Source: Cyanobacteriota bacterium (GTDB lineage Bacteria; Cyanobacteriota; Cyanobacteriia; Thermostichales; Thermostichaceae). Taken from it: a stretch of DNA of 64,000 bases. Both the position numbers and the translations under genes were made by a program. The notes beneath the pieces were generated by a model. That model was given only the letters and a program-made list of their open reading frames with translations, was not told where the DNA came from and searched no databases. Shown one piece after another: positions 1 through 64,000 of the stretch. The stretch covers positions 64,001 to 128,000 of the forward strand of contig JANRIL010000042.1 in NCBI GenBank assembly GCA_033764955.1. Direction: 5' to 3'. Position 1 is the stretch's first letter, and each line of letters opens with the position of its first letter.

Positions 1-102
1 GCCATGCAGCAGGATCCTGCCCTTGCCAAAGGACTCAATGTGCAGGCCGGACGGCTGATTCATCCCGCTGTGCAAGCGGCTTTTCCCCAGTTGGCTGATT
101 AA
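1..102 (+). CDS. ald: 3' end of alanine dehydrogenase (partial, runs in from the window edge)
   Basis: Frame 1 reads AMQQDPALAKGLNVQAGRLIHPAVQAAFPQLAD*, matching the typical Ald C-terminus. Confidence 0.75.
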   Translation, partial: AMQQDPALAKGLNVQAGRLIHPAVQAAFPQLAD

Positions 103-127
103 AAAACCAGCCAGTTAAAGTACCCAT

Positions 128-1846
128 CTAAAACAAGAAATACCGTTGCGCCATCGGTAAAACCTCAGCTGGTTCGCAGGTCAGGAGTTCTCCATCCGCC
201 CGCACCTGATAGGTTTCGGGATCCACTTCTAAATGGGGGGTATAAGTATTGAGCTTGAGATCGGCTTTGCTGATCTCCCGGCAGTTTTTCACCGCCACCA
301 CCGGACGCTCCAATCCCAGTTGAGTGGGGATCCCCAGATCAAGGGCGGCTTGGGAGGTAAAAATCAGGCTGGTTTGGGTGAGCGCCTGCCCAAAGCTACC
401 AAACATCGGACGAGACCAAACGGGCTGGGGGGTGGGAATGGAAGCATTGGGATCCCCCATTTGGGCATAGGCGATCAAGCCTCCCTTCAACACCAATTCC
501 GGTTTGACCCCAAAAAAAGCAGGCTTCCACAGGCAGAGATCGGCTAGTTTGCCCACTTCCACGGAGCCAATCACATGGCTGACCCCTTGGGCAATCGCCG
601 GACAGATGGTGTATTTAGCAACATAGCGTTTGGCGCGATGGTTATCATGGCGAGCCGAATCCTCCGCTAGGGATCCCCGTTGTTCCTTCATTTTGTGGGC
701 AGTTTGCCAGGTTCGTAGAATCACCTCCCCCACCCGTCCCATCGCCTGCGAGTCGGAGGAGATGATGCTCAACACCCCCAGATCATGAAGGATATCCTCG
801 GCAGCAATCGTTTGAGGACGAATGCGAGACTCGGCAAAGGCGATATCTTCCGGCACCTCTTTGCTTAAGTGGTGGCAAACCATCAGCATATCGAGATGCT
901 CTTCGATGGTATTGCGGGTAAACGGGCGGGTGGGATTGGTGGAACTGGGCAAAACATTAGCCTCCCCCGCCAAGCGCAAGATATCAGGGGCATGACCGCC
1001 GCCCGCCCCCTCGGTGTGAAAGGTGTGGATGGTGCGACCGTTGATGGCGGCAATCGAGTCTTCCACAAAACCCGACTCATTCAGGGTGTCGGTGTGAATC
1101 AACCCTTGCACATCGTAGTCATCACAGATGCCCAGACAGGTGTCGATCACCGCCGGAGTGGTGCCCCAGTCCTCATGCATTTTGAGTCCACAGGCTCCGG
1201 CTTCCACCTGTTCCCGCAAGGGATCCCGGCTGGCGCTGTTGCCTTTGCCAAAAAAGCCCAGATTGAGGGGAAACGCCGCCGCCGCTTGCAGCATTTTGCC
1301 CAAATTCCAGGCTCCGGGGGTGCAGGTGGTGGCATTGGTTCCCGTGGCAGGGCCAGTACCCCCCCCCATCAGGGTCGTTAAGCCAGAGGCAATCGCCACC
1401 TCACAGATTTGCGGGCAAATGAAGTGAACGTGGACATCAATCCCACCCGCCGTCACAATCAGCTTTTCTCCCGCGATCACCTCGGTGCTAGCCCCCACCA
1501 CCATCCCCGGCGTCACCCCCGGTTGAATATTCGGATTGCCCGCCTTGCCAATCCCGACGATCAGCCCATCGCGGATCCCGATATCTGCTTTAACAATCCC
1601 CCACCAGTCCAAAATCAGCGCATTGGTAATCACCAGATCGAGGGCACCCCCCGCCCGTGTTGTAAAGGGAGACTGTCCCATGCCATCGCGGATGGTCTTG
1701 CCCCCCCCAAACTTGATTTCCTCTCCATAAACCGTGAAATCCTTTTCCACCTCGATCAGCAGAGAGGTATCGGCTAATCTCACCCGATCCCCGACGGTTG
1801 GGCCATAAGTGTTGACATAGGCGCGACGGGGAATTTCCAGAGTCAT
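128..1846 (-). CDS. ureC: Urease subunit alpha
   Basis: 572 aa; motifs [49 protein letters not shown]; ends [10 protein letters not shown]. Confidence 0.98.
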
Positions 1847-2117
1847 GGGTAGAGCCAGCCATAAAGGTCAAGGATGCTGGTTTTATACCACAGGATGTCC
1901 CCAGCCTGGATAACCAAATGATGGGATCCCTTTAGCTAGGCAGGGGAAAGTTGGAAAGATGCTTTTTTCCGGGTCGCCGTCACCCCCTTAGACTCTCTTA
2001 CATATTTATTACCCATAAGTTGTGGTCTCAGGGCTGTCCTCAGCAATGCCCAATCCCCCCTCCCATCCCTGGATAAAAGGTTGAGAGGATAGTGGGTTCA
2101 GTAAAATTTTTGGAGAA

Positions 2118-2190
2118 TACCCCCAAGGGGATTCGAACCCCTGTCGCATCCGTGAAAGGGATGTGTCCTGGGCCTCTAGACGATGGGGGC
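2118..2190 (-). tRNA. tRNA-Glu (anticodon TTC)
   Basis: Reverse complement GCCCCCATCGTCTAGAGGCCCAGGACACATCCCTTTCACGGATGCGACAGGGGTTCGAATCCCCTTGGGGGTA: 73 nt cloverleaf, anticodon stem CATCC/GGATG around CTTTCAC, GGTTCGAATCC T-arm; CCA not encoded. Confidence 0.97.
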
Positions 2191-2441
2191 AGAGGCATTT
2201 CGACAAGAACACCATCCTAGAATTAAATTTTGACGCTTGTCAATCACCAAAGATCCGCACATCTGCTTCCCAGAGGATCCCCTTCGCTGGAGGATTGGGT
2301 CATCGCCGGATCCCTGCCAACCCCAAAATCGAGGTATTCTAAAGCTGGCGTGTTGTTGATGGCTAGCCCTCCTTCAAGGCTTGTGCATCCTTTGCTCAGC
2401 GTTACGTTTGCCCCTGTTGAGTTACTGCGGAGATTTCCTTG

Positions 2442-2822
2442 ATGCGTCAGATCAACTTCCTGATTTTGTTTGCCATTTTGCTAGCTATCTCGCTCTTTGC
2501 TATGCAAAATGCCAATCCAGTAGCCGTCACCTTTGCCCCTGGAGTTTCGGTTCAACTGCCTCTTGTCTTGGAGTTATTGGCGGCGGCGGGTGTGGGCGCA
2601 ACCTTTGCCTGGATGTATGGCCTGTGGATGAAGATGCAGTTTATGGTGGAAGTCCGCGATAAAAACCGTGAAATTCAGGAGAAGGAAGGGCAGATCAATG
2701 AACTCAAGCAAATCGTAGTAGACCTAGAAACTACCGTGAAAGCCCTTCCTCCCAGCAAACGAGCCGAACCTCCTCAGGAAGAAGAAATTACCGTCAGCGA
2801 GGGATCCACTATTGCCTCCTAG
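2442..2822 (+). CDS. LapA/DUF1049-family membrane protein with C-terminal coiled coil
   Basis: Two hydrophobic segments flanking FAMQNANPVAV, followed by a charged coiled coil. Confidence 0.75.
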   Translation: MRQINFLILFAILLAISLFAMQNANPVAVTFAPGVSVQLPLVLELLAAAGVGATFAWMYGLWMKMQFMVEVRDKNREIQEKEGQINELKQIVVDLETTVKALPPSKRAEPPQEEEITVSEGSTIAS

Positions 2823-2961
2823 GCCATTTTCAGCATCCGCGTGGAGGGATCCCGAAGGCAGGCAGACAGCGGTCAATGTGAGAATTTTGTGATGAGCAGC
2901 GCAACTTTCAACCGTAACCACTATACTTGATAGGCTATTGGTTTTAGGTTCACTGTCCATC

Positions 2962-4482
2962 ATGCAAGTGACTCAGGAAAAGCGCCCAGGCAGTCAGGTT
3001 GGGTTGACCATCGTTGTTGACGCAGAACAGGTCAAAAAAATCTACGACAAAACGGTGCGAGATCTCGTGCAAAATTTTCAGGTGCAGGGATTTCGCAAAG
3101 GGAAAGCACCCCGCCACCTCGTCATGCGCTACCTGGGGAAAGAACGGGTGGTGGCCAATGTCATCGATGATTTGATCAATGATTCGGTTACCACAGCCTT
3201 TCACCAAACCAAGCTGACCCCCATCAACAAATTCCAGATCGAAAGCGATATCCCCCAACTGATCGGCAGCTTTGATCCGGCAGGGGAGTTTACCTTTGTT
3301 GGATACGTAGAGGTTTATCCTGAGGTGACGCTGGGCAACTATAAAAACTTAACCGTCAGTCCCACCCGTGTGGATATGGATCCGCAGCAGATTGCCGCCA
3401 CCATCGATCGTTGGCGGGAGCAACGGGCTACCCTCCTGCCAATTGAAGATCGTCCCGCACAACTGGGGGATGTAGCGGTTGTGGATTTCTCAGGGGTGGA
3501 TAGCCACGGGGATCCGATAGAAGGAGGCTCAGCCACTGACTTTCAACTGGATTTGCAGGAGAGCAACTTCATCCCTGGCTTTGTGGCGGGGGTTGTGGGA
3601 ATGCAACTGGATGAAACCCGTGAAATTGCCGCTCAATTTCCAGAGGACTATTTTCAAGAGGCATTGGCTGGACAGGCGGCTACTTTTACCGTCACCCTCA
3701 AAGAATTAAAGGCCAAAGAACTACCCGAATTGGATGATCCGTTTGTTCAAGAGATCAGTGATTTTCAGACCGTGGATGAACTAAAGGAGCATCTGCGCTT
3801 GCGCTTGATCCGCGAGGCTGCGGTCAAATCCAAAGACAACCTAGAAGCAGCCATTATTGAGCAGATCTTGGCGGTCACCGAAGTAGACCTGCCCGTCAGC
3901 TTGATTGAGCAAGAATCCTCTCAGTTGTTAGCGCAAAGCCTCAGCAGTATGCAGGAAAAAGGACTCGGCGTTCCAGATATTCGGCAATTTATCTCCAGCC
4001 TGCCACAGGAAACCCTTAACAATTTAATGGAACGCTTTCAACCGGAGGCCATCAACCGCCTCAAACGCACCCTAGCCTTGGGGAAAATTGTTGAGAATGA
4101 ACGTATCTCCGTCGGTGAAACGGAGCTGGAGGTGGCGGTTCAGGAAGTTTTGGACAACTACCCCCAGACTCGCCAGGATGTTAAACGATTACAGAAGATC
4201 ATTCATGAAGACTTGTTGACAAACAAGGTGATGAACTGGTTAAAATCCAACACCACTGTCACCTGGCTGGATGGAGAAGGCAACCCCATTGACGCTCCTG
4301 AGCTGGCAGAAGCCGAGGAAGAGTCGGCATTGGATTCAGCCTCCAGCATCCCTGAGGCCGAATTCACGGAAGAAGTGGAGGATAACCGCCTCACTTCTGA
4401 AGACTCTCCACAAGCATCTCTACGCGAATCTCCACCAGTAACGGGTGAGGATGTGCTGACAACCGAGGATCCTGTCCTCTAG
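2962..4482 (+). CDS. tig: Trigger factor (PPIase chaperone) with acidic C-terminal tail
   Basis: GFRKGKAP ribosome-binding signature, FKBP domain (GDVAVVDF...FIPGF...FPEDY); ATG at 2962 preferred to TTG at 2938. Confidence 0.95.
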   Translation: MQVTQEKRPGSQVGLTIVVDAEQVKKIYDKTVRDLVQNFQVQGFRKGKAPRHLVMRYLGKERVVANVIDDLINDSVTTAFHQTKLTPINKFQIESDIPQLIGSFDPAGEFTFVGYVEVYPEVTLGNYKNLTVSPTRVDMDPQQIAATIDRWREQRATLLPIEDRPAQLGDVAVVDFSGVDSHGDPIEGGSATDFQLDLQESNFIPGFVAGVVGMQLDETREIAAQFPEDYFQEALAGQAATFTVTLKELKAKELPELDDPFVQEISDFQTVDELKEHLRLRLIREAAVKSKDNLEAAIIEQILAVTEVDLPVSLIEQESSQLLAQSLSSMQEKGLGVPDIRQFISSLPQETLNNLMERFQPEAINRLKRTLALGKIVENERISVGETELEVAVQEVLDNYPQTRQDVKRLQKIIHEDLLTNKVMNWLKSNTTVTWLDGEGNPIDAPELAEAEEESALDSASSIPEAEFTEEVEDNRLTSEDSPQASLRESPPVTGEDVLTTEDPVL

Positions 4483-4615
4483 CTAGAGGGGATCTCCCCT
4501 TCTGAGGAAGTAGCCGCTACTGCCACAGAGGAAACACCAGAGGAAATATCACAGGAAACACCCGAAGAAACCGAACCATAGGTCAACCCATTTCAGCCCT
4601 TAGGAGCCGCTCTAA

Positions 4616-5620
4616 CTATGGGATCCCAAAGTGTTGAAAGGTTTGCTCCCGTTGCAAAAAGCCGTCGCCCAGCAACTCGACCCTCTGGGTGGGATCCCTG
4701 GGGGCTGGGATAACCTCCCCAATCACCTGGGATCCCGGTAGCAGGCTGACCAATCGATCGGCGGCGGTGGCGGGCATACTCAGCAACAGTTGAAAATCTT
4801 CTCCGCCATAGAGTGCCCACTCCAGGGCTTTTTCTGGGAAAACGGCCTGCAAATCAGGGGACAACGGGATCCGCGTTGGATCGATGCGGGCACCCACCTG
4901 ACTGGCCACTGACATTTGCAGGAGGGCATCAGCTAGGCCATCGCTGGTATCCATGCCTGCTTGCACCGGAGAACCGAGATCCGCTAAGAGAGGCACCACA
5001 TCAAGGCGGGGCTGTGGATATTGGTGGGCTTTGATCAGGGCTTGTCTTTGGGAAAGGGATCCCCCACTCGTGGACATATTGGGATGGAGCAGCAGTTCTA
5101 GCCCAGCCCGTGCATCCCCGTGATACCCTGTCACCAGCCAGACATCCCCCACCTGCACCGCTTTACGATAGAGAGCTTTTGCTGGATTTACCTCCCCCAA
5201 AGCAGTAATCGCCAGAAAACGGGTGGCGGAACGGCAGAGATCTCCCCCCACTAGGGATACCCGCCAGGGATAGAGTCCGTCTTGCACCCCCTGATAAAGT
5301 TGATAAACCCACTGCAACGAGGTTTCTCCCGTCAAGCCCAGCCCAATCACCAATGACATCGGTCGGGATCCCATCGCCGCCAGATCCGACAAATTGGCGG
5401 CCACCGCTCGCCATCCCACGGCATGGGCAGGGGTAGTCGCGGGGCTAAAATGCACCCCCTCCACCAAAACATCGGTTGTCACCACCAACGAGGCAGAGCA
5501 AGGGGGGAGTACCGCCGCATCATCCCCCACGACGGCGGTAGGGGAAAAACTCTGTAAAAGAGGCAGTAATCCGGCTTCCCCCACCTGATTGAGGGTTAAA
5601 TTCAGGTCAGGCCAATCCAT
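4616..5620 (-). CDS. thiL: Thiamine-monophosphate kinase
   Basis: GDDAAV, TTDVLVEGVHF, NLSDLAAMG, GGD, DTSDGL, GGEDFQLL motifs; start uncertain (ORF open to 5692). Confidence 0.93.
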   Translation of the reverse strand: MDWPDLNLTLNQVGEAGLLPLLQSFSPTAVVGDDAAVLPPCSASLVVTTDVLVEGVHFSPATTPAHAVGWRAVAANLSDLAAMGSRPMSLVIGLGLTGETSLQWVYQLYQGVQDGLYPWRVSLVGGDLCRSATRFLAITALGEVNPAKALYRKAVQVGDVWLVTGYHGDARAGLELLLHPNMSTSGGSLSQRQALIKAHQYPQPRLDVVPLLADLGSPVQAGMDTSDGLADALLQMSVASQVGARIDPTRIPLSPDLQAVFPEKALEWALYGGEDFQLLLSMPATAADRLVSLLPGSQVIGEVIPAPRDPTQRVELLGDGFLQREQTFQHFGIP

Positions 5621-5664
5621 AGAAGACTTGTGTTTTGAGTGGGTTAGCAAGGGTGCAGCCATTC

Positions 5665-7533
5665 CTAGCTGACTTGAGGTTGTAACCGCCAATCGGATCC
5701 CAACCCGATGATCCGCTCCGCCGCTTCTTGGTCAAGAGGGGGGCTAAAAAAATAGCCCTGACCATATTGACAACCCAAGACTTTTAATTGGGACAGTTGT
5801 GCCGCCGTCTCAATGCCTTCCGCCACTACTTGGATCCCTAGATTATCCGCTAACGCGATAATCGCCCGCACAATCCCGATATTTTCGGCATTGACCCCCA
5901 CTTGACTGACAAACGAGCGATCAATTTTCAGGGTTTGCACGGGGAAACGATGCAGATAGCTGAGGGAGGAGTAGCCCGTGCCAAAATCATCGATACACAA
6001 TTCGATCTGGCGCGCCCGCAACTGACTCAAAGTCGTGGTGGCAGATTCAGCATTGTCCATCATCGTGCTTTCGGTAATTTCGACCTTGAGGTGGGAACTG
6101 ATCACCCCTGTTTCCTGCAAAATCTGATCAATGCGACCCATCAGTTCAGCTTGGGCAAACTGGCGAGCCGACAAATTGACATTCATGGTAAGAGGACGAG
6201 AACGGGGATAGTGTTGCTGCCAACGGTGCAGTTGTTGACAAGCCGCCCGTAAAACCCATTCCCCAATCGGCACAATTAGCCCCGTCTCTTCGGCAGCAGG
6301 AATAAACTTAGCAGGGCTAAGCCGTCCCTGCTGGGGATGTTCCCAACGAATCAAGGCTTCAAACCCAACCATTTCCCCCGACATTAACTGAACCAGAGGT
6401 TGATAGACTAAAAAAAACTCCTGACGTTCGAGGGCATGGCGCAGATCCGTTTCCAGTTGCAGACGGTTGATGGCCTGGGTATACATCACACTTTCAAACA
6501 CCTGGTAACGGCCTTTCCCAGAGGATTTAGCCTGATACATAGCCGTGTCGGCATCCCGCAATAAATGTTCTGCCTGCTCGTAGCCCTCCCCCAGCACAAT
6601 CCCAACACTGGCATTCAAAAACACGTCCTGTTGCGCCAGCGTAAATGGCTTTTGTAGCTGTTGATGGATTTGCTCCGCGTATTGTTTGGCCTGCTCCACA
6701 TCTCGGATATGTTCCAGTAGCATGACAAATTCGTCCCCCCCTAGCCGTGCCAACAAGCCCAGGGATCCCTGTAAACAATCTTGCATACGGCGAGCCACCG
6801 CGATCAGCAGTTGATCGCCGGCAGAATGGCCAAGAGAATCATTGATCACCTTGAAGCGATCGCAATCAATAAATAAAACCGCAAACTCATACTCCCGATT
6901 TTGTTTGGCGCGGCTCAGATTGTCCTCCAAACGCTTCATCAACTGGGTGCGGTTGGGTAAATCCGTCAGGCTATCGTGTAGGACGCGGTGAAGAAGCTGC
7001 TCTTGAATCCGTTTGCGTTCCTCGATTTCCCGTTGCAACGCATGGTTAGCCAGTTGCAATTGGGCGGTGCGCTGCTCCACCCGTTGCTCCAGTTGAGCAT
7101 TCAGTTCTTGTAGTTTTTGCTGCATCCGCCGGATATTGAGTTGATTTTCCACCCGCGCCAGCACCTCTTCAAACTGGAAGGGTTTGGGAATGTAATCTAC
7201 CCCCCCCACCGCAAAAGCCTTAACTTTGTTGAAGGTGTCATCCAGAGCGCTGATGAAAATCACCGGGATCCCTTGGGTGGTGGGATCCGCTTTCAGCCGT
7301 TCACACACCTGGTAGCCGCTCATCTGAGGCATGTTGATATCCAACAAAATCAGGTCAGGAGCCGCTGTTTGTACAGCAGTTAGAGCCATCGGCCCGCTTA
7401 AGACTTTGCGAACCTTATATCCCTGTCCTGTCAGCAGGCTTTCCAGCAAACGCAGGTTGGCTAAGGTATCATCCACAACCAGGATATTGCCCTTGCTTTC
7501 GAGAGCCGGATCGGGGGGGGAGAGGCTAGTCAT
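5665..7533 (-). CDS. Response regulator with REC-GGDEF-EAL domains (c-di-GMP cyclase/phosphodiesterase)
   Basis: REC (ILVVDD...LLDINMP), intact RLGGDEF, EALIRW and [14 protein letters not shown] overlap with the upstream kinase. Confidence 0.93.
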
Positions 7534-10500
7534 GATGGCTGAGTCAGGCGGATCAACTGTTCAAAATCAAGCTGTTGGACGAGCCGCATCAGGAGGTTAG
7601 CGAGATCTTGCTGAGAGTGAGGGAGTTGCGAAATTAGGGCTAGCATCGCTTCTTCATCGGCAGAAAGAGAGGCTTGATGAAAGACATTCAACCACTGGCT
7701 GGGCTGGCTGGCCAGACGATCCGCAATTGGGGTTAAGTCAGTCAAACCAGGAGGCGGGGATCCAGAAAGGTTGGGATCGGTAGGCTCATACTGATAGGTT
7801 AACCCCAAGTGTTCAGCCATTTTTTCAAAGATTGTGGACTCTTGAAATGGTTTACGCACATAATCATCACATCCCACTGATAAAACGATCGCCCGTTCTT
7901 CCTCCATAGCACTGGCGGTCAGGGCAATGATAACAGTCGCCTGTCCTTTTAACTCAGATTTAATCTGGCGCGTAGCTTGATATCCATCCAAGACCGGCAT
8001 CCGCATATCCATCCAGATCAGATGGGGATCCCACTCTCGCCAAATGGCAATCGCCTCTTCTCCATTCACAGCGCTGCGGGTAGCAAATCCCGTCAAGCTG
8101 AGCAATTTGCTCAATAATTCACGATTTTCAGGTTTATCATCGACGACTAAGATGCGCGGTTCGTCTTGATGGGGAGCCAGCCCAATCACCCGTTGCTTGT
8201 TGATCTTTTGAGCCACAGGGGAGGAATTGGCTCTCCCAAAAGGCAAGATAAACCGGAAGGTGGATCCCTGCTGCACCTGGCTTTTGACCTCCAGTTCTCC
8301 CCCCATCATCTGCACAAAATGACGGCTGATCGCTAAACCCAACCCCGTGCCCTCATGGGATCTCAATCCCCCCTGAGCCTGCACAAACGGTTGAAAGAGC
8401 TTTTCCAATTCTAGGGGAGCAATTCCTTGCCCAGTGTCGCTAACTCGAAAGTCTAGGTCATAGGTGGCTGCGGTAGGGGAGTCGGGTGGCTGCGCCAAGC
8501 GGATCTCCAGTCTAACCTCACCCTGGTGGGTAAATTTGATGGCATTGCTGAGGAGATTGATCAAGATTTGCCGGAGCTTTCCTTCATCCCCTACTAAACA
8601 CTCCGGCACCTGACTATCGACATGGAAGGAGAGGTGCAGATGTTTAGCCTGAGCACGTATGATGAACATACTTTTCAGATGGCTGATCAAACGAACCAAA
8701 TCGAAGGTTTCAACATGCAGAAGGGTGCGTCCAGCTTCAATTTTAGACATCTCCAGCACATCGTTGATCAAATTGAGCAGATGTTCGCCACTGCGGTTAA
8801 TAATCTCCAGGTTCTCTTTTTGGGCAGCAGTTAAGTGGGGATCCCGATCCATCAATTGGCTAAAACCCAAGATGGCATTGAGAGGGGTTCGTAATTCATG
8901 GGTCATGTTAGCCAGGAAAGCACTTTTGGCTCGATTGGCGGCTTCGGCAGCTTCTTTGGCTTTGACCAATTCGGCTTCAATCAATTTCCGTTCGGTGGCA
9001 TCCGTTCCCACCGACAGAATTTCAACCAGTTGTCCTTGTTCATCAAAAATAGGACGATTGGACCAGGAAACCCAAACCCGTTCGCCATCGCTGCGGAGGT
9101 TTTCGTTCTCATTCCAAAGATAGAAATTGGGATGCACACAAATATCTTGCATTAACCCTTGCAAATCACGACCGGATGACTCAGTTGGCGGCACAATCGT
9201 ACCCACCAAGTTTTTGCCTAACAAATAGGCTTCGCTATAACCAAAGAATTTTTGTCCGAACTCATTGATAAAAGTGATTTCCCCTTTTACATTCCAGCGG
9301 AAAATAATTGAATTAGCCGCTTGCACTAGATAACGATATTTGGCCTCGCTCTGTTCTAGTTCCTCTTCGATTTGCTTGCTTTGCGTAATATCCTCAAAAA
9401 TTCCCATACTCAGTTGAGGTCTATCCTGATCGTCTAAAACTAAAGAAACACTCACCCGTAGCCAGATCATTTGGCCATCTTTGCGAATACAGCGTTTATT
9501 AATTTGATAATAGTCTCGCTCCCCTGCGACCAATTGTTCCCAAAGGATATCTTCTAAGAGCAAATCATGAGGCTCAGTATACTCACGATAGGTAACTGTT
9601 GATGATAATTGCTCCACCGAATATCCCAACATAGTTGCCAGAGCTGGATTTACCTTCAGAGTTTTTCCACAAAACTCATCCAACACAATTCCTACAACAG
9701 CGTTGTCAAAAATGGCACGCAACAGGGCTTCACTGTGCCGCAAATTAGCTTCGCGGATTGCCAATTCCTCGAGGATTTGTTTTTGCTCAGTAATATCCGA
9801 AACGATGCCCAAGATGCCGATGACGTTGCCATCTCCATCATGCAACGGCACCTTAATGCCACTGATCCAGAGGGATCGCTCATGCTGCTTGTCGATGAGC
9901 CGAAAGTCGCTATGGGCGGGGGCGTTGTTTTGCAAAACCTGTTGATCAACTTGGCGAAAGATCTTGGCCTGCTGCTCTCCCCAGGGTAGATCAAAATCAG
10001 ACTTGCCAATCATCGCGGCGGGAGAAGCCACCCCCGCTTGCCGAGCTGCCACCTGATTGCAGCCTAAATAGATGGAGTGTCGATCCTTCCAAAACACTCC
10101 CTGAGGAATGGTATCCAGCACCGTTTGCAACATCTGCTGGGATCCCCGAAGCGCCTCTTCCGCCTGCTGTCGTTCGGTTTGCTCAAGCGCCATGCTGACC
10201 AGACCCGCCATCGCGGTAGCAAACATTTTTTCATCGGCCAACCAAGTCCGCGCCCCCCCCACATGAGCACAACACAACACCCCTTCGATCTGATCCCCCA
10301 AAAAAATGGGGATATCCAGGAGGGATCCAATTCCTAGCGGTTGCAAATGATCGGGAACCAGCTCGCGGGTGCGGGGATCTTGCCAACAATCATCGGCATC
10401 AATGATTTGATTTTGGTCAAGGCTGGCAAAATATTGGGGATAGTCTTGCCGTTGCAAGGGTGGGCTTGATTCGTGCCGTTGCCGATGTCGATCAAATAAA

Positions 10501-10769
10501 TCCAAACAGTAAATCGACTGACGGTCGGATTCCAACCGCCAAATGCTTACCCGCTCCACTTGCAGGGTATGAGCTACCAATTCCGTGAGTTGCGCTGCCT
10601 TCGTGGATAGATCCCCCCCGCGAAATCCTTTGCTGCCAATCAAGGTAGAAAGGGCGTGTTGCTGAAGGGCTAAGCGCGCCTGCGCCTCTTGCCAGAGATG
10701 TTGATGGAGGATGGGTTGAATCGTTGTCATAACTGGGATCCCCTGTGGGTTTGGCAACGATAGCCTCAA
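7530..10769 (-). CDS. Hybrid sensor histidine kinase GAF-PAS-PAS-PAS-HisKA-HATPase-REC
   Basis: N-terminal GAF, three PAS/PAC (DITE-type ends), H-box [32 protein letters not shown] (ILVVDD...WMDMRMP); start may be the ATG near 10730. Confidence 0.92.
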
Positions 10770-10940
10770 AACGTGGCTCTATTTGCAAGCTGCAATTCGA
10801 TCCCCTACTGGGATTCGATGCTGCTTAGATCGGGTCTCACCTCTCAATCTATTGTTACTTTTCTGATCCGTTGATAAAAGTTATCTTTTTTACTGAATCC
10901 TACTGAATTTAACCAGAAATTCTCCTTGATGCCATCGCGG

Positions 10941-11993
10941 CTATTGAGGTAGCACCTGTACGGAGCTATCCACCGCAAAAGTCACCTGAAAGGTCTCGGC
11001 TTCCCTGGGCAAATCAGTGGGCACCTCTTCCGGCACGTCTGCTAGAGGAGTTTCCCCTTTGCGAGAGGCCGCCGTTTCGTTTTGGGGCACGGCCACAATC
11101 GGGATCCCTTGGGCATCAACGGTGACGGTATAGGTAAGCGGTTGTGGATCGGCGCTTTGGTTTTGCCACTGTTGTTGTAGGGTCTGCTGTAACTGGGCGG
11201 CCAGAGGGCTGAGGGAGGCATCCCTTTCTGTGGAGGCTGACTTGGAGGCTGTGATATCCACCTGAGTCGGAGCTGGTTCCACGGCTGCTGGTGGAGCTGC
11301 TTCCCCAGATTTATTCTCCAACTCTTGGCTGGAATCGGTGGTTTCGGGTAGCGCTGGATTGCCCGGAGCCGCTTGGGTAGAGGCAAGAGCCTCTGGATTA
11401 GCTGGAGTAGCGGCGGGTTCAACCACCTCGCTGGATGCGGTTTGTGACTCGCTGGGCTGAGAGCGATTCACCTGGGTAGCCAGAACGGCAATCGCTCCCG
11501 CTAACCCGATGGATCCCACCAAGAGGGCGGCAATGCCTGGGGCTTGGCTATACCAGGGACGCGCTAGGGTGGGCTTGAGGGAGGTCAGTTGCGGCATATC
11601 GAGGGTGAGAGCCGTCACTGCCTCCATCAGATCAAAGAGCTGGCTCATGGAGAGATCCACCTGACCAATCCCTTCCCCTTGGCGCACCGTCAACCGATGA
11701 AAAATAAAATCGAGGGGGCGAATCGCCACCGTACCGCTAAAAGTACCTTGGGGTTGGCCACGCAGTTGGGCACTGAGATAGCGCTGCGTGACGGCAACCA
11801 GATCATTTAACAGCACAACATCCCCTGTCAAGGTTTTGTAGGCTTCTCCCTGACGAATTTCTAGGGTGCAGGTGAGGGAGCGGCGGATAGCGGCGGGGGA
11901 AGCACTGTCTTTGCTGGTGGTGGCGGATTCTCCAGCAACTTTGAGCAGGCAGGTGGGCTGACGATATTCCTGTTGAATAGTAGTGGTTGGCAT
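10941..11993 (-). CDS. DUF4335-like cyanobacterial protein with one transmembrane helix
   Basis: N-terminus IQQEYRQPTCLLKVAG and LSMSQLFDLMEAV resemble DUF4335; adjacent to DUF3038-like gene as usual in cyanobacteria. Confidence 0.65.
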   Translation of the reverse strand: MPTTTIQQEYRQPTCLLKVAGESATTSKDSASPAAIRRSLTCTLEIRQGEAYKTLTGDVVLLNDLVAVTQRYLSAQLRGQPQGTFSGTVAIRPLDFIFHRLTVRQGEGIGQVDLSMSQLFDLMEAVTALTLDMPQLTSLKPTLARPWYSQAPGIAALLVGSIGLAGAIAVLATQVNRSQPSESQTASSEVVEPAATPANPEALASTQAAPGNPALPETTDSSQELENKSGEAAPPAAVEPAPTQVDITASKSASTERDASLSPLAAQLQQTLQQQWQNQSADPQPLTYTVTVDAQGIPIVAVPQNETAASRKGETPLADVPEEVPTDLPREAETFQVTFAVDSSVQVLPQ

Positions 11994-12077
11994 AGCAGAT
12001 GGGGATGAGCGAGGGTAAAAATTCTGGAGGAGAAGCCATAAGCATGGGGGATAACAAGCCGGAGGAATGGGGGATCC

Positions 12078-12713
12078 CTATTCCGCTTGCACTTCCGACG
12101 GCAGCTCTGAGCTTGGGGTTTCTGTTTCCGCTTCTTCTGGCAAGTCCATAGCCGGTCGGCTCAGCAAAGCTGCCCACAAGCGCTGGGCACCATATTTACT
12201 GCTGTAAAAGAGCAGATCCAATAAAATTCGCAGAGCCAGTTCAGTAATTTGATCAGCGGAGCGCTCCTCGCCATCCACCATACGGCTGCGGTAGTGGGAA
12301 TGAAACTCGTCAAGATAGTCGCCGATCAGCGCCTCCCGAAAGGGGGAGCGTTCCTGGGCGACGGCGGTTTCCAGATGCTCAATCGTGGAGCGCAACTTGC
12401 TGTGCCAGTCGAGGGCAAGGTGGCAGATGATCAACACCAGGGCACGCGCCTCTTCGATATCGACTTTCTTGCGTCCACCGGAACTGCGCCGTAGAGGGTT
12501 AGCGTTGCGGAGTCGCCAGAGGTTCACCCGGTCACTCACCCACTGCTCTAATTTGAGGGCTTGAGCGGCATTTAAGACTGCCTCTGAGCTTTCCCCACTT
12601 AGGCACTCTAACCCCAGTAACAAGAGATCGAGTTGGGCTTTGATGGTGCCCGAAGCTGTTGGGATCCCTTCGGGTAACCCTAACGCCTGCATAATTGACT
12701 GGTTTGCGTCCAC
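12078..12713 (-). CDS. DUF3038-family protein
   Basis: LDLLLLGLECL, DRVNLWRLRNANPLRR, EEARALVLII, LLFYSSKYGAQRLW; start uncertain (ORF open to 13007). Confidence 0.75.
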   Translation of the reverse strand: MDANQSIMQALGLPEGIPTASGTIKAQLDLLLLGLECLSGESSEAVLNAAQALKLEQWVSDRVNLWRLRNANPLRRSSGGRKKVDIEEARALVLIICHLALDWHSKLRSTIEHLETAVAQERSPFREALIGDYLDEFHSHYRSRMVDGEERSADQITELALRILLDLLFYSSKYGAQRLWAALLSRPAMDLPEEAETETPSSELPSEVQAE

Positions 12714-13127
12714 AATGATCCTATCAACACTAACTCCCAAACCCTTATCGTCTCCTGTCTGGGAAAAACCCGCAACCCTAGCCTCCTTTCGGAAGGGGGT
12801 GAGTTGAGGGGGAAAAGACGGCCAATCGCCAGCCCAAGCCTCTGGGAAAGGAGTTGCGGCAGTCAGAGCTATCGGCATCGCCACCATCCATCGTGAAGTC
12901 CAACATCTTGACTGTAATAGGCTGACTTCATCCCAGGCGGCTAGTTGCAGAAAGTGCAACCAAATGATTCGCAAGATCTGAGCTATAGGGGGATCCCAAC
13001 TATCCATCGGCAGGGATCAAAACGGCAAAACCCTGTGGTCTAAAACCTGCCCCAGTCTATCCAACCCATGCTCTAGCTTGACGGTTTCATTCCCACTGGG
13101 CTTATCAATACCGAAGGAGGGAATCAG

Positions 13128-13215
13128 GCAGAACGTTCGCGTTCACTGGACGCAGATAACATCTTGCACCTATAGATATCCTCTCGACGGTCGGCGTGCA
13201 TGAGCGTTGTTAGCT
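13128..13215 (-). other. attC-like integron recombination site (~88 bp)
   Basis: Minus strand AGCTAAC-AACGCTCATGCACGCCGAC...GTCCAGTGAACGCGAAC-GTTCTGC: inverse core (AAC) and core (GTT) ends with imperfect inverted arms and a TGCA/TGA one-base asymmetry. Confidence 0.7.
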
Positions 13216-13368
13216 GGATGTTTTGTAGCAGAACTCTGAAAGCCGGCACATAGACATTTCCTCTAACCATTGGAATACGACCACCTAAATCTTGATATCC
13301 AAACTTTGAGAGGTTTTGGGGTTCTCAAACTAAATTGGAACGCCTATAAGCACAAAGATTTATCTATC

Positions 13369-13854
13369 TTAATTAAAAAGAAACGGCTTAACAGAAGAAA
13401 TCATACGTTTCAACTCAGTTTTGTTGTGCCTGAGAAGATCATGCTCCCATAATCCATCAGTATTATCAGAACAATTAGCTGAAAGAGCCTCTCCAATTGA
13501 TTCCAAACTCTTTCCAAGGCTGCTTCTTAACTCCTCTGGATTAGATAAGACTCCAAGGACAAACACCCTGTCCTTTACATCATCTGGAATCTGTTGCTTT
13601 ACGTAACCAAGGCGATCTTCTTCTCTATCAAAATCAATAAGTAATACAAACCGCCTATTCGGATACTTACGCATTGTAGGTATAAAGCTTGTTGTGAACT
13701 TATCTACTACTACCTTCCATCCACCGACATAGGACAAAACTTGAATTGATCGTGCATTCAGTTGAGGATGAAGCAAAAACCCATTTGCTATGTCTGAGTT
13801 CGCCTCATCTTCGGGCAACACAAGAATATGTGGCAAGTACTTGTTAACGCTCAT
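13369..13854 (-). CDS. Small TOPRIM-fold-like protein (RloB/DUF4276/DUF4435-like), putative defence nuclease
   Basis: 161 aa; HILVLPED (conserved Glu after strand 1), GG, LLIDFD (DxD), LSNPEEL; ATGA overlap with the ATPase. Confidence 0.6.
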   Translation of the reverse strand: MSVNKYLPHILVLPEDEANSDIANGFLLHPQLNARSIQVLSYVGGWKVVVDKFTTSFIPTMRKYPNRRFVLLIDFDREEDRLGYVKQQIPDDVKDRVFVLGVLSNPEELRSSLGKSLESIGEALSANCSDNTDGLWEHDLLRHNKTELKRMISSVKPFLFN

Positions 13855-14954
13855 AACTCTGTATCACCAAGGATTAAGCTATCTATAAGATCGCCACTAA
13901 TAGATACTTCACTCAGTGATCGGATCAAAGTTGGTTCTAGATGGCTTTTCCTGTCAAGCAAAAAAGTGTTTTCACTCGAAAATTTTCGGATAGCCTCCTG
14001 ATTGTGCGAAGTTGCCAAAAGTTGCCCACTATTTTTGAAAGAACGTCGTAGTGAAACAATGAAATGTCCAACCTCTGATAAAGAGAGATAGTTGTCAGGC
14101 TCGTCCCAAAAGCAAAAAAGCGGACCGTAGTGTTTGTTGGCAGCCAGGACAACTGCACAAAGGAAAAAGCATTTCTCTCCATCAGATAAGTCTTTAAATT
14201 CAATAGTAAAGTTTCTATCATTCTTTTCAAAGCTGACGATCGTACTCTTGAAGTTTCTGCTGACCGATTGATTTTGAATATCGCTAATATCAGGCATTAC
14301 TACTTGAAGATATTTCTTTATCTCTGTATAAGCAGCGGGATAACGGCTCAGCAAGCCTGAGAACCACTCTCCAAAATTTGAACCATCTCGCTTTGGCTCC
14401 AAAGTTTCACCCTGGGAGTCTCCAGTTATCAAGCTCGGAATTGGAGCTAGAATAATCATTCGTGCAAGCCAAGTTCTGAAAATACAGAGCGGATCAGTTT
14501 CCGATTGTTCCTGAATCACCGGAAGAGCAATAAGATGCCAATCCATTAAGAACTGAGCCTCTGGATTGCGTGAAGTGAGAGTGACTTGGGCTTCTTTTCT
14601 AGAGTAAACTGACTTTCCTGAAACTAGTAATTGTTCTTCAAACACCCGAAGTTCTCTGAAATCTTCTGGCAACTCCAGTGCAAGCATATACTTATACAAC
14701 TTATTTTTAATTAGCACCTCTATTTCAAATCGAATTGGGACATTAGATCTGTTAGGGGAAAAGTCTTTGGGTTGAACCAGTTGCCTAACTCTATTGACAC
14801 CTCGACCAATGCTCTGAAATAGCTCTAGTGAACTAGCAATAGTTGATTTACCTGCACCGTTTCTTCCGATTAAAAGAGCAGATGACATTTCCCTAAGAGA
14901 AAATTCAAAATTTTCCAGACATCTGAAGTTGTGTACATACAGCCTTTGGAGCAT
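13851..14954 (-). CDS. Soluble ABC-type ATPase (AAA_21/AAA_15-like)
   Basis: MLQRLYVHNFRCL start, Walker A GRNGAGKS, signature LSDGE, Walker B/D-loop FWDEPDNYL, H-switch ATSH; no transmembrane partner. Confidence 0.88.
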   Translation of the reverse strand: MLQRLYVHNFRCLENFEFSLREMSSALLIGRNGAGKSTIASSLELFQSIGRGVNRVRQLVQPKDFSPNRSNVPIRFEIEVLIKNKLYKYMLALELPEDFRELRVFEEQLLVSGKSVYSRKEAQVTLTSRNPEAQFLMDWHLIALPVIQEQSETDPLCIFRTWLARMIILAPIPSLITGDSQGETLEPKRDGSNFGEWFSGLLSRYPAAYTEIKKYLQVVMPDISDIQNQSVSRNFKSTIVSFEKNDRNFTIEFKDLSDGEKCFFLCAVVLAANKHYGPLFCFWDEPDNYLSLSEVGHFIVSLRRSFKNSGQLLATSHNQEAIRKFSSENTFLLDRKSHLEPTLIRSLSEVSISGDLIDSLILGDTEL

Positions 14955-15130
14955 AGAAAAGTAACTCTGAGTTCTTGGAAAATAAAGGTTTTTGAGACAA
15001 CCTAATTTAATCAATTTACACTATTGACAACTCTTAGCGAAGCTGTATACGGAACCCAGAGACTCTGAGGCTTCCAGCTAACAACAGGCTAAGCGGCAAG
15101 GCTGTCCTACGCCAGCAAGGGTAGAGCCAG

Positions 15131-16306
15131 CTAGCAACTGGCCAATACCCGTAAAATTTCACTGGCGGCTCGATCCAAAACCCCCGGCTCCCCTAACGCT
15201 AAGCGCATCTGCTGATAGTCCTGCTGCATCTGTTGACGGCGTTGGGGGTTAGTCAGGAGCGCCAGGGCTTCCTCCGCAATCCGCGAGGGTTGCGCCTCCT
15301 CTTGAAACAGTTCCGGCACAATCAGACGCATCTGTACCAAATTAGGGGGAGACATAAACGGGATGGAAAAATTGAGGATCGTTTTGCCAATCCAATAAGT
15401 GAGGCGGCTGACCCGATAGACCACCACCTGCGGGATCCCTAAAATCGCTGACTCCAGGTTGACGGTTCCCGATTTCGCCACAATCAAATCTGCTGCCGCC
15501 AAGATCGTCTGGTGTTCGCGGGATCCCTGTGGTTTGAGCAGGGTAATCTCAATCTCCTGCTGTTTAGCCAACTTTAAGAGAGGGGGAGCAAACCGCTCTG
15601 CCGCCAAGGGCAACCAAAACTTCACCTGAGGAAGCTGCTGTTGGAGGAGACGAGCCGCCGCGAAAATGACGGGAGCCACATGCCGCAGTTCTTGATTGCG
15701 AGAGGCCGGGAATAGCATGACCGCCATCTGATCCGCCGGGATCCCCAAATGCTGGCGAGCCTGAAGGCGATCGGGGGCGGCAGACAGAATATCGAGGAGG
15801 GGATGCCCAACCCAGCGCACATTTCCTCCGGCAGCTTCATAAAACTCGGCCTCTTGGGGAAAGATGGCCAGCATCAAGCGCATCCGTTCCGCCAATTGAA
15901 AGCTAATGCGCGAGCTAGTCGTCCAAATCCATTCTTGGGGAGCAATGTAATAGATGGCGGGGATCCCTTGGCGCTGGAGAACCGATGAAAGGCGACTGTT
16001 CACCCCGATGTAGTCTACCAAGACACACAAATCCGGTCTGTCTCTAGCTAAAAAGCGACGAATCCGCCACTCCACCCAAAGGGCGGGGCCAATAAAGGGT
16101 AGCGCCTCAACAATGCCAATCGAGCTGATCGCCGTCGTTTTTTGCAGGAGGGTGGCTCCCGCCGCCGCCATCCGCTCCCCCCCCACGGCAGTAATGCGGA
16201 GATGGGGATCCCGGCGGAGCAGGGCTTGAATTAAATAGCTCGCTTGGAGATCCCCTGAGATTTCTCCGGTGCAAACCAACAGATGGGGGGAGTTTGCCAT
16301 AACCAT
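15131..16306 (-). CDS. lpxB: Lipid-A-disaccharide synthase
   Basis: TGEISGDL, YYIAPQEWIW, VGHPLLD, FPASRNQE, KSGTVNLE; last gene of the lpx cluster. Confidence 0.95.
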   Translation of the reverse strand: MVMANSPHLLVCTGEISGDLQASYLIQALLRRDPHLRITAVGGERMAAAGATLLQKTTAISSIGIVEALPFIGPALWVEWRIRRFLARDRPDLCVLVDYIGVNSRLSSVLQRQGIPAIYYIAPQEWIWTTSSRISFQLAERMRLMLAIFPQEAEFYEAAGGNVRWVGHPLLDILSAAPDRLQARQHLGIPADQMAVMLFPASRNQELRHVAPVIFAAARLLQQQLPQVKFWLPLAAERFAPPLLKLAKQQEIEITLLKPQGSREHQTILAAADLIVAKSGTVNLESAILGIPQVVVYRVSRLTYWIGKTILNFSIPFMSPPNLVQMRLIVPELFQEEAQPSRIAEEALALLTNPQRRQQMQQDYQQMRLALGEPGVLDRAASEILRVLASC

Positions 16307-16350
16307 ACATCACACTCTGTCAAGAGTTGCCTGCGGATCCCGGTCTGGAC

Positions 16351-17205
16351 TCAATCGGCATCCGTTTCATCGGCAGATCGGGATCCCCGTTGGGGGGGCA
16401 AGGGACCACGCCGTTGCGGTTGGGTTAGGGAGGCTTCTAAAAAGTGCAGTAAATGCAAGATCTCTTGTGAATCCGCACTGTCTCGCAGGGTTTGCAGAGC
16501 TTTGTCGAGAAGGAGGTCTGAGCGATAGAGCACCCGATAAGCCGCTTTGAGCTTGGTCAGAGAAATCCCCGCCGACTGCGCCCGCTTTAGCCCCACCAGA
16601 TTTAGCCCACGGATCCGCCCTGGATGGCCTTCCACGCGCATGTAGGGGGGGACATCTCGATCGATCCGACTCATCGCCCCCACCATCGCCAGCTTGCCAA
16701 TATGGGTAAATTGATGGATGCCAACCATACCGCCAATGCGAGCCTGGGACTCTATATGGATATGTCCGGCCAAAGAAACGGCATTGGTGATGATCACCTG
16801 GTCTTCGATCACACAGTTATGGGCAACATGCACATAAGCCATCAACAAATTCTCATTGCCGATCACCGTCGCTTCCTCAGCATGGGTGGCTCGATGAATG
16901 GTTACATACTCACGGATGCGATTGTCATTGCCAATGATCAGGCGAGTAGCAGCTCCTCCATACTTGAGATCTTGGGGTTCCATGCCCAAAACCGCCCCTG
17001 GAAAGATCTGGTTGCGTTCCCCTATCGTGGTCCAGCCGTCAATTACCACCTGCGGGCCAATCACCGTATCGGCTCCGATCTGCACATGTTCACCAATCAC
17101 ACTGTGGGGACCCACTCTCACGCTTTCATGCAGTTGGGCGCGGGGATGAATCACTGAGGTAGGGTGGATCCGCCCTTGAGAATCCGAGGAAGAGAGAGAA
17201 CTCAT
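16351..17205 (-). CDS. lpxA: UDP-N-acetylglucosamine acyltransferase
   Basis: Hexapeptide repeats, PQDLKY, IREYVTIHRAT, HVAHNC, HQF. Confidence 0.96.
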   Translation of the reverse strand: MSSLSSSDSQGRIHPTSVIHPRAQLHESVRVGPHSVIGEHVQIGADTVIGPQVVIDGWTTIGERNQIFPGAVLGMEPQDLKYGGAATRLIIGNDNRIREYVTIHRATHAEEATVIGNENLLMAYVHVAHNCVIEDQVIITNAVSLAGHIHIESQARIGGMVGIHQFTHIGKLAMVGAMSRIDRDVPPYMRVEGHPGRIRGLNLVGLKRAQSAGISLTKLKAAYRVLYRSDLLLDKALQTLRDSADSQEILHLLHFLEASLTQPQRRGPLPPQRGSRSADETDAD

Positions 17206-17281
17206 TGTTAACCCAGCAAGCAAACGTGGTTGAGCTCCAAACCTCTGCTTAATAACTGTAATGCCAACACTGCCAATTTGC

Positions 17282-17767
17282 CTAATCCACCAACGAAAAC
17301 ATCAGTTCGCCTTCCGTGACCAACTGCCCAGCCACCTGGGCACGGCAAAACATCTTGCCCACCCGCTTTTGTCGAATCGCCAATAATTGTGCTGACAAAA
17401 TCAGTTGATCCCCCGGCACAACCGGACGGCGAAAGCGAATGCCATCAATTCCAGCAAATAAAGCCAGACGCCCCGCCGCATCGGGAATTTTGGTCAGGAC
17501 AATCCCTCCTACCTGTGCCATCGCCTCTACAATCAAAACCCCCGGCATAATCGGGCGTCCTGGAAAATGTCCTTGAAAGAAAGGTTCATTAAAAGTCACA
17601 TTTTTGAGACCCACGGCACTTTCGCCCGGTAGATAGCGAATGATCCGATCCACCAACAAAAAAGGATAACGGTGGGGCAGGATATCCAGAATTTGTTCAG
17701 CGGTGAAAATAGCAGGATCAGAGGGATCGTAGCGATCCTCAACTTCGGCTGGAGATTCAACAGACAT
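17282..17767 (-). CDS. fabZ: 3-hydroxyacyl-ACP dehydratase
   Basis: [35 protein letters not shown]. Confidence 0.97.
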
Positions 17768-17795
17768 AGACAAAACATCGTCAGAAGAACAGGGC

Positions 17796-18698
17796 TTAAC
17801 AAAAGCAGGGCTGCGGATCGGAGGAGGGCAACACACCACTCGCCAACAGTTGATGGGCTAATTGGTGATGTAAGGTATGTCCAGCTCGATAGGCCAGGAT
17901 ATGCCCTTGTAGGCGGACTCCCAGCAAGCTCAGATCTCCTAGTAAATCTATCAGTTTATGGCGCACCGGTTCGTTATCAAATCGCAAGGGGGTAAGCCAT
18001 CCCTCTGCATGGCAAACAATGGCGTTGTCGAGGCTGCCGCCTTTGATCAAACCCGCTTGTTGTGCTTTTTCGATGTCCTGTTGGCGGGTAAAGGTGCGAG
18101 CTGGGGCAAGATCTTCCACAAAACTCTCGGCACTAAAATTCCAGCTCAACCACTGGCAGCCAATCGGGGAGTCGGCAAAATCAATTCCATAGGTGAAGCG
18201 TAGTCCAGGGGAGGGCAGGGCGCTGATAAAGGCTTCCCCCTGACAAACAGTGATGGGACTTGGGATCCCGACCACCACCCCTAAGGCGGCTTGGCGACGC
18301 ACCCCTGCCTGCAAAATGGCTTCTACCCACGGCAGAGCCGATCCATCCAAAATCGGGATCTCTGGACCATCTACCTCAATTCGACAGTTATCAATCCCTA
18401 AAACGGCCAGAGCCGCCAGCAAATGTTCGGTGGTTTGAATATGGGCGGATCCCTGCTGCAAGCGGGTGGAGAGGTTGGCGGGGCTAACCTGGCGGAGATG
18501 AGCCGGAATAACCGGGGATCCTGGGAGATCGCGGCGGATAAACAGCCGCCCTTCCCCAACCTCGGCTGGTGAGAGACGACACTCGATCCATGCGCCACTA
18601 TGTAAACCGATGCCCCGGCGGATGATAGTAGTGGCAAGGGTACCTTGGGCGGGAGAAAAACGGGCAGTCATAGAGCCAGTCATCAGGTGAAGCCGCAT
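17796..18698 (-). CDS. lpxC: UDP-3-O-acyl-N-acetylglucosamine deacetylase
   Basis: [38 protein letters not shown]. Confidence 0.96.
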
Positions 18699-18965
18699 CA
18701 GAGTAGCACACTTAACCGAGTGAGTCCCAGCCAGAGGGATCCCTGGACAAGTCAGCAGAATGGTTTCCTAACATTTCACAAACCTGAGTTTTTCTCAATT
18801 TTGCCTCAGGAAGTAAATCGACCCTGGTAGCATAAGGGGGGGTAGCGCCCTGTTTTGTTCACCCCTTTGTTTGAGACGCTTAGTCTCTTAAATCCTGATC
18901 AGCCGCTTAGTTTTCAATCAAAATTTTGACGTTGGTGTGTACCGTTTTGGAATGGAGGCAGCATC

Positions 18966-19598
18966 ATGTTTAATGAAAACCCTAGAGATCCAGCAACGCT
19001 AATTAGTCAAGGATACACGTTTCAGCCCACGCAATATATTGGTCAAGGCTGGGAGATCTTGAAGCCGATTTTGGGTCTGATGATTGGGTTTACGGTAGTC
19101 AGCATCATCATTAACATTGGCTTGGGTTTTATCCCCAGAGCTGGCAGTCTACTCAGCGTCGTGATCGCTGGTCCCTTGAACGCTGGTTTTTTCATCGTTG
19201 CCTTCCGGCATATCCGTCGCCAGTCTACTGACTTTGCCCGTTTCTTTGATGGCTTTCAGAATTTTCTACCCCTATTTTTAGCCAACCTACTGGTTACCAT
19301 TTTTACGGCGATTGGCACGCTTCTGCTAATTCTGCCCGGAATTTATCTGGGGGTTTCTTATCTATTTGCGTTGCCGTTGGTTGTGGATCGCAACCTAGAT
19401 TTTTGGGAAGCTATGGAAACTAGCCGTCAGGTGGTGGGGAAAAACTGGTTTGGGGTGTTCATTTTTGGTCTGTTGCTGGTTTTAATCAATGTTGCAGGAG
19501 CCCTCCTCTTGGGAGTGGGGCTTTTGTTTACGATTCCTTTAACGACCTGTGCGGTGGTAGCGGCTTATCGGGATATTTTTGGCCTGCGTACAGCGTAG
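18966..19598 (+). CDS. Conserved integral membrane protein
   Basis: 210 aa, several TM helices, LLILPGIY and FWEAMETS motifs, GGAGG RBS. Confidence 0.8.
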   Translation: MFNENPRDPATLISQGYTFQPTQYIGQGWEILKPILGLMIGFTVVSIIINIGLGFIPRAGSLLSVVIAGPLNAGFFIVAFRHIRRQSTDFARFFDGFQNFLPLFLANLLVTIFTAIGTLLLILPGIYLGVSYLFALPLVVDRNLDFWEAMETSRQVVGKNWFGVFIFGLLLVLINVAGALLLGVGLLFTIPLTTCAVVAAYRDIFGLRTA

Positions 19599-19674
19599 TG
19601 AAAATACGGCGCAGTTCATGAAACATAGGCAGCTACTGGCTTGAGTGAGGCAATTCAGACTATTGTTGGGGTTT

Positions 19675-19959
19675 TCATTTTAGGGGGTGAACCTCTGTGA
19701 GCAATTTTTCTACACGTGCTTCATCTACGCGGGTGGTTAGTCGTTGGGATTCCTGTTGATCTCGCAGGGTTTTCGCTAACGTAAATGAAGAGGTGACGGC
19801 GTAGAGTAAGCCAATTCCGACAAATGCTTTTTGCCAAGCATCGGTTTCCAGATAAAGGATCCCGACCGTAGCTGCCGTTGTAGAAATTATAAAGGAGGCC
19901 CACACTTGTAAAACCCAGCTTGTTGTGTCTTTTGCCCGACCAATTGTAATGTGTTGCAT
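19675..19959 (-). CDS. YiaA/YiaB two-helix membrane protein
   Basis: Two TM helices then SFTLAKTLRD; AAGGAGG RBS before ATG at 19959. Confidence 0.8.
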   Translation of the reverse strand: MQHITIGRAKDTTSWVLQVWASFIISTTAATVGILYLETDAWQKAFVGIGLLYAVTSSFTLAKTLRDQQESQRLTTRVDEARVEKLLTEVHPLK

Positions 19960-20117
19960 AGGAACCTCCTTGCTCTCTTCCAATTCATGGGTCTCGTTCA
20001 CCCGATGCTTTTGATGATAGTGAGCCAATGGGGAGATAGATTGAGAAGAATGGACAGATTTATAACTGTCCACCCTATGGTTGATTGGCTGCCAATGTTC
20101 CCGATTCCTTACCCCAG

Positions 20118-20753
20118 ATGCTCATAACCTACCCCGATCCAGACAACCCCCACCCCTTAGCAGAGTTCCCTCAAGTTTGTTTTATCAAAAATACAGTTTC
20201 TAATCCCAATATTATTGTTGGAGACTATACCTACTATGATGATCCTGAAGATTCTGAAAATTTTGAGAGAAATGTGCTGTATCACTTTCCATTTATTGGC
20301 GACAAGCTAATCATTGGCAGGTTTTGTGCTCTTTCAAGAGAAATTAAATTCATCATGAATGGGGCTAACCACAAAATGTCAGGGTTCTCAACCTACCCAT
20401 TTGAAATTTTTGGGCAGGGATGGCAACAAATCCAGCCTCAACCTCATGAATATCCCTTTAAGGGGGATACGGTAGTTGGTCATGATGTTTGGATTGGCTA
20501 TCGATCGGTTATTATGCCGGGGGTTCAAATCGGAAGTGGAGCGATTATTGCCGCTAATGCAACGGTTACTAAAGATATCCCCCCCTATACGATTGTTGGA
20601 GGTTGCCCAGCCACAGCGATTCGGCAACGCTACCCAGACTCCGTAGTTGATGCCCTGCTAGCGATTGCTTGGTGGGATTGGGAGATCGAGAAAATTACTC
20701 GCAACTTGCATCATATTGTGGGCGGTGACCTGGCGGCGTTACAAGCCTGTTAA
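20118..20753 (+). CDS. Vat/CatB-family xenobiotic O-acetyltransferase
   Basis: VGDYTYYDD, NVLYHFPFIGDKLIIGRFC, MNGANH, STYPF, KGDTVVGHDVWIG, AWWDW. Confidence 0.88.
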   Translation: MLITYPDPDNPHPLAEFPQVCFIKNTVSNPNIIVGDYTYYDDPEDSENFERNVLYHFPFIGDKLIIGRFCALSREIKFIMNGANHKMSGFSTYPFEIFGQGWQQIQPQPHEYPFKGDTVVGHDVWIGYRSVIMPGVQIGSGAIIAANATVTKDIPPYTIVGGCPATAIRQRYPDSVVDALLAIAWWDWEIEKITRNLHHIVGGDLAALQAC

Positions 20754-20927
20754 TCTTGCAAAAGCATCACTCTTATGGGTTAAAGAAGAGATGTTTGAGA
20801 GCCTTTTGACCAGGGATCCGCTTTGCTCGCAATGAAACACAGAATCATTGGGGAGCAATCTTTGCGCTAGGCCAAATAAGAAAATAATGGATCCCGAAGC
20901 AAGGTAGGATCAGTAGCGCTTGAGTCT

Positions 20928-21194
20928 ATGCGGTTTCCCTATCAGTTTGATTATCTGGAGGAATCACTTGTGGAACTAGGTCTTAGTCAACGGGAACTCT
21001 CTGACCTTACCCAAAAGTCAGTGCAGTTCATTTTAAGTGGGCGTGAAGGCGAAAGTGAAGCCTTAACCCAGTACAAAGCATCTGCTGAGTTCCGTGCCGG
21101 AGTTCAACTGGCTTGTGCGGCGATGGTCTTGGTTTTAGCCGAAAATAACAGCCGGATTACCGAACAACTACAGGCATCTGGGATCCTCAAGTAG
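20928..21194 (+). CDS. Hypothetical protein (88 aa), probably co-transcribed with the downstream lyase
   Basis: Plausible helical ORF ending 16 nt before the next start. Confidence 0.6.
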   Translation: MRFPYQFDYLEESLVELGLSQRELSDLTQKSVQFILSGREGESEALTQYKASAEFRAGVQLACAAMVLVLAENNSRITEQLQASGILK

Positions 21195-21210
21195 TCAAGA
21201 TGAGCTTGCT

Positions 21211-22638
21211 ATGACCTCACCAGATCACCCACTGGATCATCCATCTGATCATCGAATTGAGCGTGACTCAATGGGGGAGCGGCAGCTTCCCAACCATGTT
21301 TATTACGGGATCCAAACCTTAAGGGCTATCGAAAACTTTCCGATTAGTGGAATCAAGCCCTTGCCCATCTATGTTGACGCCTGTTTGCTGATCAAAAAGG
21401 CTGCTGCTCAAATCAATGCCCATTTGGGTTGCATTCCAGATCAGGTGGGATGGGCGATTGTGCAGGCTGTCGATGATATCTATGGACAGGCTAGCTGGCG
21501 GGATCAATTTGTGGTGGATATCTATCAGGCGGGGGCAGGCACCTCCCACCACATGAATGTCAATGAGGTTTTGGCCAATCGCGCCCTAGAATTGCTGGGA
21601 GATCAAAAGGGCAATTATCAACGCATTAATCCCAATGATCACGTCAACTATGGACAGTCTACCAACGATGTGATTCCGACGGCGATTCGTTTGGCGGCTT
21701 TGCTGACCCTTTATCAACGGCTGCTCCCCACCCTAGTCCGCCTGACTGAAACCCTCCGAGGCAAAGCCCAACAATTTCGAGACATCATCAAGGCAGGACG
21801 CACCCACTTGCAGGACGCCGTTCCGGTGCGCTTGGGAGATGAATTTGCAGCCTATGCCTGGATTATTCAAGATCATCACCGCCTCATCTCCCAGGCTGCT
21901 TTGGAGTTGGAATGGATGGGGCTAGGGGGAAGTGCCGTGGGAACGGGGGTGAATACCCATCCCGAATATCGGGATGATGTAGTGGCTCGCCTAGCCGCCC
22001 TCACAGGATTCAATCTCAAGCCTGCTAATCACTTTATGGCGGCGATGCAAAGCATGGCTCCTTTTGTTCATTTGTCGGGGTGTTTACGCAATCTGGCTCA
22101 AGACAGTCTTAAGATTGCCAATGACCTGCGCCTGATGGATTCAGGGCCGACCACAGGGCTGAAAGAAATTCAACTGCCACCGGTACAGCCGGGATCCTCG
22201 ATTATGCCGGGGAAGTATAACCCTGTCATGGCAGAAATGCTGAATATGGTTTGTTTTCAGGTAATGGGATTAGACAGTGCTATCGGCATGGCGGCACAGG
22301 CTGGACAGTTTGAACTGAACGTGATGATGCCCTTGATTGCCTACGATCTGCTGCACAGTTTAGAGATTCTCAGCAACGCCCTAGAGGCTTTTCGGGAGCG
22401 CTGCCTGGAGGGTATTACGGCGATGCCCCAACGATGCCAAGCTTATGCCGAAAGTACCCTTTCGTTGGTGACGGCTCTCAATCCCCACATTGGTTATCTA
22501 AATGCGGCTGAAGTCGCCAAAACTGCTCTAGCGACCGGGCGCACCATTCGAGAGGTCGTCCTAGAGCGAGGCTTGATGAGTGAGGAGGAACTCGCCACAA
22601 TTTTGGATCTGGCAACCATGAGCCAGAGCTTCTGGTGA
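21211..22638 (+). CDS. aspA: Aspartate ammonia-lyase / class II fumarase family lyase
   Basis: RIERDSMG, QAGAGTSHHMN, GQSTND, GRTHLQDA, GSSIMPGKYNP; substrate (aspartate vs fumarate) not decidable by eye. Confidence 0.8.
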   Translation: MTSPDHPLDHPSDHRIERDSMGERQLPNHVYYGIQTLRAIENFPISGIKPLPIYVDACLLIKKAAAQINAHLGCIPDQVGWAIVQAVDDIYGQASWRDQFVVDIYQAGAGTSHHMNVNEVLANRALELLGDQKGNYQRINPNDHVNYGQSTNDVIPTAIRLAALLTLYQRLLPTLVRLTETLRGKAQQFRDIIKAGRTHLQDAVPVRLGDEFAAYAWIIQDHHRLISQAALELEWMGLGGSAVGTGVNTHPEYRDDVVARLAALTGFNLKPANHFMAAMQSMAPFVHLSGCLRNLAQDSLKIANDLRLMDSGPTTGLKEIQLPPVQPGSSIMPGKYNPVMAEMLNMVCFQVMGLDSAIGMAAQAGQFELNVMMPLIAYDLLHSLEILSNALEAFRERCLEGITAMPQRCQAYAESTLSLVTALNPHIGYLNAAEVAKTALATGRTIREVVLERGLMSEEELATILDLATMSQSFW

Positions 22639-22716
22639 GCTTTTAAATTCTCACAGAATTACAGCTTGCTCACGAATTATCTATGACACGCAAGGGATCC
22701 GACTCCCCGCAAATCC

Positions 22717-22762
22717 CTCCTAACAAGAGGGACTTTACATCCGCGTTCCCTCTTGTTAGGAG
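22717..22762. repeat. Perfect 16-bp inverted repeat between convergent genes (REP-like element or terminator)
   Basis: CTCCTAACAAGAGGGA (22717-22732) and TCCCTCTTGTTAGGAG (22747-22762), 14-nt loop. Confidence 0.8.
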
Positions 22763-22961
22763 AAGCTACGGCTATCGCCACGCCGCGGGAAAGGGTAGAT
22801 CTTAGGCCATAACAGACAACTCCTGAATAGGCCATATCGATAAAAAATAGAGGGATCCCACTCCCTAAGTCATGTCTATCTGGCAATAGATGATACGGAT
22901 AGATCATCTAGATCATCGTCCAGATCGTTCATACTGATCATTTTGGGATCCCTAGAGGGGG

Positions 22962-23333
22962 TCAATCATCAACTCGTTCTAGTTTAATGTTGTGATTACC
23001 CAGTTTAATCTCAAACTCATCTCCGGGCTGTAGGTTCATCTTTTTGGTGTAGGCAGCACCGATCAAAAGGTTGCCATTCTTATGAACTGAAACCTTGTAG
23101 GTGGGAGTGCGCCCGCGGGAACCGGATTCATCATTGGCATCGAGATCGACTCCAACCGCTTGAATGAGCGCATTGGTAAATTGCATCAAATTGACTCGTT
23201 CTTGTCCATTCTTGGTCTTGGTAACATAACCACAGGCTCTGGCTTTTTCCTTGCGGTCGGCCTTTTCCATGGATGTGACTTTATCTAAGAGTTCTTGACC
23301 GATGAGGGGCTTACTCTTGGTGTTTGTTGCCAT
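22962..23333 (-). CDS. Cyanobacterial AbrB-like transcription regulator (cyAbrB)
   Basis: ARACGYV, GRTPTYKVSVHKNGNLLIGAAYT, PGDEFEIKLG. Confidence 0.93.
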   Translation of the reverse strand: MATNTKSKPLIGQELLDKVTSMEKADRKEKARACGYVTKTKNGQERVNLMQFTNALIQAVGVDLDANDESGSRGRTPTYKVSVHKNGNLLIGAAYTKKMNLQPGDEFEIKLGNHNIKLERVDD

Positions 23334-23774
23334 ATTGTGAATAACTTAGAGAACAATTGCTAGTTTAACGATAGGGAAGGATCCCAGGCAAGATCACATC
23401 TGCAAAAATCAAATCTTTTTTTGATGAATAACAGTAAAGTTGGTCTTCTGCCGCTAAAACAGCGCAATATAGCACTGCCAAATAGCCTTTAACGCTGATA
23501 AAAGATTTATAATCCTTCCATCAGAGATGTCTGGGATCGGGTTAATTCTGGGCTAGTCTGATTCCTCTCTGAATAAAGAGGGAGATTCTCGTGACGAGGC
23601 GGGCATGAGTGGAGGGTGATAACAGAGTGGCTTTACCGCATTTGAGCCCGGATCCCTAGCCGAAAGTTGGCATCGCTTCTGCATGATTGGATAGGCTGAA
23701 AGTCGCTCTGGGAAACTGCTTATAAAAGGTTAGCCCTGTTTTGCTTGCTTTGCTTTTAGCTCTAGACTCGATAA

Positions 23775-25034
23775 GTGCGGGTAGGCAACTCATCAGTCAA
23801 GGAGGGTTTTCGGGTGAGAGAATTTTGGCAAGGGCGACGAATTTTGGTCGGGGTATGTGGGGGAATTGCCGCCTACAAGACCTGCCAACTCGTTTCGGCT
23901 TTAGCTCAAGAAGAGGCCCAACTGCGGGTTATCCTCACCGGCAGTGGGGAGTCTTTTGTATCCCCTCTTACTTTCGCAGCCCTCAGTCGCCATTCCGCCT
24001 ATACAGATCGGGACTTTTGGCACTACCAATCAGGGCGTCCTTTGCATATTGAGTTGGCAGAATGGGCTGAAGTCATCCTGTTGACTCCACTAACAGCAAA
24101 TACGCTGGCAAAAATTGCCCTCGGTCTGGCCGATAATTTATTAACCAATGTCCTGTTGGCCAGCACTTCTCCGGTTTTACTGGCTCCGGCCATGAATACA
24201 GAAATGTGGAAAGCTCCCCCTGTGCAGCGTCATTGGCAGGATCTATTAAATAATCCGCGCTTCTGGGGTCTGTCACCAACCCGTGGGCGTTTGGCCTGTG
24301 ATTCGGTAGGTGAGGGGCGGATGGCGGAACCAGCATTTTTGCAGGCAGCTTTATTCGCTTTATTGTGGACAAATGGCCAGAAAGATTGGCAGGGGCGGTG
24401 CTTGTTGATCAGTGGAGGAGGCACCCGTGAATCCATCGATAGGGTGCGTTTTATTGGCAATCCTGCCTCCGGTAAAATGGGATTTGCCCTCGCTGAGGCT
24501 GCTATGTTGCGAGGGGCAACCGTGATTTGGATCCATGCTGGGGATCCCTTGCCAGATATTCCGGGAGTGATGGGGCACGTGGTAACCACGGCGTCTGAGA
24601 TGCACCAAGCCCTAGCGGAATACTTCCCGCAGGTAGATCTGTTGATCATGGCGGCGGCGGTGGGGGATGTCCGTCCCCGTTATCCAGCTAGCGGCAAACT
24701 GCCTAAAGCCGATCTGCCTTTATCGTTAGATCTCGAATTGATTCCAGATATCTTGCAGGATTTAGTCAGCCGCAAACGGCCTCAACAAAAAGTCATTGGC
24801 TTTGCTGCCCAAACAGGGGATCCCCTGCCGGCTGCCCTAGAAAAGCTAACCCGCAAAGGCTTGGATGCAATAGTGGCTAACCCCATTGATCAGCCCGATG
24901 CTGGCTTTGCTAGCTCTTTTAACCAGGGGGTTTGGTTGACGGCTAGTGGAGAAAGCCAAGGGATCCCTTATACCAGCAAGCAAGCGATGGCTCACCGCAT
25001 TCTCGATTTGGCTGGGCAACTTGAGAAACCCTAG
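23775..25034 (+). CDS. coaBC: Bifunctional phosphopantothenoylcysteine decarboxylase/ligase
   Basis: GGIAAYK, HIELAEWAE, PAMNTEMW, GRLACD, GGTRESIDRVRFIGNPASGKMG, GFAAQT. Confidence 0.96.
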   Translation: MRVGNSSVKEGFRVREFWQGRRILVGVCGGIAAYKTCQLVSALAQEEAQLRVILTGSGESFVSPLTFAALSRHSAYTDRDFWHYQSGRPLHIELAEWAEVILLTPLTANTLAKIALGLADNLLTNVLLASTSPVLLAPAMNTEMWKAPPVQRHWQDLLNNPRFWGLSPTRGRLACDSVGEGRMAEPAFLQAALFALLWTNGQKDWQGRCLLISGGGTRESIDRVRFIGNPASGKMGFALAEAAMLRGATVIWIHAGDPLPDIPGVMGHVVTTASEMHQALAEYFPQVDLLIMAAAVGDVRPRYPASGKLPKADLPLSLDLELIPDILQDLVSRKRPQQKVIGFAAQTGDPLPAALEKLTRKGLDAIVANPIDQPDAGFASSFNQGVWLTASGESQGIPYTSKQAMAHRILDLAGQLEKP

Positions 25035-25081
25035 GATTAGGAAGGTTGGCGGGATTGTTTTATTAAGTTCAGATCTTTTAG

Positions 25082-27691
25082 CTAGGCTGGCGTCGCTTCG
25101 TCAGACGGCGATTTGGCTTGGCTTTCTAGGGCGCTCAGACGGCTGAGCAGATCCACATGGGTCTGTTTGAGCTGGGTCAATTCCTCCCGCAGTTGTTGTA
25201 GAGCTGGATCGTTGCCCATTTGGGCTTGCACCTGACGGATGGCTTCCGCGACACGGCGGCTGATCCGACCATCCTGGCTATCCATACTCTGCAAGATGCT
25301 GATGGCTTGGGGGGTTTTCAGTTGGCTCAGGGCTGTCACCACCGCGATTTGGATAAAGAAAAAATCCTCCCGCGCCAGTTCCCGCAACCGCTCGATGATG
25401 CGGGGCTGATCCTGTTGGGAAGCATAGGTTCCCAGAGCGCGAATGGCCGCTAGGCGTAAGGGTTGAGAAGTACCGGAGCTGGTCAGACTGAGCAACACTT
25501 CCAAGGCGGGGGGGGAGTCCTTGAGATGGGCTAGACCCGCCACCACTCCTGCCCGTACCACCTCATTCCAGCCTACTTTCTCGGCTAACGCCTGCCGAAA
25601 GATCTCGACAACCTCTGTCGCTTCCGGTTGCCGCTCCACACTACCACCAGCAATTTTGCCCAGAGCAGTGGCGGCGGCGGCTTCCACCTGATAGCTGGGA
25701 TCCCCGATTTGCAGGAAGGGCCGAATCTGTTCAAAATGGTCACGGCTTTTCTGTTGAGCCAGGGCTTGGATAGCTGCTTTGCGAACCTGCGGGCTAGGGT
25801 CGGCGAGAGCTTGGGATACAACAGCAAATGCCTGTTGCAAGGTGATCGTGCCCAAAGCCCCACAAATCTCTTGCCGCACAGGCCAAAAGGTCTCTTGCCC
25901 TAGCCCTAATTGCAGAGCCTTGACCGCCTCTAATCCACCTTTTTTCGCTATCGCTTGAGCCGCCAGAATCCGCGAAATCGGATCCGGATCCCAGAGCAAT
26001 TGGGCTTTTAGTTCGGGTAGAGCATAGGTCAGTTCTACCGTTTTGAGGGTGTGATTACCGTGATCAAAGCTGATCCATTCTGGTTTAGTTTCTAAAGGAA
26101 AGTAAAAACTCTGTTCCGCCTCTTGAATCCGCACCGTAAAGGATTTGAGACGTTTCCCCTGTTCATAACCAAAAGCAATCGGGATCCGCAGATCAAACAA
26201 CGTATCTGCCCCTTGTGTCTGGGCAACCGTCACTTTCGCTAGCTTAGTTTCGGAATCCCAACTATAAGAAACTTTGTAGTCAGGGTGTCCTCCCCGAAAG
26301 ACATATTGGTCAAATAGGGGAGAGAGATTCTGTCCCGTTGCTTGATCAATAGCACGAAGTAAATCAACCGTTTCCACCGTTTGATGGGCATATTTTTGAA
26401 CAAAGATTTGGATGGCTTTTTTGAATAGATCATCGCCCAATTGCTGGCGAATCATGTGATAGACACATCCACCCTTTTGATAAATGTGACAGTCATACAA
26501 TTCGATGGCATCTTTATAAATGTGAGTGACCATGGGACGGCGATAGCGACTGCGATCTTCCTCCAGATAAGCTTGTTGATCCTGATAGCGATGATAGCTG
26601 GCCTCCTGTTGTCCATTGGCAAATTCTTCCCAAAGCGTCTCCGCATAAGTCGCCATCCCTTCTTTAATCCAGGCGTGAGACCAGTGCTTGATCACCAACA
26701 AATCACCGAACCATTGATGAGCCAACTCATGAGCCACCAAAGATTCTGTCCAAAAATAGTCGAGAGCAGCTCGTTCATCCAGCAAACAGCGATCCGTTAA
26801 CAGTGTGGCTGAGGTGTTTTCCATGCCTCCAAAAATGAAATCAGCTACGCAAACCTGAGCATATTTTGGATAGGGATAGGGATAGCCAAAAACAGTCGAA
26901 AAGAACTCGATCATCGCCGGAGTTTTGCCCATAGAACGGGTCACATCACCGAGACGATTTTTCTCGACATAATAGGTGACAGGTTTTTCTCGCCAGTAAT
27001 CCACCACCTCGGCAAAATCTCCCACTGCCAAAGTCATGAGATAGGTGGGATGAACCTCTTGCTGGTGCCAATGGTAGCGGCTATAGCCATTGGCAAGGGA
27101 TGTTTGGCTAATTAGCGTTCCATTAGAAATAACTCGATAGGGATTCGCTACGGTGACGATGATTTCGGAGGTGGCTAGCTGTCCAGGATAATCGAAACAA
27201 GGAAACCAAAAACGAGAATCTTCATCTTCCCCTTGCGTCCACACTTGCCTGGGTTTGTCAGGATAATCGGAGGTAGGATAAATAAAATAAATTCCCCGTG
27301 TTGGCTGTTCAACTGCGTAGGTAATCGTTAGGGTTAGAAGCTGACCCATTGCTGTTGGTTGAGTCAGGTAAATTTCTAGGATTTTTCCGTCATAGTCAAA
27401 TGTCTGGATTTGTTGGTTAACCTGCACGGCTTGCACATCGAGATGAACCGCATCCAACGTCAAGGTCGTTATCCCCGACCGAATCGGGTTGAGGCGAATT
27501 TGACAGATGCCCGCCACCCGTTGCTGTTCTAAATCAAGAGTGAGATCCAGCCGGATATGCTCTACCTGTCCAGGTCGATCCGGCGTGTAGTGGGGGCGGG
27601 ATCCCGGTAGGGCAAAGGGCTTTGAGTGGCTTTCCCCATCCCCCACAAGTCCAAATGCAGCATGCCAGAGGTGGAAATGGGGTTGGCTCAT
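25082..27691 (-). CDS. M1-family zinc aminopeptidase with C-terminal HEAT repeats
   Basis: GGMEN, HELAHQWFG...WIKEG, HEAT-like repeats and coiled-coil tail. Confidence 0.93.
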   Translation of the reverse strand: MSQPHFHLWHAAFGLVGDGESHSKPFALPGSRPHYTPDRPGQVEHIRLDLTLDLEQQRVAGICQIRLNPIRSGITTLTLDAVHLDVQAVQVNQQIQTFDYDGKILEIYLTQPTAMGQLLTLTITYAVEQPTRGIYFIYPTSDYPDKPRQVWTQGEDEDSRFWFPCFDYPGQLATSEIIVTVANPYRVISNGTLISQTSLANGYSRYHWHQQEVHPTYLMTLAVGDFAEVVDYWREKPVTYYVEKNRLGDVTRSMGKTPAMIEFFSTVFGYPYPYPKYAQVCVADFIFGGMENTSATLLTDRCLLDERAALDYFWTESLVAHELAHQWFGDLLVIKHWSHAWIKEGMATYAETLWEEFANGQQEASYHRYQDQQAYLEEDRSRYRRPMVTHIYKDAIELYDCHIYQKGGCVYHMIRQQLGDDLFKKAIQIFVQKYAHQTVETVDLLRAIDQATGQNLSPLFDQYVFRGGHPDYKVSYSWDSETKLAKVTVAQTQGADTLFDLRIPIAFGYEQGKRLKSFTVRIQEAEQSFYFPLETKPEWISFDHGNHTLKTVELTYALPELKAQLLWDPDPISRILAAQAIAKKGGLEAVKALQLGLGQETFWPVRQEICGALGTITLQQAFAVVSQALADPSPQVRKAAIQALAQQKSRDHFEQIRPFLQIGDPSYQVEAAAATALGKIAGGSVERQPEATEVVEIFRQALAEKVGWNEVVRAGVVAGLAHLKDSPPALEVLLSLTSSGTSQPLRLAAIRALGTYASQQDQPRIIERLRELAREDFFFIQIAVVTALSQLKTPQAISILQSMDSQDGRISRRVAEAIRQVQAQMGNDPALQQLREELTQLKQTHVDLLSRLSALESQAKSPSDEATPA

Positions 27692-27725
27692 AGGGGGTAA
27701 AGGTGAATCAACGTGCTTTCTAATT

Positions 27726-27762
27726 ATGCCAGCCGTCATGCCAGCCCGTTATGCCAGCCCGC
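27726..27762. repeat. Three tandem imperfect 12-13 bp direct repeats
   Basis: ATGCCAGCCGTC / ATGCCAGCCCGTT / ATGCCAGCCCGC in a divergent intergenic region. Confidence 0.75.
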
Positions 27763-27905
27763 TTGTCTCTTGGGATAGCCAGGGGATCCTCAAAATGGTC
27801 ATGTTGTTGCGGAATGCGTAACGAAGCCTCCTCTCCCGATCCAGCAGGGCATGATCACGGGCAATGGGATCCCATCACTGCCATATCCCACGGAGGAACT
27901 GAACT

Positions 27906-29723
27906 ATGCGAAACCTTTCATCTCCAGCCCACGGTTTTCCCCGCCTGTTCCTAGGGTTGAGTTTTGGGATCCTCACGTTATCCAGTTGTGTGCCTACTGA
28001 AGAATGGGATGCCGAATTCCCCCCGCCCCTTAGACAAGAGCGCTCAGCGGTTCAGGTTATTCCAGCTATCCCAGGCGCCGGTTCCACCGCATCTGTTGCC
28101 GTTGCTCCCACTCAACAGCCACCCCAGGCCGAATCGAATGCCCTTGACCGTCGGGATCAAGCGCTTTCCCTGGGATCCCTGCACCCTGCTGAGATGCCAC
28201 TCTCCCCTCCGCTCTCCGCAGAAAATAAAGTCAGCCTACCTGCTCCCTACCCCACCCCCCTGATGGAAGGAACAAGCGGCGAGGGCTATCACTCACTACC
28301 AGAACAGGGCTTTCAATTAGCCGCTAATAGCCCCCTTTCCACCTTTGCGATTGATGTCGATACGGCATCCTACAGCAATGTCCGCCGCTTTTTATTGGAT
28401 GGACAAATTCCCCCGGCTGAAGCTGTTCGCATCGAAGAAATGATCAACTACTTCGACTATGACTATCCTGATCCCGAAGGGGATCCCTTTGCTTTAGTTA
28501 CCGAAATATCCCAAACCCCTTGGAACCCACAACACCACTTAGTCCATATTGGGCTACAAGGAAAACGTCTCAATCTCCAGGAGATCCCGGCCAATAATTT
28601 GGTGTTTTTGGTGGATGTTTCTGGTTCGATGGCCGATCCATTAAAGCTGCCACTGCTCAAGTCGGCTTTCCAATCATTAGTCGAGCAACTTCGTCCTCAG
28701 GATCACGTCAGCATCGTAGTCTATGCCGGAGCTGCCGGAGTCGTTTTGGATCCCACTTCGGGCAATCAGAAAAGCGCTATCCTAGCAGCTCTCAATCGTC
28801 TAGAAGCGGGGGGATCCACCGCCGGAGGAGCGGGGATCCAATTGGCTTATGATCTGGCGCGTCAACATTTTATTAAGGGTGGAAACAACCGCGTTATTTT
28901 AGCCACGGATGGTGACTTTAATGTCGGATTGAGCAGTGATTCAGAATTGATCACACTGATTGAAAAGGAACGAAAAGACAATATTTTTTTGACAGTTTTG
29001 GGTTTCGGAACAGGCAATCTTCAGGATGGAAAAATGGAGCAACTGGCTAATCATGGCAATGGTAATTACGCTTATATTGATAGCCTGCAAGAAGCCAAAA
29101 AAGTTGTCGTGAGCGAATTGGGAGCAAACCTAGTCACCCTAGCCAAAGATGTCAAACTGCAAATCGAATTTAACCCCGCCCATGTCAAAGCCTACCGTTT
29201 AATTGGCTATGAAAATCGCCTGTTAGCGAATGAAGACTTTCATGATGATCAAAAAGACGCCGGGGAACTAGGGGCAGGACATTCCGTAACCGCCCTCTAC
29301 GAAATCGTTCCCGTGGGCAGTGAATCCGATGCCCTTCTCCCCTCTGTAGATAGTCTGCGCTACCAACAACCTGTCCCTTCTGCCAAGGTTAGGCAAGAAG
29401 AATTGCTGTGGCTCAAACTACGCTACCAACAGCCCACTGCCACTCAATCTCAGTTGCTAACGGTGGCGTTGCCTAATCAGGTTGCCCCCCTCACTCAAAC
29501 CTCCGATAACTTCCGCTTTTCCGCCGCCGTCGCCGCTTTTGCCATGATCCTCCGGGGATCCCCTTATATTGAGGATACCTCCCTATCAATGGTGGAAGCA
29601 TGGGCTAGTGATAGCCTCGGATCGGATACCGCCGGTTATCGCCGCGAGTTTTTGCAATTGCTGGATCGTTATGCTGAGTTGCGTATGGTGCAAGATCGGA
29701 GCCGCTCAAGATTTCAAGGCTAG
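27906..29723 (+). CDS. YfbK-like vWA-domain lipoprotein
   Basis: Lipobox LSSC; PLSTFAIDVDTASY, MIDAS DVSGS, ATDGDFNVG, YRLIGYENR, DAGELGAGH. Confidence 0.9.
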   Translation: MRNLSSPAHGFPRLFLGLSFGILTLSSCVPTEEWDAEFPPPLRQERSAVQVIPAIPGAGSTASVAVAPTQQPPQAESNALDRRDQALSLGSLHPAEMPLSPPLSAENKVSLPAPYPTPLMEGTSGEGYHSLPEQGFQLAANSPLSTFAIDVDTASYSNVRRFLLDGQIPPAEAVRIEEMINYFDYDYPDPEGDPFALVTEISQTPWNPQHHLVHIGLQGKRLNLQEIPANNLVFLVDVSGSMADPLKLPLLKSAFQSLVEQLRPQDHVSIVVYAGAAGVVLDPTSGNQKSAILAALNRLEAGGSTAGGAGIQLAYDLARQHFIKGGNNRVILATDGDFNVGLSSDSELITLIEKERKDNIFLTVLGFGTGNLQDGKMEQLANHGNGNYAYIDSLQEAKKVVVSELGANLVTLAKDVKLQIEFNPAHVKAYRLIGYENRLLANEDFHDDQKDAGELGAGHSVTALYEIVPVGSESDALLPSVDSLRYQQPVPSAKVRQEELLWLKLRYQQPTATQSQLLTVALPNQVAPLTQTSDNFRFSAAVAAFAMILRGSPYIEDTSLSMVEAWASDSLGSDTAGYRREFLQLLDRYAELRMVQDRSRSRFQG

Positions 29724-30257
29724 CTAGAATTCGCGGGTATCCAGCTTTTCAATCTGGGGACGAATATCATTTAGATCAATATAGCGATCAGTGGCATTTC
29801 GCAGTTCACGGGCAATCATTCCCTCCGTAGAAACCACTGTGATCAGGGTGTTTCGTCCCCTTAATAACTCAATAGCACGTTCAAAATCTCCGTCTCCACT
29901 AAATAAAACCATTTGATTGTATTGATCGACGGTGTTAAACATATCCACAACAATTTCAATATCTAAATTAGCCTTTTGAGAATAACGACCTGAATCTTCA
30001 TCTCGATATTCTTTGAGGAGTTTGGTACGAACCGTAAATCCCAGACTAATCAAGGCATCTCGAAAAGCTCGCTGATCATGTTGATCTTTAATCCCTGTAT
30101 ACCAAAAAGCATTGATCAATTCTACATTAGGGTTTGAACGAGCAAAATGATGGAGAACCCGCCGTGGATCAAAAAACCAGCCATTTTTTTGCTGGGCATA
30201 AAACATATTATTGCCATCGATAAAGATAGAAACTCGATTAACGGGAAAGTGAGTCAT
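29724..30257 (-). CDS. LabA/DUF88 (NYN domain) protein
   Basis: IFIDGNN, KANLDIEIVVDM, FSGDGDF. Confidence 0.9.
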   Translation of the reverse strand: MTHFPVNRVSIFIDGNNMFYAQQKNGWFFDPRRVLHHFARSNPNVELINAFWYTGIKDQHDQRAFRDALISLGFTVRTKLLKEYRDEDSGRYSQKANLDIEIVVDMFNTVDQYNQMVLFSGDGDFERAIELLRGRNTLITVVSTEGMIARELRNATDRYIDLNDIRPQIEKLDTREF

Positions 30258-30388
30258 AATCTTAAAGCCGTGGGTGTGAGAAATAGCGAATCAATTTTCT
30301 AGACTGTTGATCTCAATATCCAGTGAGTAGTCATGAAGCATGAACCCAGCTATTGATAACATCTAACTGGTGATATCTATAACAAGAG

Positions 30389-31375
30389 TTACGTAGCGAG
30401 AGCTGAAGCTGGGATTGAAGCCAACAAAGGAAATCCTTGCTCAGTCCGCTGTTGCACATAAAGCTCAGCTACTCGCCGTGCCATATTTCTGATTCTGCCA
30501 ATATAACGTGTCCGCTCCGTAACCGCGATTACCCCCCGTGCATCTAGCATATTAAAAGTATGCGAGCATTTCAAAACATAGTCAAAGGCAGGCAAAATAG
30601 CATAGACAGGATGAGGGGTGTCCCTCTGATCATTCTGCTTATTAGATAATAAATCGCCAGCTAAATTATCGGCTGAAAACATGTGTAATAATCGTTGAGC
30701 TTCGGCTTCATATTGAGCAAATAATTGCAATAACATTTGTGGATCAGATAGCTCAAAATTATAGCGAGAATGCTCCGCCTCTCCCTGATGGTGAACCTGT
30801 CCATAGGAAACCTTTCCCATAACAGGATGCTCATTCCAAATAATATCGTAGACGGAATTCACATTCTGCAAATACATAGTAAGACGTTCCAATCCGTAGG
30901 TAATTTCCACTGAAACAGGGCGACAATCCAAACCTCCAGCTTGTTGAAAATAGGTAAACTGGGTTACTTCCATGCCATCTAGCCAAACTTCCCAGCCCAC
31001 CCCCCAAGCTCCTAATGTTGGGGATTCCCAGTCATCTTCTACAAAACGAATATCGTGATCGGCAGGGTCAATGCCTAAGCTACGCAGACTGTCTAAATAT
31101 AAATCTAAAATATTGTCTACCGAAGGTTTAATTAAAACCTGATATTGATAATAATGTTGCAGACGATTGGGATTTTCACCGTAACGACCATCGCTGGGAC
31201 GACGACAAGGCTCAACGTAAGCCACTCGCCACGGTTCTGGACCTAAAGCCCGCAGAAACGTATGGGGACTCATCGTACCTGCCCCTTTTTCCATGTCATA
31301 GGGCTGTACGATTAAGCAACCCTCCTGACTCCAAAATTGATGCAGACGAAAAATAAGGTTTTGAAAATTTAACAT
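30389..31375 (-). CDS. glyQ: Glycine--tRNA ligase alpha subunit
   Basis: [49 protein letters not shown]. Confidence 0.97.
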
Positions 31376-31665
31376 GCTAATAAAATGAGAGGCGGAACGT
31401 TAGCAAAACAGAGGTCAGGGGAGCCCGATATTCATCACACTTATCACATTTATCCATATCCATTGCCTATTGACATTCCTTTCATCCATTGGCTCAAGGT
31501 AAACTGACGGCAGCCAAGCAGCGCCAATCCATAAACCAACTGCGGCTGTCAACTGGGTAGCCAGGAAGTCGGGATCCCTCCCTATTCAGCAAGTTCTGAG
31601 ATAACCCCCAGCCTTCTATTTTAGCGTCTATGGGAATTTAGAATGGAGCTACCCTCGCTTGGCTA

Positions 31666-33531
31666 TTGATTTTGCTTTCGACTGCTTCCGACTCGTCTGA
31701 ACAATCCCGCCAACAGAGCGACTGGCGGTTGTTAGGGGCGCTCTGGCCCTATGCCCGTCGCCACTGGAGTTATTTGGTATGGTCGCTGGTTTTCTTGCCC
31801 TTATTGGCGTTCGCTGATGCCGTGCAGCCCCTCATCCTGCAACGGGCGATTGATGGCCCAATTGCTCAAGCGCTGGCGGAAGGACAGTTAGCCATCTCCG
31901 GCTTAACGATCTACATAGTTTGGCTCCTGTTAACAGTTGTTGCCCGTCTAGTCTTTCAGGGGTTGGAGGGCTACACCAGCCAGACCTTGGGGCAACTGAT
32001 GACCCGTGATATTCGTTCCGATTTATTTGCCCACATCCTGCGCCTACCTGCCCGTTTTTTCGACCGAACCCCCGTAGGCAGGTTGATCACCCGCATTACC
32101 AGTGATGTGGAAGCCTTGGGGGATGTATTTTCCACGGGAACCATTGGCATAGTCAGTGATCTCTTTACCTTGCTGGTAATCGGGGTGGTCATGATCAGTC
32201 AGCGCTGGGACTTGGGGCTGTTGATGGTGGGTCTGGTCATCCCGATGGCTGTCTTGGTGATCGGGCTGCAACGGCGCTACCGCGATGCTAATTTTCGGGT
32301 GCGGGAGGAGCTGTCTCGTCTCAACTCCTGGCTACAAGAAAATATCTTGGGGGTGAATGTTGTCCAACTGTTTCGGCGGGAGCGTCTGAACGGGGAGATT
32401 TTTCGGGATATCAATCGCCGCTATATTCAGGAAGTCGATGCCACAATTTTTTATGATTCGGTGTTGTCGGCCATTTTGGAATGGGTGGCATGGCTAGCCG
32501 TGGCGGCTCTCCTCTGGGTGGGTGGGCAGCAGATTTTGCAGGCGAGTTTACCGAATTGGGTGGCTCAAACGTCGGGATCCCTCCCTCTGCCTGGTAACGG
32601 GGATCCCCTTACCTTTGGCAGTCTCTACGCTTTTATTCTTTTTTCTCAGCGATTTTTTAACCCTCTCCGCCAACTGGCCGAGAAATTTACCTCTCTACAG
32701 GCGGGTTTTACGGCGGTGGAACGGATCACCAGTATTTTGAACCTGACTCCTGACATTCAGGATCCCCCGCAGCCGCGCACCTTGCCCTCACAGGGAGGCG
32801 GAGAAATTGCTTTTGAGCATGTCTGGTTTGGTTACTCCGAGGGGGAGTGGGTGCTCAAGGATCTCAACTTTACCGTCAGACCTGGGGAAAAAATTGCCCT
32901 AGTCGGACCAACGGGAGCCGGAAAAAGTTCGATTATTCGTCTGCTCTGTCGATTGTATGAGGTGAGTCGAGGGCGAATTTTAATTGATGGGGTGGATATC
33001 CGCGATCTGACTCAAGCAGAATTGCATCGGCAGGTAGGCGTGATTTTGCAGGACGGCTTTTTGTTTGCCGGAGACATTGTGGACAACATTACCCTCGGTG
33101 AAACCGGGGAATTAGCGGCGGTACAACACACGGCTCAACAGCTCAACCTGGATCCGTTTATTCAAGATTTGCCCAAAGGCTATCAAACCTCGGTGCGGGA
33201 GCGGGGCAACAACCTTTCTAGCGGACAAAAACAGTTGATTAGTTTTGTGCGAGCCATGTGGCGCAATCCCCGCATTTTGGTCTTGGATGAGGCCACTGCT
33301 AGTTTGGACATCGGCACGGAAGCTCTTCTACAAGAGGCACTGGATCATCTTCTCGACAACCGCACCGCCCTGATGATTGCCCACCGCCTTTCCACCATTC
33401 GGCAGGTGGATCGCATCTTAGTTCTGCAACGGGGGGAACTGAAAGAACAGGGATCCCATAGTGAGCTGATGGCCTTAAATGGCCTTTATGCCAGCCTCTA
33501 CCGCCTGCAAGATCTGGGATCCCCTGGTTAG
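31666..33531 (+). CDS. ABC exporter, fused permease/ATPase (MdlB-like)
   Basis: TM domain, GPTGAGKS, LSSGQKQL, LVLDEAT, IAHRLST. Confidence 0.93.
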   Translation: MILLSTASDSSEQSRQQSDWRLLGALWPYARRHWSYLVWSLVFLPLLAFADAVQPLILQRAIDGPIAQALAEGQLAISGLTIYIVWLLLTVVARLVFQGLEGYTSQTLGQLMTRDIRSDLFAHILRLPARFFDRTPVGRLITRITSDVEALGDVFSTGTIGIVSDLFTLLVIGVVMISQRWDLGLLMVGLVIPMAVLVIGLQRRYRDANFRVREELSRLNSWLQENILGVNVVQLFRRERLNGEIFRDINRRYIQEVDATIFYDSVLSAILEWVAWLAVAALLWVGGQQILQASLPNWVAQTSGSLPLPGNGDPLTFGSLYAFILFSQRFFNPLRQLAEKFTSLQAGFTAVERITSILNLTPDIQDPPQPRTLPSQGGGEIAFEHVWFGYSEGEWVLKDLNFTVRPGEKIALVGPTGAGKSSIIRLLCRLYEVSRGRILIDGVDIRDLTQAELHRQVGVILQDGFLFAGDIVDNITLGETGELAAVQHTAQQLNLDPFIQDLPKGYQTSVRERGNNLSSGQKQLISFVRAMWRNPRILVLDEATASLDIGTEALLQEALDHLLDNRTALMIAHRLSTIRQVDRILVLQRGELKEQGSHSELMALNGLYASLYRLQDLGSPG

Positions 33532-33643
33532 CTGAATACGCTAGAGGTAGCTAACAGCCAAACACTGGATTGGTGCGGATGATTGAGAGTTTTTAGTGCC
33601 GAGTTTGATCTGATCGGTCACCCCCCATCACCGGTAGACGGCG

Positions 33644-35350
33644 TTAAACCAATGGAGACTGCTTAAAGTGATCCGGTTGCCGCAGGATATCCATCACCTG
33701 CTCGGCAGGCAAGGGGCGACTAAAGAAATAGCCCTGCACATCATCACATCCCTGCGATCTTAAGTAATGGAACTGTTCGGCGGTTTCAACCCCTTCCGCT
33801 GTAATTTGCAGATCCAAGCTTTGACCGAGGGCAATAATCGCTTTGGCAATGGCGGCATCGCTGGCTTCCTGAGGGAGGTTACGCACAAAAGACTGATCAA
33901 TTTTTAGGGTATGGATAGGGAACCGCCGCAGATAATTAAGCGATGAATAACCCGTACCAAAGTCATCTAACGCCAATCGGATCCCCATCTGATGAAGCTG
34001 TTCGGTGATGGCAATCGCCTGCTCGATATTCTCCATCAAAATACTTTCGGTCAACTCAAGCTCTAAATAAGAGATATCCATCTCGGTTTCCGCAATAATT
34101 TGGTGAATAACTTCAACCAGATGAGGCTGACGAAACTGTCTTGCGGATAGATTCACAGCAATGCTAACGGGCGGTAGTCCGGCTTGTTTCCAGCGGCGAA
34201 ATTGTTGGCAAGCAGTGCGAAGCACCCACTCCCCAATTGATAAAATTAGATCACTGTCTTCCGCAATAGGGATAAATTTTCCAGGAGAAACCCATCCTAG
34301 CGTCGGATGATGCCATCGCAAGAGAGCCTCTAAAGACAACACTTGCAACTGTGCCAGTTCGATTTTCGGTTGATAGTGTAGGTGTAGCTGCTGGCGGGAT
34401 ATGGCCTCTCGCAGTTCTTGCTCTAAATATAAACGTTCTTGAAGTTGCGAATTAACCGTTGCATCATAAAACTGATAGGTATTACGTCCTGATTCTTTTG
34501 CTTGATGTCGGGCGATGTCGGAGTTTTTGAGGAGTTGGTCGCTACTACTTCCATCGTCCGGATAGAGAGTAATTCCTATGCTGGCAGTCATGTAGACTTG
34601 CTGGTTAGGATGAATAAAAAAAGGTTGAGTCAGAACTTGCAAGACACCTTTTGAGAATTGTTCAACATTACTTGTGCGAGAAGATGGGGTATGCAAAATA
34701 GCAAACTCATCACTGCCCAGTCGACATAAAATATCATTTTCGTGCAAGCAATTGGCTAGCCGACGGCTGACTTCTCGTAACACGTGATCGCCCTGTTCAT
34801 ATCCTAATGTAGTGTTGAACTGGCTAAATCGATCTAAGTCTAATGAGAGGAGATAGAAAGCCTGGTGATTTCGCTTGGCTGTTACCAAAGTTTCTTGCAG
34901 ATAGCTATGAAACAAAGATCGATTGGGGAGTCCTGTTAGTTGGTCATAGTTAGTCAAATGCCGCAGGGCTTCGTCCAGTTGTTTGATCGTGCGAACAGTA
35001 TCCGCCATCAACGTGCCAGCTTCATCGGTAAATTGCGTGGGCAAGCTGGGCAGTTTGCGCTCACGCAGATAGTCCCGCAGAGCTTTAGAAGCAAAAGTCA
35101 TTGGCACTAATAAATGATGCAAAGCCCAAAGGGTCAAGGCCGTACCGACTAATGTTGCCAGCAAGGCAATTAAGAGCACGGATAGGATATCATCCCAACG
35201 AAAGGAATGGCTGAGGATGAAATAAAAGAGAAGTCCCAAAAGCGGCACATGAGTTCCTAGAAAAGCAATCAACATAATCTTGCTTTCATAATTTCTCAGA
35301 TAGCTGACTCTGGAGAGAAAGCTATAAAACCGTAATTCGGGGCTGTACAT
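33644..35350 (-). CDS. Membrane GGDEF-EAL protein, probably a phosphodiesterase
   Basis: Two TM helices, HAMP-like linker, degenerate GSDEF, intact EAL and [10 protein letters not shown]. Confidence 0.9.
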   Translation of the reverse strand: MYSPELRFYSFLSRVSYLRNYESKIMLIAFLGTHVPLLGLLFYFILSHSFRWDDILSVLLIALLATLVGTALTLWALHHLLVPMTFASKALRDYLRERKLPSLPTQFTDEAGTLMADTVRTIKQLDEALRHLTNYDQLTGLPNRSLFHSYLQETLVTAKRNHQAFYLLSLDLDRFSQFNTTLGYEQGDHVLREVSRRLANCLHENDILCRLGSDEFAILHTPSSRTSNVEQFSKGVLQVLTQPFFIHPNQQVYMTASIGITLYPDDGSSSDQLLKNSDIARHQAKESGRNTYQFYDATVNSQLQERLYLEQELREAISRQQLHLHYQPKIELAQLQVLSLEALLRWHHPTLGWVSPGKFIPIAEDSDLILSIGEWVLRTACQQFRRWKQAGLPPVSIAVNLSARQFRQPHLVEVIHQIIAETEMDISYLELELTESILMENIEQAIAITEQLHQMGIRLALDDFGTGYSSLNYLRRFPIHTLKIDQSFVRNLPQEASDAAIAKAIIALGQSLDLQITAEGVETAEQFHYLRSQGCDDVQGYFFSRPLPAEQVMDILRQPDHFKQSPLV

Positions 35351-35658
35351 AAATACCTCAAACCAGGATTCGTAGGGGGTTTGACAAGCTTATTCAAGAT
35401 GCGTTTCAAAAATCTCAGAATCTGTCAGCAGATTGGAGTGGGATCCCTTTCCTCTCATACTGACAAACCGGAGCCAAATTTCCTAGGCCGTTTATCTGAA
35501 AAAATCTACGCGATTGACCTAAGTTTTCCCGTTAAGATTCTTTATTTTTATTGATGGGGGATTAAGGGATTGGGGAAACATCTCCTCCCTATTTAAGGAG
35601 AAGAAAGAGAGAAAGTAGAGAAATGCCTACCCCATTCCCAACTCTGCGCTAGGGATCC

Positions 35659-36687
35659 CTAGCCCTTGAAGCTATTGCTCAAGACTCGCCCTAGGGTCTT
35701 AAAATCTTCCAACACCCGCCCGGTTCCCAACACTACACAACTGAGGGGATCGGCAGCAATATGAACCAAAATGCCTGTTTCATGGCTGATCAGGGCATCC
35801 AATCCCTTGAGGAGAGCGCCCCCGCCCGCCAACATGATTCCTCGATCAATAATGTCCGCCGCTAGTTCGGGGGGCGTGCGTTCTAGGGTGCGCTTGATAG
35901 CTTCGACAATCACTGAGAGGGGTTCGGCCATGCTCTCGCGGATTTCAGGACTTTTGACGGTGACGGTGCGGGGTAGACCCGATAGCAAGTGTAAGCCCCT
36001 TACCTCCATCATCAGCTCTTCCTGGATGGGATAAGCGGAACCAATCTGGATTTTGATTTCTTCGGCGGTACGCTCCCCAATCGTCAGGTTATGAACTTTT
36101 TTCATGTATTGGGCGATGGCTTCACTCAACTCATCCCCAGCCACTCGCACCGACTCACTCAGGACAGTTCCCTGTAAACTCAACACCGCCACTTCGGTAG
36201 TGCCGCCGCCAATATCAATGATCATATTTCCCGTGGCTTCCTGCACGGGTAAGCCGGCTCCAATGGCCGCCGCTACGGGTTCTTCTACCAAATAAACCTC
36301 ACGGGATCCCGCTTGTAGGGCGGCTTCCATCACCGCTCGCCGCTCCACCCCCGTCACTCCACTGGGGATCCCGATGACAATTCGTGGGGCGATCAGATAA
36401 CGTCCTTCATGCACACGATGGATAAAGTGCTTGAGCATCATCTCCGCCGTATCAAAATCAGCGATCACCCCATCCCGCAGCGGACGCACTGCAATGATGT
36501 TGCCGGGGGTACGTCCCAGCATTTTTTTGGCATCTTCTCCCACCGCCAGCGGTTGTTTCGTATTTTGATCAATCGCCACCACGGAGGGTTCTTGCAAAAC
36601 AATTCCCCGCCCCGCCACGTATACCAACGTATTGGCCGTTCCCAGATCAATTCCCATATCGCGGGAAAACCGACTAAACAACCCCAC
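35659..36687 (-). CDS. mreB: Rod shape-determining actin-like protein
   Basis: [37 protein letters not shown]. Confidence 0.97.
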
Positions 36688-37332
36688 AGTGCCCAGCTCC
36701 AAACGAGAGTCTTGAATCGTTGCCAGAGGTCAGCCTAGCGCAAGCTGCTTAACCTTGGGCTAACGTTGCCTGAATAATGTCCTCTACTATAGACGATACC
36801 CCTTGGGTTAGTCCCCCCTGGGTAGATCGTCTGGACGGGGATCCCTGCTTCTGGAATCCGCGACCGCCTGAGTGGAAAAACGTGTGGATTGGTGAGTTTT
36901 TTATCAGTGATGATTGGAGTATTAAGGCTAAATCTTAGCTATAGCTTGGTGCTTTACTATACACTCAGTTTCTGAAAGGCTGACCAAATCAGTGTTTTGG
37001 CTCGGTCAATGCGTTCTCTAATTTTTCTCCTTTTCTGTCTAGTATAAGTGGTTACCAGGTCAATTCAGGGGGATACTTGAACAGTCCTATCTGATACAGT
37101 ATTTTTTGGGTTATCTGGCAATCTGTTAAGAAATACCTTGAATAGGCAATATTCAACCCCTATTGTCGCTTATAAAGGGCAAATCTTGCGCTTGCTCATT
37201 CTTGCTCTCCCTACCCCCTGTTTGCTGAGTAACGGTAGTCAGTCAACTTGCATCGTTGCGATTTTCCTCCTCTCGCACTCACTTGCTTTTGCATGGTTTT
37301 GGGTTATTGGCTTTTTTTAGGAGATAGACCGC

Positions 37333-38544
37333 ATGACCACCCCTTCCTTTCCCCCTCATAGCGTTGTCAGTCAACTGCAACAGCTTAGTCAGGTGCAGTT
37401 TAGTGGGCGGGTTCAGATCGAGGCAGAAACCTCACAAGTCGAGGGATGGAACCTTTATTTTTGTCTGGGACGCTTGGTTTGGGCGACGGGCGGATCCCAT
37501 CCGATTCGGCGGCTGCATCGCCTGCTCAATCAATTTTGTCCGCAGAGCCAAGCTGCTCAAGAACTTCCTGCTACGGCAGCGATGCGTTGTTGGGACTATC
37601 ATTTTTTGACCTTTTTGGTAAGGCGGCAACGCATCACCCGCGAACAAGTGGTAGCGATCATCGACCAGACCGTAGGAGAAGTGCTGTTTGATGTTTTGCA
37701 GGCAGAGGCCAATGGCTTGACGGTGATTACGGATCGCCAAGAATCGTTGGATACTCCCCTCACCGTGATCAACGTTGAAGTGGTTCGGCAACGGGCGGAA
37801 GAAGCGTGGCTAAATTGGCAGCAGGCTGGTTTGGCCGATCGCTCCCCCGATTTAGCCCTATGGATTGCCCGTCCAGAGCTTCTGCGGGAGCAGGTTTCGC
37901 CAGCCGTCTTTGATCATCTCAGTCTGTTGTTAGATGGCAAGCGCTCCTTACGGGAATTAGGGGTGGTGATGCAGCAAGATGTGTTGTTGGTGGCTCGTTC
38001 CCTCCTGCCCTACGTCAGCAAAGGTATCTTGGTCTTTACCCCCGTCAAGGATCCCCAATCTACTAGCCAGCCCACCCCCCGTGAGGCCACCGATCATACG
38101 GCTCTCTATGCGGGATCCCTAGTCGCCTGCATTGACGACAGTCCAACGGTTTGTGAGACGATGCGAACCATTTTGACGCAGGCGGGTTATCGCTTCCTAG
38201 GGATCCAAGACTCTACACAGGTTTTACCCACCCTCCTGGATCGCAAGCCCGATTTAATCTTTTTAGATCTGATCATGCCGGTTGCTAACGGTTATGAACT
38301 CTGTGCCCAAATTCGCCGCATGTCTGCTTTCAAAAATACACCGATTGTCATTTTGACGGGAAACGACGGGATCATTGACCGGATGCGTGCCAAAATGGTT
38401 GGCTCCACCGACTTTGTGGCAAAGCCCATCGATAGTCAACAGGTTTTGCAAACTCTGGCAAAGCACTTAAAACAACAACCTCCCGCTTCTCTTCATTCCA
38501 CCTCCATTAGCAGTTTGCCTACCTATACCCAAGCAACCGCCTGA
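37333..38544 (+). CDS. PatA-family response regulator (PATAN + REC), paralog 1
   Basis: FSGRVQI...WNLYFCLGRLVWATGG PATAN pattern; C-terminal REC CIDDS...FLDLIMP. Confidence 0.88.
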   Translation: MTTPSFPPHSVVSQLQQLSQVQFSGRVQIEAETSQVEGWNLYFCLGRLVWATGGSHPIRRLHRLLNQFCPQSQAAQELPATAAMRCWDYHFLTFLVRRQRITREQVVAIIDQTVGEVLFDVLQAEANGLTVITDRQESLDTPLTVINVEVVRQRAEEAWLNWQQAGLADRSPDLALWIARPELLREQVSPAVFDHLSLLLDGKRSLRELGVVMQQDVLLVARSLLPYVSKGILVFTPVKDPQSTSQPTPREATDHTALYAGSLVACIDDSPTVCETMRTILTQAGYRFLGIQDSTQVLPTLLDRKPDLIFLDLIMPVANGYELCAQIRRMSAFKNTPIVILTGNDGIIDRMRAKMVGSTDFVAKPIDSQQVLQTLAKHLKQQPPASLHSTSISSLPTYTQATA

Positions 38545-38965
38545 TCACTCCCAAGACGAAAGACAGGGATCCCTATTTTTCAGGAGTTTACTGCGGAGCG
38601 GAGGGATTCCCGATCCAGGTGACCAAGCCCTAGATCTGGGTTGGGGTTCTCTCAGCAATTTCCCCGACCAGCATCAGACAGATAAGGGTTATTTCTAGAA
38701 CCCTCTTCGTAGTTATGCGTAAGCCAATCATCGTAGCTCTGAGCCAGAATGCTGAATATCCTCGGCATCTAAGGGACTTACGTGAAATTCAGGATGTTTC
38801 TTTTGAAGCCACCACGGTAGCGTATCTTTAGCTCCAGAAATCAATCAGCTAAAACTGCCATATATCTTCATATATCACCTTCATGCCAGTAGTATGTTGA
38901 TGTTGAGAGTGATGATTCGGCATTAGCTAAACAACGGAGCCAACAGAATTTCGCAGGACATTCTC

Positions 38966-40189
38966 ATGATCAGTCAACCCAATCAGCCCCACTGGATTCA
39001 ATTTTTGAGTGCCCGTTTTGAAGCCCTCAGTCGGATGCAATTTAGCGGACGTATGGATCTGACTACCCAGCGGGGAGCCAGTTGGGTCTTCTACTTCTAT
39101 CAAGGGAAGCTAGCGTGGGGCAGTGGGGGACGACATGCTGTGCGGCGGTGGCGGCGGTTGATGAGCCAGTTTTGCCCGCAGGTTGATCTGGAGACCCTGA
39201 CCGTGCGCGGCTCCGATCAAGGGATCCCTTGCCTGGACTATCACGCTTTGCATGTCCTGTTGAAGCGTCATGTGATCACTTATGAACAAATGCTGATCAT
39301 GGTTGACCATACTATTACGGAAATTCTTTTTGATATTTTTCAGTCCAGCGAAGATTGTAGCTATGTCTGTGACGCTCAGACCATGGCGGAATCGCCGAGT
39401 GCGCTACTGGCTCTAGAGCAAGTGTGGCCGAAAGCTAAGCAAAACTGGGATTGGTGGCATCAGGCAGGATTAGCGGATTACTCCCCCCTTTCGGCACCGG
39501 TGCTACGCCGTCAACTCAAAGATCAAGTTTCGCGGCAGGTCTATGAAACGATGGTGGCGGTTATGGATGGGCGGCGTTCCCTCAAGGACTTGGCGCTGCT
39601 GATGCGGCAGGATCTTTTGAATCTGACCCGTTCCCTTTTGCCCTATATTCAGCAGCAATCCATTGATTTGGTGGATATCCCCGATTTCGAGCCGCTTGCG
39701 TTTGCGGCGGCTCCGCCGCAGGTGAAGGGAGCATTGGTGGCCTGCATTGATGACAGCCCTTTGGTGGGACAAACCATGCAGCAGATCTTAACCCACGCCG
39801 GTTATCGCTTTGTCGGGATCCAAGATTCGGCGATGGCTCTAACCACCTTGCTGGAGCAAAAGCCCGATTTTATCTTTTTAGATCTGGTCATGCCTGTCGC
39901 TAATGGCTATGAAATTTGCGCCCAGATTCGTCGCATGTCCGCCTTCAAAAACACGCCCATTGTTATCCTGACAGGCAACGATGGCTTAGTGGATCGGATG
40001 CGCGCCAAGATGGTTGGATCTACAGATTTTATGGCCAAACCGATTGAGTCGGCGCAGGTCCTCGCCGTCCTGCAAAAATACTTGCCTTCTCAGGTTCGTG
40101 TTCTCGACTCAACAGCTCCCCTCATCCCTAACCAAGAGAACCGCCAATCCATGAGTGTGATGGGCTTACAGTATAAGCAAGCGGTTTGA
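38966..40189 (+). CDS. PatA-family response regulator (PATAN + REC), paralog 2
   Basis: FSGRMDL...WVFYFYQGKLAWGSGG; REC very similar to paralog 1. Confidence 0.88.
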   Translation: MISQPNQPHWIQFLSARFEALSRMQFSGRMDLTTQRGASWVFYFYQGKLAWGSGGRHAVRRWRRLMSQFCPQVDLETLTVRGSDQGIPCLDYHALHVLLKRHVITYEQMLIMVDHTITEILFDIFQSSEDCSYVCDAQTMAESPSALLALEQVWPKAKQNWDWWHQAGLADYSPLSAPVLRRQLKDQVSRQVYETMVAVMDGRRSLKDLALLMRQDLLNLTRSLLPYIQQQSIDLVDIPDFEPLAFAAAPPQVKGALVACIDDSPLVGQTMQQILTHAGYRFVGIQDSAMALTTLLEQKPDFIFLDLVMPVANGYEICAQIRRMSAFKNTPIVILTGNDGLVDRMRAKMVGSTDFMAKPIESAQVLAVLQKYLPSQVRVLDSTAPLIPNQENRQSMSVMGLQYKQAV

Positions 40190-40370
40190 GCGGAGATGAG
40201 CGGGAAGAGCTGACTGGCCTGATGAAGATCTGATGGAACCTTAATGGGAGGATGCAAAAGAGAGATAGCCGGGAAATTTCCTTTGGTAAACTGAGTGATG
40301 ATTAGTATTTTTTGCCGCTACTCGTCCTTTCACCAACCCTTTACCTGTCCTTTCACCAAGTTGAGATTTT

Positions 40371-40733
40371 GTGAGCACTGTTTTAGTTGTTGAAGATAGC
40401 ACAACCGAATTAGAGATTATCAGCCGTTGCTTGCAACAAGCGGGCATGGCCGTAATTAGTGCCAAAAGCGGAGAAGAAGCTCAGACAAAATTGGCATCCC
40501 AGCAACCGGATTTGATTGTTTTGGATGTGATTTTGCCGGGTCAGAGTGGATTTGAGCTATGTCGAGAACTGCGCGCCGACAGCAAAACCTCCGGGATCCC
40601 GATTATTATTTGCTCCACCAAGGGAACCGATGTAGACAAAATGTGGGGAGATATGCTGGGAGCCAATGCCTACTTGACTAAGCCTATTGATCAGGCGGAA
40701 TTGGTTGCAGCCGTGCGCCGCTTGATTAAATAG
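40371..40733 (+). CDS. CheY-like single-domain response regulator (PixH-like)
   Basis: VLVVEDS, VLDVILP, YLTKP; GTG start. Confidence 0.9.
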   Translation: MSTVLVVEDSTTELEIISRCLQQAGMAVISAKSGEEAQTKLASQQPDLIVLDVILPGQSGFELCRELRADSKTSGIPIIICSTKGTDVDKMWGDMLGANAYLTKPIDQAELVAAVRRLIK

Positions 40734-40821
40734 TTCGGCTCTCCCTCGATTTTGTCCATTTTCTCAACCTAGCTCTCCCCAAAACGGCTGTTTCTCCCCC
40801 ATCTCTTGAGGCCATGTTGTT

Positions 40822-41316
40822 ATGGAATCTGCCTTGGCGACTCCGGCCACCGGAACGCGCTTTTTGCGGTTTTCGGTTGGTCTTGCCGAACAAGCCCTTT
40901 TATCGGTTGATCACATTCAGGATGTTTTTCCTTTGGTGATCGGAGAGATTTTGCCGATGCCGGAGGTAGCAACGGCTGTGATGGGTCTCTATAATCGGCG
41001 GGGATCCATTCTCTGGCTAGTGGACTTGGGCTACCTGCTGGGATCCCCCCCAGTAGCGACCCACTCCGCCACCACCAGTGGCTCTTTGATGACGATCACT
41101 CTAGATGTGGATCAGCAGGGGTTGGGGTTGGTGGTGCCACAGGTGCAAGATATTGAATGGCAAGATCCACAGGCTATTCAGTCGGAGCTGAGGGGGGTTT
41201 TCACTCCAGAAGTAGCTCAGTTTTTGCAGGGTTATCTTGTGGATGCTGATGCCTCTATCTTGATGGTTTTAGATCCGTTGGCACTGCTGCAAAGCAATCA
41301 ATGGCAATCGATTTGA
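40822..41316 (+). CDS. CheW-like adaptor (PixI-like)
   Basis: PMPEV...VMGLYNRRGSILWLVDL. Confidence 0.88.
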   Translation: MESALATPATGTRFLRFSVGLAEQALLSVDHIQDVFPLVIGEILPMPEVATAVMGLYNRRGSILWLVDLGYLLGSPPVATHSATTSGSLMTITLDVDQQGLGLVVPQVQDIEWQDPQAIQSELRGVFTPEVAQFLQGYLVDADASILMVLDPLALLQSNQWQSI

Positions 41317-41575
41317 TTTCCCACCCATGCGGGCAATCTCGCCAGTATATTTTGAATAAGGATTTGGATTATTAGATCCTTTTTGATAAAGAATTTAGGG
41401 ATCCTATTCTTGTCAACTATTACCCAAATATTATGTGCCTATATTTTGAGCGTCAGTTCTCGAAAACCCAATCAAAAACTCAATAGGGTTGCTGTGGATC
41501 CCCTTCACGTCAAGACCCATTTAACAACATTTTATTGAGTCTAGTTTTTTCCATCATCCACCAAGGACACCCACC

Positions 41576-44410
41576 ATGACTGCTCTTTATCAATCGGATA
41601 GCCAGCCGTTGACTCAGACATCCCCTACCGAATCACCCGTAGAAATGCGGGATTGGTTGGCGGCGCTTGAGGCGATTCGCTCTGAACTGAATCGTTCTCG
41701 AACCCTAGAGGATCCCGAATTGCGGGAGCGATTTCATCACCTCGACCTACAAACCCAACGGTTGCAACATCAGGTGAGTGGTGTGATGCAGACGGCTGGA
41801 GCGGAGTTGTTTCGGGCGGAACGGGAACAATTGGCTCGCTTGGTCAACCCGATGCGGCAGGCTCCCGATATCTCCTCTCTCCTCAATACCTGTGTGGGGT
41901 TGATCCGCGATCAGTTGGGGGCGGAACGGGTGCTGATTTTTCGCTTTGGCAACGAACGGCAGGGATCCGTGGTCGCAGAGGCGATGGAGCAGGGCTGGAC
42001 TCCCGCCTTGGGGGAGAGCTTGCCCATCACCACCTTTGGTTTGGATGTGAGCAGCGAGTTTTTACGCTTTCCCCTCCTCAAGATGGATGATGTCAGTCAA
42101 GCCGGACTCACCCCCTATCAACGGCAACTGCTGGATCGCTTTCAGGTGAAGGCACAACTGGTGCTGGTCATCCGCGTGGCTGGGGATCCCTGGGGATTGT
42201 TGGTGGTGCAGCGCTGTCTCAAGCCGATCCTCTGGTCGGAGGCGGATCTGAGTTTACTGTCGCAGGTGGTGACCGAACTGACGCTACTGCTGCAACCCTT
42301 AGAAAGCCAAGCCGAGAGCGAGGCCAAAATCCTCTGGGAGCGTAACCTCAGCGATCTCTTAGGTAAAATGCTCGATCAAATCCGGCAGACCGCCTCGATA
42401 GAGCAGGTATTTAAGAGCATCACCGGTGATTTGCGCTCCCTCCTCAAAACGGATCGCGTGGCAATTTATCGCTTTAACCCCAACTGGAGTGGCCAATTTG
42501 TAGCGGAATCGGTGGCAGCAGGCTGGGTAAAATTGGTGGGGCAGGATGTCAACGATACCTACTTCACCGAAACCCAGGGATCCACCTATCGGCAGGGGCA
42601 GAGTCTGGTGGTTCACGACCTCGCCCAATCGGGGCATTCCGCCTGCCATCGGGAGTTGATTGAACAATTCCAGGCCAAAGCCTATGTCGTCGTGCCGATT
42701 TTGCAGGGGGATACCCTCTGGGGTTTGTTGGCGGCCTATCAAAACGCCCACCCTCGCCAGTGGCAGGTAGCCGAAATCAGTCTGCTGCAACGGGTGGGAT
42801 CCCAGTTGGGAGTAGCAGTGGATCTGGCGGCCTCCCTCAAAGAGGCGCAGCGGCAGGCAGAACGGGAACAAACCCTCACCAAAATTGTTGATCGCATCCG
42901 CCAATCCCTGGATCCGGATCCCATTTTCAAATCCACCACCCAGGAAGTGCGGCAACTGCTCACCTGTGACCGCGTCGCCCTCTATCAATTTAAGGAAGAC
43001 TGGAGCGGTGAATTTGTGGCTGAATCAGTGGCAGGGGGCTGGGTCAAGCTGCTGGGGAGCCAGGTCAAAGACAGCTTCCTGGAGCGCACCCAAGGAGGAC
43101 GCTACGTTCATAATGAGTACCAAGCCGTAGATGACATCTACGCCACTGGATTTGATGCCTGCCACCTGCAATTGTTGGAGCAATTCCAGGCGCGTGCCTA
43201 TGTGATTGTGCCCGTCTTGCAGGGAGACAAACTGTGGGGCTTATTGGCGGCCTATCAAAACAGCACCACCCGCCATTGGGAAGAGTCGGAAATCAACCTG
43301 TTGATGCAGATCGGATCCCAGTTTGGCCTGGCGCTACAGCAGGCGGAGTATCTCAACCAGTTGCGTCTGCAATCGGAACAGCTAGCCGAGGCCGCCGCCC
43401 GCGAAAAAGCGGCCAAAGAACAACTGCAACAGCGAGCCATTCAACTGCTGGTGGCGGTACGCCCGGTTTTTAACGGAGATTTGACGGTGCGTGCCCCGAT
43501 TACCGAAGACGAGGTGGGAACGATTGCTGATGCCTACAACAACACCATCCAAAGCCTGCGGAAATTAGTGGTGCAGGTGCAGACCGCCGCTAGCCAGGTG
43601 GCCGACACCATTTTGGCGGGTGAAAGCGCCATGACCGGACTCTCCGCCCAAGCCCGTCAACAGCTAGAGGAGCTGACCCAAGCCCAGAACGAGATGCAGG
43701 CGGCGGTTACGTCAACCCAGGCCGTGGTCAGCAATGCAACCCAAGTGGAAGTGGCGGTGCAACAAGCCAACCAAACTCTGCAAGCGGGGGATCGCGCCAT
43801 GAACCGAACGGTGGATGGCATCTTGGCGATTCGCGATACGGTGTCGGAAACTAGCAAAAAAATCAAACGCTTGAGCGAGTCTTCCCAAAAAATCTCCAAG
43901 GTGGTCAGCCTGATTGGCAACTTTGCCACCCAAACCAACTTGCTTGCCCTAAACGCTGCCATCGAAGCCACCCGTGCGGGGGAATATGGACGGGGATTTG
44001 CGGTAGTGGCGGATGAAGTGCGTTCCCTAGCCCGCCAGTCAGCGGCAGCGACGGCGGAGATCGAAAAGCTGGTGCAGGAGATCCAGATGGAAACCAGCGA
44101 AGTGACCGCCGCCATGGAGACTGGCATCCAACAGGTGGTGGAGGGGACCTCGTTGGTGAATGAAACCCGCCAGAGCTTGAATGATATTGTGGCTTCTACG
44201 GCTCAGATCAGCCAGTTGGTACAGCAGATTACCCACGTTACCGCTCGGCAGGAGCAGCAGGCGCAGGTGGTTACCGATACCATGACGGATGTGGCCTCGA
44301 TTGCCAGCAAAACCTCAGCCGATTCTGATCAAATTGCCCAGTCCTTCTCTCACCTCTTAAAAATGGCCGAGGCACTGCAAGCCAGTGTGGGTCAATTCAA
44401 GGTGGAGTAG
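41576..44410 (+). CDS. Soluble photosensory methyl-accepting chemotaxis protein with three GAF domains (PixJ/PtxD-like)
   Basis: Three GAFs, two with the CBCR Cys-His motif (SACH, DACH), HAMP, MCP signature [31 protein letters not shown]; no TM segments seen. Confidence 0.92.
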
Positions 44411-44566
44411 CGCCGGCATTCCTCTCGTATGGATAACCCTTTCCCCAGGGATGGTTGGAGGCAATTTCGCCAACGGGCGCGTGCCCTCAAGCAACGCTCA
44501 CGAGCGGTGCCCCGCCGACCGACTTTCTGCCATCCCGCTTCCCCTCACCCTCGGAGTACCTCCCCT

Positions 44567-47500
44567 ATGGCGATGGATCCCCATATTGTTGATCAGGGCT
44601 ATATGTACTTCCTGATGGAAGCCCCCGAACTGCTGCAAACCCTAGAGCAGGAGTTAGTCAGTCTCAGCCAAGAAAAAACTGTGCCCAAGGTTCACAGTCT
44701 GATGCGAACGGCTCACACCCTCAAGGGATCCGCTGCCAGTGTGGGGCTAGAGACGATCAAGACGGTAGCGCACTATCTGGAGGATGCTTTCAAAGCCCTT
44801 TACAGCCCAGAGATCGAGATCGACAGCTCATTGGAGATGTTGCTGTTGCAGGGCTACGACTGTTTGCGGATCCCCTTGATGGCAGAGTTGCAGGGATCCC
44901 AGGTGGATGAGGTAGAGATTCTGGATCGAGCCGCCACGGTGTTTGCTCAACTGCAAGAGAAACTGGGGGATTTTATGGGTCAGGAAGCCCATATCCCCAC
45001 GTCGGTGGAGCTGGGGTTTGATATTGCCCAATCGATTTTTGAAGTGGGGGTGGGACAACGCTTGCAGGATCTAGAGGCGCTGTTGCAGGAACCGGATCCC
45101 GCGGTGGTGGAGGTGGGTTTGCGCTCCCAACTGGAGGTGTTTGTGGGGCTGGCGGAATCTCTCGATTTGCCAGGATTTGGGGCAATTGCCCAGACCACCC
45201 TAGCGGCTCTCGATGCCCATCCCGATCAGGTGCTGGCGATTGCTCAGGTGGCCGTGGCCGATCTCAAACAGGCGCGGGCGGAGGTTTTGGCGGGGGATCG
45301 CCACCGTGGTGGGGATCCCTCAGCCGCACTCCTGGCTTGGTTGCTACCCCCAATGACCGAATCTGTCCAGCCAGCACCCCCCCCTGGCCACGATTTGCTG
45401 ATCCTGCCCACAACTCTCCCGCCGTTACCGGAGCTTCTGCCCCCACTACCTCCGGATCCCGATCCGATTGACTCCTTGCTTAGCGAAATTGATGCCCTGG
45501 TCAGTCAAGCGACCCAGCAAACCGCCAGCTTGGATCCTCCCCCTCCGGCTCCTCCCTCCCTGGAGTCGATCCCTCCCCTGCCCGCTCCCCCCTCCCTAGA
45601 AGCCATGTTTGCGGGCTTGGCGACGGGATCCCTATCCGATTTACCCCTCGATTTGCCCTCCAATTTATCCCCCGATTTACGATCTCATTTGCCGACGACG
45701 ACTGCATCGGTGGCTCCTCAACCCCTGGCGGATCCTCCCTCGCTGGAGGCCATGTTTGCTGGACTGGCTCCTCCGCTCCCCCCTTCCCCAAATCCAGGGA
45801 TGCCCTCAGTACTTCCTGAGTTGAAGCCTGAGTTGGCTGAACCCGCTAATTTGCCGGTGATTTCATCGGATTTACCCAAAAACTCACTGCCTCCTCCCTC
45901 TGGGATCCCTGATCTCCCCATTGCGGATCTGGCTCCTGCCACAGCCTCTTCCCCCGCCCCAAGCTCACCACCGGCGGCGAGTTCAACCTCCCTCGTACTT
46001 TCCCAAATCTGGGGATCCTTCGCCGCGACGGCTCCTAGCCAGAACCTTGTGATCGCCGATCCACCCCCCCTAGAGGCCAAATTTGCCCCACCCACCCAGC
46101 CCACCCAGCCCCGTCCCTCCGTGCGCGTAGATGTGGAACTGCTGGAGCGGCTCAACAACCTGGTAGGGGAACTGCTGATCAACCAAAATCGGCAGGCTCT
46201 CCAAAACCAAAACCTGCAACAGGGGGTGCAACAATTGCTCACCCGCCTCAGCCACCACCAGCAAACCCTGGCTCGCCTTCAGGAAGTCTCCGATCAATCT
46301 TGGATCTTGCCCTCCCTCCAGCCCCGCGATCAGAGCACCCAGCAACCCCTCACTTGGCAACAACTGGCTCGTTGGGGATCCCAGGCCAACTTTGACCAAC
46401 TGGAACTGGATCACTACAGCGACCTTCAGCTCATCCTGCAACAGGCTTTTGAAGAATGGGTGCATCTGCAAGAAGCCAGCGACGCCATCGACCTATTTGC
46501 GCGGGAAGCCAACCAAACCCTGGAAAAGCAACAGCGCATGTTGACCAGTGTGCGGGATGATGTCATGCAGGCGCGCATGTTGCCCCTGGCGGAACTGTTC
46601 AATCGATTTCCCCGCATGCTGCGGGAGTTATCCGCTAAATATGGCAAGTCTGTCGATTTGCAGATGGTGGGCAGCGAAGTTTTAGTGGATAAAGCCGTTC
46701 TGGAAAAACTCTATGAACCCCTCCTTCACCTGATCCGCAACGCCTTTGACCACGGCATCGAACCCCCCGCTACCCGCCGTGCCCAGGGCAAACCGGAAAA
46801 AGGGCGGATCATGCTGCGCGCCCACTCCCAAGGGGGACGTACCCACATCCAGGTCAGCGACGATGGCCAAGGCTTACCTATCGAGCGAATTCGGCAACGG
46901 GCGGTCGAAAAAGGCTTGTTATCCGCCTCTCAAGCCCAATCTCTGCCCCTGCCCCAACTATTTGACATTTTATTTGAACCGGGCTTCTCCACCGCCGAGC
47001 AGGTGAGCGAACTTTCCGGTCGGGGAGTCGGGTTGGATGTGGTGCGGGATCAACTGCGCCACCTGAAAGGAACCGTTAGCGTTTCCTCTCAACCTCAGCA
47101 GGGATCCAGCTTCACCCTGCAAATTCCCCAAACCCTCACCATCGCCAAGCTGCTAGTCTGTCAATCTGGGCAACGGGTTTATGCCTTTCTCTCGGATGGC
47201 ATCCAACAAATCCTCATCCCCAAATCAGACCAGATGCAAACCACCCGTGGGCAAAAAGTCCTGCAATGGGGATCCACCCTCGTGCCCGTTCGCGCCCTCT
47301 CTACCCTCCTCACCTATACCTATCCGCTGCCACAGGCACAACCCTCCGTGGAAGCTGGCTCTTCCTCTCCTCTCTTGCTCCTCCACGATCAACACCGCCA
47401 TCTGGCTCTAGAGGTAGAACAACTGCTAGGCGAACAGGAACTGGTGATCAAACCCCTCGGCAACGTAATCACTCCCCCCCCCTACGTCTATGGCTGTAGC

Positions 47501-48028
47501 ATCTTGGGGGATGGTCGGCTAGCGCTGGTGGTGGATAGCATTGCCCTCATGCAGCAGATCTTGCGCCCGATTGCCCCCGCCCCCCGCCTCACTGCCCCCG
47601 ATCGACTTGCCTTGGCTGCCCCATCCCGCTCCAGTCAACTGTTATTAGTGGTGGATGACTCGATCACCCTGCGGCAAACCCTCAGCGCCACCCTCCAGCG
47701 GGCAGGATACCAGGTCATTCAAGCCCGCGATGGTCGAGAAGCCCTCGAGCAACTGCGGCAAAACCCCACCATTCAGATGGTGATCTGCGATGTAGAGATG
47801 CCCCACATGAATGGCTTTGAATTCCTTAGTCACTGCCAAAAAAGCGGATCCCTCCAGCAGTCTCCGGTGGTCATGCTCACCTCCCGCAGCGGCGATAAGC
47901 ATCGGCAAATGGCAATGACGTTGGGAGCCTCCGCCTATCTCAGCAAACCCTACCTAGAACACGAACTGCTCGCCACCCTCCAGCAGGTGCTAACTCCTCA
48001 GCCCAGCTCACCCCCCCTCTCTCTATGA
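44567..48028 (+). CDS. CheA-like hybrid kinase (Hpt - Pro-rich linker - HATPase - CheW - REC; PixL-like)
   Basis: RTAHTLKGSA, HLIRNAFDHGIE, SGRGVGLDVV, C-terminal REC; ATG at 44567 preferred to 44429. Confidence 0.92.
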   Translation: MAMDPHIVDQGYMYFLMEAPELLQTLEQELVSLSQEKTVPKVHSLMRTAHTLKGSAASVGLETIKTVAHYLEDAFKALYSPEIEIDSSLEMLLLQGYDCLRIPLMAELQGSQVDEVEILDRAATVFAQLQEKLGDFMGQEAHIPTSVELGFDIAQSIFEVGVGQRLQDLEALLQEPDPAVVEVGLRSQLEVFVGLAESLDLPGFGAIAQTTLAALDAHPDQVLAIAQVAVADLKQARAEVLAGDRHRGGDPSAALLAWLLPPMTESVQPAPPPGHDLLILPTTLPPLPELLPPLPPDPDPIDSLLSEIDALVSQATQQTASLDPPPPAPPSLESIPPLPAPPSLEAMFAGLATGSLSDLPLDLPSNLSPDLRSHLPTTTASVAPQPLADPPSLEAMFAGLAPPLPPSPNPGMPSVLPELKPELAEPANLPVISSDLPKNSLPPPSGIPDLPIADLAPATASSPAPSSPPAASSTSLVLSQIWGSFAATAPSQNLVIADPPPLEAKFAPPTQPTQPRPSVRVDVELLERLNNLVGELLINQNRQALQNQNLQQGVQQLLTRLSHHQQTLARLQEVSDQSWILPSLQPRDQSTQQPLTWQQLARWGSQANFDQLELDHYSDLQLILQQAFEEWVHLQEASDAIDLFAREANQTLEKQQRMLTSVRDDVMQARMLPLAELFNRFPRMLRELSAKYGKSVDLQMVGSEVLVDKAVLEKLYEPLLHLIRNAFDHGIEPPATRRAQGKPEKGRIMLRAHSQGGRTHIQVSDDGQGLPIERIRQRAVEKGLLSASQAQSLPLPQLFDILFEPGFSTAEQVSELSGRGVGLDVVRDQLRHLKGTVSVSSQPQQGSSFTLQIPQTLTIAKLLVCQSGQRVYAFLSDGIQQILIPKSDQMQTTRGQKVLQWGSTLVPVRALSTLLTYTYPLPQAQPSVEAGSSSPLLLLHDQHRHLALEVEQLLGEQELVIKPLGNVITPPPYVYGCSILGDGRLALVVDSIALMQQILRPIAPAPRLTAPDRLALAAPSRSSQLLLVVDDSITLRQTLSATLQRAGYQVIQARDGREALEQLRQNPTIQMVICDVEMPHMNGFEFLSHCQKSGSLQQSPVVMLTSRSGDKHRQMAMTLGASAYLSKPYLEHELLATLQQVLTPQPSSPPLSL

Positions 48029-48561
48029 CACCCACCCCTGCCCCAGACTTCCTCAAGGTGATCACCTTCACCGTGGCATCCCAACCCTTAGCCCTCCCCC
48101 TAGCCCAGGGCAAAGACAGCCCTTTTCCCGTTGTGCAACGGGTGATCCATAGCCCCGTCAGTCTGAACCACCATCCTCTACAACTGCTGCATTGGGAAGA
48201 TCAGGATGTGATCATTCTCAATCTGCACAGCCTATCCACCCCTGCTCAGGCGATCCCCCCCTTCTTAATTTTGGTGCAGACCCCCAACCAAGAATGCTAT
48301 GGGATCCCGGTTAGCGATCCCCCTAGCCTACTCGAACTCCCCCTTGCAACCATCCGCCCCCTGCCCCCCTCCTATGCCCAAAGGGATCCCCTCGGCATGG
48401 CCAGCTATATCGCCGTGTTACCCCAAAGCGGGGATCCCCTCATTCTCTTTTTGCTCGATCTCAACCGCGCGCTCCAGGTTTTAAGCCAGCCTCCCACTCC
48501 TCCATCCGGCTTATCCCCCGCCGCTGGCTCCCCCCCAACCAGGGATCCCTTCCTCCTCTAA
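48025..48561 (+). CDS. Second CheW-like protein
   Basis: LKVITFTV...LALP, YGIPV...P.LLELP, LFLLDL; ATGA overlap with cheA-like gene. Confidence 0.7.
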   Translation: MTPTPAPDFLKVITFTVASQPLALPLAQGKDSPFPVVQRVIHSPVSLNHHPLQLLHWEDQDVIILNLHSLSTPAQAIPPFLILVQTPNQECYGIPVSDPPSLLELPLATIRPLPPSYAQRDPLGMASYIAVLPQSGDPLILFLLDLNRALQVLSQPPTPPSGLSPAAGSPPTRDPFLL

Positions 48562-50087
48562 TGGGCGACTATTTCAGGGAGAGATTGAAAAGTATGGGGA
48601 TGCCAGATGGGTAAATCAAAATAAAAGGTTGTGCCTTGGTTTACCACCGAATCAAAACCAATGTGTCCCCCCAGTTTTTCGACAATGGCTTTACTGATAC
48701 TCAACCCCAAGCCCGTTCCGCCCCGTTGGCGAGTATTTGAAGAGTCTGATTGAGCAAATTTCTGAAAAATATAGCTGCGAAATTCCTCAGAGATCCCACA
48801 GCCTTGGTCAATAACTGCCACCCGACAAAATGACCCTTGCTGCGAAACTACCACTTTGACCACACTATCAGGGGGAGAAAACTTAGCCGCATTGGAGAGT
48901 AAATTGGTCAACACCTGCAAAAGGCGATTGCTGTCAGCATTCACCCAGACATCCGGATAACCCGGTTCGAGATCTACCCTCACGCCATATTGCGCCGCAA
49001 AAGCCAGATTGGCCTCAACCGACTGTTGAATAATAGGCACCAAAGCCATTGGCTGAACGTTAAATTCCATGCGACCGGCTTCAATCTTTTCGATATCCAA
49101 AATATCGTTGATCAACAGTACCAATCGTTCGCTACTGCGATAGGCAATCTCGGTTAGCGCACGGGCTTGGGCGGGTAACTCTCCCAAAACCCCTCCCACA
49201 ATTAACCCTAAAGCTCCCCGAATTGAGGTGAGGGGGGTTCTCAGCTCGTGGCTGACGGTGGAAACAAATTCATTTTTGAGACGGTCAATCTTTTTCCGTT
49301 CGGTGATGTCTTCCACCAAACCCTCGTAATGATGTAGGGTGCCCCCCTCGCCATAGACAGCGCGTGCGCTTTGAGCAATCCAAATAATTCGTCCATCTTT
49401 GCGATAAACCTGGGATTCCAGGCGGGATACCTGTCCTTTTTCTTGCAAAAGGCGAATGAATCGATGATGGTCTTCCGGTTCCAAATAAAAAAGTTGGGGC
49501 ACGCGATCACGGGAATGCTCTACCATTTCACTTGGAGATGGATAGCCATAAATACGAGCCATCGCATAATTGACATCAATATAATTGCCGTCGGGAGCGA
49601 TCTGACACATCCCTTCCATCGCATTTTCAAAAATTCCGCGATAACGAGCTTCGGCTTTGTGTAAACTGGCTTCTACCGTATCTCCATGTTCGGTGGTAGT
49701 TTCCAAAATTAACTCTAAATCGGCTTTGCTGCGGCTCAATTCTTCCGCTTTTTCGTAAAGATGATCCTCCACCAAATCCCCATGCTGGGTGGTGGTCTCT
49801 AATAAAAGTTCCAGATCGGTTTTGGTCAAATATAGTTCTTCGGTGGTGGAATGCAGGTCTTCCTCAACCGCATCCCCATGCTCAGTGGTGGTTTCCAGCA
49901 GGATCTCCAGATCCAGTTTTTCCTGTTGAAGCCTATCAAGTTCTCCCCGTAAACGCTCAAGATCCTGGACAAGGGCGGCTTTTTCTTGAGTCAGCTTGGC
50001 TACCTCAAGTTTGAGATCTTCCATTTTGAGCAGGAGATCCTTCTTAAGGGGCTTTTTGCCTGATGGATGGGGCGATTTAGCAGACAC
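48558..50087 (-). CDS. Sensor histidine kinase: N-terminal coiled coil with three 32-aa repeats, PAS, HisKA, HATPase
   Basis: Three DLE[I/L][L/I]LETTT[E/Q]HGD repeats, PAS ending [32 protein letters not shown]. Confidence 0.92.
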   Translation of the reverse strand: MSAKSPHPSGKKPLKKDLLLKMEDLKLEVAKLTQEKAALVQDLERLRGELDRLQQEKLDLEILLETTTEHGDAVEEDLHSTTEELYLTKTDLELLLETTTQHGDLVEDHLYEKAEELSRSKADLELILETTTEHGDTVEASLHKAEARYRGIFENAMEGMCQIAPDGNYIDVNYAMARIYGYPSPSEMVEHSRDRVPQLFYLEPEDHHRFIRLLQEKGQVSRLESQVYRKDGRIIWIAQSARAVYGEGGTLHHYEGLVEDITERKKIDRLKNEFVSTVSHELRTPLTSIRGALGLIVGGVLGELPAQARALTEIAYRSSERLVLLINDILDIEKIEAGRMEFNVQPMALVPIIQQSVEANLAFAAQYGVRVDLEPGYPDVWVNADSNRLLQVLTNLLSNAAKFSPPDSVVKVVVSQQGSFCRVAVIDQGCGISEEFRSYIFQKFAQSDSSNTRQRGGTGLGLSISKAIVEKLGGHIGFDSVVNQGTTFYFDLPIWHPHTFQSLPEIVAH

Positions 50088-50116
50088 AGATCAGCGCAGC
50101 CTCACGGAAGGCACAA

Positions 50117-50461
50117 CTATTCTAGTTCCAAGATCATGCTGGGGAGGAGACGTTGCAGATTTTTTAGAGATTTGCCCTGCCAAGGAATCAGCTTGGATCC
50201 CTGAACGATGATTTTTAGGCTACCCTGCTGTCGGATTTTGAGAACAAACTTAGAGAGCATGTTAATGCCAGAACTGTTGAGAAATTGCAGATCCCGCAGA
50301 TCCAACTTGAGAGATTCCTGCTGTTGGTCGGCAGCATCCCCTAAGAGCTGAGCTACGGGGGCATATTCTTCTGTGCCCGCTAGCCGTAGGGATCCCTGGC
50401 AAACCACCGTTCCCGCTTCGGCATCGTAGTAAACGTAATAGTCGTCAGTCTTAATTTCCAT
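50117..50461 (-). CDS. STAS-like anti-anti-sigma-type protein (SiaC-like / Slr1659-like)
   Basis: 114 aa with LDLRDLQFLNSSGI, the STAS phospho-Ser loop pattern; GGAG RBS. Confidence 0.8.
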   Translation of the reverse strand: MEIKTDDYYVYYDAEAGTVVCQGSLRLAGTEEYAPVAQLLGDAADQQQESLKLDLRDLQFLNSSGINMLSKFVLKIRQQGSLKIIVQGSKLIPWQGKSLKNLQRLLPSMILELE

Positions 50462-50533
50462 GCTGCAACGGCTCCTTGATTATGTCTTGCTATTCATTCG
50501 CATGATCGAAATGGGTGAGACTGGGGTAAAACC

Positions 50534-51094
50534 TTAGAGGGTTTCCGCGAGAAGTTGCACCATGGTGGTGACGGCCACCGTCTCGATATTATTGCGCTGA
50601 ATCGTCTCAAACTTCCAGCCCAATTCGGCCTGATAGTCGTTGATCATCGTCAGATATCCCAACCCAGACTGCCCCGATTCATCCGGCTCTTCGATACGCT
50701 TAACATAGAGATCCCCTGGATCAGAGGTGCTCAACTCCTGGATAAACTCCTGAAATCCTCCCACTTTAGCAGGGGCAATCGAGTTCGTGGTTAAAAAGAT
50801 CAAGTGATGGGTGTTGACATAGAGGGCAATCGTAATCGAATCACCCGTCCGATCATCGTTATATTTCATGGCATTTTCAATCAGTTCATTGGCAATAAAG
50901 CTGATGGCACTTTTGACAGGGGCAGCAATCTCACCAGGGAAGAACGTCGCCATGTAGTCCGCCATAAAATCAGCCGACAATCCACTCGTACTCCATCGTT
51001 CCTTGAGGGGAACCGAGCTAGGGGAGAACCTGAGAATTAAATACTCTTCCCCTTTAGGTAAGTCATCTCGAAATTGTCCAAAAATTTGACTCAC
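50534..51094 (-). CDS. GHKL Ser/Thr kinase of anti-sigma type (SiaB/RsbW-like / Slr1658-like)
   Basis: N-box ANELIENAMKY, G2-like SGLGYLTM; no HisKA H-box. Confidence 0.78.
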   Translation of the reverse strand: MSQIFGQFRDDLPKGEEYLILRFSPSSVPLKERWSTSGLSADFMADYMATFFPGEIAAPVKSAISFIANELIENAMKYNDDRTGDSITIALYVNTHHLIFLTTNSIAPAKVGGFQEFIQELSTSDPGDLYVKRIEEPDESGQSGLGYLTMINDYQAELGWKFETIQRNNIETVAVTTMVQLLAETL

Positions 51095-51150
51095 GGGAAC
51101 CTCTCAAATAGGGGAGTAATCAAAGAGTATAAAAGGATAGCTCTTGCCAT

Positions 51151-51900
51151 TCATTGCCGTTTTAATACCAATACCGTGATATCGTCATAAACCTTCTGAG
51201 TGCCAATGTAGTTTCGCACATCTTGAATCACTTTTTCACGAATCTGTTGGGAGGGATCCCCCCAACAGTCCACGATGATTTGGCAAAGGCGATCAACCCA
51301 TGAGGTTCTCCCGCCGGATTTTCCGCTTCCGGGATGCCGTCAGTATAAAGCACGAGGCCATCCCCTACCTCCAAAAACAGTTGAGTCTGCCCAATAAAAA
51401 GCGAGATATCCATCTCTAGACCAAGCAGAAAGCCCAAGTCTATGGTGTCAATCCGCTCCATCATTCGATTGACTCCCACCAATACCATCTCCTCGTGTTG
51501 TCCTGTTAACCATAAATGCCCTTCGTAATAATCCAGCAAAGCCAGGGTTAAGTTTTTGTCGGAATTCATCCGTTGCAGGTTTTGGTAGATGGTTTGGTTG
51601 AGGGTGCTGAGAAACTTGATGGGATCCCTTTCCTGATTGACCAGTAGGGTACGCACCGCCGTTTGAACCATGATCGTCTTCAGCGCTGAGTCGGAGGTTC
51701 TCGTGCTTGAGCCGCTCGTTTAAGATAGTGATTGCTTGGTTGGCTTGGGCAAGCTGCTGGAGGGTCTCCGGCAAGGCCACTTCTGCTAGTTTGCGCTCTG
51801 TAATATCCTCGACCGCACCTAATAATACAAACGCCGATCAGCAGCGTCACAAATGTTGTGGGCACTCTCAGAAATCCAGACCCGTTTGCCATCCTTACAG
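51151..51900 (-). pseudogene. Decayed PAS-SpoIIE (PP2C) phosphatase gene
   Basis: PAC remnant KDGKRVWISESA...GAVEDITERK, coiled coil ...ENLRLSAE joined directly to IMVQTAVRTLL, frameshifts near 51820 and 51295, tail KVYDDITVLVLKRQ* in another frame. Confidence 0.85.
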
Positions 51901-52172
51901 TTGATCCAACTGAAAAATCCTCCCTCTATCACCCATACAGTAAGCTCTTAGGAAATCCAGACCAAGGGACTGACCGAGGCGGGCGATAGACTGAAGACGA
52001 CCCTTTCAGCGAGTGGTCGGGATCCTATTCATCTAGCCACCCCATAACCTGCTGTGTGATTTGTATCATTTCATGCTGGGGTGATGACAGATATACTGAA
52101 GAAGATGGGTAGTATAAGTTACACGGGGTGGCGCAGCTTTCGTGTTTTCCCGGTGGCAATTGTGGAGTCTCT

Positions 52173-53006
52173 ATGAGCCAGTCTCATCGCAAAAAAGCTC
52201 CCCTGAAAAAGGAGCTTATCGCTCAAGTGGAGGAGTTGCGATCCGCCAACCAGCAGTTGATCAAAGATTATCAAGTTTTACTCAAGCAGTACCAGGGCTT
52301 AGAAGAGCAGTTGCAAAAGGAAATAACCGAACGCCAGAGTGTTGAAGCTCAACTACGGCAGGAGTTGGAAAAAGCCCTCAGCGACAAAGCCAACCTACAA
52401 ATCGAGCTGGAAGTGAGTGTTTCCCACGGTGATGCCGTAGAAAGTCAACTCCAAGAGGATGTTGCCCTGGCGCGCTCAGCCGCTTATCTCGATGGTCTGA
52501 CGCAAATTGCCAATCGTCGCAAGTTTGATGAGTATCTGCCCAAAATGTGGTCACAAATGATCCGTGAGCAAACCCCCATTTCCTTGCTCATGTGTGATGT
52601 AGATTACTTCAAACTTTACAACGACTTTTATGGGCACTTAGCGGGGGATCATTGCCTGCAACAGATTGCGAAAGTTTTGGCAAAGGCTGTCAAACGTCCG
52701 CTGGATCTGGTAGCTCGCTATGGAGGGGAAGAATTTGTCGGGATTCTCCCCAACACCACCAGCCAGGGATCCCTACAAGTCTGCCAACAAATTCAAGCGG
52801 ATTTAGCTACCCTCAAACTGCCCCATCTGCGCTCGCCGGTCAGTGAGTTTGTTACCCTCAGCATGGGGCTGGCGACCACAATTCCTAGCCAGGGATCCCC
52901 TTGGAATATCTTGATTACCTCCGCCGATCAGGCTCTCTACCGAGCCAAATCCCAAGGACGCAACCAAGTTTTTGCCACTACTTTTGTTTCAAGACTAATA
53001 GGGTGA
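52173..53006 (+). CDS. Diguanylate cyclase with N-terminal coiled-coil stalk (SiaD-like architecture)
   Basis: DGLTQIANRR, DVDYFKLYND, I-site RPLD, ARYGGEEF; GGAG RBS before ATG at 52173. Confidence 0.93.
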   Translation: MSQSHRKKAPLKKELIAQVEELRSANQQLIKDYQVLLKQYQGLEEQLQKEITERQSVEAQLRQELEKALSDKANLQIELEVSVSHGDAVESQLQEDVALARSAAYLDGLTQIANRRKFDEYLPKMWSQMIREQTPISLLMCDVDYFKLYNDFYGHLAGDHCLQQIAKVLAKAVKRPLDLVARYGGEEFVGILPNTTSQGSLQVCQQIQADLATLKLPHLRSPVSEFVTLSMGLATTIPSQGSPWNILITSADQALYRAKSQGRNQVFATTFVSRLIG

Positions 53007-54966
53007 TGTCATCGAAAACTTTTTGTTGACCAATGTGCTGACGCAGATCCTCAACAATTGCTTTGCGGATCCCTTGGGCGGATTGGTAACGATGGTGCCG
53101 GATTACCTCGCATAATCGTTCCAACCCATATTGTTGATGATTGAGATTTTCGGCTTCTGTGATGCCATCTGTGTATAAGACAACGATATCACCCTGATAA
53201 AGAAATACTTCTCGATGATCAATAAAGTCAATGATTTCTGGCTCTAGACCCACCGGAAAACCCAGATCAATCGTATCAATTCGCTCAGTGTTTCCATCAG
53301 CACGAACTAAAATCATTTCTTCATGTTGCCCAGTTAGTTGCAACAACCCTTTTTGGTAATCCAGTAGAGATAATGTCAGGTTTTTATCCGATTGCATCCG
53401 TTGAACATTGCCATAGATCGCTTGGTTGACGGCGTTGAGAAATTGCTTGGGATCCTTTTCATCACTAGCCAGAAGGGTTCGCACCGCCATCTGCACCATA
53501 ATCATCAAGACTCCGCTTTCTAACCCATGTCCGGTCACATCCCCGATTCCAATCTTCAGGCGTTCTCCCTGGCGAATCACATCATAATAATCACCCCCTA
53601 CTTCAGTGGCTGACTCCATAAAGCCAGCGATTTCTAAATCGGGGATTTGGTTCAGTTCTTCATCTCTGGGTAGGATCAATTGCTGAATTTTGCGGGTGAC
53701 TTCTAGCTCAGTAGAGAGACGGGCATTTTCTGCCTCTAGGCTGCGATTGAGGGAGTGAATTTGTTGGTAGGCATTAGCTAAATTGGTGGCAATTAAGTTA
53801 AAGGATCGCACCACCTGACCCAATTCATCCTGATTTTCTAAGTTTAAGTTTCCTTGATAGTTCTCCTCAACCATTTGTTTAGAGGCAACATCCAAAGCAG
53901 CAACTGTTTGAGTAACGCTCAGATAAAAAGCAATAAAGAGATAAGTCACCAACAACAAAATGATTGACAAAAATATAAAGACAAACCATTTTCGCTGCTG
54001 AAATCCTAATATTCTTAATTGTAGTAGCTGATCCATTTCGTTAGTCGTCTGCTGCCAAAAGGCAAAACTCTCTCCCAATATCTCCTGGGAAAGCTGGGCA
54101 TAAAGATGCGCGTCTGGCTGATTTAGGGGATTAATCAACAGTAGAATTTCCGAACTAAGTTTTTGACTTTGATCAGAAAAACTGGCTGCCTCTGATCGAA
54201 GACTGAGATCAATAGTCTTGCGAATATTTTGAGCAAAGGCAACATTGATCGCTTGATCCAGTTCATGTCGATAACGCTCCAGCAAAACAGCTAAACTGAT
54301 TAGGCGAGAGCGTTCTTCTAAGCTAACAAAGTTTTGAGCAATAGCTTCCTCCGCCAAGCTATGAATATCTTGCAGAAGAATCTGCATGTCTGGGATTTTA
54401 ATTAGTAGGGCATCCATCAAATAGTAGGTGTCTAGATCAGGATCTAGGATCAAATTGGATACATCCCCAACCTTTCGGATTAACCGATGGGTTTGATCAG
54501 TTAGCTCTTGATAAAGGTAGTCATAGGTAACGGGGCTGAGGCTAGATTCTAGAAGATTTTGTCGATTTTGATCAAGTTTTACCAGTTCGTCTTGAATATC
54601 AAGCACCGAATTGAGGGATTGATCGACGGTGGCTATTGCCCTCAGTTGTTCTTCTAATCGCTTTAAGTCGAGTAGTCTTTGATCAGGATTGGGAACTTGA
54701 TAGAGTTCGATACGATTTTGACCTATTTGTTCAAGGAGCTGACTGATGGGACGCAAATAGGTGGTTCCATAAATCTCCATCTGAGAAAAATGAATACGGC
54801 TATTAATTTCAGAAATCAATAAATAAACAAATAAAGTAACGGGCAGCAGAAAGAGTAAGCTAATAACAGAAAATTTCTGAAGATATTTTAGGTGATTGAG
54901 AAAACGAATCGCAGGTCTAAAAATACTCAGAGAACCCATAGAAGTTCCTTGACTGATAGCAATCAT
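52978..54966 (-). CDS. Membrane sensor PP2C/SpoIIE phosphatase (TM - extracytoplasmic domain - TM - HAMP - PP2C; SiaA-like)
   Basis: Two TM helices, DELGQVVRSFN HAMP, GGDYYD, GDVTGHG, YTDGITE, DDIT. Confidence 0.92.
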   Translation of the reverse strand: MIAISQGTSMGSLSIFRPAIRFLNHLKYLQKFSVISLLFLLPVTLFVYLLISEINSRIHFSQMEIYGTTYLRPISQLLEQIGQNRIELYQVPNPDQRLLDLKRLEEQLRAIATVDQSLNSVLDIQDELVKLDQNRQNLLESSLSPVTYDYLYQELTDQTHRLIRKVGDVSNLILDPDLDTYYLMDALLIKIPDMQILLQDIHSLAEEAIAQNFVSLEERSRLISLAVLLERYRHELDQAINVAFAQNIRKTIDLSLRSEAASFSDQSQKLSSEILLLINPLNQPDAHLYAQLSQEILGESFAFWQQTTNEMDQLLQLRILGFQQRKWFVFIFLSIILLLVTYLFIAFYLSVTQTVAALDVASKQMVEENYQGNLNLENQDELGQVVRSFNLIATNLANAYQQIHSLNRSLEAENARLSTELEVTRKIQQLILPRDEELNQIPDLEIAGFMESATEVGGDYYDVIRQGERLKIGIGDVTGHGLESGVLMIMVQMAVRTLLASDEKDPKQFLNAVNQAIYGNVQRMQSDKNLTLSLLDYQKGLLQLTGQHEEMILVRADGNTERIDTIDLGFPVGLEPEIIDFIDHREVFLYQGDIVVLYTDGITEAENLNHQQYGLERLCEVIRHHRYQSAQGIRKAIVEDLRQHIGQQKVFDDITLLVLKQK

Positions 54967-55017
54967 TGAGGTTGGTAATCAAACTGCAAACAGCAGGAAT
55001 AAATAGGCTTTGTCGGA

Positions 55018-55761
55018 TCATCCTAGGGCTTGCAGGATGGTTTTGACGACAGCAGCAGAATGGCGGGCAGCAAGGTGACAAAATTGCAAAAAATCGTGGC
55101 TATCTCCTTCATCACTAATTGAGCGGATCAGCAGACAAGGGATCCCGGCGTCCTGAGCCACCCGTAAAACAGCCACCCCCTCCATTTCTACGGCATCGGC
55201 CAAGGTGCGCTGATAAACCTGTTGGCGTAAATCGGCACTGGCAATAAAGATATCCCCTGTGGCAATCCTACCGTGATGCACCTGCGGCGGGGATGGTTCT
55301 CCCCACTCGATCTCCGCTTGTTTTGCTAACACCAGATGCAATAGGGCGGGATTAGCGGTAATCCATTGTTCATGCTCTCCGGGCAAAAAATCCAGGCCCA
55401 AGCGAAATCCCTCCGGTCGGCCTGTACCAAAATCATGTTCAATCGCCTGGTTAGCCAGCAAAACATCCCCCATCGCTAAGCCTGTGCGGAGGGCAGCGGC
55501 TACCCCCGTGAATAGGAGGCGATGAACGGCAAAATGATTGACCAACGTCGTGGCGGTGATGGCGGCTCGCACCTTGCCAATCCCCCCCTGCACCAACACC
55601 ACGGGATGGCCGTAGAGCTGTCCTTGATAAAATTGCCGTCCCAATAGTTGATGAACACTGACGGCGGACATCGCCGCCAATAACATGTCAATCTCTGACG
55701 GCATTGCCCCCAAAATACCCGTCACCGAGGCAGGGATGGTTAGTAAGGTAGCATCGTTCAT
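55018..55761 (-). CDS. mtnN: 5'-methylthioadenosine/S-adenosylhomocysteine nucleosidase
   Basis: GILGAMPSE, GGIGKVRAA, FTGVA, TGDIF, VEMEG, IRSISD. Confidence 0.88.
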   Translation of the reverse strand: MNDATLLTIPASVTGILGAMPSEIDMLLAAMSAVSVHQLLGRQFYQGQLYGHPVVLVQGGIGKVRAAITATTLVNHFAVHRLLFTGVAAALRTGLAMGDVLLANQAIEHDFGTGRPEGFRLGLDFLPGEHEQWITANPALLHLVLAKQAEIEWGEPSPPQVHHGRIATGDIFIASADLRQQVYQRTLADAVEMEGVAVLRVAQDAGIPCLLIRSISDEGDSHDFLQFCHLAARHSAAVVKTILQALG

Positions 55762-55787
55762 GGGTGAGACCTCCTCGGTTGGGTCTC

Positions 55788-56690
55788 CTAGCGCAGTCGG
55801 ATCAAAACCGGGGATCCTCCGGCGGGGCTAAACACCAACTGATAATCGGTGGAGCCTTTGGGCACATCAAAAGCGATCCCACTCCGCAAGGTAGTTCCTG
55901 CCTTGGCTTTTGTTCCTAGGGGCTGTAACCCTCGCCCTGCCTCGGCGCTCAACCCCACTGCCCGATAGCCTGTTCCTTCCCCATCGTAAGCTCCAAACTC
56001 GGTTGCCCCCAAAGAGGTTTCTTGTCCGCTGCCATTTTGAGCGGAAAACAAAACGATTAACCACTCTCCTTTGGCCTCACCGCTCACCAGAGCAGATTTG
56101 TTGCCGGGGGCTTGTACCTGATTCACGGTTATCGTCCAGTTGCCTGCTTTGACGGCTTTGCCAGGACCAGGGATCCGCGCCGCGATGGCCTTGCGATAAT
56201 TCACCAGATCGGGACGGTTGTTTTGGGCTTTGATGATGTCATCCATCTGGTTGAGGGCAGATTGAAAATCATTGGCAGCCACAGCCGCATCCACCTTAGC
56301 CAGTTTCTCTAACTCCGTCCGCAGAGCCTTCAGCCGCACATCCCCTTTGGGGTCAGGATACTCTTTGGTAACTTGATCAATCAGGGCAACCGCCTCCGCC
56401 CACCGTCCAGCCTGAAACGCTTTATCTACCTCTACCAACAGCACATAGCGTTGCCGATAGGGTTCTAAATCCCCTTTGCGATCCGGCTGTTGCTGGACAA
56501 TTTGATCAATCAGATCAATCGCCGTTTGCCATTGTCCAGCATCCACTGCCTTTTGGAATTGCTCATTCAGGCTTTGGGCAAATCCGGGCAAGCTGACACC
56601 TGGTGCGGTCAAGGCAACAGCCAAGAAGATGCTTAACCAAAGAGAAGAACGGCGCATAGGAAGCATTCCCAAACAGCGATAGATGATCAA
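55788..56690 (-). CDS. Exported protein with helical repeats and a C-terminal DUF4352-like beta domain
   Basis: Signal peptide (...PGFA), three similar helical repeats (AVDAGQWQTAIDLID / AFQAGRWAEAVALID / AVAANDFQSALNQMD), GIAFDVPKG. Confidence 0.65.
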   Translation of the reverse strand: MIIYRCLGMLPMRRSSLWLSIFLAVALTAPGVSLPGFAQSLNEQFQKAVDAGQWQTAIDLIDQIVQQQPDRKGDLEPYRQRYVLLVEVDKAFQAGRWAEAVALIDQVTKEYPDPKGDVRLKALRTELEKLAKVDAAVAANDFQSALNQMDDIIKAQNNRPDLVNYRKAIAARIPGPGKAVKAGNWTITVNQVQAPGNKSALVSGEAKGEWLIVLFSAQNGSGQETSLGATEFGAYDGEGTGYRAVGLSAEAGRGLQPLGTKAKAGTTLRSGIAFDVPKGSTDYQLVFSPAGGSPVLIRLR

Positions 56691-56887
56691 AACGATACCT
56701 TTTTCAGAATACCCTCAGAAACCCTGGAAATGTCCCAACCAGATGGCAATACCTGATTTTCAGAAATAACCAAAGAGATTACATCAAATTACAAAATTCC
56801 CAACCAATCTGGACTCGAAAGAGAATGGGACTCATTAAAGTTGCCGTTTCTCTTGCGGACTTATCTTGAAAGAAAAGGATTGAAAAG

Positions 56888-59800
56888 ATGGGATCCCTGA
56901 GTGACGCCCAGATGCGTCTGCTGTTTGAAGCGGCAGCGGATCCCTTGTTTGTGATCACCACCCAGGGTCGGATTGTGGATCTGAACCGCGCTGCCTGTGA
57001 GTTGCTGAGGGTGGAGCGCGCGCAGTTGTTGGGTTCCTCCCTGGGGGATTTGGGGATTGCTTCCGAACCCACAAGCTGGATATCCGATGGGCAGAGGGGG
57101 GAACTGAAGCTACTACGGCAAGATGGCTCCTTTGTGGAAGGGGACTATACCCTCACCCCCCATGTCTGGCCGGATCATCACCTGCTGAGTTGGCGGGATG
57201 GCAGTCCCCACCATCCCTGGCGGCAACAATGGCAGGACAGTCAACGCCGATATCAGACCCTCTTTGAAATCTTGCCGATTGGGGTATCGCTAGCTGACTC
57301 TCAGGGCAATCTGATCGCCGCCAACCTAGCCTCGGAGGAAATTTTAGGGATCCCGGTATCTGAGCATACCCATCGCCGTTTGGATACTCCCGATTGGCAA
57401 ATCCTTCATCCCGATGGTCGCAAAATGTCACTGGAAGAACTGCCTGCTAGCCAAGCCCTGCAAAACCAGCAAGTCGTGACCGATGTTGAGATGGGGGTTA
57501 TGCGCCCCGATGGATCCCTGCGATGGCTGCATGTGAATGCCGCGCCGCTTCCCCCACCCAATCAGGGGGTGGTCACTGTCTTTATGGACATCACCGACCA
57601 AAAAGCGGCTCAAGCCAAACTGCGGGAGCAAACCGCCCGTGAACAAGCCCTCAACCGCGTAGTGCAGGCCGTTCACAGCTCCCTAGAGTTGGAGGCTGTC
57701 TTTCGGATTGCCGCCAACCAAGTGGCCGAGATTTTTCAAACGGAAGCCTCCATTGTGCAATATTTGCCGGAGCAGGGTTGCTGGCGACATCTGGTGTTGA
57801 GTGATCAGACTCCAGAGCAGCCCAATCGTCTAATGGCAGGTGACATTCCCGATCAGAATAACCCCTTTGCCGAACGCCTCAAAAACCGTGAGGTTGTTCA
57901 GGTGGAGGACACCACCAGGATTGCTGACCCAATTAACCAAGAGATTGCTCAACGAGTGCCCGGATCTTGGTTGATGGTGCCGATTGTTATGCAAGGGAAG
58001 GTTTGGGGCAGTCTCAGCCAATTTCGTTTTCAACAGATTAGCCACTGGCAACCGGAGGATGTCATGCTCAGCCAACGCATGGCGGATCAGTTGGCGATGG
58101 CGATTCAGCAATCCACCCTTTATCAGCAAATCAAAGAAACCAGCCAACGGGATGCCCTCGTCCTGGAAAGCATTGGGGAAGGAGTTTGGGATTGGGATCC
58201 CCAAACCAATCAGTCCCAGGTTTCGGGGCGCTATTGGCAGATTTTGGGCTATGAGGCCGATCGACCCGGTTACTCCAACTTAGAGCAAGAACATGCCCGC
58301 ATTCATCCCGACGACCTGGATCGGGTCAATGCCGCCATTCAAGCCCATCTGCAAACGGGGCAACGCTTTCATATTGAGTTTCGGGCGCAACATCGTCAGG
58401 GACACTACCTCTGGATCCGCGCCCGTGGACAAGCCATCTGGGATGAGCAAGGCCGTCCCCTGCGGATGTTGGGCAGCATGGAAGATATCAGCGACAAGAA
58501 ACAGATCGAACAGGAATTAGAGCATCGCGCCCAACGGGAACGCCTGCTGCGGGATATCACCCAGCAGATTCGTCAGTCTTTGGAGGTGAGCGTGATTTTA
58601 ACCTCTGCGGTGCAACAGATTCGCCTGATATTAAACGCGGATCGGGTTTTGATCTATCGGTTTCGCCCCGATTGGAGTGGCGACATGATTGCCGAATCCG
58701 TCGCGGATCCCTGGACACCCCTCCTCTCCACCCATTTGATGGATCCCTGTTTTCGGGATGATCTGGTGGTGTCCTATCAACAGGGTCGCCTCAACCGGAT
58801 CCCTGATATTCAAACCGCATCCCTGGCGGAGTGCCATTTCAACTTGCTGAATAATCTGCACGTGCGAGCCAACCTAGTGGTGCCCATCGTCAGCAACGAG
58901 ACCCTCTGGGGGCTGTTGTGTGTGCATCATTGTGCCTTCCCCCATGACTGGCAGGATTGGGAAGTGGAACTGAGCCAGCAAATTAGCGATCAGTTGGGTC
59001 TTGCGATTCACCAGGCGGAGCTGTATCAGCAGGTAAAAACGTTAGCCAGTCATCTGGAAGAACAGGTGCAGGAACGCACTCAACAGATCGAGCAAGCCCT
59101 CAAATTTGAAGCCATTCTCAAAACCATCATCGACCAAGTTCGCCATAGTTTGGATGAGAACCAAATCTTAGCAACGGTGGTGAGGGAATTGGGGGAGGTA
59201 TTGCAGTTAGAGTGTTGCGACACCGGCATTTACAACCCTGATCGCACCACCTCCACGATCACCCATGAATATATCCGCTCCGGCACCTCTGCTAAGGGCA
59301 CCACCTTTTCCATCACCGATACCCCCCACGCCGAGATCCGCTCCTTGGTGTTTTTGGGGATCCCTACCCAATTTTGTGACCTATTGCAGCCCTGCCTGCG
59401 GGAACAACCCATTGGCAAGGTTCGCCTGGTTTGCCCCATTCAGGACGAACAGAACATTCTGGGGGATATGTGGCTGGTCAAACCAACGGCGGATGGCTTC
59501 AGCCCCCAGGAGGTCAGGTTGATCAAGCAGGTGGCCAACCAATGTGCCATCGGCATTCGACAGGCTCGCCTCTATCAAGAAGCCCAGGCTCAGGTGCAGC
59601 GTCTTCAAGAACTCAATCAACTCAAAGAAGACTTTATTCATACGGTATCCCACGAGTTACGCACGCCGTTGACCAGCATGAAAATGGCTATCACTATGCT
59701 AGAAATCAGCAAACCGTCTCCCGAAAAGCAAGATTATTATCTGGCGATTCTCAAGGCGCAATGGAACCGTGAGCTGGCTTTGGTGAACGAACTGCTGGAG

Positions 59801-60310
59801 TTACAAGCCCTGGAATCGGGCACTCGTCCGTTGGTCTTAAGTTGCCTCAATTTGTCTCTCTGGATCCCTCCTTTAGTCGAGCCGTTTCATCTGCGCTGTG
59901 CCGAACGTCAGCAAGCCTTCCAGGTGTTTTTGGATCCCGCCCTTTCCCCCGTCACCACCGATCAAAGTCTCTTGGAAGGGATCCTCCTAGAGCTGCTCAA
60001 TAATGCCTGCAAATATACCCCTCCCCAGCAGCAGATTACCCTAGCCATTCATGCCCTCACCCGTCGCCTGCGAGTGGCGGTGACCAATACGGGGGTGACG
60101 ATTCCTGCCAGCCAATGCTCGCAGATCTTCGATAAATTTCATCGCATCCCCAGCCTGGATCACTACAACCAGGGGGGCACAGGCTTGGGTTTGGCGATGG
60201 TGCGGAAAGTGGTGGATTTGTTGCAGGGATCCCTGACGGTGCAAAGTAGTGGAGGCGTTACCACCTTCTGCGTTGAGCTGCCTTCTCTGGATACCCCCCC
60301 CTATCCATAG
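56888..60310 (+). CDS. Multi-sensor histidine kinase PAS-PAS-GAF-PAS-GAF(CBCR)-GAF-HisKA-HATPase
   Basis: CBCR GAF with DPCF and ECH; VSHELRTPL, ELLNNACKY, GGTGLGL. Confidence 0.9.
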   Translation: MGSLSDAQMRLLFEAAADPLFVITTQGRIVDLNRAACELLRVERAQLLGSSLGDLGIASEPTSWISDGQRGELKLLRQDGSFVEGDYTLTPHVWPDHHLLSWRDGSPHHPWRQQWQDSQRRYQTLFEILPIGVSLADSQGNLIAANLASEEILGIPVSEHTHRRLDTPDWQILHPDGRKMSLEELPASQALQNQQVVTDVEMGVMRPDGSLRWLHVNAAPLPPPNQGVVTVFMDITDQKAAQAKLREQTAREQALNRVVQAVHSSLELEAVFRIAANQVAEIFQTEASIVQYLPEQGCWRHLVLSDQTPEQPNRLMAGDIPDQNNPFAERLKNREVVQVEDTTRIADPINQEIAQRVPGSWLMVPIVMQGKVWGSLSQFRFQQISHWQPEDVMLSQRMADQLAMAIQQSTLYQQIKETSQRDALVLESIGEGVWDWDPQTNQSQVSGRYWQILGYEADRPGYSNLEQEHARIHPDDLDRVNAAIQAHLQTGQRFHIEFRAQHRQGHYLWIRARGQAIWDEQGRPLRMLGSMEDISDKKQIEQELEHRAQRERLLRDITQQIRQSLEVSVILTSAVQQIRLILNADRVLIYRFRPDWSGDMIAESVADPWTPLLSTHLMDPCFRDDLVVSYQQGRLNRIPDIQTASLAECHFNLLNNLHVRANLVVPIVSNETLWGLLCVHHCAFPHDWQDWEVELSQQISDQLGLAIHQAELYQQVKTLASHLEEQVQERTQQIEQALKFEAILKTIIDQVRHSLDENQILATVVRELGEVLQLECCDTGIYNPDRTTSTITHEYIRSGTSAKGTTFSITDTPHAEIRSLVFLGIPTQFCDLLQPCLREQPIGKVRLVCPIQDEQNILGDMWLVKPTADGFSPQEVRLIKQVANQCAIGIRQARLYQEAQAQVQRLQELNQLKEDFIHTVSHELRTPLTSMKMAITMLEISKPSPEKQDYYLAILKAQWNRELALVNELLELQALESGTRPLVLSCLNLSLWIPPLVEPFHLRCAERQQAFQVFLDPALSPVTTDQSLLEGILLELLNNACKYTPPQQQITLAIHALTRRLRVAVTNTGVTIPASQCSQIFDKFHRIPSLDHYNQGGTGLGLAMVRKVVDLLQGSLTVQSSGGVTTFCVELPSLDTPPYP

Positions 60311-60374
60311 AAAAAACCCCCAGAATCCGCTAGCCTTTTGGTTGCTTACCCAGATCCTTTCCCATTGAGGAGCG

Positions 60375-62924
60375 ATGCTTATGGTGCTTAGGACGATCGG
60401 CATCCCCTGGCTGCAAGAGCAAACCCCGCTGAGCATCCTTTCCCAGGAGGCTCTCACCTGGTTGTGGGAGCATGGGCAAGAGCAATCCCTGCAAACCCAC
60501 CAACGCCTGGTACTGGAGGATACTCCGGTGCTGGGTCTCTACCTGTTGTTGGAGGGTCGCCTGGAAAGTTATCGCTCCCGCCAAACCGGAATGGCGTGGG
60601 CGACCAGTCTACTACCGGGATCCCTGCTGCATCTACCGGAGTTGATCCTGCAACAGCCTGCCCAGCGCACGGTGGTGGCCTTGTCGGATGTGCAACTGGC
60701 CTTTTTGCCAGCCCCTGCCTTTCGCGAGTGGATCCAGCAATTTCCCGAAGTCACCCAGGTTTTTTCCCAGCAATTAGCTCAGGAATTAGCCCAGGTTTCC
60801 GCCCAACTCCTCTACGAGCAGGATCGGCAAACGGCGCTACGCCCCTATTTGGTGACCAAGGCTAGCCGAGGGATCGTCGGCAACAGTCGCTATGCGGTGC
60901 GTCTGCGCCAACAGATCAAAGAAGCCAGCCAAGATCGGCGTCCCGCCCTGATTTTTGGGGAACCGGGGCTAGAAAAAGACAATATTGCTGCCCTGATTCA
61001 CTTCAGTTCTGCCCAGCGCCGTGAACCCATGATCAAGGTAAATTGCGCCCTCTTGCAGGCCAGTGGGTCGGAGTTGTTGGGGCGGGCGGGCGGGCGACCC
61101 GGATTGCTGGAGTGGTTGGGATCCGGAACGCTGCTGCTCAACAACGTGCAAGATCTCCATCCCGATTTCCTGCCCAAGCTAGCCAACCTGCTGGAGACCG
61201 GACGATATACCCCCGTGCGACGGCTGGAGGAACCTGTTGAGGAGCGGATCTGTCAGGCACGCATCCTGATGATTTCCGAAAAAACACTACCCACCCTGGA
61301 TCCCTGGGTAGGACATGCCATCAAGGTTCCCCCACTGCGGGTGCGCAAAGCCGACCTCAAGGCTCAGGTGGAGTATTATCTCAGCCTAGTCAGCCGTTCG
61401 CGACGGATCCCACGCCCCACAATTGCTCCCGAGGCCCTGCGTCGCCTACAAAGTTATGACTTCCCTGGCAATTTGCGGGAACTGAAAAGTCTAGTGGAGC
61501 GGGCAGTGGTGCAATCTGCTAACCCTAACGGAGGGATCCCGATTTTGGGGGAGGAGGTCTTTTGGTCTACCGGATCCAAAAGCAAACGGTTCCGCCTCAA
61601 TCTCCTTAACGCCTATCCCCGCCTGCGCAAATTTCTGCGGAGTGGCTGGTGGCCGGATGGACTGAACTGGGGGGTGGTCTTGCCCGCCTATACGGTGGTG
61701 GTCTTTCTATTGTTGTGGGGTCCGCAGGATCGCCCCCACAATCTAGGACTCAACCTATTTTGGGCGTGGTGGTGGCCAGGGATCCTCCTCGCCTTTCCAT
61801 TTGTGGGGCGGCTGTGGTGTGCGGTGTGTCCGTTTATGATCTACGGCGAGCTGACACAAAAGCTCTCCCTCTGGCTGCTACCTCGTCCCTTACGCCGTTG
61901 GCCTCGCCAAGTGATGGAGGCGGGGGGCGGCTGGTTTTTGGTGAGTTTATTTGGCCTGATTTTTTTGTGGGAAGAACTGTGGGATCTTCCCCACACTGCC
62001 TATTTGTCAGCCTGGTTGCTGTTGCTGATCACGGCAGGGGCAGTGGTGGGATCCCTACTATTTGAGCGGCGTCTTTGGTGTCGTTATCTCTGCCCGATTG
62101 GGGGGATGAATGGTCTCTATGCCAAGTTATCCATGACCGAATTGCGCGCCCAACAGGGAACCTGTTCTGCCGAATGCACCACCTACCAGTGCTACAAAGG
62201 CGGACCAGCCAAAGGGGAAGGGCAAGCCTCTTTGGGATGTCCACTTTATTCTCACCCCGCTCAATTGCAGGAAAACAAAGACTGTGTGCTCTGCATGACC
62301 TGTCTGAAAGCCTGCCCCCACCGCTCCGTCGAATTTAATCTTCGCCCGCCCGCCATCGAACTGTGGACTAGCCATACCCCCAAAGCCTCGGAAGTGGCTC
62401 TGCTGCTCCTCCTTTTGGGTGGCATTTATCTGCACCACCTCCCCCAACTGCAAGCCCTCCTGATCAATCATGGGCAAATACCTGTGAACCTGGATAGCTT
62501 TGTCGGGCATCTGGGTCTATCGCTGCTTACCCTAGGGATCCCTACCCTGGTTCCCCTCTTGGCGCATGGATTGGCTCAATGGGGATCCGTCAAACCCCGT
62601 CCCTTTTTGGAATGGATCTACGGCTATTTGCCCTTGGTGTGGGGGGGAACCTTAGCCCACTACCTGGAGGCAGGGCTACGGGAGGCGGGTCAGATTTTGC
62701 CTGTGAGTTGGCAGACCTTTGGTTTGACAGGAACCGGATTACCCACTCTGACGGCGGATCCAGCGGTGGTCAGCTTTTTACAGGGATCCGTCCTGTTGTT
62801 TTCCCTGTTCGCCTCCCTGCTGCTCCTGCAAAAAATTACGCGGCAATCCCTGCTCACCCTCCTGCCCATGATCAGTGGATCGCTACTGTTGACGGGCAGT
62901 CTATGGGGGCTGATTCTGCCATGA
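60375..62924 (+). CDS. cNMP-binding + degenerate sigma54-activator-like AAA + membrane 4Fe-4S domain protein
   Basis: cNMP fold, GEPGLEKD, VPPLRVR, FPGNLREL, GRLWCAVCP, WCRYLCP, CVLCMTCLKACP, many TM helices. Confidence 0.85.
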   Translation: MLMVLRTIGIPWLQEQTPLSILSQEALTWLWEHGQEQSLQTHQRLVLEDTPVLGLYLLLEGRLESYRSRQTGMAWATSLLPGSLLHLPELILQQPAQRTVVALSDVQLAFLPAPAFREWIQQFPEVTQVFSQQLAQELAQVSAQLLYEQDRQTALRPYLVTKASRGIVGNSRYAVRLRQQIKEASQDRRPALIFGEPGLEKDNIAALIHFSSAQRREPMIKVNCALLQASGSELLGRAGGRPGLLEWLGSGTLLLNNVQDLHPDFLPKLANLLETGRYTPVRRLEEPVEERICQARILMISEKTLPTLDPWVGHAIKVPPLRVRKADLKAQVEYYLSLVSRSRRIPRPTIAPEALRRLQSYDFPGNLRELKSLVERAVVQSANPNGGIPILGEEVFWSTGSKSKRFRLNLLNAYPRLRKFLRSGWWPDGLNWGVVLPAYTVVVFLLLWGPQDRPHNLGLNLFWAWWWPGILLAFPFVGRLWCAVCPFMIYGELTQKLSLWLLPRPLRRWPRQVMEAGGGWFLVSLFGLIFLWEELWDLPHTAYLSAWLLLLITAGAVVGSLLFERRLWCRYLCPIGGMNGLYAKLSMTELRAQQGTCSAECTTYQCYKGGPAKGEGQASLGCPLYSHPAQLQENKDCVLCMTCLKACPHRSVEFNLRPPAIELWTSHTPKASEVALLLLLLGGIYLHHLPQLQALLINHGQIPVNLDSFVGHLGLSLLTLGIPTLVPLLAHGLAQWGSVKPRPFLEWIYGYLPLVWGGTLAHYLEAGLREAGQILPVSWQTFGLTGTGLPTLTADPAVVSFLQGSVLLFSLFASLLLLQKITRQSLLTLLPMISGSLLLTGSLWGLILP

Positions 62925-63751
62925 AATCCCTAGGCGGATCCCCCCCTTGGGGACTCACCCTTCTGACCATCGGTGGATTTTTGTTTTTGCATCTGCCGCT
63001 GCTGGTGATCATTTTTTATGCCTTTAGCAGCGATGAAGCCACTCTGCGCTTTCCTCCCTCCGGGTTAACCCTGCATTGGTTTGCCGTGGCTGGGCAGCGG
63101 GTCGATCTCTGGCGGGCTCTCTGGCTATCGCTACGGGTGGCAAGTTTGGCGGTGCTGAGCGCCCTCCTGCTGGGATCCCTGGCTGCTATGGGGGTGGCGC
63201 GCCGTCGTCTGGTGGGCAACGAAGCCCTCTCGTTGCTGATCCTGCTGCCGATTGCCCTCCCCGGCATCGTCTCTGGAATTGCCCTACGCTCAGGGCTGGG
63301 CTGGCTGGGGATCCCGTTTAGCCTCTGGACGCTGGTGATCGGACACACCACGTTTTGCTTGGTGGTGGTCTACAACAACGTCTTGGCTCGTCTGCGCCGC
63401 CTCGGATCCTCCCCAATCGAAGCCTCCCTCGATCTAGGGGCTACCCCCTGGCAAACCTGGCGCTATATCGTTTTACCGGAGATCGCTACCGCGTTGTTGG
63501 CGGGTGGCCTATTGGCTTTTGCCCTGTCTTTTGATGAGATTGTGGTGACCACTTTTACCGCCGGACAACAACAAACCCTACCCATCTGGATCTTCAGCCA
63601 GCTCACCAAACCCCGCCAACGTCCGGTACTCAATGTGGCCGCCCTGCTGGTGATCGCCACTACAACCCTGCCGATTTTACTTGCCCACTTTTTGACCCAA
63701 GAGAGCAAATCCTCTGACCGTAACCCCTCCCAGCAAGTGCCTCGTCAGTAA
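62921..63751 (+). CDS. PotC-like ABC transporter permease
   Basis: LTLHWF, LPGIVSG, EASLDLGATPWQT EAA loop, SFDEIVVT; ATGA overlap with the upstream gene (longer track ORF from 62579 is overextended). Confidence 0.88.
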   Translation: MKSLGGSPPWGLTLLTIGGFLFLHLPLLVIIFYAFSSDEATLRFPPSGLTLHWFAVAGQRVDLWRALWLSLRVASLAVLSALLLGSLAAMGVARRRLVGNEALSLLILLPIALPGIVSGIALRSGLGWLGIPFSLWTLVIGHTTFCLVVVYNNVLARLRRLGSSPIEASLDLGATPWQTWRYIVLPEIATALLAGGLLAFALSFDEIVVTTFTAGQQQTLPIWIFSQLTKPRQRPVLNVAALLVIATTTLPILLAHFLTQESKSSDRNPSQQVPRQ

Positions 63752-63831
63752 GGCCAAGAAAATCTAGGCAGTGATTGCATAAACTCAAGGAAATGCTTTA
63801 GCATTAAAGACCGTGAAACTTTGACAAACCC

Positions 63832-64000
63832 ATGCCGAAGCTCAAAACCCGCAAAGCCGCTGCCAAGCGTTTTCAAGTAACCGGAAGCGGCAAAATCAAG
63901 CATCGTAAGACGGGTCACAACCACCTCCTCGAACACAAAACCACCAAGCGCAAGCGCAAGATTGCCGGAATGGGTTTGGTGCACGAACGAGATGTGGATG
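63832..64000 (+). CDS. rpmI: 50S ribosomal protein L35 (partial, runs off the window)
   Basis: [42 protein letters not shown]; not in the ORF track. Confidence 0.96.

Follow-up and report, generated by a model that had tools for sequence, protein, structure and literature searches.

Insertion of integron cassettes outside the integron is known from laboratory assays and has been inferred from surveys of solitary attC sites, which cannot easily separate real cassettes from false matches. The closest described systems are the SALIN/attG insertions studied in E. coli or Vibrio assays (10.1101/2022.09.11.507474), in which one attC unit with no integrase or att site nearby is placed by an integrase acting in trans at a G|WT crossover, and in which a co-oriented upstream host gene could drive the cassette. 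In that work, E. coli attG hotspots carried a CRGM motif to the right of the GWT, and a single SALIN was present in 1847 of the 2469 SALIN-bearing genomes surveyed. The same work also cites aadB, a cassette found at secondary sites of RSF1010 and pRAY. The IntegronFinder report (PMC4889954) counts Cyanobacteria among the integron-encoding phyla and leaves out single attC sites, which might be false positives. Among the literature searched, cyanobacterial integrons and scattered cassettes had survey-level mentions only.

We analyzed a 64-kb stretch of DNA from a cyanobacterial genome, referred to here as the window. Positions 13134-15081, between lpxB and a DUF3038 gene, very probably constitute one cassette from a pool served by the genome's own integrases, inserted at a genome site (Table 1). 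Such a natural solitary cassette outside its integron would be of the SALIN/attG type. As in the insertions described in 10.1101/2022.09.11.507474, there is one attC unit, no integrase or att site nearby, a candidate integrase in trans, a co-oriented upstream host gene that could drive the cassette and a junction sequence, G|TT, that matches the GWT consensus of attG sites. In contrast to those assays, the present case is a natural one, from a cyanobacterium, the attC appears to have decayed since and a MITE to have inserted; the CRGM motif of the E. coli hotspots is absent to the right of the cut, and the host genome has approximately 38 solitary sites among its 81 attC sites, as opposed to mostly one SALIN per genome in the survey. 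The locus resembles aadB in RSF1010 and pRAY in being a lone complete cassette that is not part of an integron and follows closely on a transcribed region, whereas aadB insertions are resistance cassettes on plasmids and the present cassette is chromosomal, carries two genes and is defence-like. Like the CALINs and single attC sites of IntegronFinder (PMC4889954), it lies away from any integrase in a genome with complete integrons; unlike those single sites, it draws support from a cassette boundary and from a second copy elsewhere.

Table 1. Features of the lpxB-DUF3038 locus, in window coordinates
Feature	Position	Strand	Remarks
lpxB, left neighbour	15131..16306	minus	Pfam LpxB 8.6e-88; same strand as cassette genes
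Left junction	15073..15085	minus	Chromosomal ...GTTG, then cassette start TTAGCTGGA; inverted-repeat arm, partner R'' box
Integron cassette (probable), 1948 bp	13134..15081	minus	From TT after left crossover to G of attC R' box
5' untranslated leader of cassette	14955..15081	minus	No promoter-like sites found here
Gene 1, 367-aa ABC/AAA_21-type ATPase	13851..14954	minus	Likely ATG 14954; ORF open from TTG 15014
Gene 2, 161-aa partner, no described family	13369..13854	minus	Overlaps gene 1 by 4 nt
Degenerate MITE-like repeat copy, ~95 nt	13246..13349	minus	Between gene 2 and attC; 3' limit approximate
attC site	13134..13217	minus	R'' 13209-13217, L''/L' arms, R' G at 13134; next TT is target DNA
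Right half of presumed target site, TTCTGCCTG	13125..13133	minus	Deduced from junctions
DUF3038 gene, right neighbour	12078..13007	minus	Pfam DUF3038 1.1e-54; start codon uncertain

Complementarity between a cassette start and the R'' box is the mark of a circular intermediate. Reading the minus strand, we located the opening G|GTTAGCTGGA where the initial annotation had placed it, at 15082-15073, with TCCAGCTAAC at 13218-13209 and AAC-G|TTCTGC at 13137-13128. The claim that the opening 10 bases exactly complement the attC core was confirmed, and with the flank the complement extends to 13 nt (15085-15073 against 13218-13206), also recovered by BLAST as a 13-nt match. Genome-wide, the reverse complement of the R'' 9-mer was present within 5 kb upstream in 17 of 63 sites, compared with 3 of 63 in the downstream control. 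The pairing of a cassette start with its own R'' box exceeds chance. The interior is also AT-richer, as had been proposed, with a G+C content of 0.37 to 0.42 over approximately 13200-15000 and of 0.51 to 0.60 on both flanks, and so has a foreign composition. The reported absence of a common motif, GGGATCCC (83 copies in the 64-kb window versus 2.3 expected), was likewise seen from 12998 to 15431; however, GGGATCCC-free gaps of 2 to 4 kb occur elsewhere in the window, so the gap at the cassette is not significant by itself.

A perfect 13-nt inverted repeat at both edges of a low-G+C segment, in a genome where MITEs are active, could also be read as a non-integron mobile element that ends in 13-nt terminal inverted repeats and depends on a transposase acting in trans. 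We consider this very unlikely. The right repeat is the R'' box, and attC family homology runs for another 75 nt past it, so the element does not end at the repeat; there is no visible target-site duplication, and a second copy of the segment, in genome G010, shares the left end without the right-hand half of the attC.

This second copy carries further weight for the cassette boundaries. G010 belongs to the same family and another genus, and its copy of the cassette, 88% identical over 1205 nt, occupies a different locus, flanked by an aldolase-like gene and a gene for pyruvate kinase. The homology begins exactly at window position 15082, the predicted G|TT, and the flank upstream of it is unrelated; the left boundary proposed by the initial annotation therefore coincides with the start of homology, and the right edge is the end of the attC model match. 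The attC of the G010 copy is cut off past its 5' arm.

The 3' end of the cassette (13127-13217) belongs to this genome's attC family. Profiles that excluded the window copy matched 13127-13220 in nhmmer with E values of 4.7e-17 (5 seeds), 1e-11 (47 seeds) and 6.5e-9 (76 seeds). R1, a home-made covariance model from 49 sites of the same genome with the window site excluded, gave a full-length match of 36.2 bits (E of 5.7e-8 in the window, and of 3.4e-6 in a whole-genome search, where the site ranked 72nd of 81). The R'' 7-mer, AGCTAAC, is one position off RYYYAAC, the consensus of the attC R'' 7-mer. The site had been described as an imperfect palindrome of about 88 bp, and here its edges and its identity as an attC stood up, whereas the palindrome is weaker than claimed. 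Of the 21 pairs in the family model, this copy retains only 11 as standard pairs. In 57 other sites at least 12 pairs are kept and the median is 17, so this copy has the poorest pairing among the sites compared. The match rests mainly on sequence. Folding of 13120-13230 on either strand was no better than that of shuffles (z of about -0.45). The raw minimum free energy of -14 kcal/mol is not weak (rank 21 of 81), and the loss is visible only in the count of family pairs. That the proposed fold does no better than shuffles would suit a chance resemblance, the segment then being a horizontally acquired islet whose ends are merely core-site-like, but the E values of 1e-8 to 1e-17 from profile and covariance models excluding the site, the left boundary common to the G010 copy and the genome-wide excess of start/R'' pairing make this reading extremely improbable.

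The family has approximately 81 members in the genome, some in same-strand arrays beside intact integron-integrase genes on other contigs, and the site proposed as an attC is a genuine member of this integron-associated family. As the family was first found by BLAST using the window site itself as the query, its discovery was partly circular; the arrays, the integrases and the covariation are independent of that query. Members have AAC/GTT R boxes and two single-base bulges in the 5' arm. RNAalifold returned no consensus structure from a MAFFT alignment of 49 sites; we therefore drew up a consensus structure manually and put it to the test. Pairing was found in 81.4% of cells across the 49 sites, compared with 68.2% after shuffling, and two-sided changes in 159 cells, compared with 70.6 in shuffles; none of 500 shuffles reached either value, and slid controls of the structure were 27 to 49% paired. 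The R and L boxes covary, and these sites constitute a genuine attC family. In this cyanobacterial class, 36 of the 41 genomes searched share a conserved attC type.

The initial annotation had noted that no integrase gene lies within the window, which was borne out for the whole of its contig, C5, where there were no integron-integrase matches. A check for intI elsewhere gave two intact genes on other contigs, both open and both well matched by TIGR02249 (cut-off, 265 bits): C9:19-960(-), with 463 bits, and C38:63588-64529(+), with 451 bits. TIGR02249 exceeded its cut-off in none of 14 control genomes. Eight attC sites, all on the plus strand, form an array at C9:1692-8474, and five, all on the minus strand, form another at C38:53.3-61.8 kb, each pointing away from its intI. 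Also present in the genome are 12 CALIN-like clusters, and 4 contigs carry integrase fragments. Solitary sites had a median of 8.5 long-range pairs and arrayed sites a median of 16 (p of 0.049), a weak hint of decay.

At the window locus, no second attC, intI fragment or attI-like sequence was found within 18 kb, and the flanks of the cassette are unique in the genome and unlike attI regions. The only other covariance model match in the 64-kb window lies approximately 20 kb away, at 33555-33640; under a 4-kb rule the site is classed as single, with no other attC and no intI nearby, as a SALIN is defined. The lack of another attC and the nature of the flanks lead us to propose that IntI inserted the cassette at a G|TT site that is not an att site, and joining 13125-13133 to 15082-15089 would give an empty site with a central G|TT. 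No such empty lpxB-DUF3038 site was found among the relatives' loci or the metagenome loci examined. In five relatives checked, either separate contigs carry lpxB and the DUF3038 gene or 1.9 Mb lies between them, and in none of eight relatives' loci was DUF3038 found within 1.1 to 1.5 kb downstream of lpxB. Among eight metagenome loci recovered with LpxB, identity reached 48% at best, too low for a close relative. Relatives match the DUF3038 protein only from residues 69 to 96 onward.

Since lpxB and the DUF3038 gene are not adjacent in relatives, the cassette coincides with a synteny breakpoint, which makes an origin by rearrangement a possibility to be weighed. The initial annotation had offered either a single cassette inserted by an IntI in trans or the relic of an array; the former fits the data better, and the latter is retained as a rival because no empty site was found. 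According to it, deletions or rearrangement between att sites of an array or integron platform would have left one cassette behind, as might be expected from the separation of the two neighbours in the five relatives, from the CALIN-like clusters and integrase fragments in the genome, and from the description in 10.1101/2022.09.11.507474 of excisions outside the insertion point that can modify the chromosome. We regard this origin as unlikely: none of the remnants looked for lies within 18 kb of the cassette, the left junction lies in unique DNA just 49 nt past the lpxB stop, and gene order may simply vary at such divergence (LpxB identity to relatives of 56 to 69%).

For insertion in trans, we propose the following course. 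The cassette would have been cut out of, or copied from, the pool served by the genome's own integron integrases and would have entered the 180-nt lpxB-DUF3038 spacer through attC x genome-site recombination, the folded bottom strand of the attC recombining with the double-stranded G|TT site. This would have left the junctions ...G|TTAGCTGGA on the left and ...AACG|TTCTGC on the right. Afterwards, a MITE would have landed between gene 2 and the attC, and the attC would also have lost part of its pairing, its R' box now containing target bases. The pairing loss and the target bases in the R' box suggest that the cassette is hard to excise again, and at present it is probably immobile. Its genes are probably transcribed by read-through from lpxB. 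A simple promoter scan of 12900-15300 gave 4 sites versus 3.7 expected, none on the minus strand upstream of gene 1, and a simple scan of the same interval, including the stretch from lpxB to gene 1, gave no terminator-like sites; Rfam had no matches in 12900-15300.

The boundaries at predicted crossovers, the pool of integrases and attC sites in the same genome and the second copy in another genus make this locus a clean natural example of cassette insertion outside an integron; the case also suggests that cyanobacteria host many integrons as well as many scattered cassettes. More tentatively, integrons might here serve as a genome-wide delivery system that scatters cassettes, defence modules included, to intergenic G|TT sites, where they would be expressed by read-through and fixed by decay of the attC; we put this forward as a possibility that is on balance doubtful.

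A 77-nt repeat at 13273-13349 was considered as an attC and rejected. It is a dispersed, MITE-like sequence with terminal inverted repeats, seen in 14 aligned full copies, and is missing from the G010 copy of the cassette. The genome has approximately 30 copies of this repeat on many contigs, with 74 to 95% identity.

Two-gene modules consisting of an ATPase and a nuclease include AbiL (AbiLi/AbiLii) and PARIS (AriA/AriB), and OLD-type systems are ATPase-Toprim proteins. The cassette resembles these modules in having a matching ATPase, gene 1, and a small overlapping partner gene. Gene 1 matched AAA_21 (2.5e-17), AAA_15 (3.4e-13) and SMC_N in Pfam, and AbiLi (7.3e-25), HEC-01A (2.6e-19), AriA (2.7e-16) and the PtuA ATPase model in PADLOC; its Walker-A residue is K36. 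In contrast, gene 2 matched none of the AbiL, PARIS or OLD partner models in PADLOC and Pfam, nor any family in Pfam, PADLOC, NCBIfam or PHROGs at the thresholds used, and no recognised effector domain (Toprim, DUF4435, DUF4276 or RloB-like) was found in it; among 42 members of its family, one had a DUF4276 match, with an E value of 0.012. The gene 2 family has invariant residues E15, D16, D74 and D76, which we tentatively take to be Toprim-like. An AF2 model of gene 2 (pLDDT of 81) had no match in the PDB by Foldseek at an E value of 0.001 or below. In VIA-align, where an OLD nuclease tied with lumazine synthases, Z reached 7.4 at best, and likeness to OLD nucleases was weak (Z of 7.2 and 5.4), level with unrelated folds. 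The predicted complex of the two gene products reached scores of 0.20 and 0.26, where the mark is 0.32. The cargo is most likely an ATPase-plus-effector defence or abortive-infection module; for gene 2, a defence role finds no support in family matches or in the weak fold matches.

Homologues of gene 2 number 1473 at an E value of 0.001 or below; of the 120 listed, every named one is cyanobacterial. With more than 1000 homologues, this uncharacterised ATPase-plus-partner module can be tested as a defence system. The two-gene module is also present in genomes G032 and G034, where it is not visibly a cassette: in four loci, no attC was matched by R1 or seen by eye. The gene 1 homologues in both genomes share their start methionine with ATG 14954, and the 4-nt overlap between gene 1 and gene 2 is kept in three genomes, including these two.

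The initial annotation read the imperfect palindrome at the right-hand end of the segment as an attC site. This identity held by family membership, in both profile and covariance searches, and not by the lone fold, which was no better than that of shuffles (z ~ -0.45). A BLAST search of the spacer against the whole source genome found related sites on other contigs. These have the classic attC layout, with AAC closing the R'' box, arms that pair, and GTT at the head of the R' box. A five-site profile built without the window copy matched the window at 13131-13218 (E = 4.7e-17), and enlarged profiles of 47 and then 76 seeds, again excluding the window copy, gave E values of 1e-11 and 6.5e-9. 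By profile search, the family comprises 81 sites in the genome at E < 0.001. The window site was itself the BLAST query that first revealed the family; the arrays, the covariation and the integrases are independent of that query.

RNAalifold returned no structure from an alignment of 49 sites, and the structure was therefore written by hand as an R box of 6 pairs and an L box of 15 pairs whose 5' arm carries two single-base bulges. In this alignment 81.4% of cells were paired, compared with 68.2% in shuffles, and 159 cells carried double-sided changes, compared with 70.6 in shuffles (0 of 500 as high in either case). A double change was seen at 17 of 21 pairs, and moving the 3' partner by 1 to 3 columns left 27-49% paired. 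The covariance model built from these 49 sites (R1), all of them other than the window copy, matched window positions 13127-13217 end to end (36.2 bits, E = 5.7e-8); in the whole-genome run the window attC ranked 72nd of 81 (E = 3.4e-6). The bulges sit on the R''/L'' arm. In most of the 49 sites the top strand has G and A there, which corresponds to C and T on the bottom strand, the one that recombines; G and T are usual in studied attC sites.

Features in and around the cassette (window coordinates)
Feature	Position	Strand	Remarks
DUF3038 gene	12078-13007	-	flanking gene
Cassette	13134-15081	-	1948 bp
attC	13134-13217		
MITE, degenerate copy	13246-13349		~95 nt; between gene 2 and attC
Gene 2	13369-13854	-	161 aa; 4-nt overlap with gene 1
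Gene 1	13851-14954	-	367 aa from the ATG common to homologues; ABC/AAA_21-type ATPase
lpxB	15131-16306	-	flanking gene
Second attC-like site, solitary	33555-33640	+	R1 34 bits, E = 2.6e-7; 11 of 21 pairs

A cassette that was once circular opens with bases that formerly made up the right-hand part of its R' box, and its start should therefore complement its own R'' box. The minus-strand sequence of the segment begins G|TTAGCTGGA (15082-15073), and its right end carries TCCAGCTAAC at 13218-13209 and AACG|TTCTGC finishing at 13128. The complementarity previously noted between opening bases and inverse core was confirmed, with a length of 13 nt (15085-15073 against 13218-13206). For the 63 of 81 sites with an R'' ending in AAC at the expected place, we searched for the R'' 9-mer in reverse complement. 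A match lay no more than 5 kb upstream at 17 of 63 sites, compared with 3 of 63 in the downstream control, and the window site was among the 17 (distance 1865, match of 10 nt). The segment is also present in G010, a relative from another genus of the same family, at 88% identity over 1205 nt. There the homology begins exactly at window position 15082 and the preceding sequence is unrelated, lpxB lies on a different contig, and the neighbors appear to be an aldolase-like gene and a pyruvate-kinase gene, provided that two G010 contigs join. In this copy the attC is truncated past R'' and the 5' arm. By this sequence comparison, the cassette has travelled as one unit whose left end is the predicted one.

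The interior is AT-richer, as first reported (G+C 0.37-0.42 between the ends versus 0.51-0.60 on the flanks). The motif GGGATCCC, a highly iterated palindrome (83 copies in the 64-kb window versus 2.3 expected), is indeed missing from 12998-15431, but equal-sized gaps occur elsewhere in the window. One GGGATCCC-free stretch of 4.1 kb, 18744-22851, may be another foreign segment.

Integron integrases were sought with the curated model TIGR02249 (cut-off, 265 bits), which was exceeded in 0 of 14 control genomes. Open frames were found at C9:19-960(-) (463 bits) and C38:63588-64529(+) (451 bits), with fragments on contigs C36, C4, C30 and C38. The claim that the window lacks an integrase was borne out, and its entire contig (C5) has no match. 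Eight attC sites, all +, come after the C9 integrase gene (1692-8474), and five, all -, lie ahead of that on C38; both arrays are divergent from the integrase, the usual integron layout. A further attC-like match (27.4 bits) stands on the side of the C38 integrase gene away from the array (C38:64695-64787, +; 12696-12788 of locus L026). With sites grouped by a 4-kb rule, 4 clusters (14 of the 81 sites) stand beside an integrase or integrase fragment, 12 clusters (29 sites) have neither, and 38 sites are solitary. Some of the "solitary" sites may instead be the ends of arrays, given an assembly of 48 contigs and 89% completeness. Five sites (C4:15558, C11:33787, C23:45267, C27:18906 and C27:112545), each solitary or cluster-terminal, share a ~22-nt motif directly after G|TT and diverge past it; it may be a target common to them, a remnant resembling attI, or the opening of an element they share. 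Across this genome and 40 relatives, 20 of 41 had an integrase over the cut-off and 36 had R1 sites (maximum 97, in G040; 57 in G039, 35 in G034). In the complete genome G035, such sites are both arrayed and dispersed.

Only one other R1 match lies in the window, 20 kb from the cassette. The cassette's flanks (99 nt left, 104 nt right) are unique in the genome and share words with the two attI regions at chance level only. The junctions imply a target cut at G|TT, which fits GWT, given as the consensus for genomic non-att insertion sites (attG) in 10.1101/2022.09.11.507474; the CRGM motif described there for E. coli attG hotspots is not present. In the terms of that preprint, the cassette is a SALIN (single attC lacking integron-integrase), most simply explained by insertion at an attG-type site (10.1101/2022.09.11.507474). 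DUF3038 adjoins lpxB in none of the relatives examined, and a metagenome search found no close relative. Because the cassette thus sits at a synteny breakpoint, we leave a small share of probability to its being the product of a rearrangement or the relic of an array, which we consider unlikely beside attG-type insertion. Single attC sites were previously set aside as possible false positives, and Cyanobacteria are named among the phyla having integrons, in PMC4889954. Literature searches, as worded here, found no dedicated study of cyanobacterial integrons. The cassette is real and well bounded, and is of a kind already known.

In the R1 alignment the window attC keeps 11 of 21 model pairs, 8 of them among the 15 of the L box. 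This is the lowest count among the 59 aligned sites, equalled by the second window site. For the other 57, all outside the window, the median is 17 and the minimum 12, and the 7 of them unused in training keep 16-19. Three of the losses fall in the R box, whose original right half has given way to target bases. The 5' arm resembles one family subtype and the 3' arm another, for which we offer no explanation beyond decay. The raw minimum free energy of -14 kcal/mol (rank 21 of 81) counts against a simple "decayed" label. There is a weak hint that long-range pairs are scarcer in solitary sites as a group (median 8.5) than in clustered sites (median 16; p = 0.049). The second window site lies in the 112 nt that separate a convergent ABC-transporter gene (31666-33531) from a GGDEF/EAL gene (33644-35350); G+C there resembles that of the host, and within 5 kb there is no cassette start to match it.

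Gene 1 matched AAA_21 (2.5e-17), AAA_15 and SMC_N in Pfam, AbiLi (7.3e-25), HEC-01A, AriA and PtuA in PADLOC, and no NCBIfam model at its cut-off. Gene 2 has 1473 homologues at E <= 0.001 (among the 120 matches listed, the named ones come from cyanobacteria and no Pfam domain appears) and no family match in four libraries; DUF4276 matched 1 of 42 family members (E = 0.012). Its predicted structure is a three-layer alpha/beta fold (pLDDT 81), with weak fold matches that include OLD nucleases, tied with lumazine synthases. The acidic residues E15, D16, D74 and D76 are invariant, which we take to be reminiscent of a Toprim site. The same two-gene module occurs in relatives G034 (locus L023, contig C12; 77% DNA identity) and G032 (locus L024, contig C57; 70%), with the 4-nt overlap in both. 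Since no attC is visible beside the module at either locus, the module also spreads in other ways. Both flanking and both cassette genes lie on one strand, and a simple scan detected neither a promoter ahead of gene 1 nor a terminator behind lpxB; read-through expression of the cassette genes is plausible. The MITE is without counterpart in the G010 cassette copy. Similar repeats, which end in inverted repeats of 12-14 nt and contain an internal hairpin, occur at ~30 other places on many contigs of the source genome (e.g., C18:41575-41651 and C23:77894-77970) at 74-95% identity.

Follow-up and report, generated by a model that had tools for sequence, protein, structure and literature searches.

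The gene pair and its setting

We found two overlapping genes on the minus strand of the window, the 64,000-nucleotide stretch of a cyanobacterial genome analysed here. The upstream gene encodes an ABC-type ATPase and the downstream gene encodes a small TOPRIM-like protein; the stop codon of the former and the start codon of the latter share an ATGA on the minus strand. A preliminary description of this DNA had reported the two open reading frames, their lengths (367 and 161 aa), the overlap and several protein motifs, all of which lie on this strand where it had placed them. The features of the locus, from upstream to downstream of the pair, are as follows.

15131..16306 (minus strand): lpxB, the last gene of lpxC-fabZ-lpxA-lpxB (Pfam LpxB, 8.6e-88)
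15073..15085 (minus strand): 5' cassette junction; minus-strand sequence GTTGTTAGCTGGA, core GTTAGCT at 15082-15076, inferred crossover G15082/T15081
13851..14954 (minus strand): ABC-type ATPase gene of the AAA_21/AAA_15 group, 367 aa from ATG (ORF with Pfam and PADLOC profiles)
13369..13854 (minus strand): gene for a TOPRIM-like protein of an unnamed family, 161 aa (ORF, conservation, AF2 model and hhalign)
13249..13352 (no strand assigned): dispersed, MITE-like repeat of about 100 bp with terminal inverted repeats; boundaries approximate
13120..13223 (minus strand): attC-like site at the 3' end of the cassette; R'' AGCTAAC at 13215-13209, R' GTTCTGC at 13134-13128

The two 1-kb bins that hold the pair (13001-15000) have GC contents of 0.418 and 0.398, the lowest of the 1-kb composition bins nearby, and the flanking bins have 0.55-0.58. 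The lipid A gene lpxB lies upstream on the same strand, and 49 nt separate its end from the cassette. In the interval from lpxB to the ATPase gene we saw neither a consensus promoter nor a terminator, and the pair would most plausibly be expressed in this genome by read-through from lpxB. An Rfam scan of 12900-15200 gave no match.

The ATPase gene lies directly upstream of the small gene in 80 of 80 related loci (full length in 75, partial in three and cut by a contig end in two). Judging by their dN/dS of 0.08-0.27 (0.08-0.13 for the ATPase and 0.11-0.27 for the small protein), both genes are under purifying selection. Since the adjacency is invariable, the dN/dS values are low and the residues of the motifs vary little or not at all among homologs, the ORF pair is beyond chance. 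Only two database proteins (P0155 and P0274), both truncated, have the C-terminal part of the ATPase in one frame with the small protein, and a search for longer fused homologs found one protein. Because that protein and P0155 are N-truncated fragments, a sequencing frameshift could have produced the fused reading.

The ATPase

The ATPase has a Walker A motif GRNGAGKS (G30-S37), a signature LSDGE (L256-E260), a Walker B/D-loop WDEPD (W283-D287) and an H-loop TSH (T315-H317), and the residues of these motifs are invariant in 28 aligned sequences. The protein scores above the curated Pfam cut-offs for AAA_21 (2.1e-17; 64.6 bits, cut-off 27) and AAA_15 (2.8e-13; 50.7 bits, cut-off 32.1) and also matches SMC_N (3.8e-12). 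Among the PADLOC profiles, AbiLi is the best match (8.5e-24), followed by HEC-01A (4.7e-19) and AriA (2.2e-16 and 1.8e-14). There is weak similarity to the heads of RecF, Rad50 and SMC proteins. The Pfam and PADLOC profiles thus bear out the earlier reading as a soluble ABC ATPase and place it in the AAA_15/21 group, from which AbiL, HEC-01, PARIS, Septu and Gabija draw their ATPases. All 27 aligned homologs start at MLQRLY. A TTG upstream, at 15014, would be an alternative start giving a 387-aa ATPase; the homologs start at MLQRLY instead.

The small protein

The 161-aa protein contains the motifs VLPED (residues 12-16), IDFD (73-76) and SNPEE (104-108), and its key residues are E15/D16, G45, D74-F-D76 and S104..E107. 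The AF2 model (pLDDT 88.9) has the order β1-α-β2-α-β3-α-β4-α followed by two helices; this secondary-structure order is consistent with TOPRIM, and strand order is not readable from it. E15 follows β1 (strand 10-14); all of 27 aligned sequences share it, and among 73 family members it is at least 90% conserved. G45 after β2 (strand 37-39) is invariant in 73/73 sequences. In D74-F75-D76 after β3 (strand 68-72), D74 never varies among these 73 sequences, and at least 90% of them keep D76. The small protein therefore has a Glu after β1, an invariant Gly after β2 and a DxD at the end of β3, and this placement agrees with the TOPRIM motif definition in the excerpted text of PMC6755086. The glycine of the DxDxxG motif of topoisomerases and primases is missing.

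No model in Pfam, NCBIfam, PADLOC or PHROG matched the small protein at E≤1, so that the lack of a named family noted in the preliminary description holds. None of the curated profiles of the TOPRIM clan (Toprim, Toprim_2, RloB, DUF4276, DUF4435 or OLD-like) matched it significantly. Among the 73 family members, one matched Toprim_2 (E 0.024) and one matched DUF3226 (E 0.049). In the genome search, the RloB (PF13707) and DUF4276 HMMs did not retrieve the small protein, and the RloB HMM had no match in the whole genome. The small-protein profile gave chance-level rows only against the PDB sequences (E 0.065 or worse), and keyword searches of open-access text returned no paper naming the family.

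Profile-profile alignment with hhalign brought E15 into register with the CEGE of RloB and the DFD with its FDRD, and both likewise with the corresponding positions of DUF4276. The scores were 21.0 for RloB and 20.0 for DUF4276, each reached by one of 100 column-shuffled templates, with low probabilities (2.5% and 1.8%; P 0.018 and 0.027). In the ESM Atlas, the feature match at rank 16 is a cluster with RloB in 19% of its members. With VIA-align, the small-protein model matched Thermus OLD (Z 7.3), the C-terminal region of BpOLD (Z 6.4 over 134 residues) and topo II (Z 6.2). However, lumazine synthases reached Z 7.0-7.4 and receiver domains about 5.3-6.0, so that the fold is not uniquely TOPRIM. 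The Foldseek comparison that had been suggested found nothing at E≤1e-3, TOPRIM proteins included, in the PDB or BFVD; of the best 50 BFVD rows, 12 are topoisomerase, primase, Toprim or RloB-like, judged by their names. The TOPRIM-likeness proposed earlier is thus upheld by the motifs and by weak remote homology to RloB and DUF4276, but not by the fold searches, in which lumazine synthase scores as high as OLD. We consider the small protein likely to be a TOPRIM-type partner of the AAA_15/21 ATPase.

An integron-type cassette

Positions 13134-15081 of the window (minus strand) very probably constitute a single integron-type gene cassette carrying the ATPase gene and the small gene. On the 5' side, nucleotide homology with the related loci L002, L003 and L004 (88-90%) begins at 15082-15085, at GTTAGCTGG, a sequence that in L003 and L004 forms the R' end of an attC lying upstream. 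The junction with these nearest relatives falls at G|TTAGCTGG, which corresponds to a G|TTRRRY crossover. On the 3' side, the R' box at 13134-13128 sets the cassette end at G13134. The attC-like site there has R'', L'', L' and R' boxes and scores 44.7 bits (E 4.7e-8) with a covariance model of 27 local attC sites (R1), whose base pairs are backed by compensatory changes in 12 of 15 cases; by nhmmer it is the sole attC-like match on its contig, C5 (E 1.8e-12). The hairpin fold of the window site has z values of -0.54 and -0.93 and no R/L stem, whereas the orthologous site of L003 keeps an intact hairpin with bulged bases (z -4.43 and -4.91). The window attC therefore appears to be decayed in its 3' half.

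No integrase (TIGR02249) match was found on contig C5, and the window copy lies outside any integron or attC array. Elsewhere in the genome there are two integron integrases above the TIGR02249 cut-off (contigs C9 and C38) and 49 attC-like matches. In L003 and L004, the ATPase and small genes lie inside attC arrays (six attC matches each), and on the megaplasmid pA of Kovacikia minuta the pair lies inside an attC array with 10 attC matches in 30.5 kb. The preliminary description had called the pair cassette cargo, and this is substantiated by the G|TTAGCT junction, the attC-like 3' site and the same cargo in the attC arrays of relatives. As its attC is decayed and its contig lacks an integrase, the window cassette is probably immobile now. 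We looked for an empty site in genomes of the same family and found none, lpxB and the DUF3038 gene not being adjacent there. The cassette at lpxB may be a secondary-site capture or the remnant of an array.

Two other repeats were considered at this locus. The MITE-like repeat sits between the stop codon of the small gene and the attC, is missing from that position in L002-L005, and occurs genome-wide in 28 copies of 60 nt or longer, the window copy included. We rejected this dispersed repeat (77-100 bp) as an attC, as it does not fold (z -0.98), has terminal inverted repeats of its own and is scattered on more than 20 contigs. A 13-nt perfect inverted repeat (13206-13218/15073-15085) was rejected as transposon-like termini, as its arms are the attC R'' and the R' core of the 5' junction.

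Distribution and neighbours

A pattern search of a collection holding 185,579 species genomes gave 310 stretches, of which 272 encode a relative, and the distribution is patchy. Copies with about 57-62% identity occur in MAGs labelled Deltaproteobacteria, Gemmatimonadota, Thermotoga and Gammaproteobacteria. The small-protein family comprises 877 clusters at 50% identity and about 1,500 'hypothetical proteins'. A search of 50,697 phage records gave no match.

The 80 loci represent 45 flank contexts, and the neighbours across these contexts are mostly housekeeping genes. TA toxins (PIN, HigB and PemK) adjoin the pair in a few loci. A PADLOC match at E≤1e-20 was found for 13 of 144 flanking ORFs, a raw count without a background rate, and about half of these 13 are a generic helicase, Clp or topoisomerase. 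The co-localisation with defence islands that the preliminary description proposed to look for is accordingly not clear.

Comparison with known systems

The pair looks like a compact variant of the OLD/PARIS/AbiL/HEC-01 kind of ATPase-TOPRIM module. HEC-01 (Hma-embedded candidate 01 in PADLOC-DB) likewise consists of an ABC ATPase gene followed by a separate gene for a TOPRIM protein. It is the published ATPase-plus-TOPRIM pair with the most similar ATPase profile, and it protected against none of the phages tested (bioRxiv 10.1101/2024.01.29.577857). Residues 2-336 of the window ATPase align end to end with positions 3-335 of the 371 of HEC-01A, though with a score that makes it a distant relative and not a member. 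The small protein, on the other hand, has no HEC-01B match at E≤1, and HEC-01 was found embedded in Hma systems, unlike the window pair with its integron cassette.

In AbiL/RloAB, AbiLi is paired with AbiLii, a TOPRIM protein of the RloB family. AbiLi is the best PADLOC match of the window ATPase, and the small protein resembles the RloB profile weakly and in register, with the ESM Atlas cluster as a further lead. However, the AbiLi match spans only positions 49-265 of the 326 in the profile, and no AbiLii/RloB partner was recognised by PADLOC or by the RloB HMM in the genome. The small protein is also about 40-90 residues shorter than 23 cyanobacterial RloB proteins (201-270 aa).

PARIS (AriA with the DUF4435 nuclease AriB; OLD class 4) is similarly split into an ATPase and a TOPRIM protein. 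It offers a mechanistic template, in which an ATPase scaffold frees a tRNA-cleaving TOPRIM effector, according to the available part of PMC11464382. The AriA matches of the window ATPase are nevertheless confined to two separate stretches, and the small protein has no AriB/DUF4435 match at E≤1. The sizes differ as well: 367 and 161 aa in the window as against 55 kDa for AriA and 35 kDa for AriB in the excerpted source, so that the small protein is indeed shorter than AriB, as had been remarked. OLD proteins of classes 1 and 2 (P2 Old and Gabija GajA) also combine an ABC ATPase with a TOPRIM domain that has an E/DxD metal site, and Thermus OLD and BpOLD gave the best structural TOPRIM matches of the small protein. 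In contrast to the two genes of the window, an OLD unites both domains in one chain exceeding 500 aa, and further catalytic residues lie in a helical insert.

As to the vehicle, the defence-like cargo bounded by attC sites resembles the defence-carrying integron cassettes known as BRiCs and the 'biobanks' of sedentary chromosomal integrons. That integron cassettes carry defence systems, as the preliminary description had stated, is already published (bioRxiv 10.1101/2024.07.02.601719 and 10.64898/2026.03.17.712381, as excerpted). In these excerpts, the carriers are either mobile integrons, from enterobacteria and Pseudomonas, or the arrays of Vibrio, whereas the window copy is cyanobacterial, lone, decayed and outside an array.

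Proposed function and alternatives

By analogy with PARIS, OLD and AbiL, an oligomer of the ATPase would keep the small nuclease inactive and serve as an infection sensor. A phage trigger, together with ATP binding or hydrolysis, would free or activate the nuclease, which would cut tRNA or DNA through a metal site formed by E15, D74 and D76 and thereby abort the infection. The binding between the two proteins, the nuclease activity and the substrate are assumed here on the strength of that analogy. A complex prediction from the ATPase and small-protein alignments, made with no controls, speaks neither for nor against such binding; it scored 0.30 and 0.14, the mark being 0.32. An anti-phage role of the pair seems slightly favoured by comparison with the known modules. 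We give an even chance to the reading as a whole, namely an immobile cassette after lpxB that carries an ATPase and a minimal stand-alone TOPRIM-like nuclease acting in abortive infection in the manner of PARIS, OLD or AbiL. A bolder reading, which we put forward tentatively and with some doubt, is that the 161-aa protein founds an unnamed family of minimal TOPRIM nucleases and forms with the ABC ATPase a self-contained OLD-like immune class, spread across phyla as an integron cassette, with a trigger or substrate unlike those of PARIS and AbiL.

The pair might instead be a selfish addiction module of TA type, in which the small protein is a nuclease toxin held by the ATPase and the module acts mainly to stabilise cassette arrays or the host locus and less to sense phages; we think this rather unlikely. 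A compact, overlapping two-gene operon borne as an integron cassette would suit it, as would the occurrence of the pair as a lone islet amid housekeeping genes in most of the 45 contexts, the toxin genes adjoining a few loci and the Pfam label of AAA_21, 'putative AbiEii toxin, Type IV TA system'. However, the pair lacks an antitoxin-like DNA-binding domain, and the ATPase retains all catalytic motifs and has diverged less than its small partner, so that a sensor or motor fits better than a passive antidote. Moreover, TA and abortive-infection roles are compatible with each other. The patchy spread, the 45 contexts at 80 loci, the cassette carriage, the low GC relative to the host and the copies with about 60% identity in other phyla mark these as accessory, horizontally moving genes. 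This speaks against a module with a cellular role unrelated to phages, such as DNA repair, replication or cell-cycle control, which we regard as very improbable in spite of the weak similarity of the ATPase to RecF, Rad50 and SMC heads and the mostly housekeeping neighbours. There is a precedent for such a role in the archaeal OLD-family protein Cran1, which is reported to serve cell-cycle progression and not defence (PMC12796447).

Another alternative concerns the small protein itself, which could be an α/β protein of flavodoxin- or receiver-like type that lacks catalytic activity and serves the ATPase as an adaptor or regulator, its acidic residues binding a metal or ligand for signalling. 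An acidic pair after β1 and aspartates after β3 make a receiver-like pattern too, the fold searches put lumazine synthase and receiver domains beside OLD, and every TOPRIM HMM match of the small protein is below threshold. Nevertheless, the model has four strands and not five, and the conserved Thr/Lys pair of receivers is missing. The invariant Gly after β2, together with the E and the DxD, makes up a TOPRIM triad, and the in-register RloB and DUF4276 alignments outscored 99 of 100 shuffles. In addition, ATPases of the AAA_15/21 group pair with TOPRIM nucleases, as described in the available part of PMC11464382. We therefore judge an adaptor to be unlikely and prefer the nuclease.

If active as an ATPase-nuclease pair, the two proteins would be the smallest known ATPase-plus-TOPRIM defence pair (528 aa in 1.6 kb), and this small size would make them a handy model for studying a TOPRIM nuclease under the control of an ABC ATPase. 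They would also provide a name and a function for the 'hypothetical proteins' of the family, and would bring cyanobacteria under the view of integrons as libraries of defence genes, a view so far built on Vibrio and on clinical integrons. The cultured Kovacikia minuta CCNUW1 has an intact copy in its attC array and makes the pair accessible to experiment.

A conserved pair of overlapping genes

The preliminary description placed two open reading frames in the window, and both are there, on the minus strand, the stop codon of the ATPase gene and the start codon of the small gene overlapping in ATGA.

13851-14954, minus strand: ABC-type ATPase gene, 367 aa
13369-13854, minus strand: small protein gene, 161 aa

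All of the motifs quoted in that description are found in the two proteins. A TTG at 15014 is a possible alternative ATPase start that would give 387 aa; ATG is taken as the start because 27 of 27 aligned homologues start at MLQRLY. The two 1-kb bins filled by the pair (13001-15000) have the lowest GC contents nearby (0.418 and 0.398, compared with 0.55-0.58 in the bins on either side). The pair is flanked upstream by lpxC-fabZ-lpxA-lpxB on the same strand and downstream by DUF3038 and DUF4335 genes. No consensus promoter or terminator was found between lpxB and the ATPase gene, and read-through from the lpx operon would be the simplest source of expression.

At all 80 loci compared, an ATPase gene lies immediately upstream of the small gene (75 full length, three partial at L019, L028 and L059, and two cut by contig ends), and these loci represent 45 unrelated flank contexts. 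In two N-truncated database fragments, P0155 and P0274, the ATPase C-terminus and the small protein share a single frame, which may reflect natural fusions or frameshift errors. Against eight relatives, the ATPase has dN/dS values of 0.08-0.13 and the small protein values of 0.11-0.27.

The ATPase and its TOPRIM-like partner

The assignment as a soluble ABC ATPase agrees with Pfam matches to AAA_21 (2.1e-17), AAA_15 (2.8e-13) and SMC_N (3.8e-12), and with PADLOC matches to AbiLi (8.5e-24), HEC-01A (4.7e-19, end to end) and AriA (2.2e-16), followed by mad3, PtuA and GajA. NCBIfam gave no match near any cut-off, and sequence comparison with the PDB found distant heads only (OLD, the retron Ec83 ATPase and Rad50). 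All 28 aligned sequences share the same catalytic residues in Walker A, the signature, Walker B and the H-loop; mean column identity is 80%. By these family matches and invariant motifs, the protein belongs, as an apparently active member, to the defence-type ABC ATPase group. Published work pairs this group with TOPRIM partners in OLD, Gabija, PARIS, AbiL and MADS (PMC11464382) and in HEC-01 (bioRxiv 10.1101/2024.01.29.577857).

The small protein, which could not previously be placed in a named family, indeed matches no Pfam, PADLOC or NCBIfam model at E<=1, and PHROG gave only one chance-level row. The family it belongs to has many members: at E<=0.01 there are 1,473 clusters at 90% identity, a profile search found 877 clusters at 50% identity with E<=1e-3, and 272 stretches of species-representative genomes encode a relative. 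Among the 120 listed of the 1,473 clusters, the proteins are 147-174 aa long, 'hypothetical protein' is the only name given, and none has a Pfam domain. The AF2 model (pLDDT 88.9, pTM 0.84) has the order β1(10-14)-α-β2(37-39)-α-β3(68-72)-α-β4(97-100)-α, then two helices. TOPRIM is defined by a Glu after β1, an invariant Gly after β2, DxD at β3 and a four-stranded α/β unit (PMC6755086). All three motifs are present and conserved as E15, G45 (73 of 73 sequences) and D74-x-D76. Where the following helix begins, S104..E107 is similar to the second-metal ligands T506/E508 of BpOLD, as a likeness only.

In profile-profile alignments with 23 cyanobacterial RloB and 23 DUF4276 proteins, E15 and DFD align on the E and DxD of both families, with scores of 21.0 (P 0.018) and 20.0 (P 0.027), respectively. 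Templates with shuffled columns gave mean scores of 12.1 and 12.2 (sd 2.4 and 2.1); in each case one of 100 attained the real score. Such shallow alignments have little power, because the positive control, RloB against DUF4276, reached P 0.001 only. Foldseek found nothing at E<=1e-3 in PDB or BFVD; judging by their names, we read 12 of the best 50 rows in BFVD as topoisomerases, primases, Toprim or RloB-like proteins. With VIA-align, the Z scores are 7.3 for Thermus OLD, 6.4 for the C-terminal region of BpOLD (over 134 residues, at 16% identity) and 6.2 for topo IIα; they are also 7.0-7.4 for lumazine synthases and about 6 for receiver domains. The earlier TOPRIM-like assignment stands on the motifs and a low-scoring profile alignment; in the fold searches on the predicted model, lumazine synthases score beside OLD. 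We consider it probable that the small protein is a TOPRIM protein. A gene for DUF4276, an RloB-related TOPRIM, also occurs in this genome (C42:18414-18968); it is interrupted by one TAA stop and is a second, apparently broken gene of the ATPase-partner type.

Placement and proposed function

PARIS, AbiL and HEC-01 were each tested for their partner protein and rejected because the small protein has no PADLOC or Pfam match at E<=1; the pair is a member of none of them as modelled. The reading with most support is an OLD/PARIS/AbiL-like pair. The ABC ATPase would sense infection and gate the effector, the minimal TOPRIM protein would be a metal-dependent nuclease, and its release would stop the infected cell. 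We infer in this way the binding of the two proteins, the nuclease activity, its substrate and a role against phages. The published architecture closest to this one, HEC-01, is reported to give no protection in E. coli (bioRxiv 10.1101/2024.01.29.577857), and an archaeal OLD-family ATPase is reported to act in the cell cycle (PMC12796447). The combination of ATPase and TOPRIM is a known kind, of which a specialist would expect such variants; the unnamed partner family and the cassette-borne lifestyle in cyanobacteria are new here. The pair is readily testable because the family is large, the two genes are extremely compact and one cultured host carries the cassette intact.

An integron-type cassette

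The pair had been called cassette cargo, and the core-site 5' junction, the attC-like site after the small gene and the arrays in relatives bear this out. L002, L003 and L004 are the three nearest relatives (88-90% at the nucleotide level); homology with them extends from window 13347 to 15082-15085, and in gene orientation starts exactly at GTTAGCTGGAAGCC. In L003 and L004, GTTAGCTGGAAGCC is the R' core of an upstream attC (…GGGAACGTTAGCTGG). The relatives have a site of ~100 nt 3' of the small gene, with R'' AGCTAAC, an L box and R' GTTAGCT. An attC typically folds into an imperfect hairpin with extruding bulged bases. The L003 site is an imperfect hairpin with bulged bases (z -4.4 and -4.9; 0 of 200 shuffles as well folded). 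We aligned 27 sites (11 from L002-L005 and 16 from the window's genome), whose consensus has 15 pairs, 12 with compensatory changes, and made a covariance model from them.

13120-13223, minus strand: attC-like site closing the window cassette (44.7 bits, E 4.7e-8)
~13249-13352: MITE-like dispersed repeat, ~95-100 bp, TA-flanked, with ~16-nt terminal inverted repeats

Immediately 3' of the small gene, the model scores 58-108 bits in L002-L005 and 27-38 bits in three Nostoc-type loci (L034, L032 and L038). Matches at the same position are weak in L054 (E 0.81) and, with filters off, in L014, L030 and L018 (E 0.46-0.8, individually non-significant). L003 and L004 are attC arrays, since each has six model matches. 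In the cultured strain Kovacikia minuta CCNUW1, whose small protein is 88.8% identical, the pair lies among 10 attC matches in 30.5 kb of the 1.2-Mb plasmid pA, which has no integron integrase above cut-off. The array there (5700-25600) has at least 10 attC sites, and the interval from the stop codon of the pair (15495) to the following attC (16739) contains two further minus-strand ORFs (189 and 165 aa).

The copy in the window has the look of a stranded cassette: R'' and L'' are retained in its attC, while the 3' half has diverged and folding is lost (z -0.5 and -0.9). No attC precedes the cassette, which begins only 49 nt past the lpxB stop, and neither an integrase (TIGR02249) nor any other attC-like nhmmer match was found on C5, the contig bearing the window. 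Two integrases above the TIGR02249 cut-off occur elsewhere in the genome, attC matches adjoining each.

C9:19-960: integron integrase gene, beside a run of attC-like sites
C38:63588-64529: integron integrase gene, beside a run of attC-like sites

Integrase fragments also lie at the starts of contigs C36, C4 and C30. Genome-wide, nhmmer gave 49 attC-like matches, many of them standing alone on other contigs; integron material is abundant in this small cyanobacterial genome (3.8 Mb, 89% complete). The cassette could have arrived by secondary-site capture at G|TT or be an array remnant. No empty site was found among same-family genomes, where lpxB and the DUF3038 gene are non-adjacent. The last codons and stop of lpxB (…GCCAGTTGCTAGCTGG; 15127-15145) and the 5' junction (…GCCTGTTGTTAGCTGG; 15074-15092), 53 nt apart, are alike at 16 of 19 positions, which could be chance or a trace of cassette capture. 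Between two convergent ORFs, 33530-33650 (plus strand) is a weak model match (21.5 bits, E 0.046) with GTTAGCT and AGCTAAC motifs and no fold (z +0.63); it may be a second decayed attC or chance.

The dispersed repeat is inserted between the small-gene stop codon and the attC and is absent from the corresponding place in L002-L005. The genome has 28 copies of at least 60 nt, the window copy and 27 others on more than 20 contigs (for example, C23:77894, C18:41651 and C29:1824), and several copies are only a few kb away from a contig end. The repeat matches nothing in Rfam and has no significant fold.

Spread and neighbourhood

Copies with small proteins ~57-62% identical occur in MAGs labelled Deltaproteobacteria, Gemmatimonadota, Thermotoga and Gammaproteobacteria, where binning errors are possible. 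No match was found in 50,697 phage records. From each of the 45 contexts we took one representative and sampled its two nearest ORFs per side (153 ORFs), and kept 144 after leaving out four shorter than 97 aa and then five very long ones (size limit). By Pfam most of these are housekeeping genes, anthranilate synthase, PsaD, EPSP synthase and DnaK among them. PADLOC matched 13 of the 144 at E<=1e-20, a raw count, about half being generic helicase, Clp or topoisomerase. Six of the 45 contexts, again a raw count, have clearly defence-like neighbours.

L004 array: PvuII R-M pair
L020: REase_II
L067: MTase_II
L047: HigB
L079: PDC-S09
L044: Uma2/PDC-S17

PIN or PemK toxins are neighbours in three further contexts. 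As raw counts, these figures speak neither for nor against a defence-island association. The PvuII-type R-M pair (L004:1173-3002, in a Leptolyngbyaceae MAG) is upstream of the ATPase/TOPRIM-like cassette, at a distance of two attC sites. The L004 array holds other defence genes, since attC matches flank this R-M pair on either side (1049-1151 and 3001-3103).
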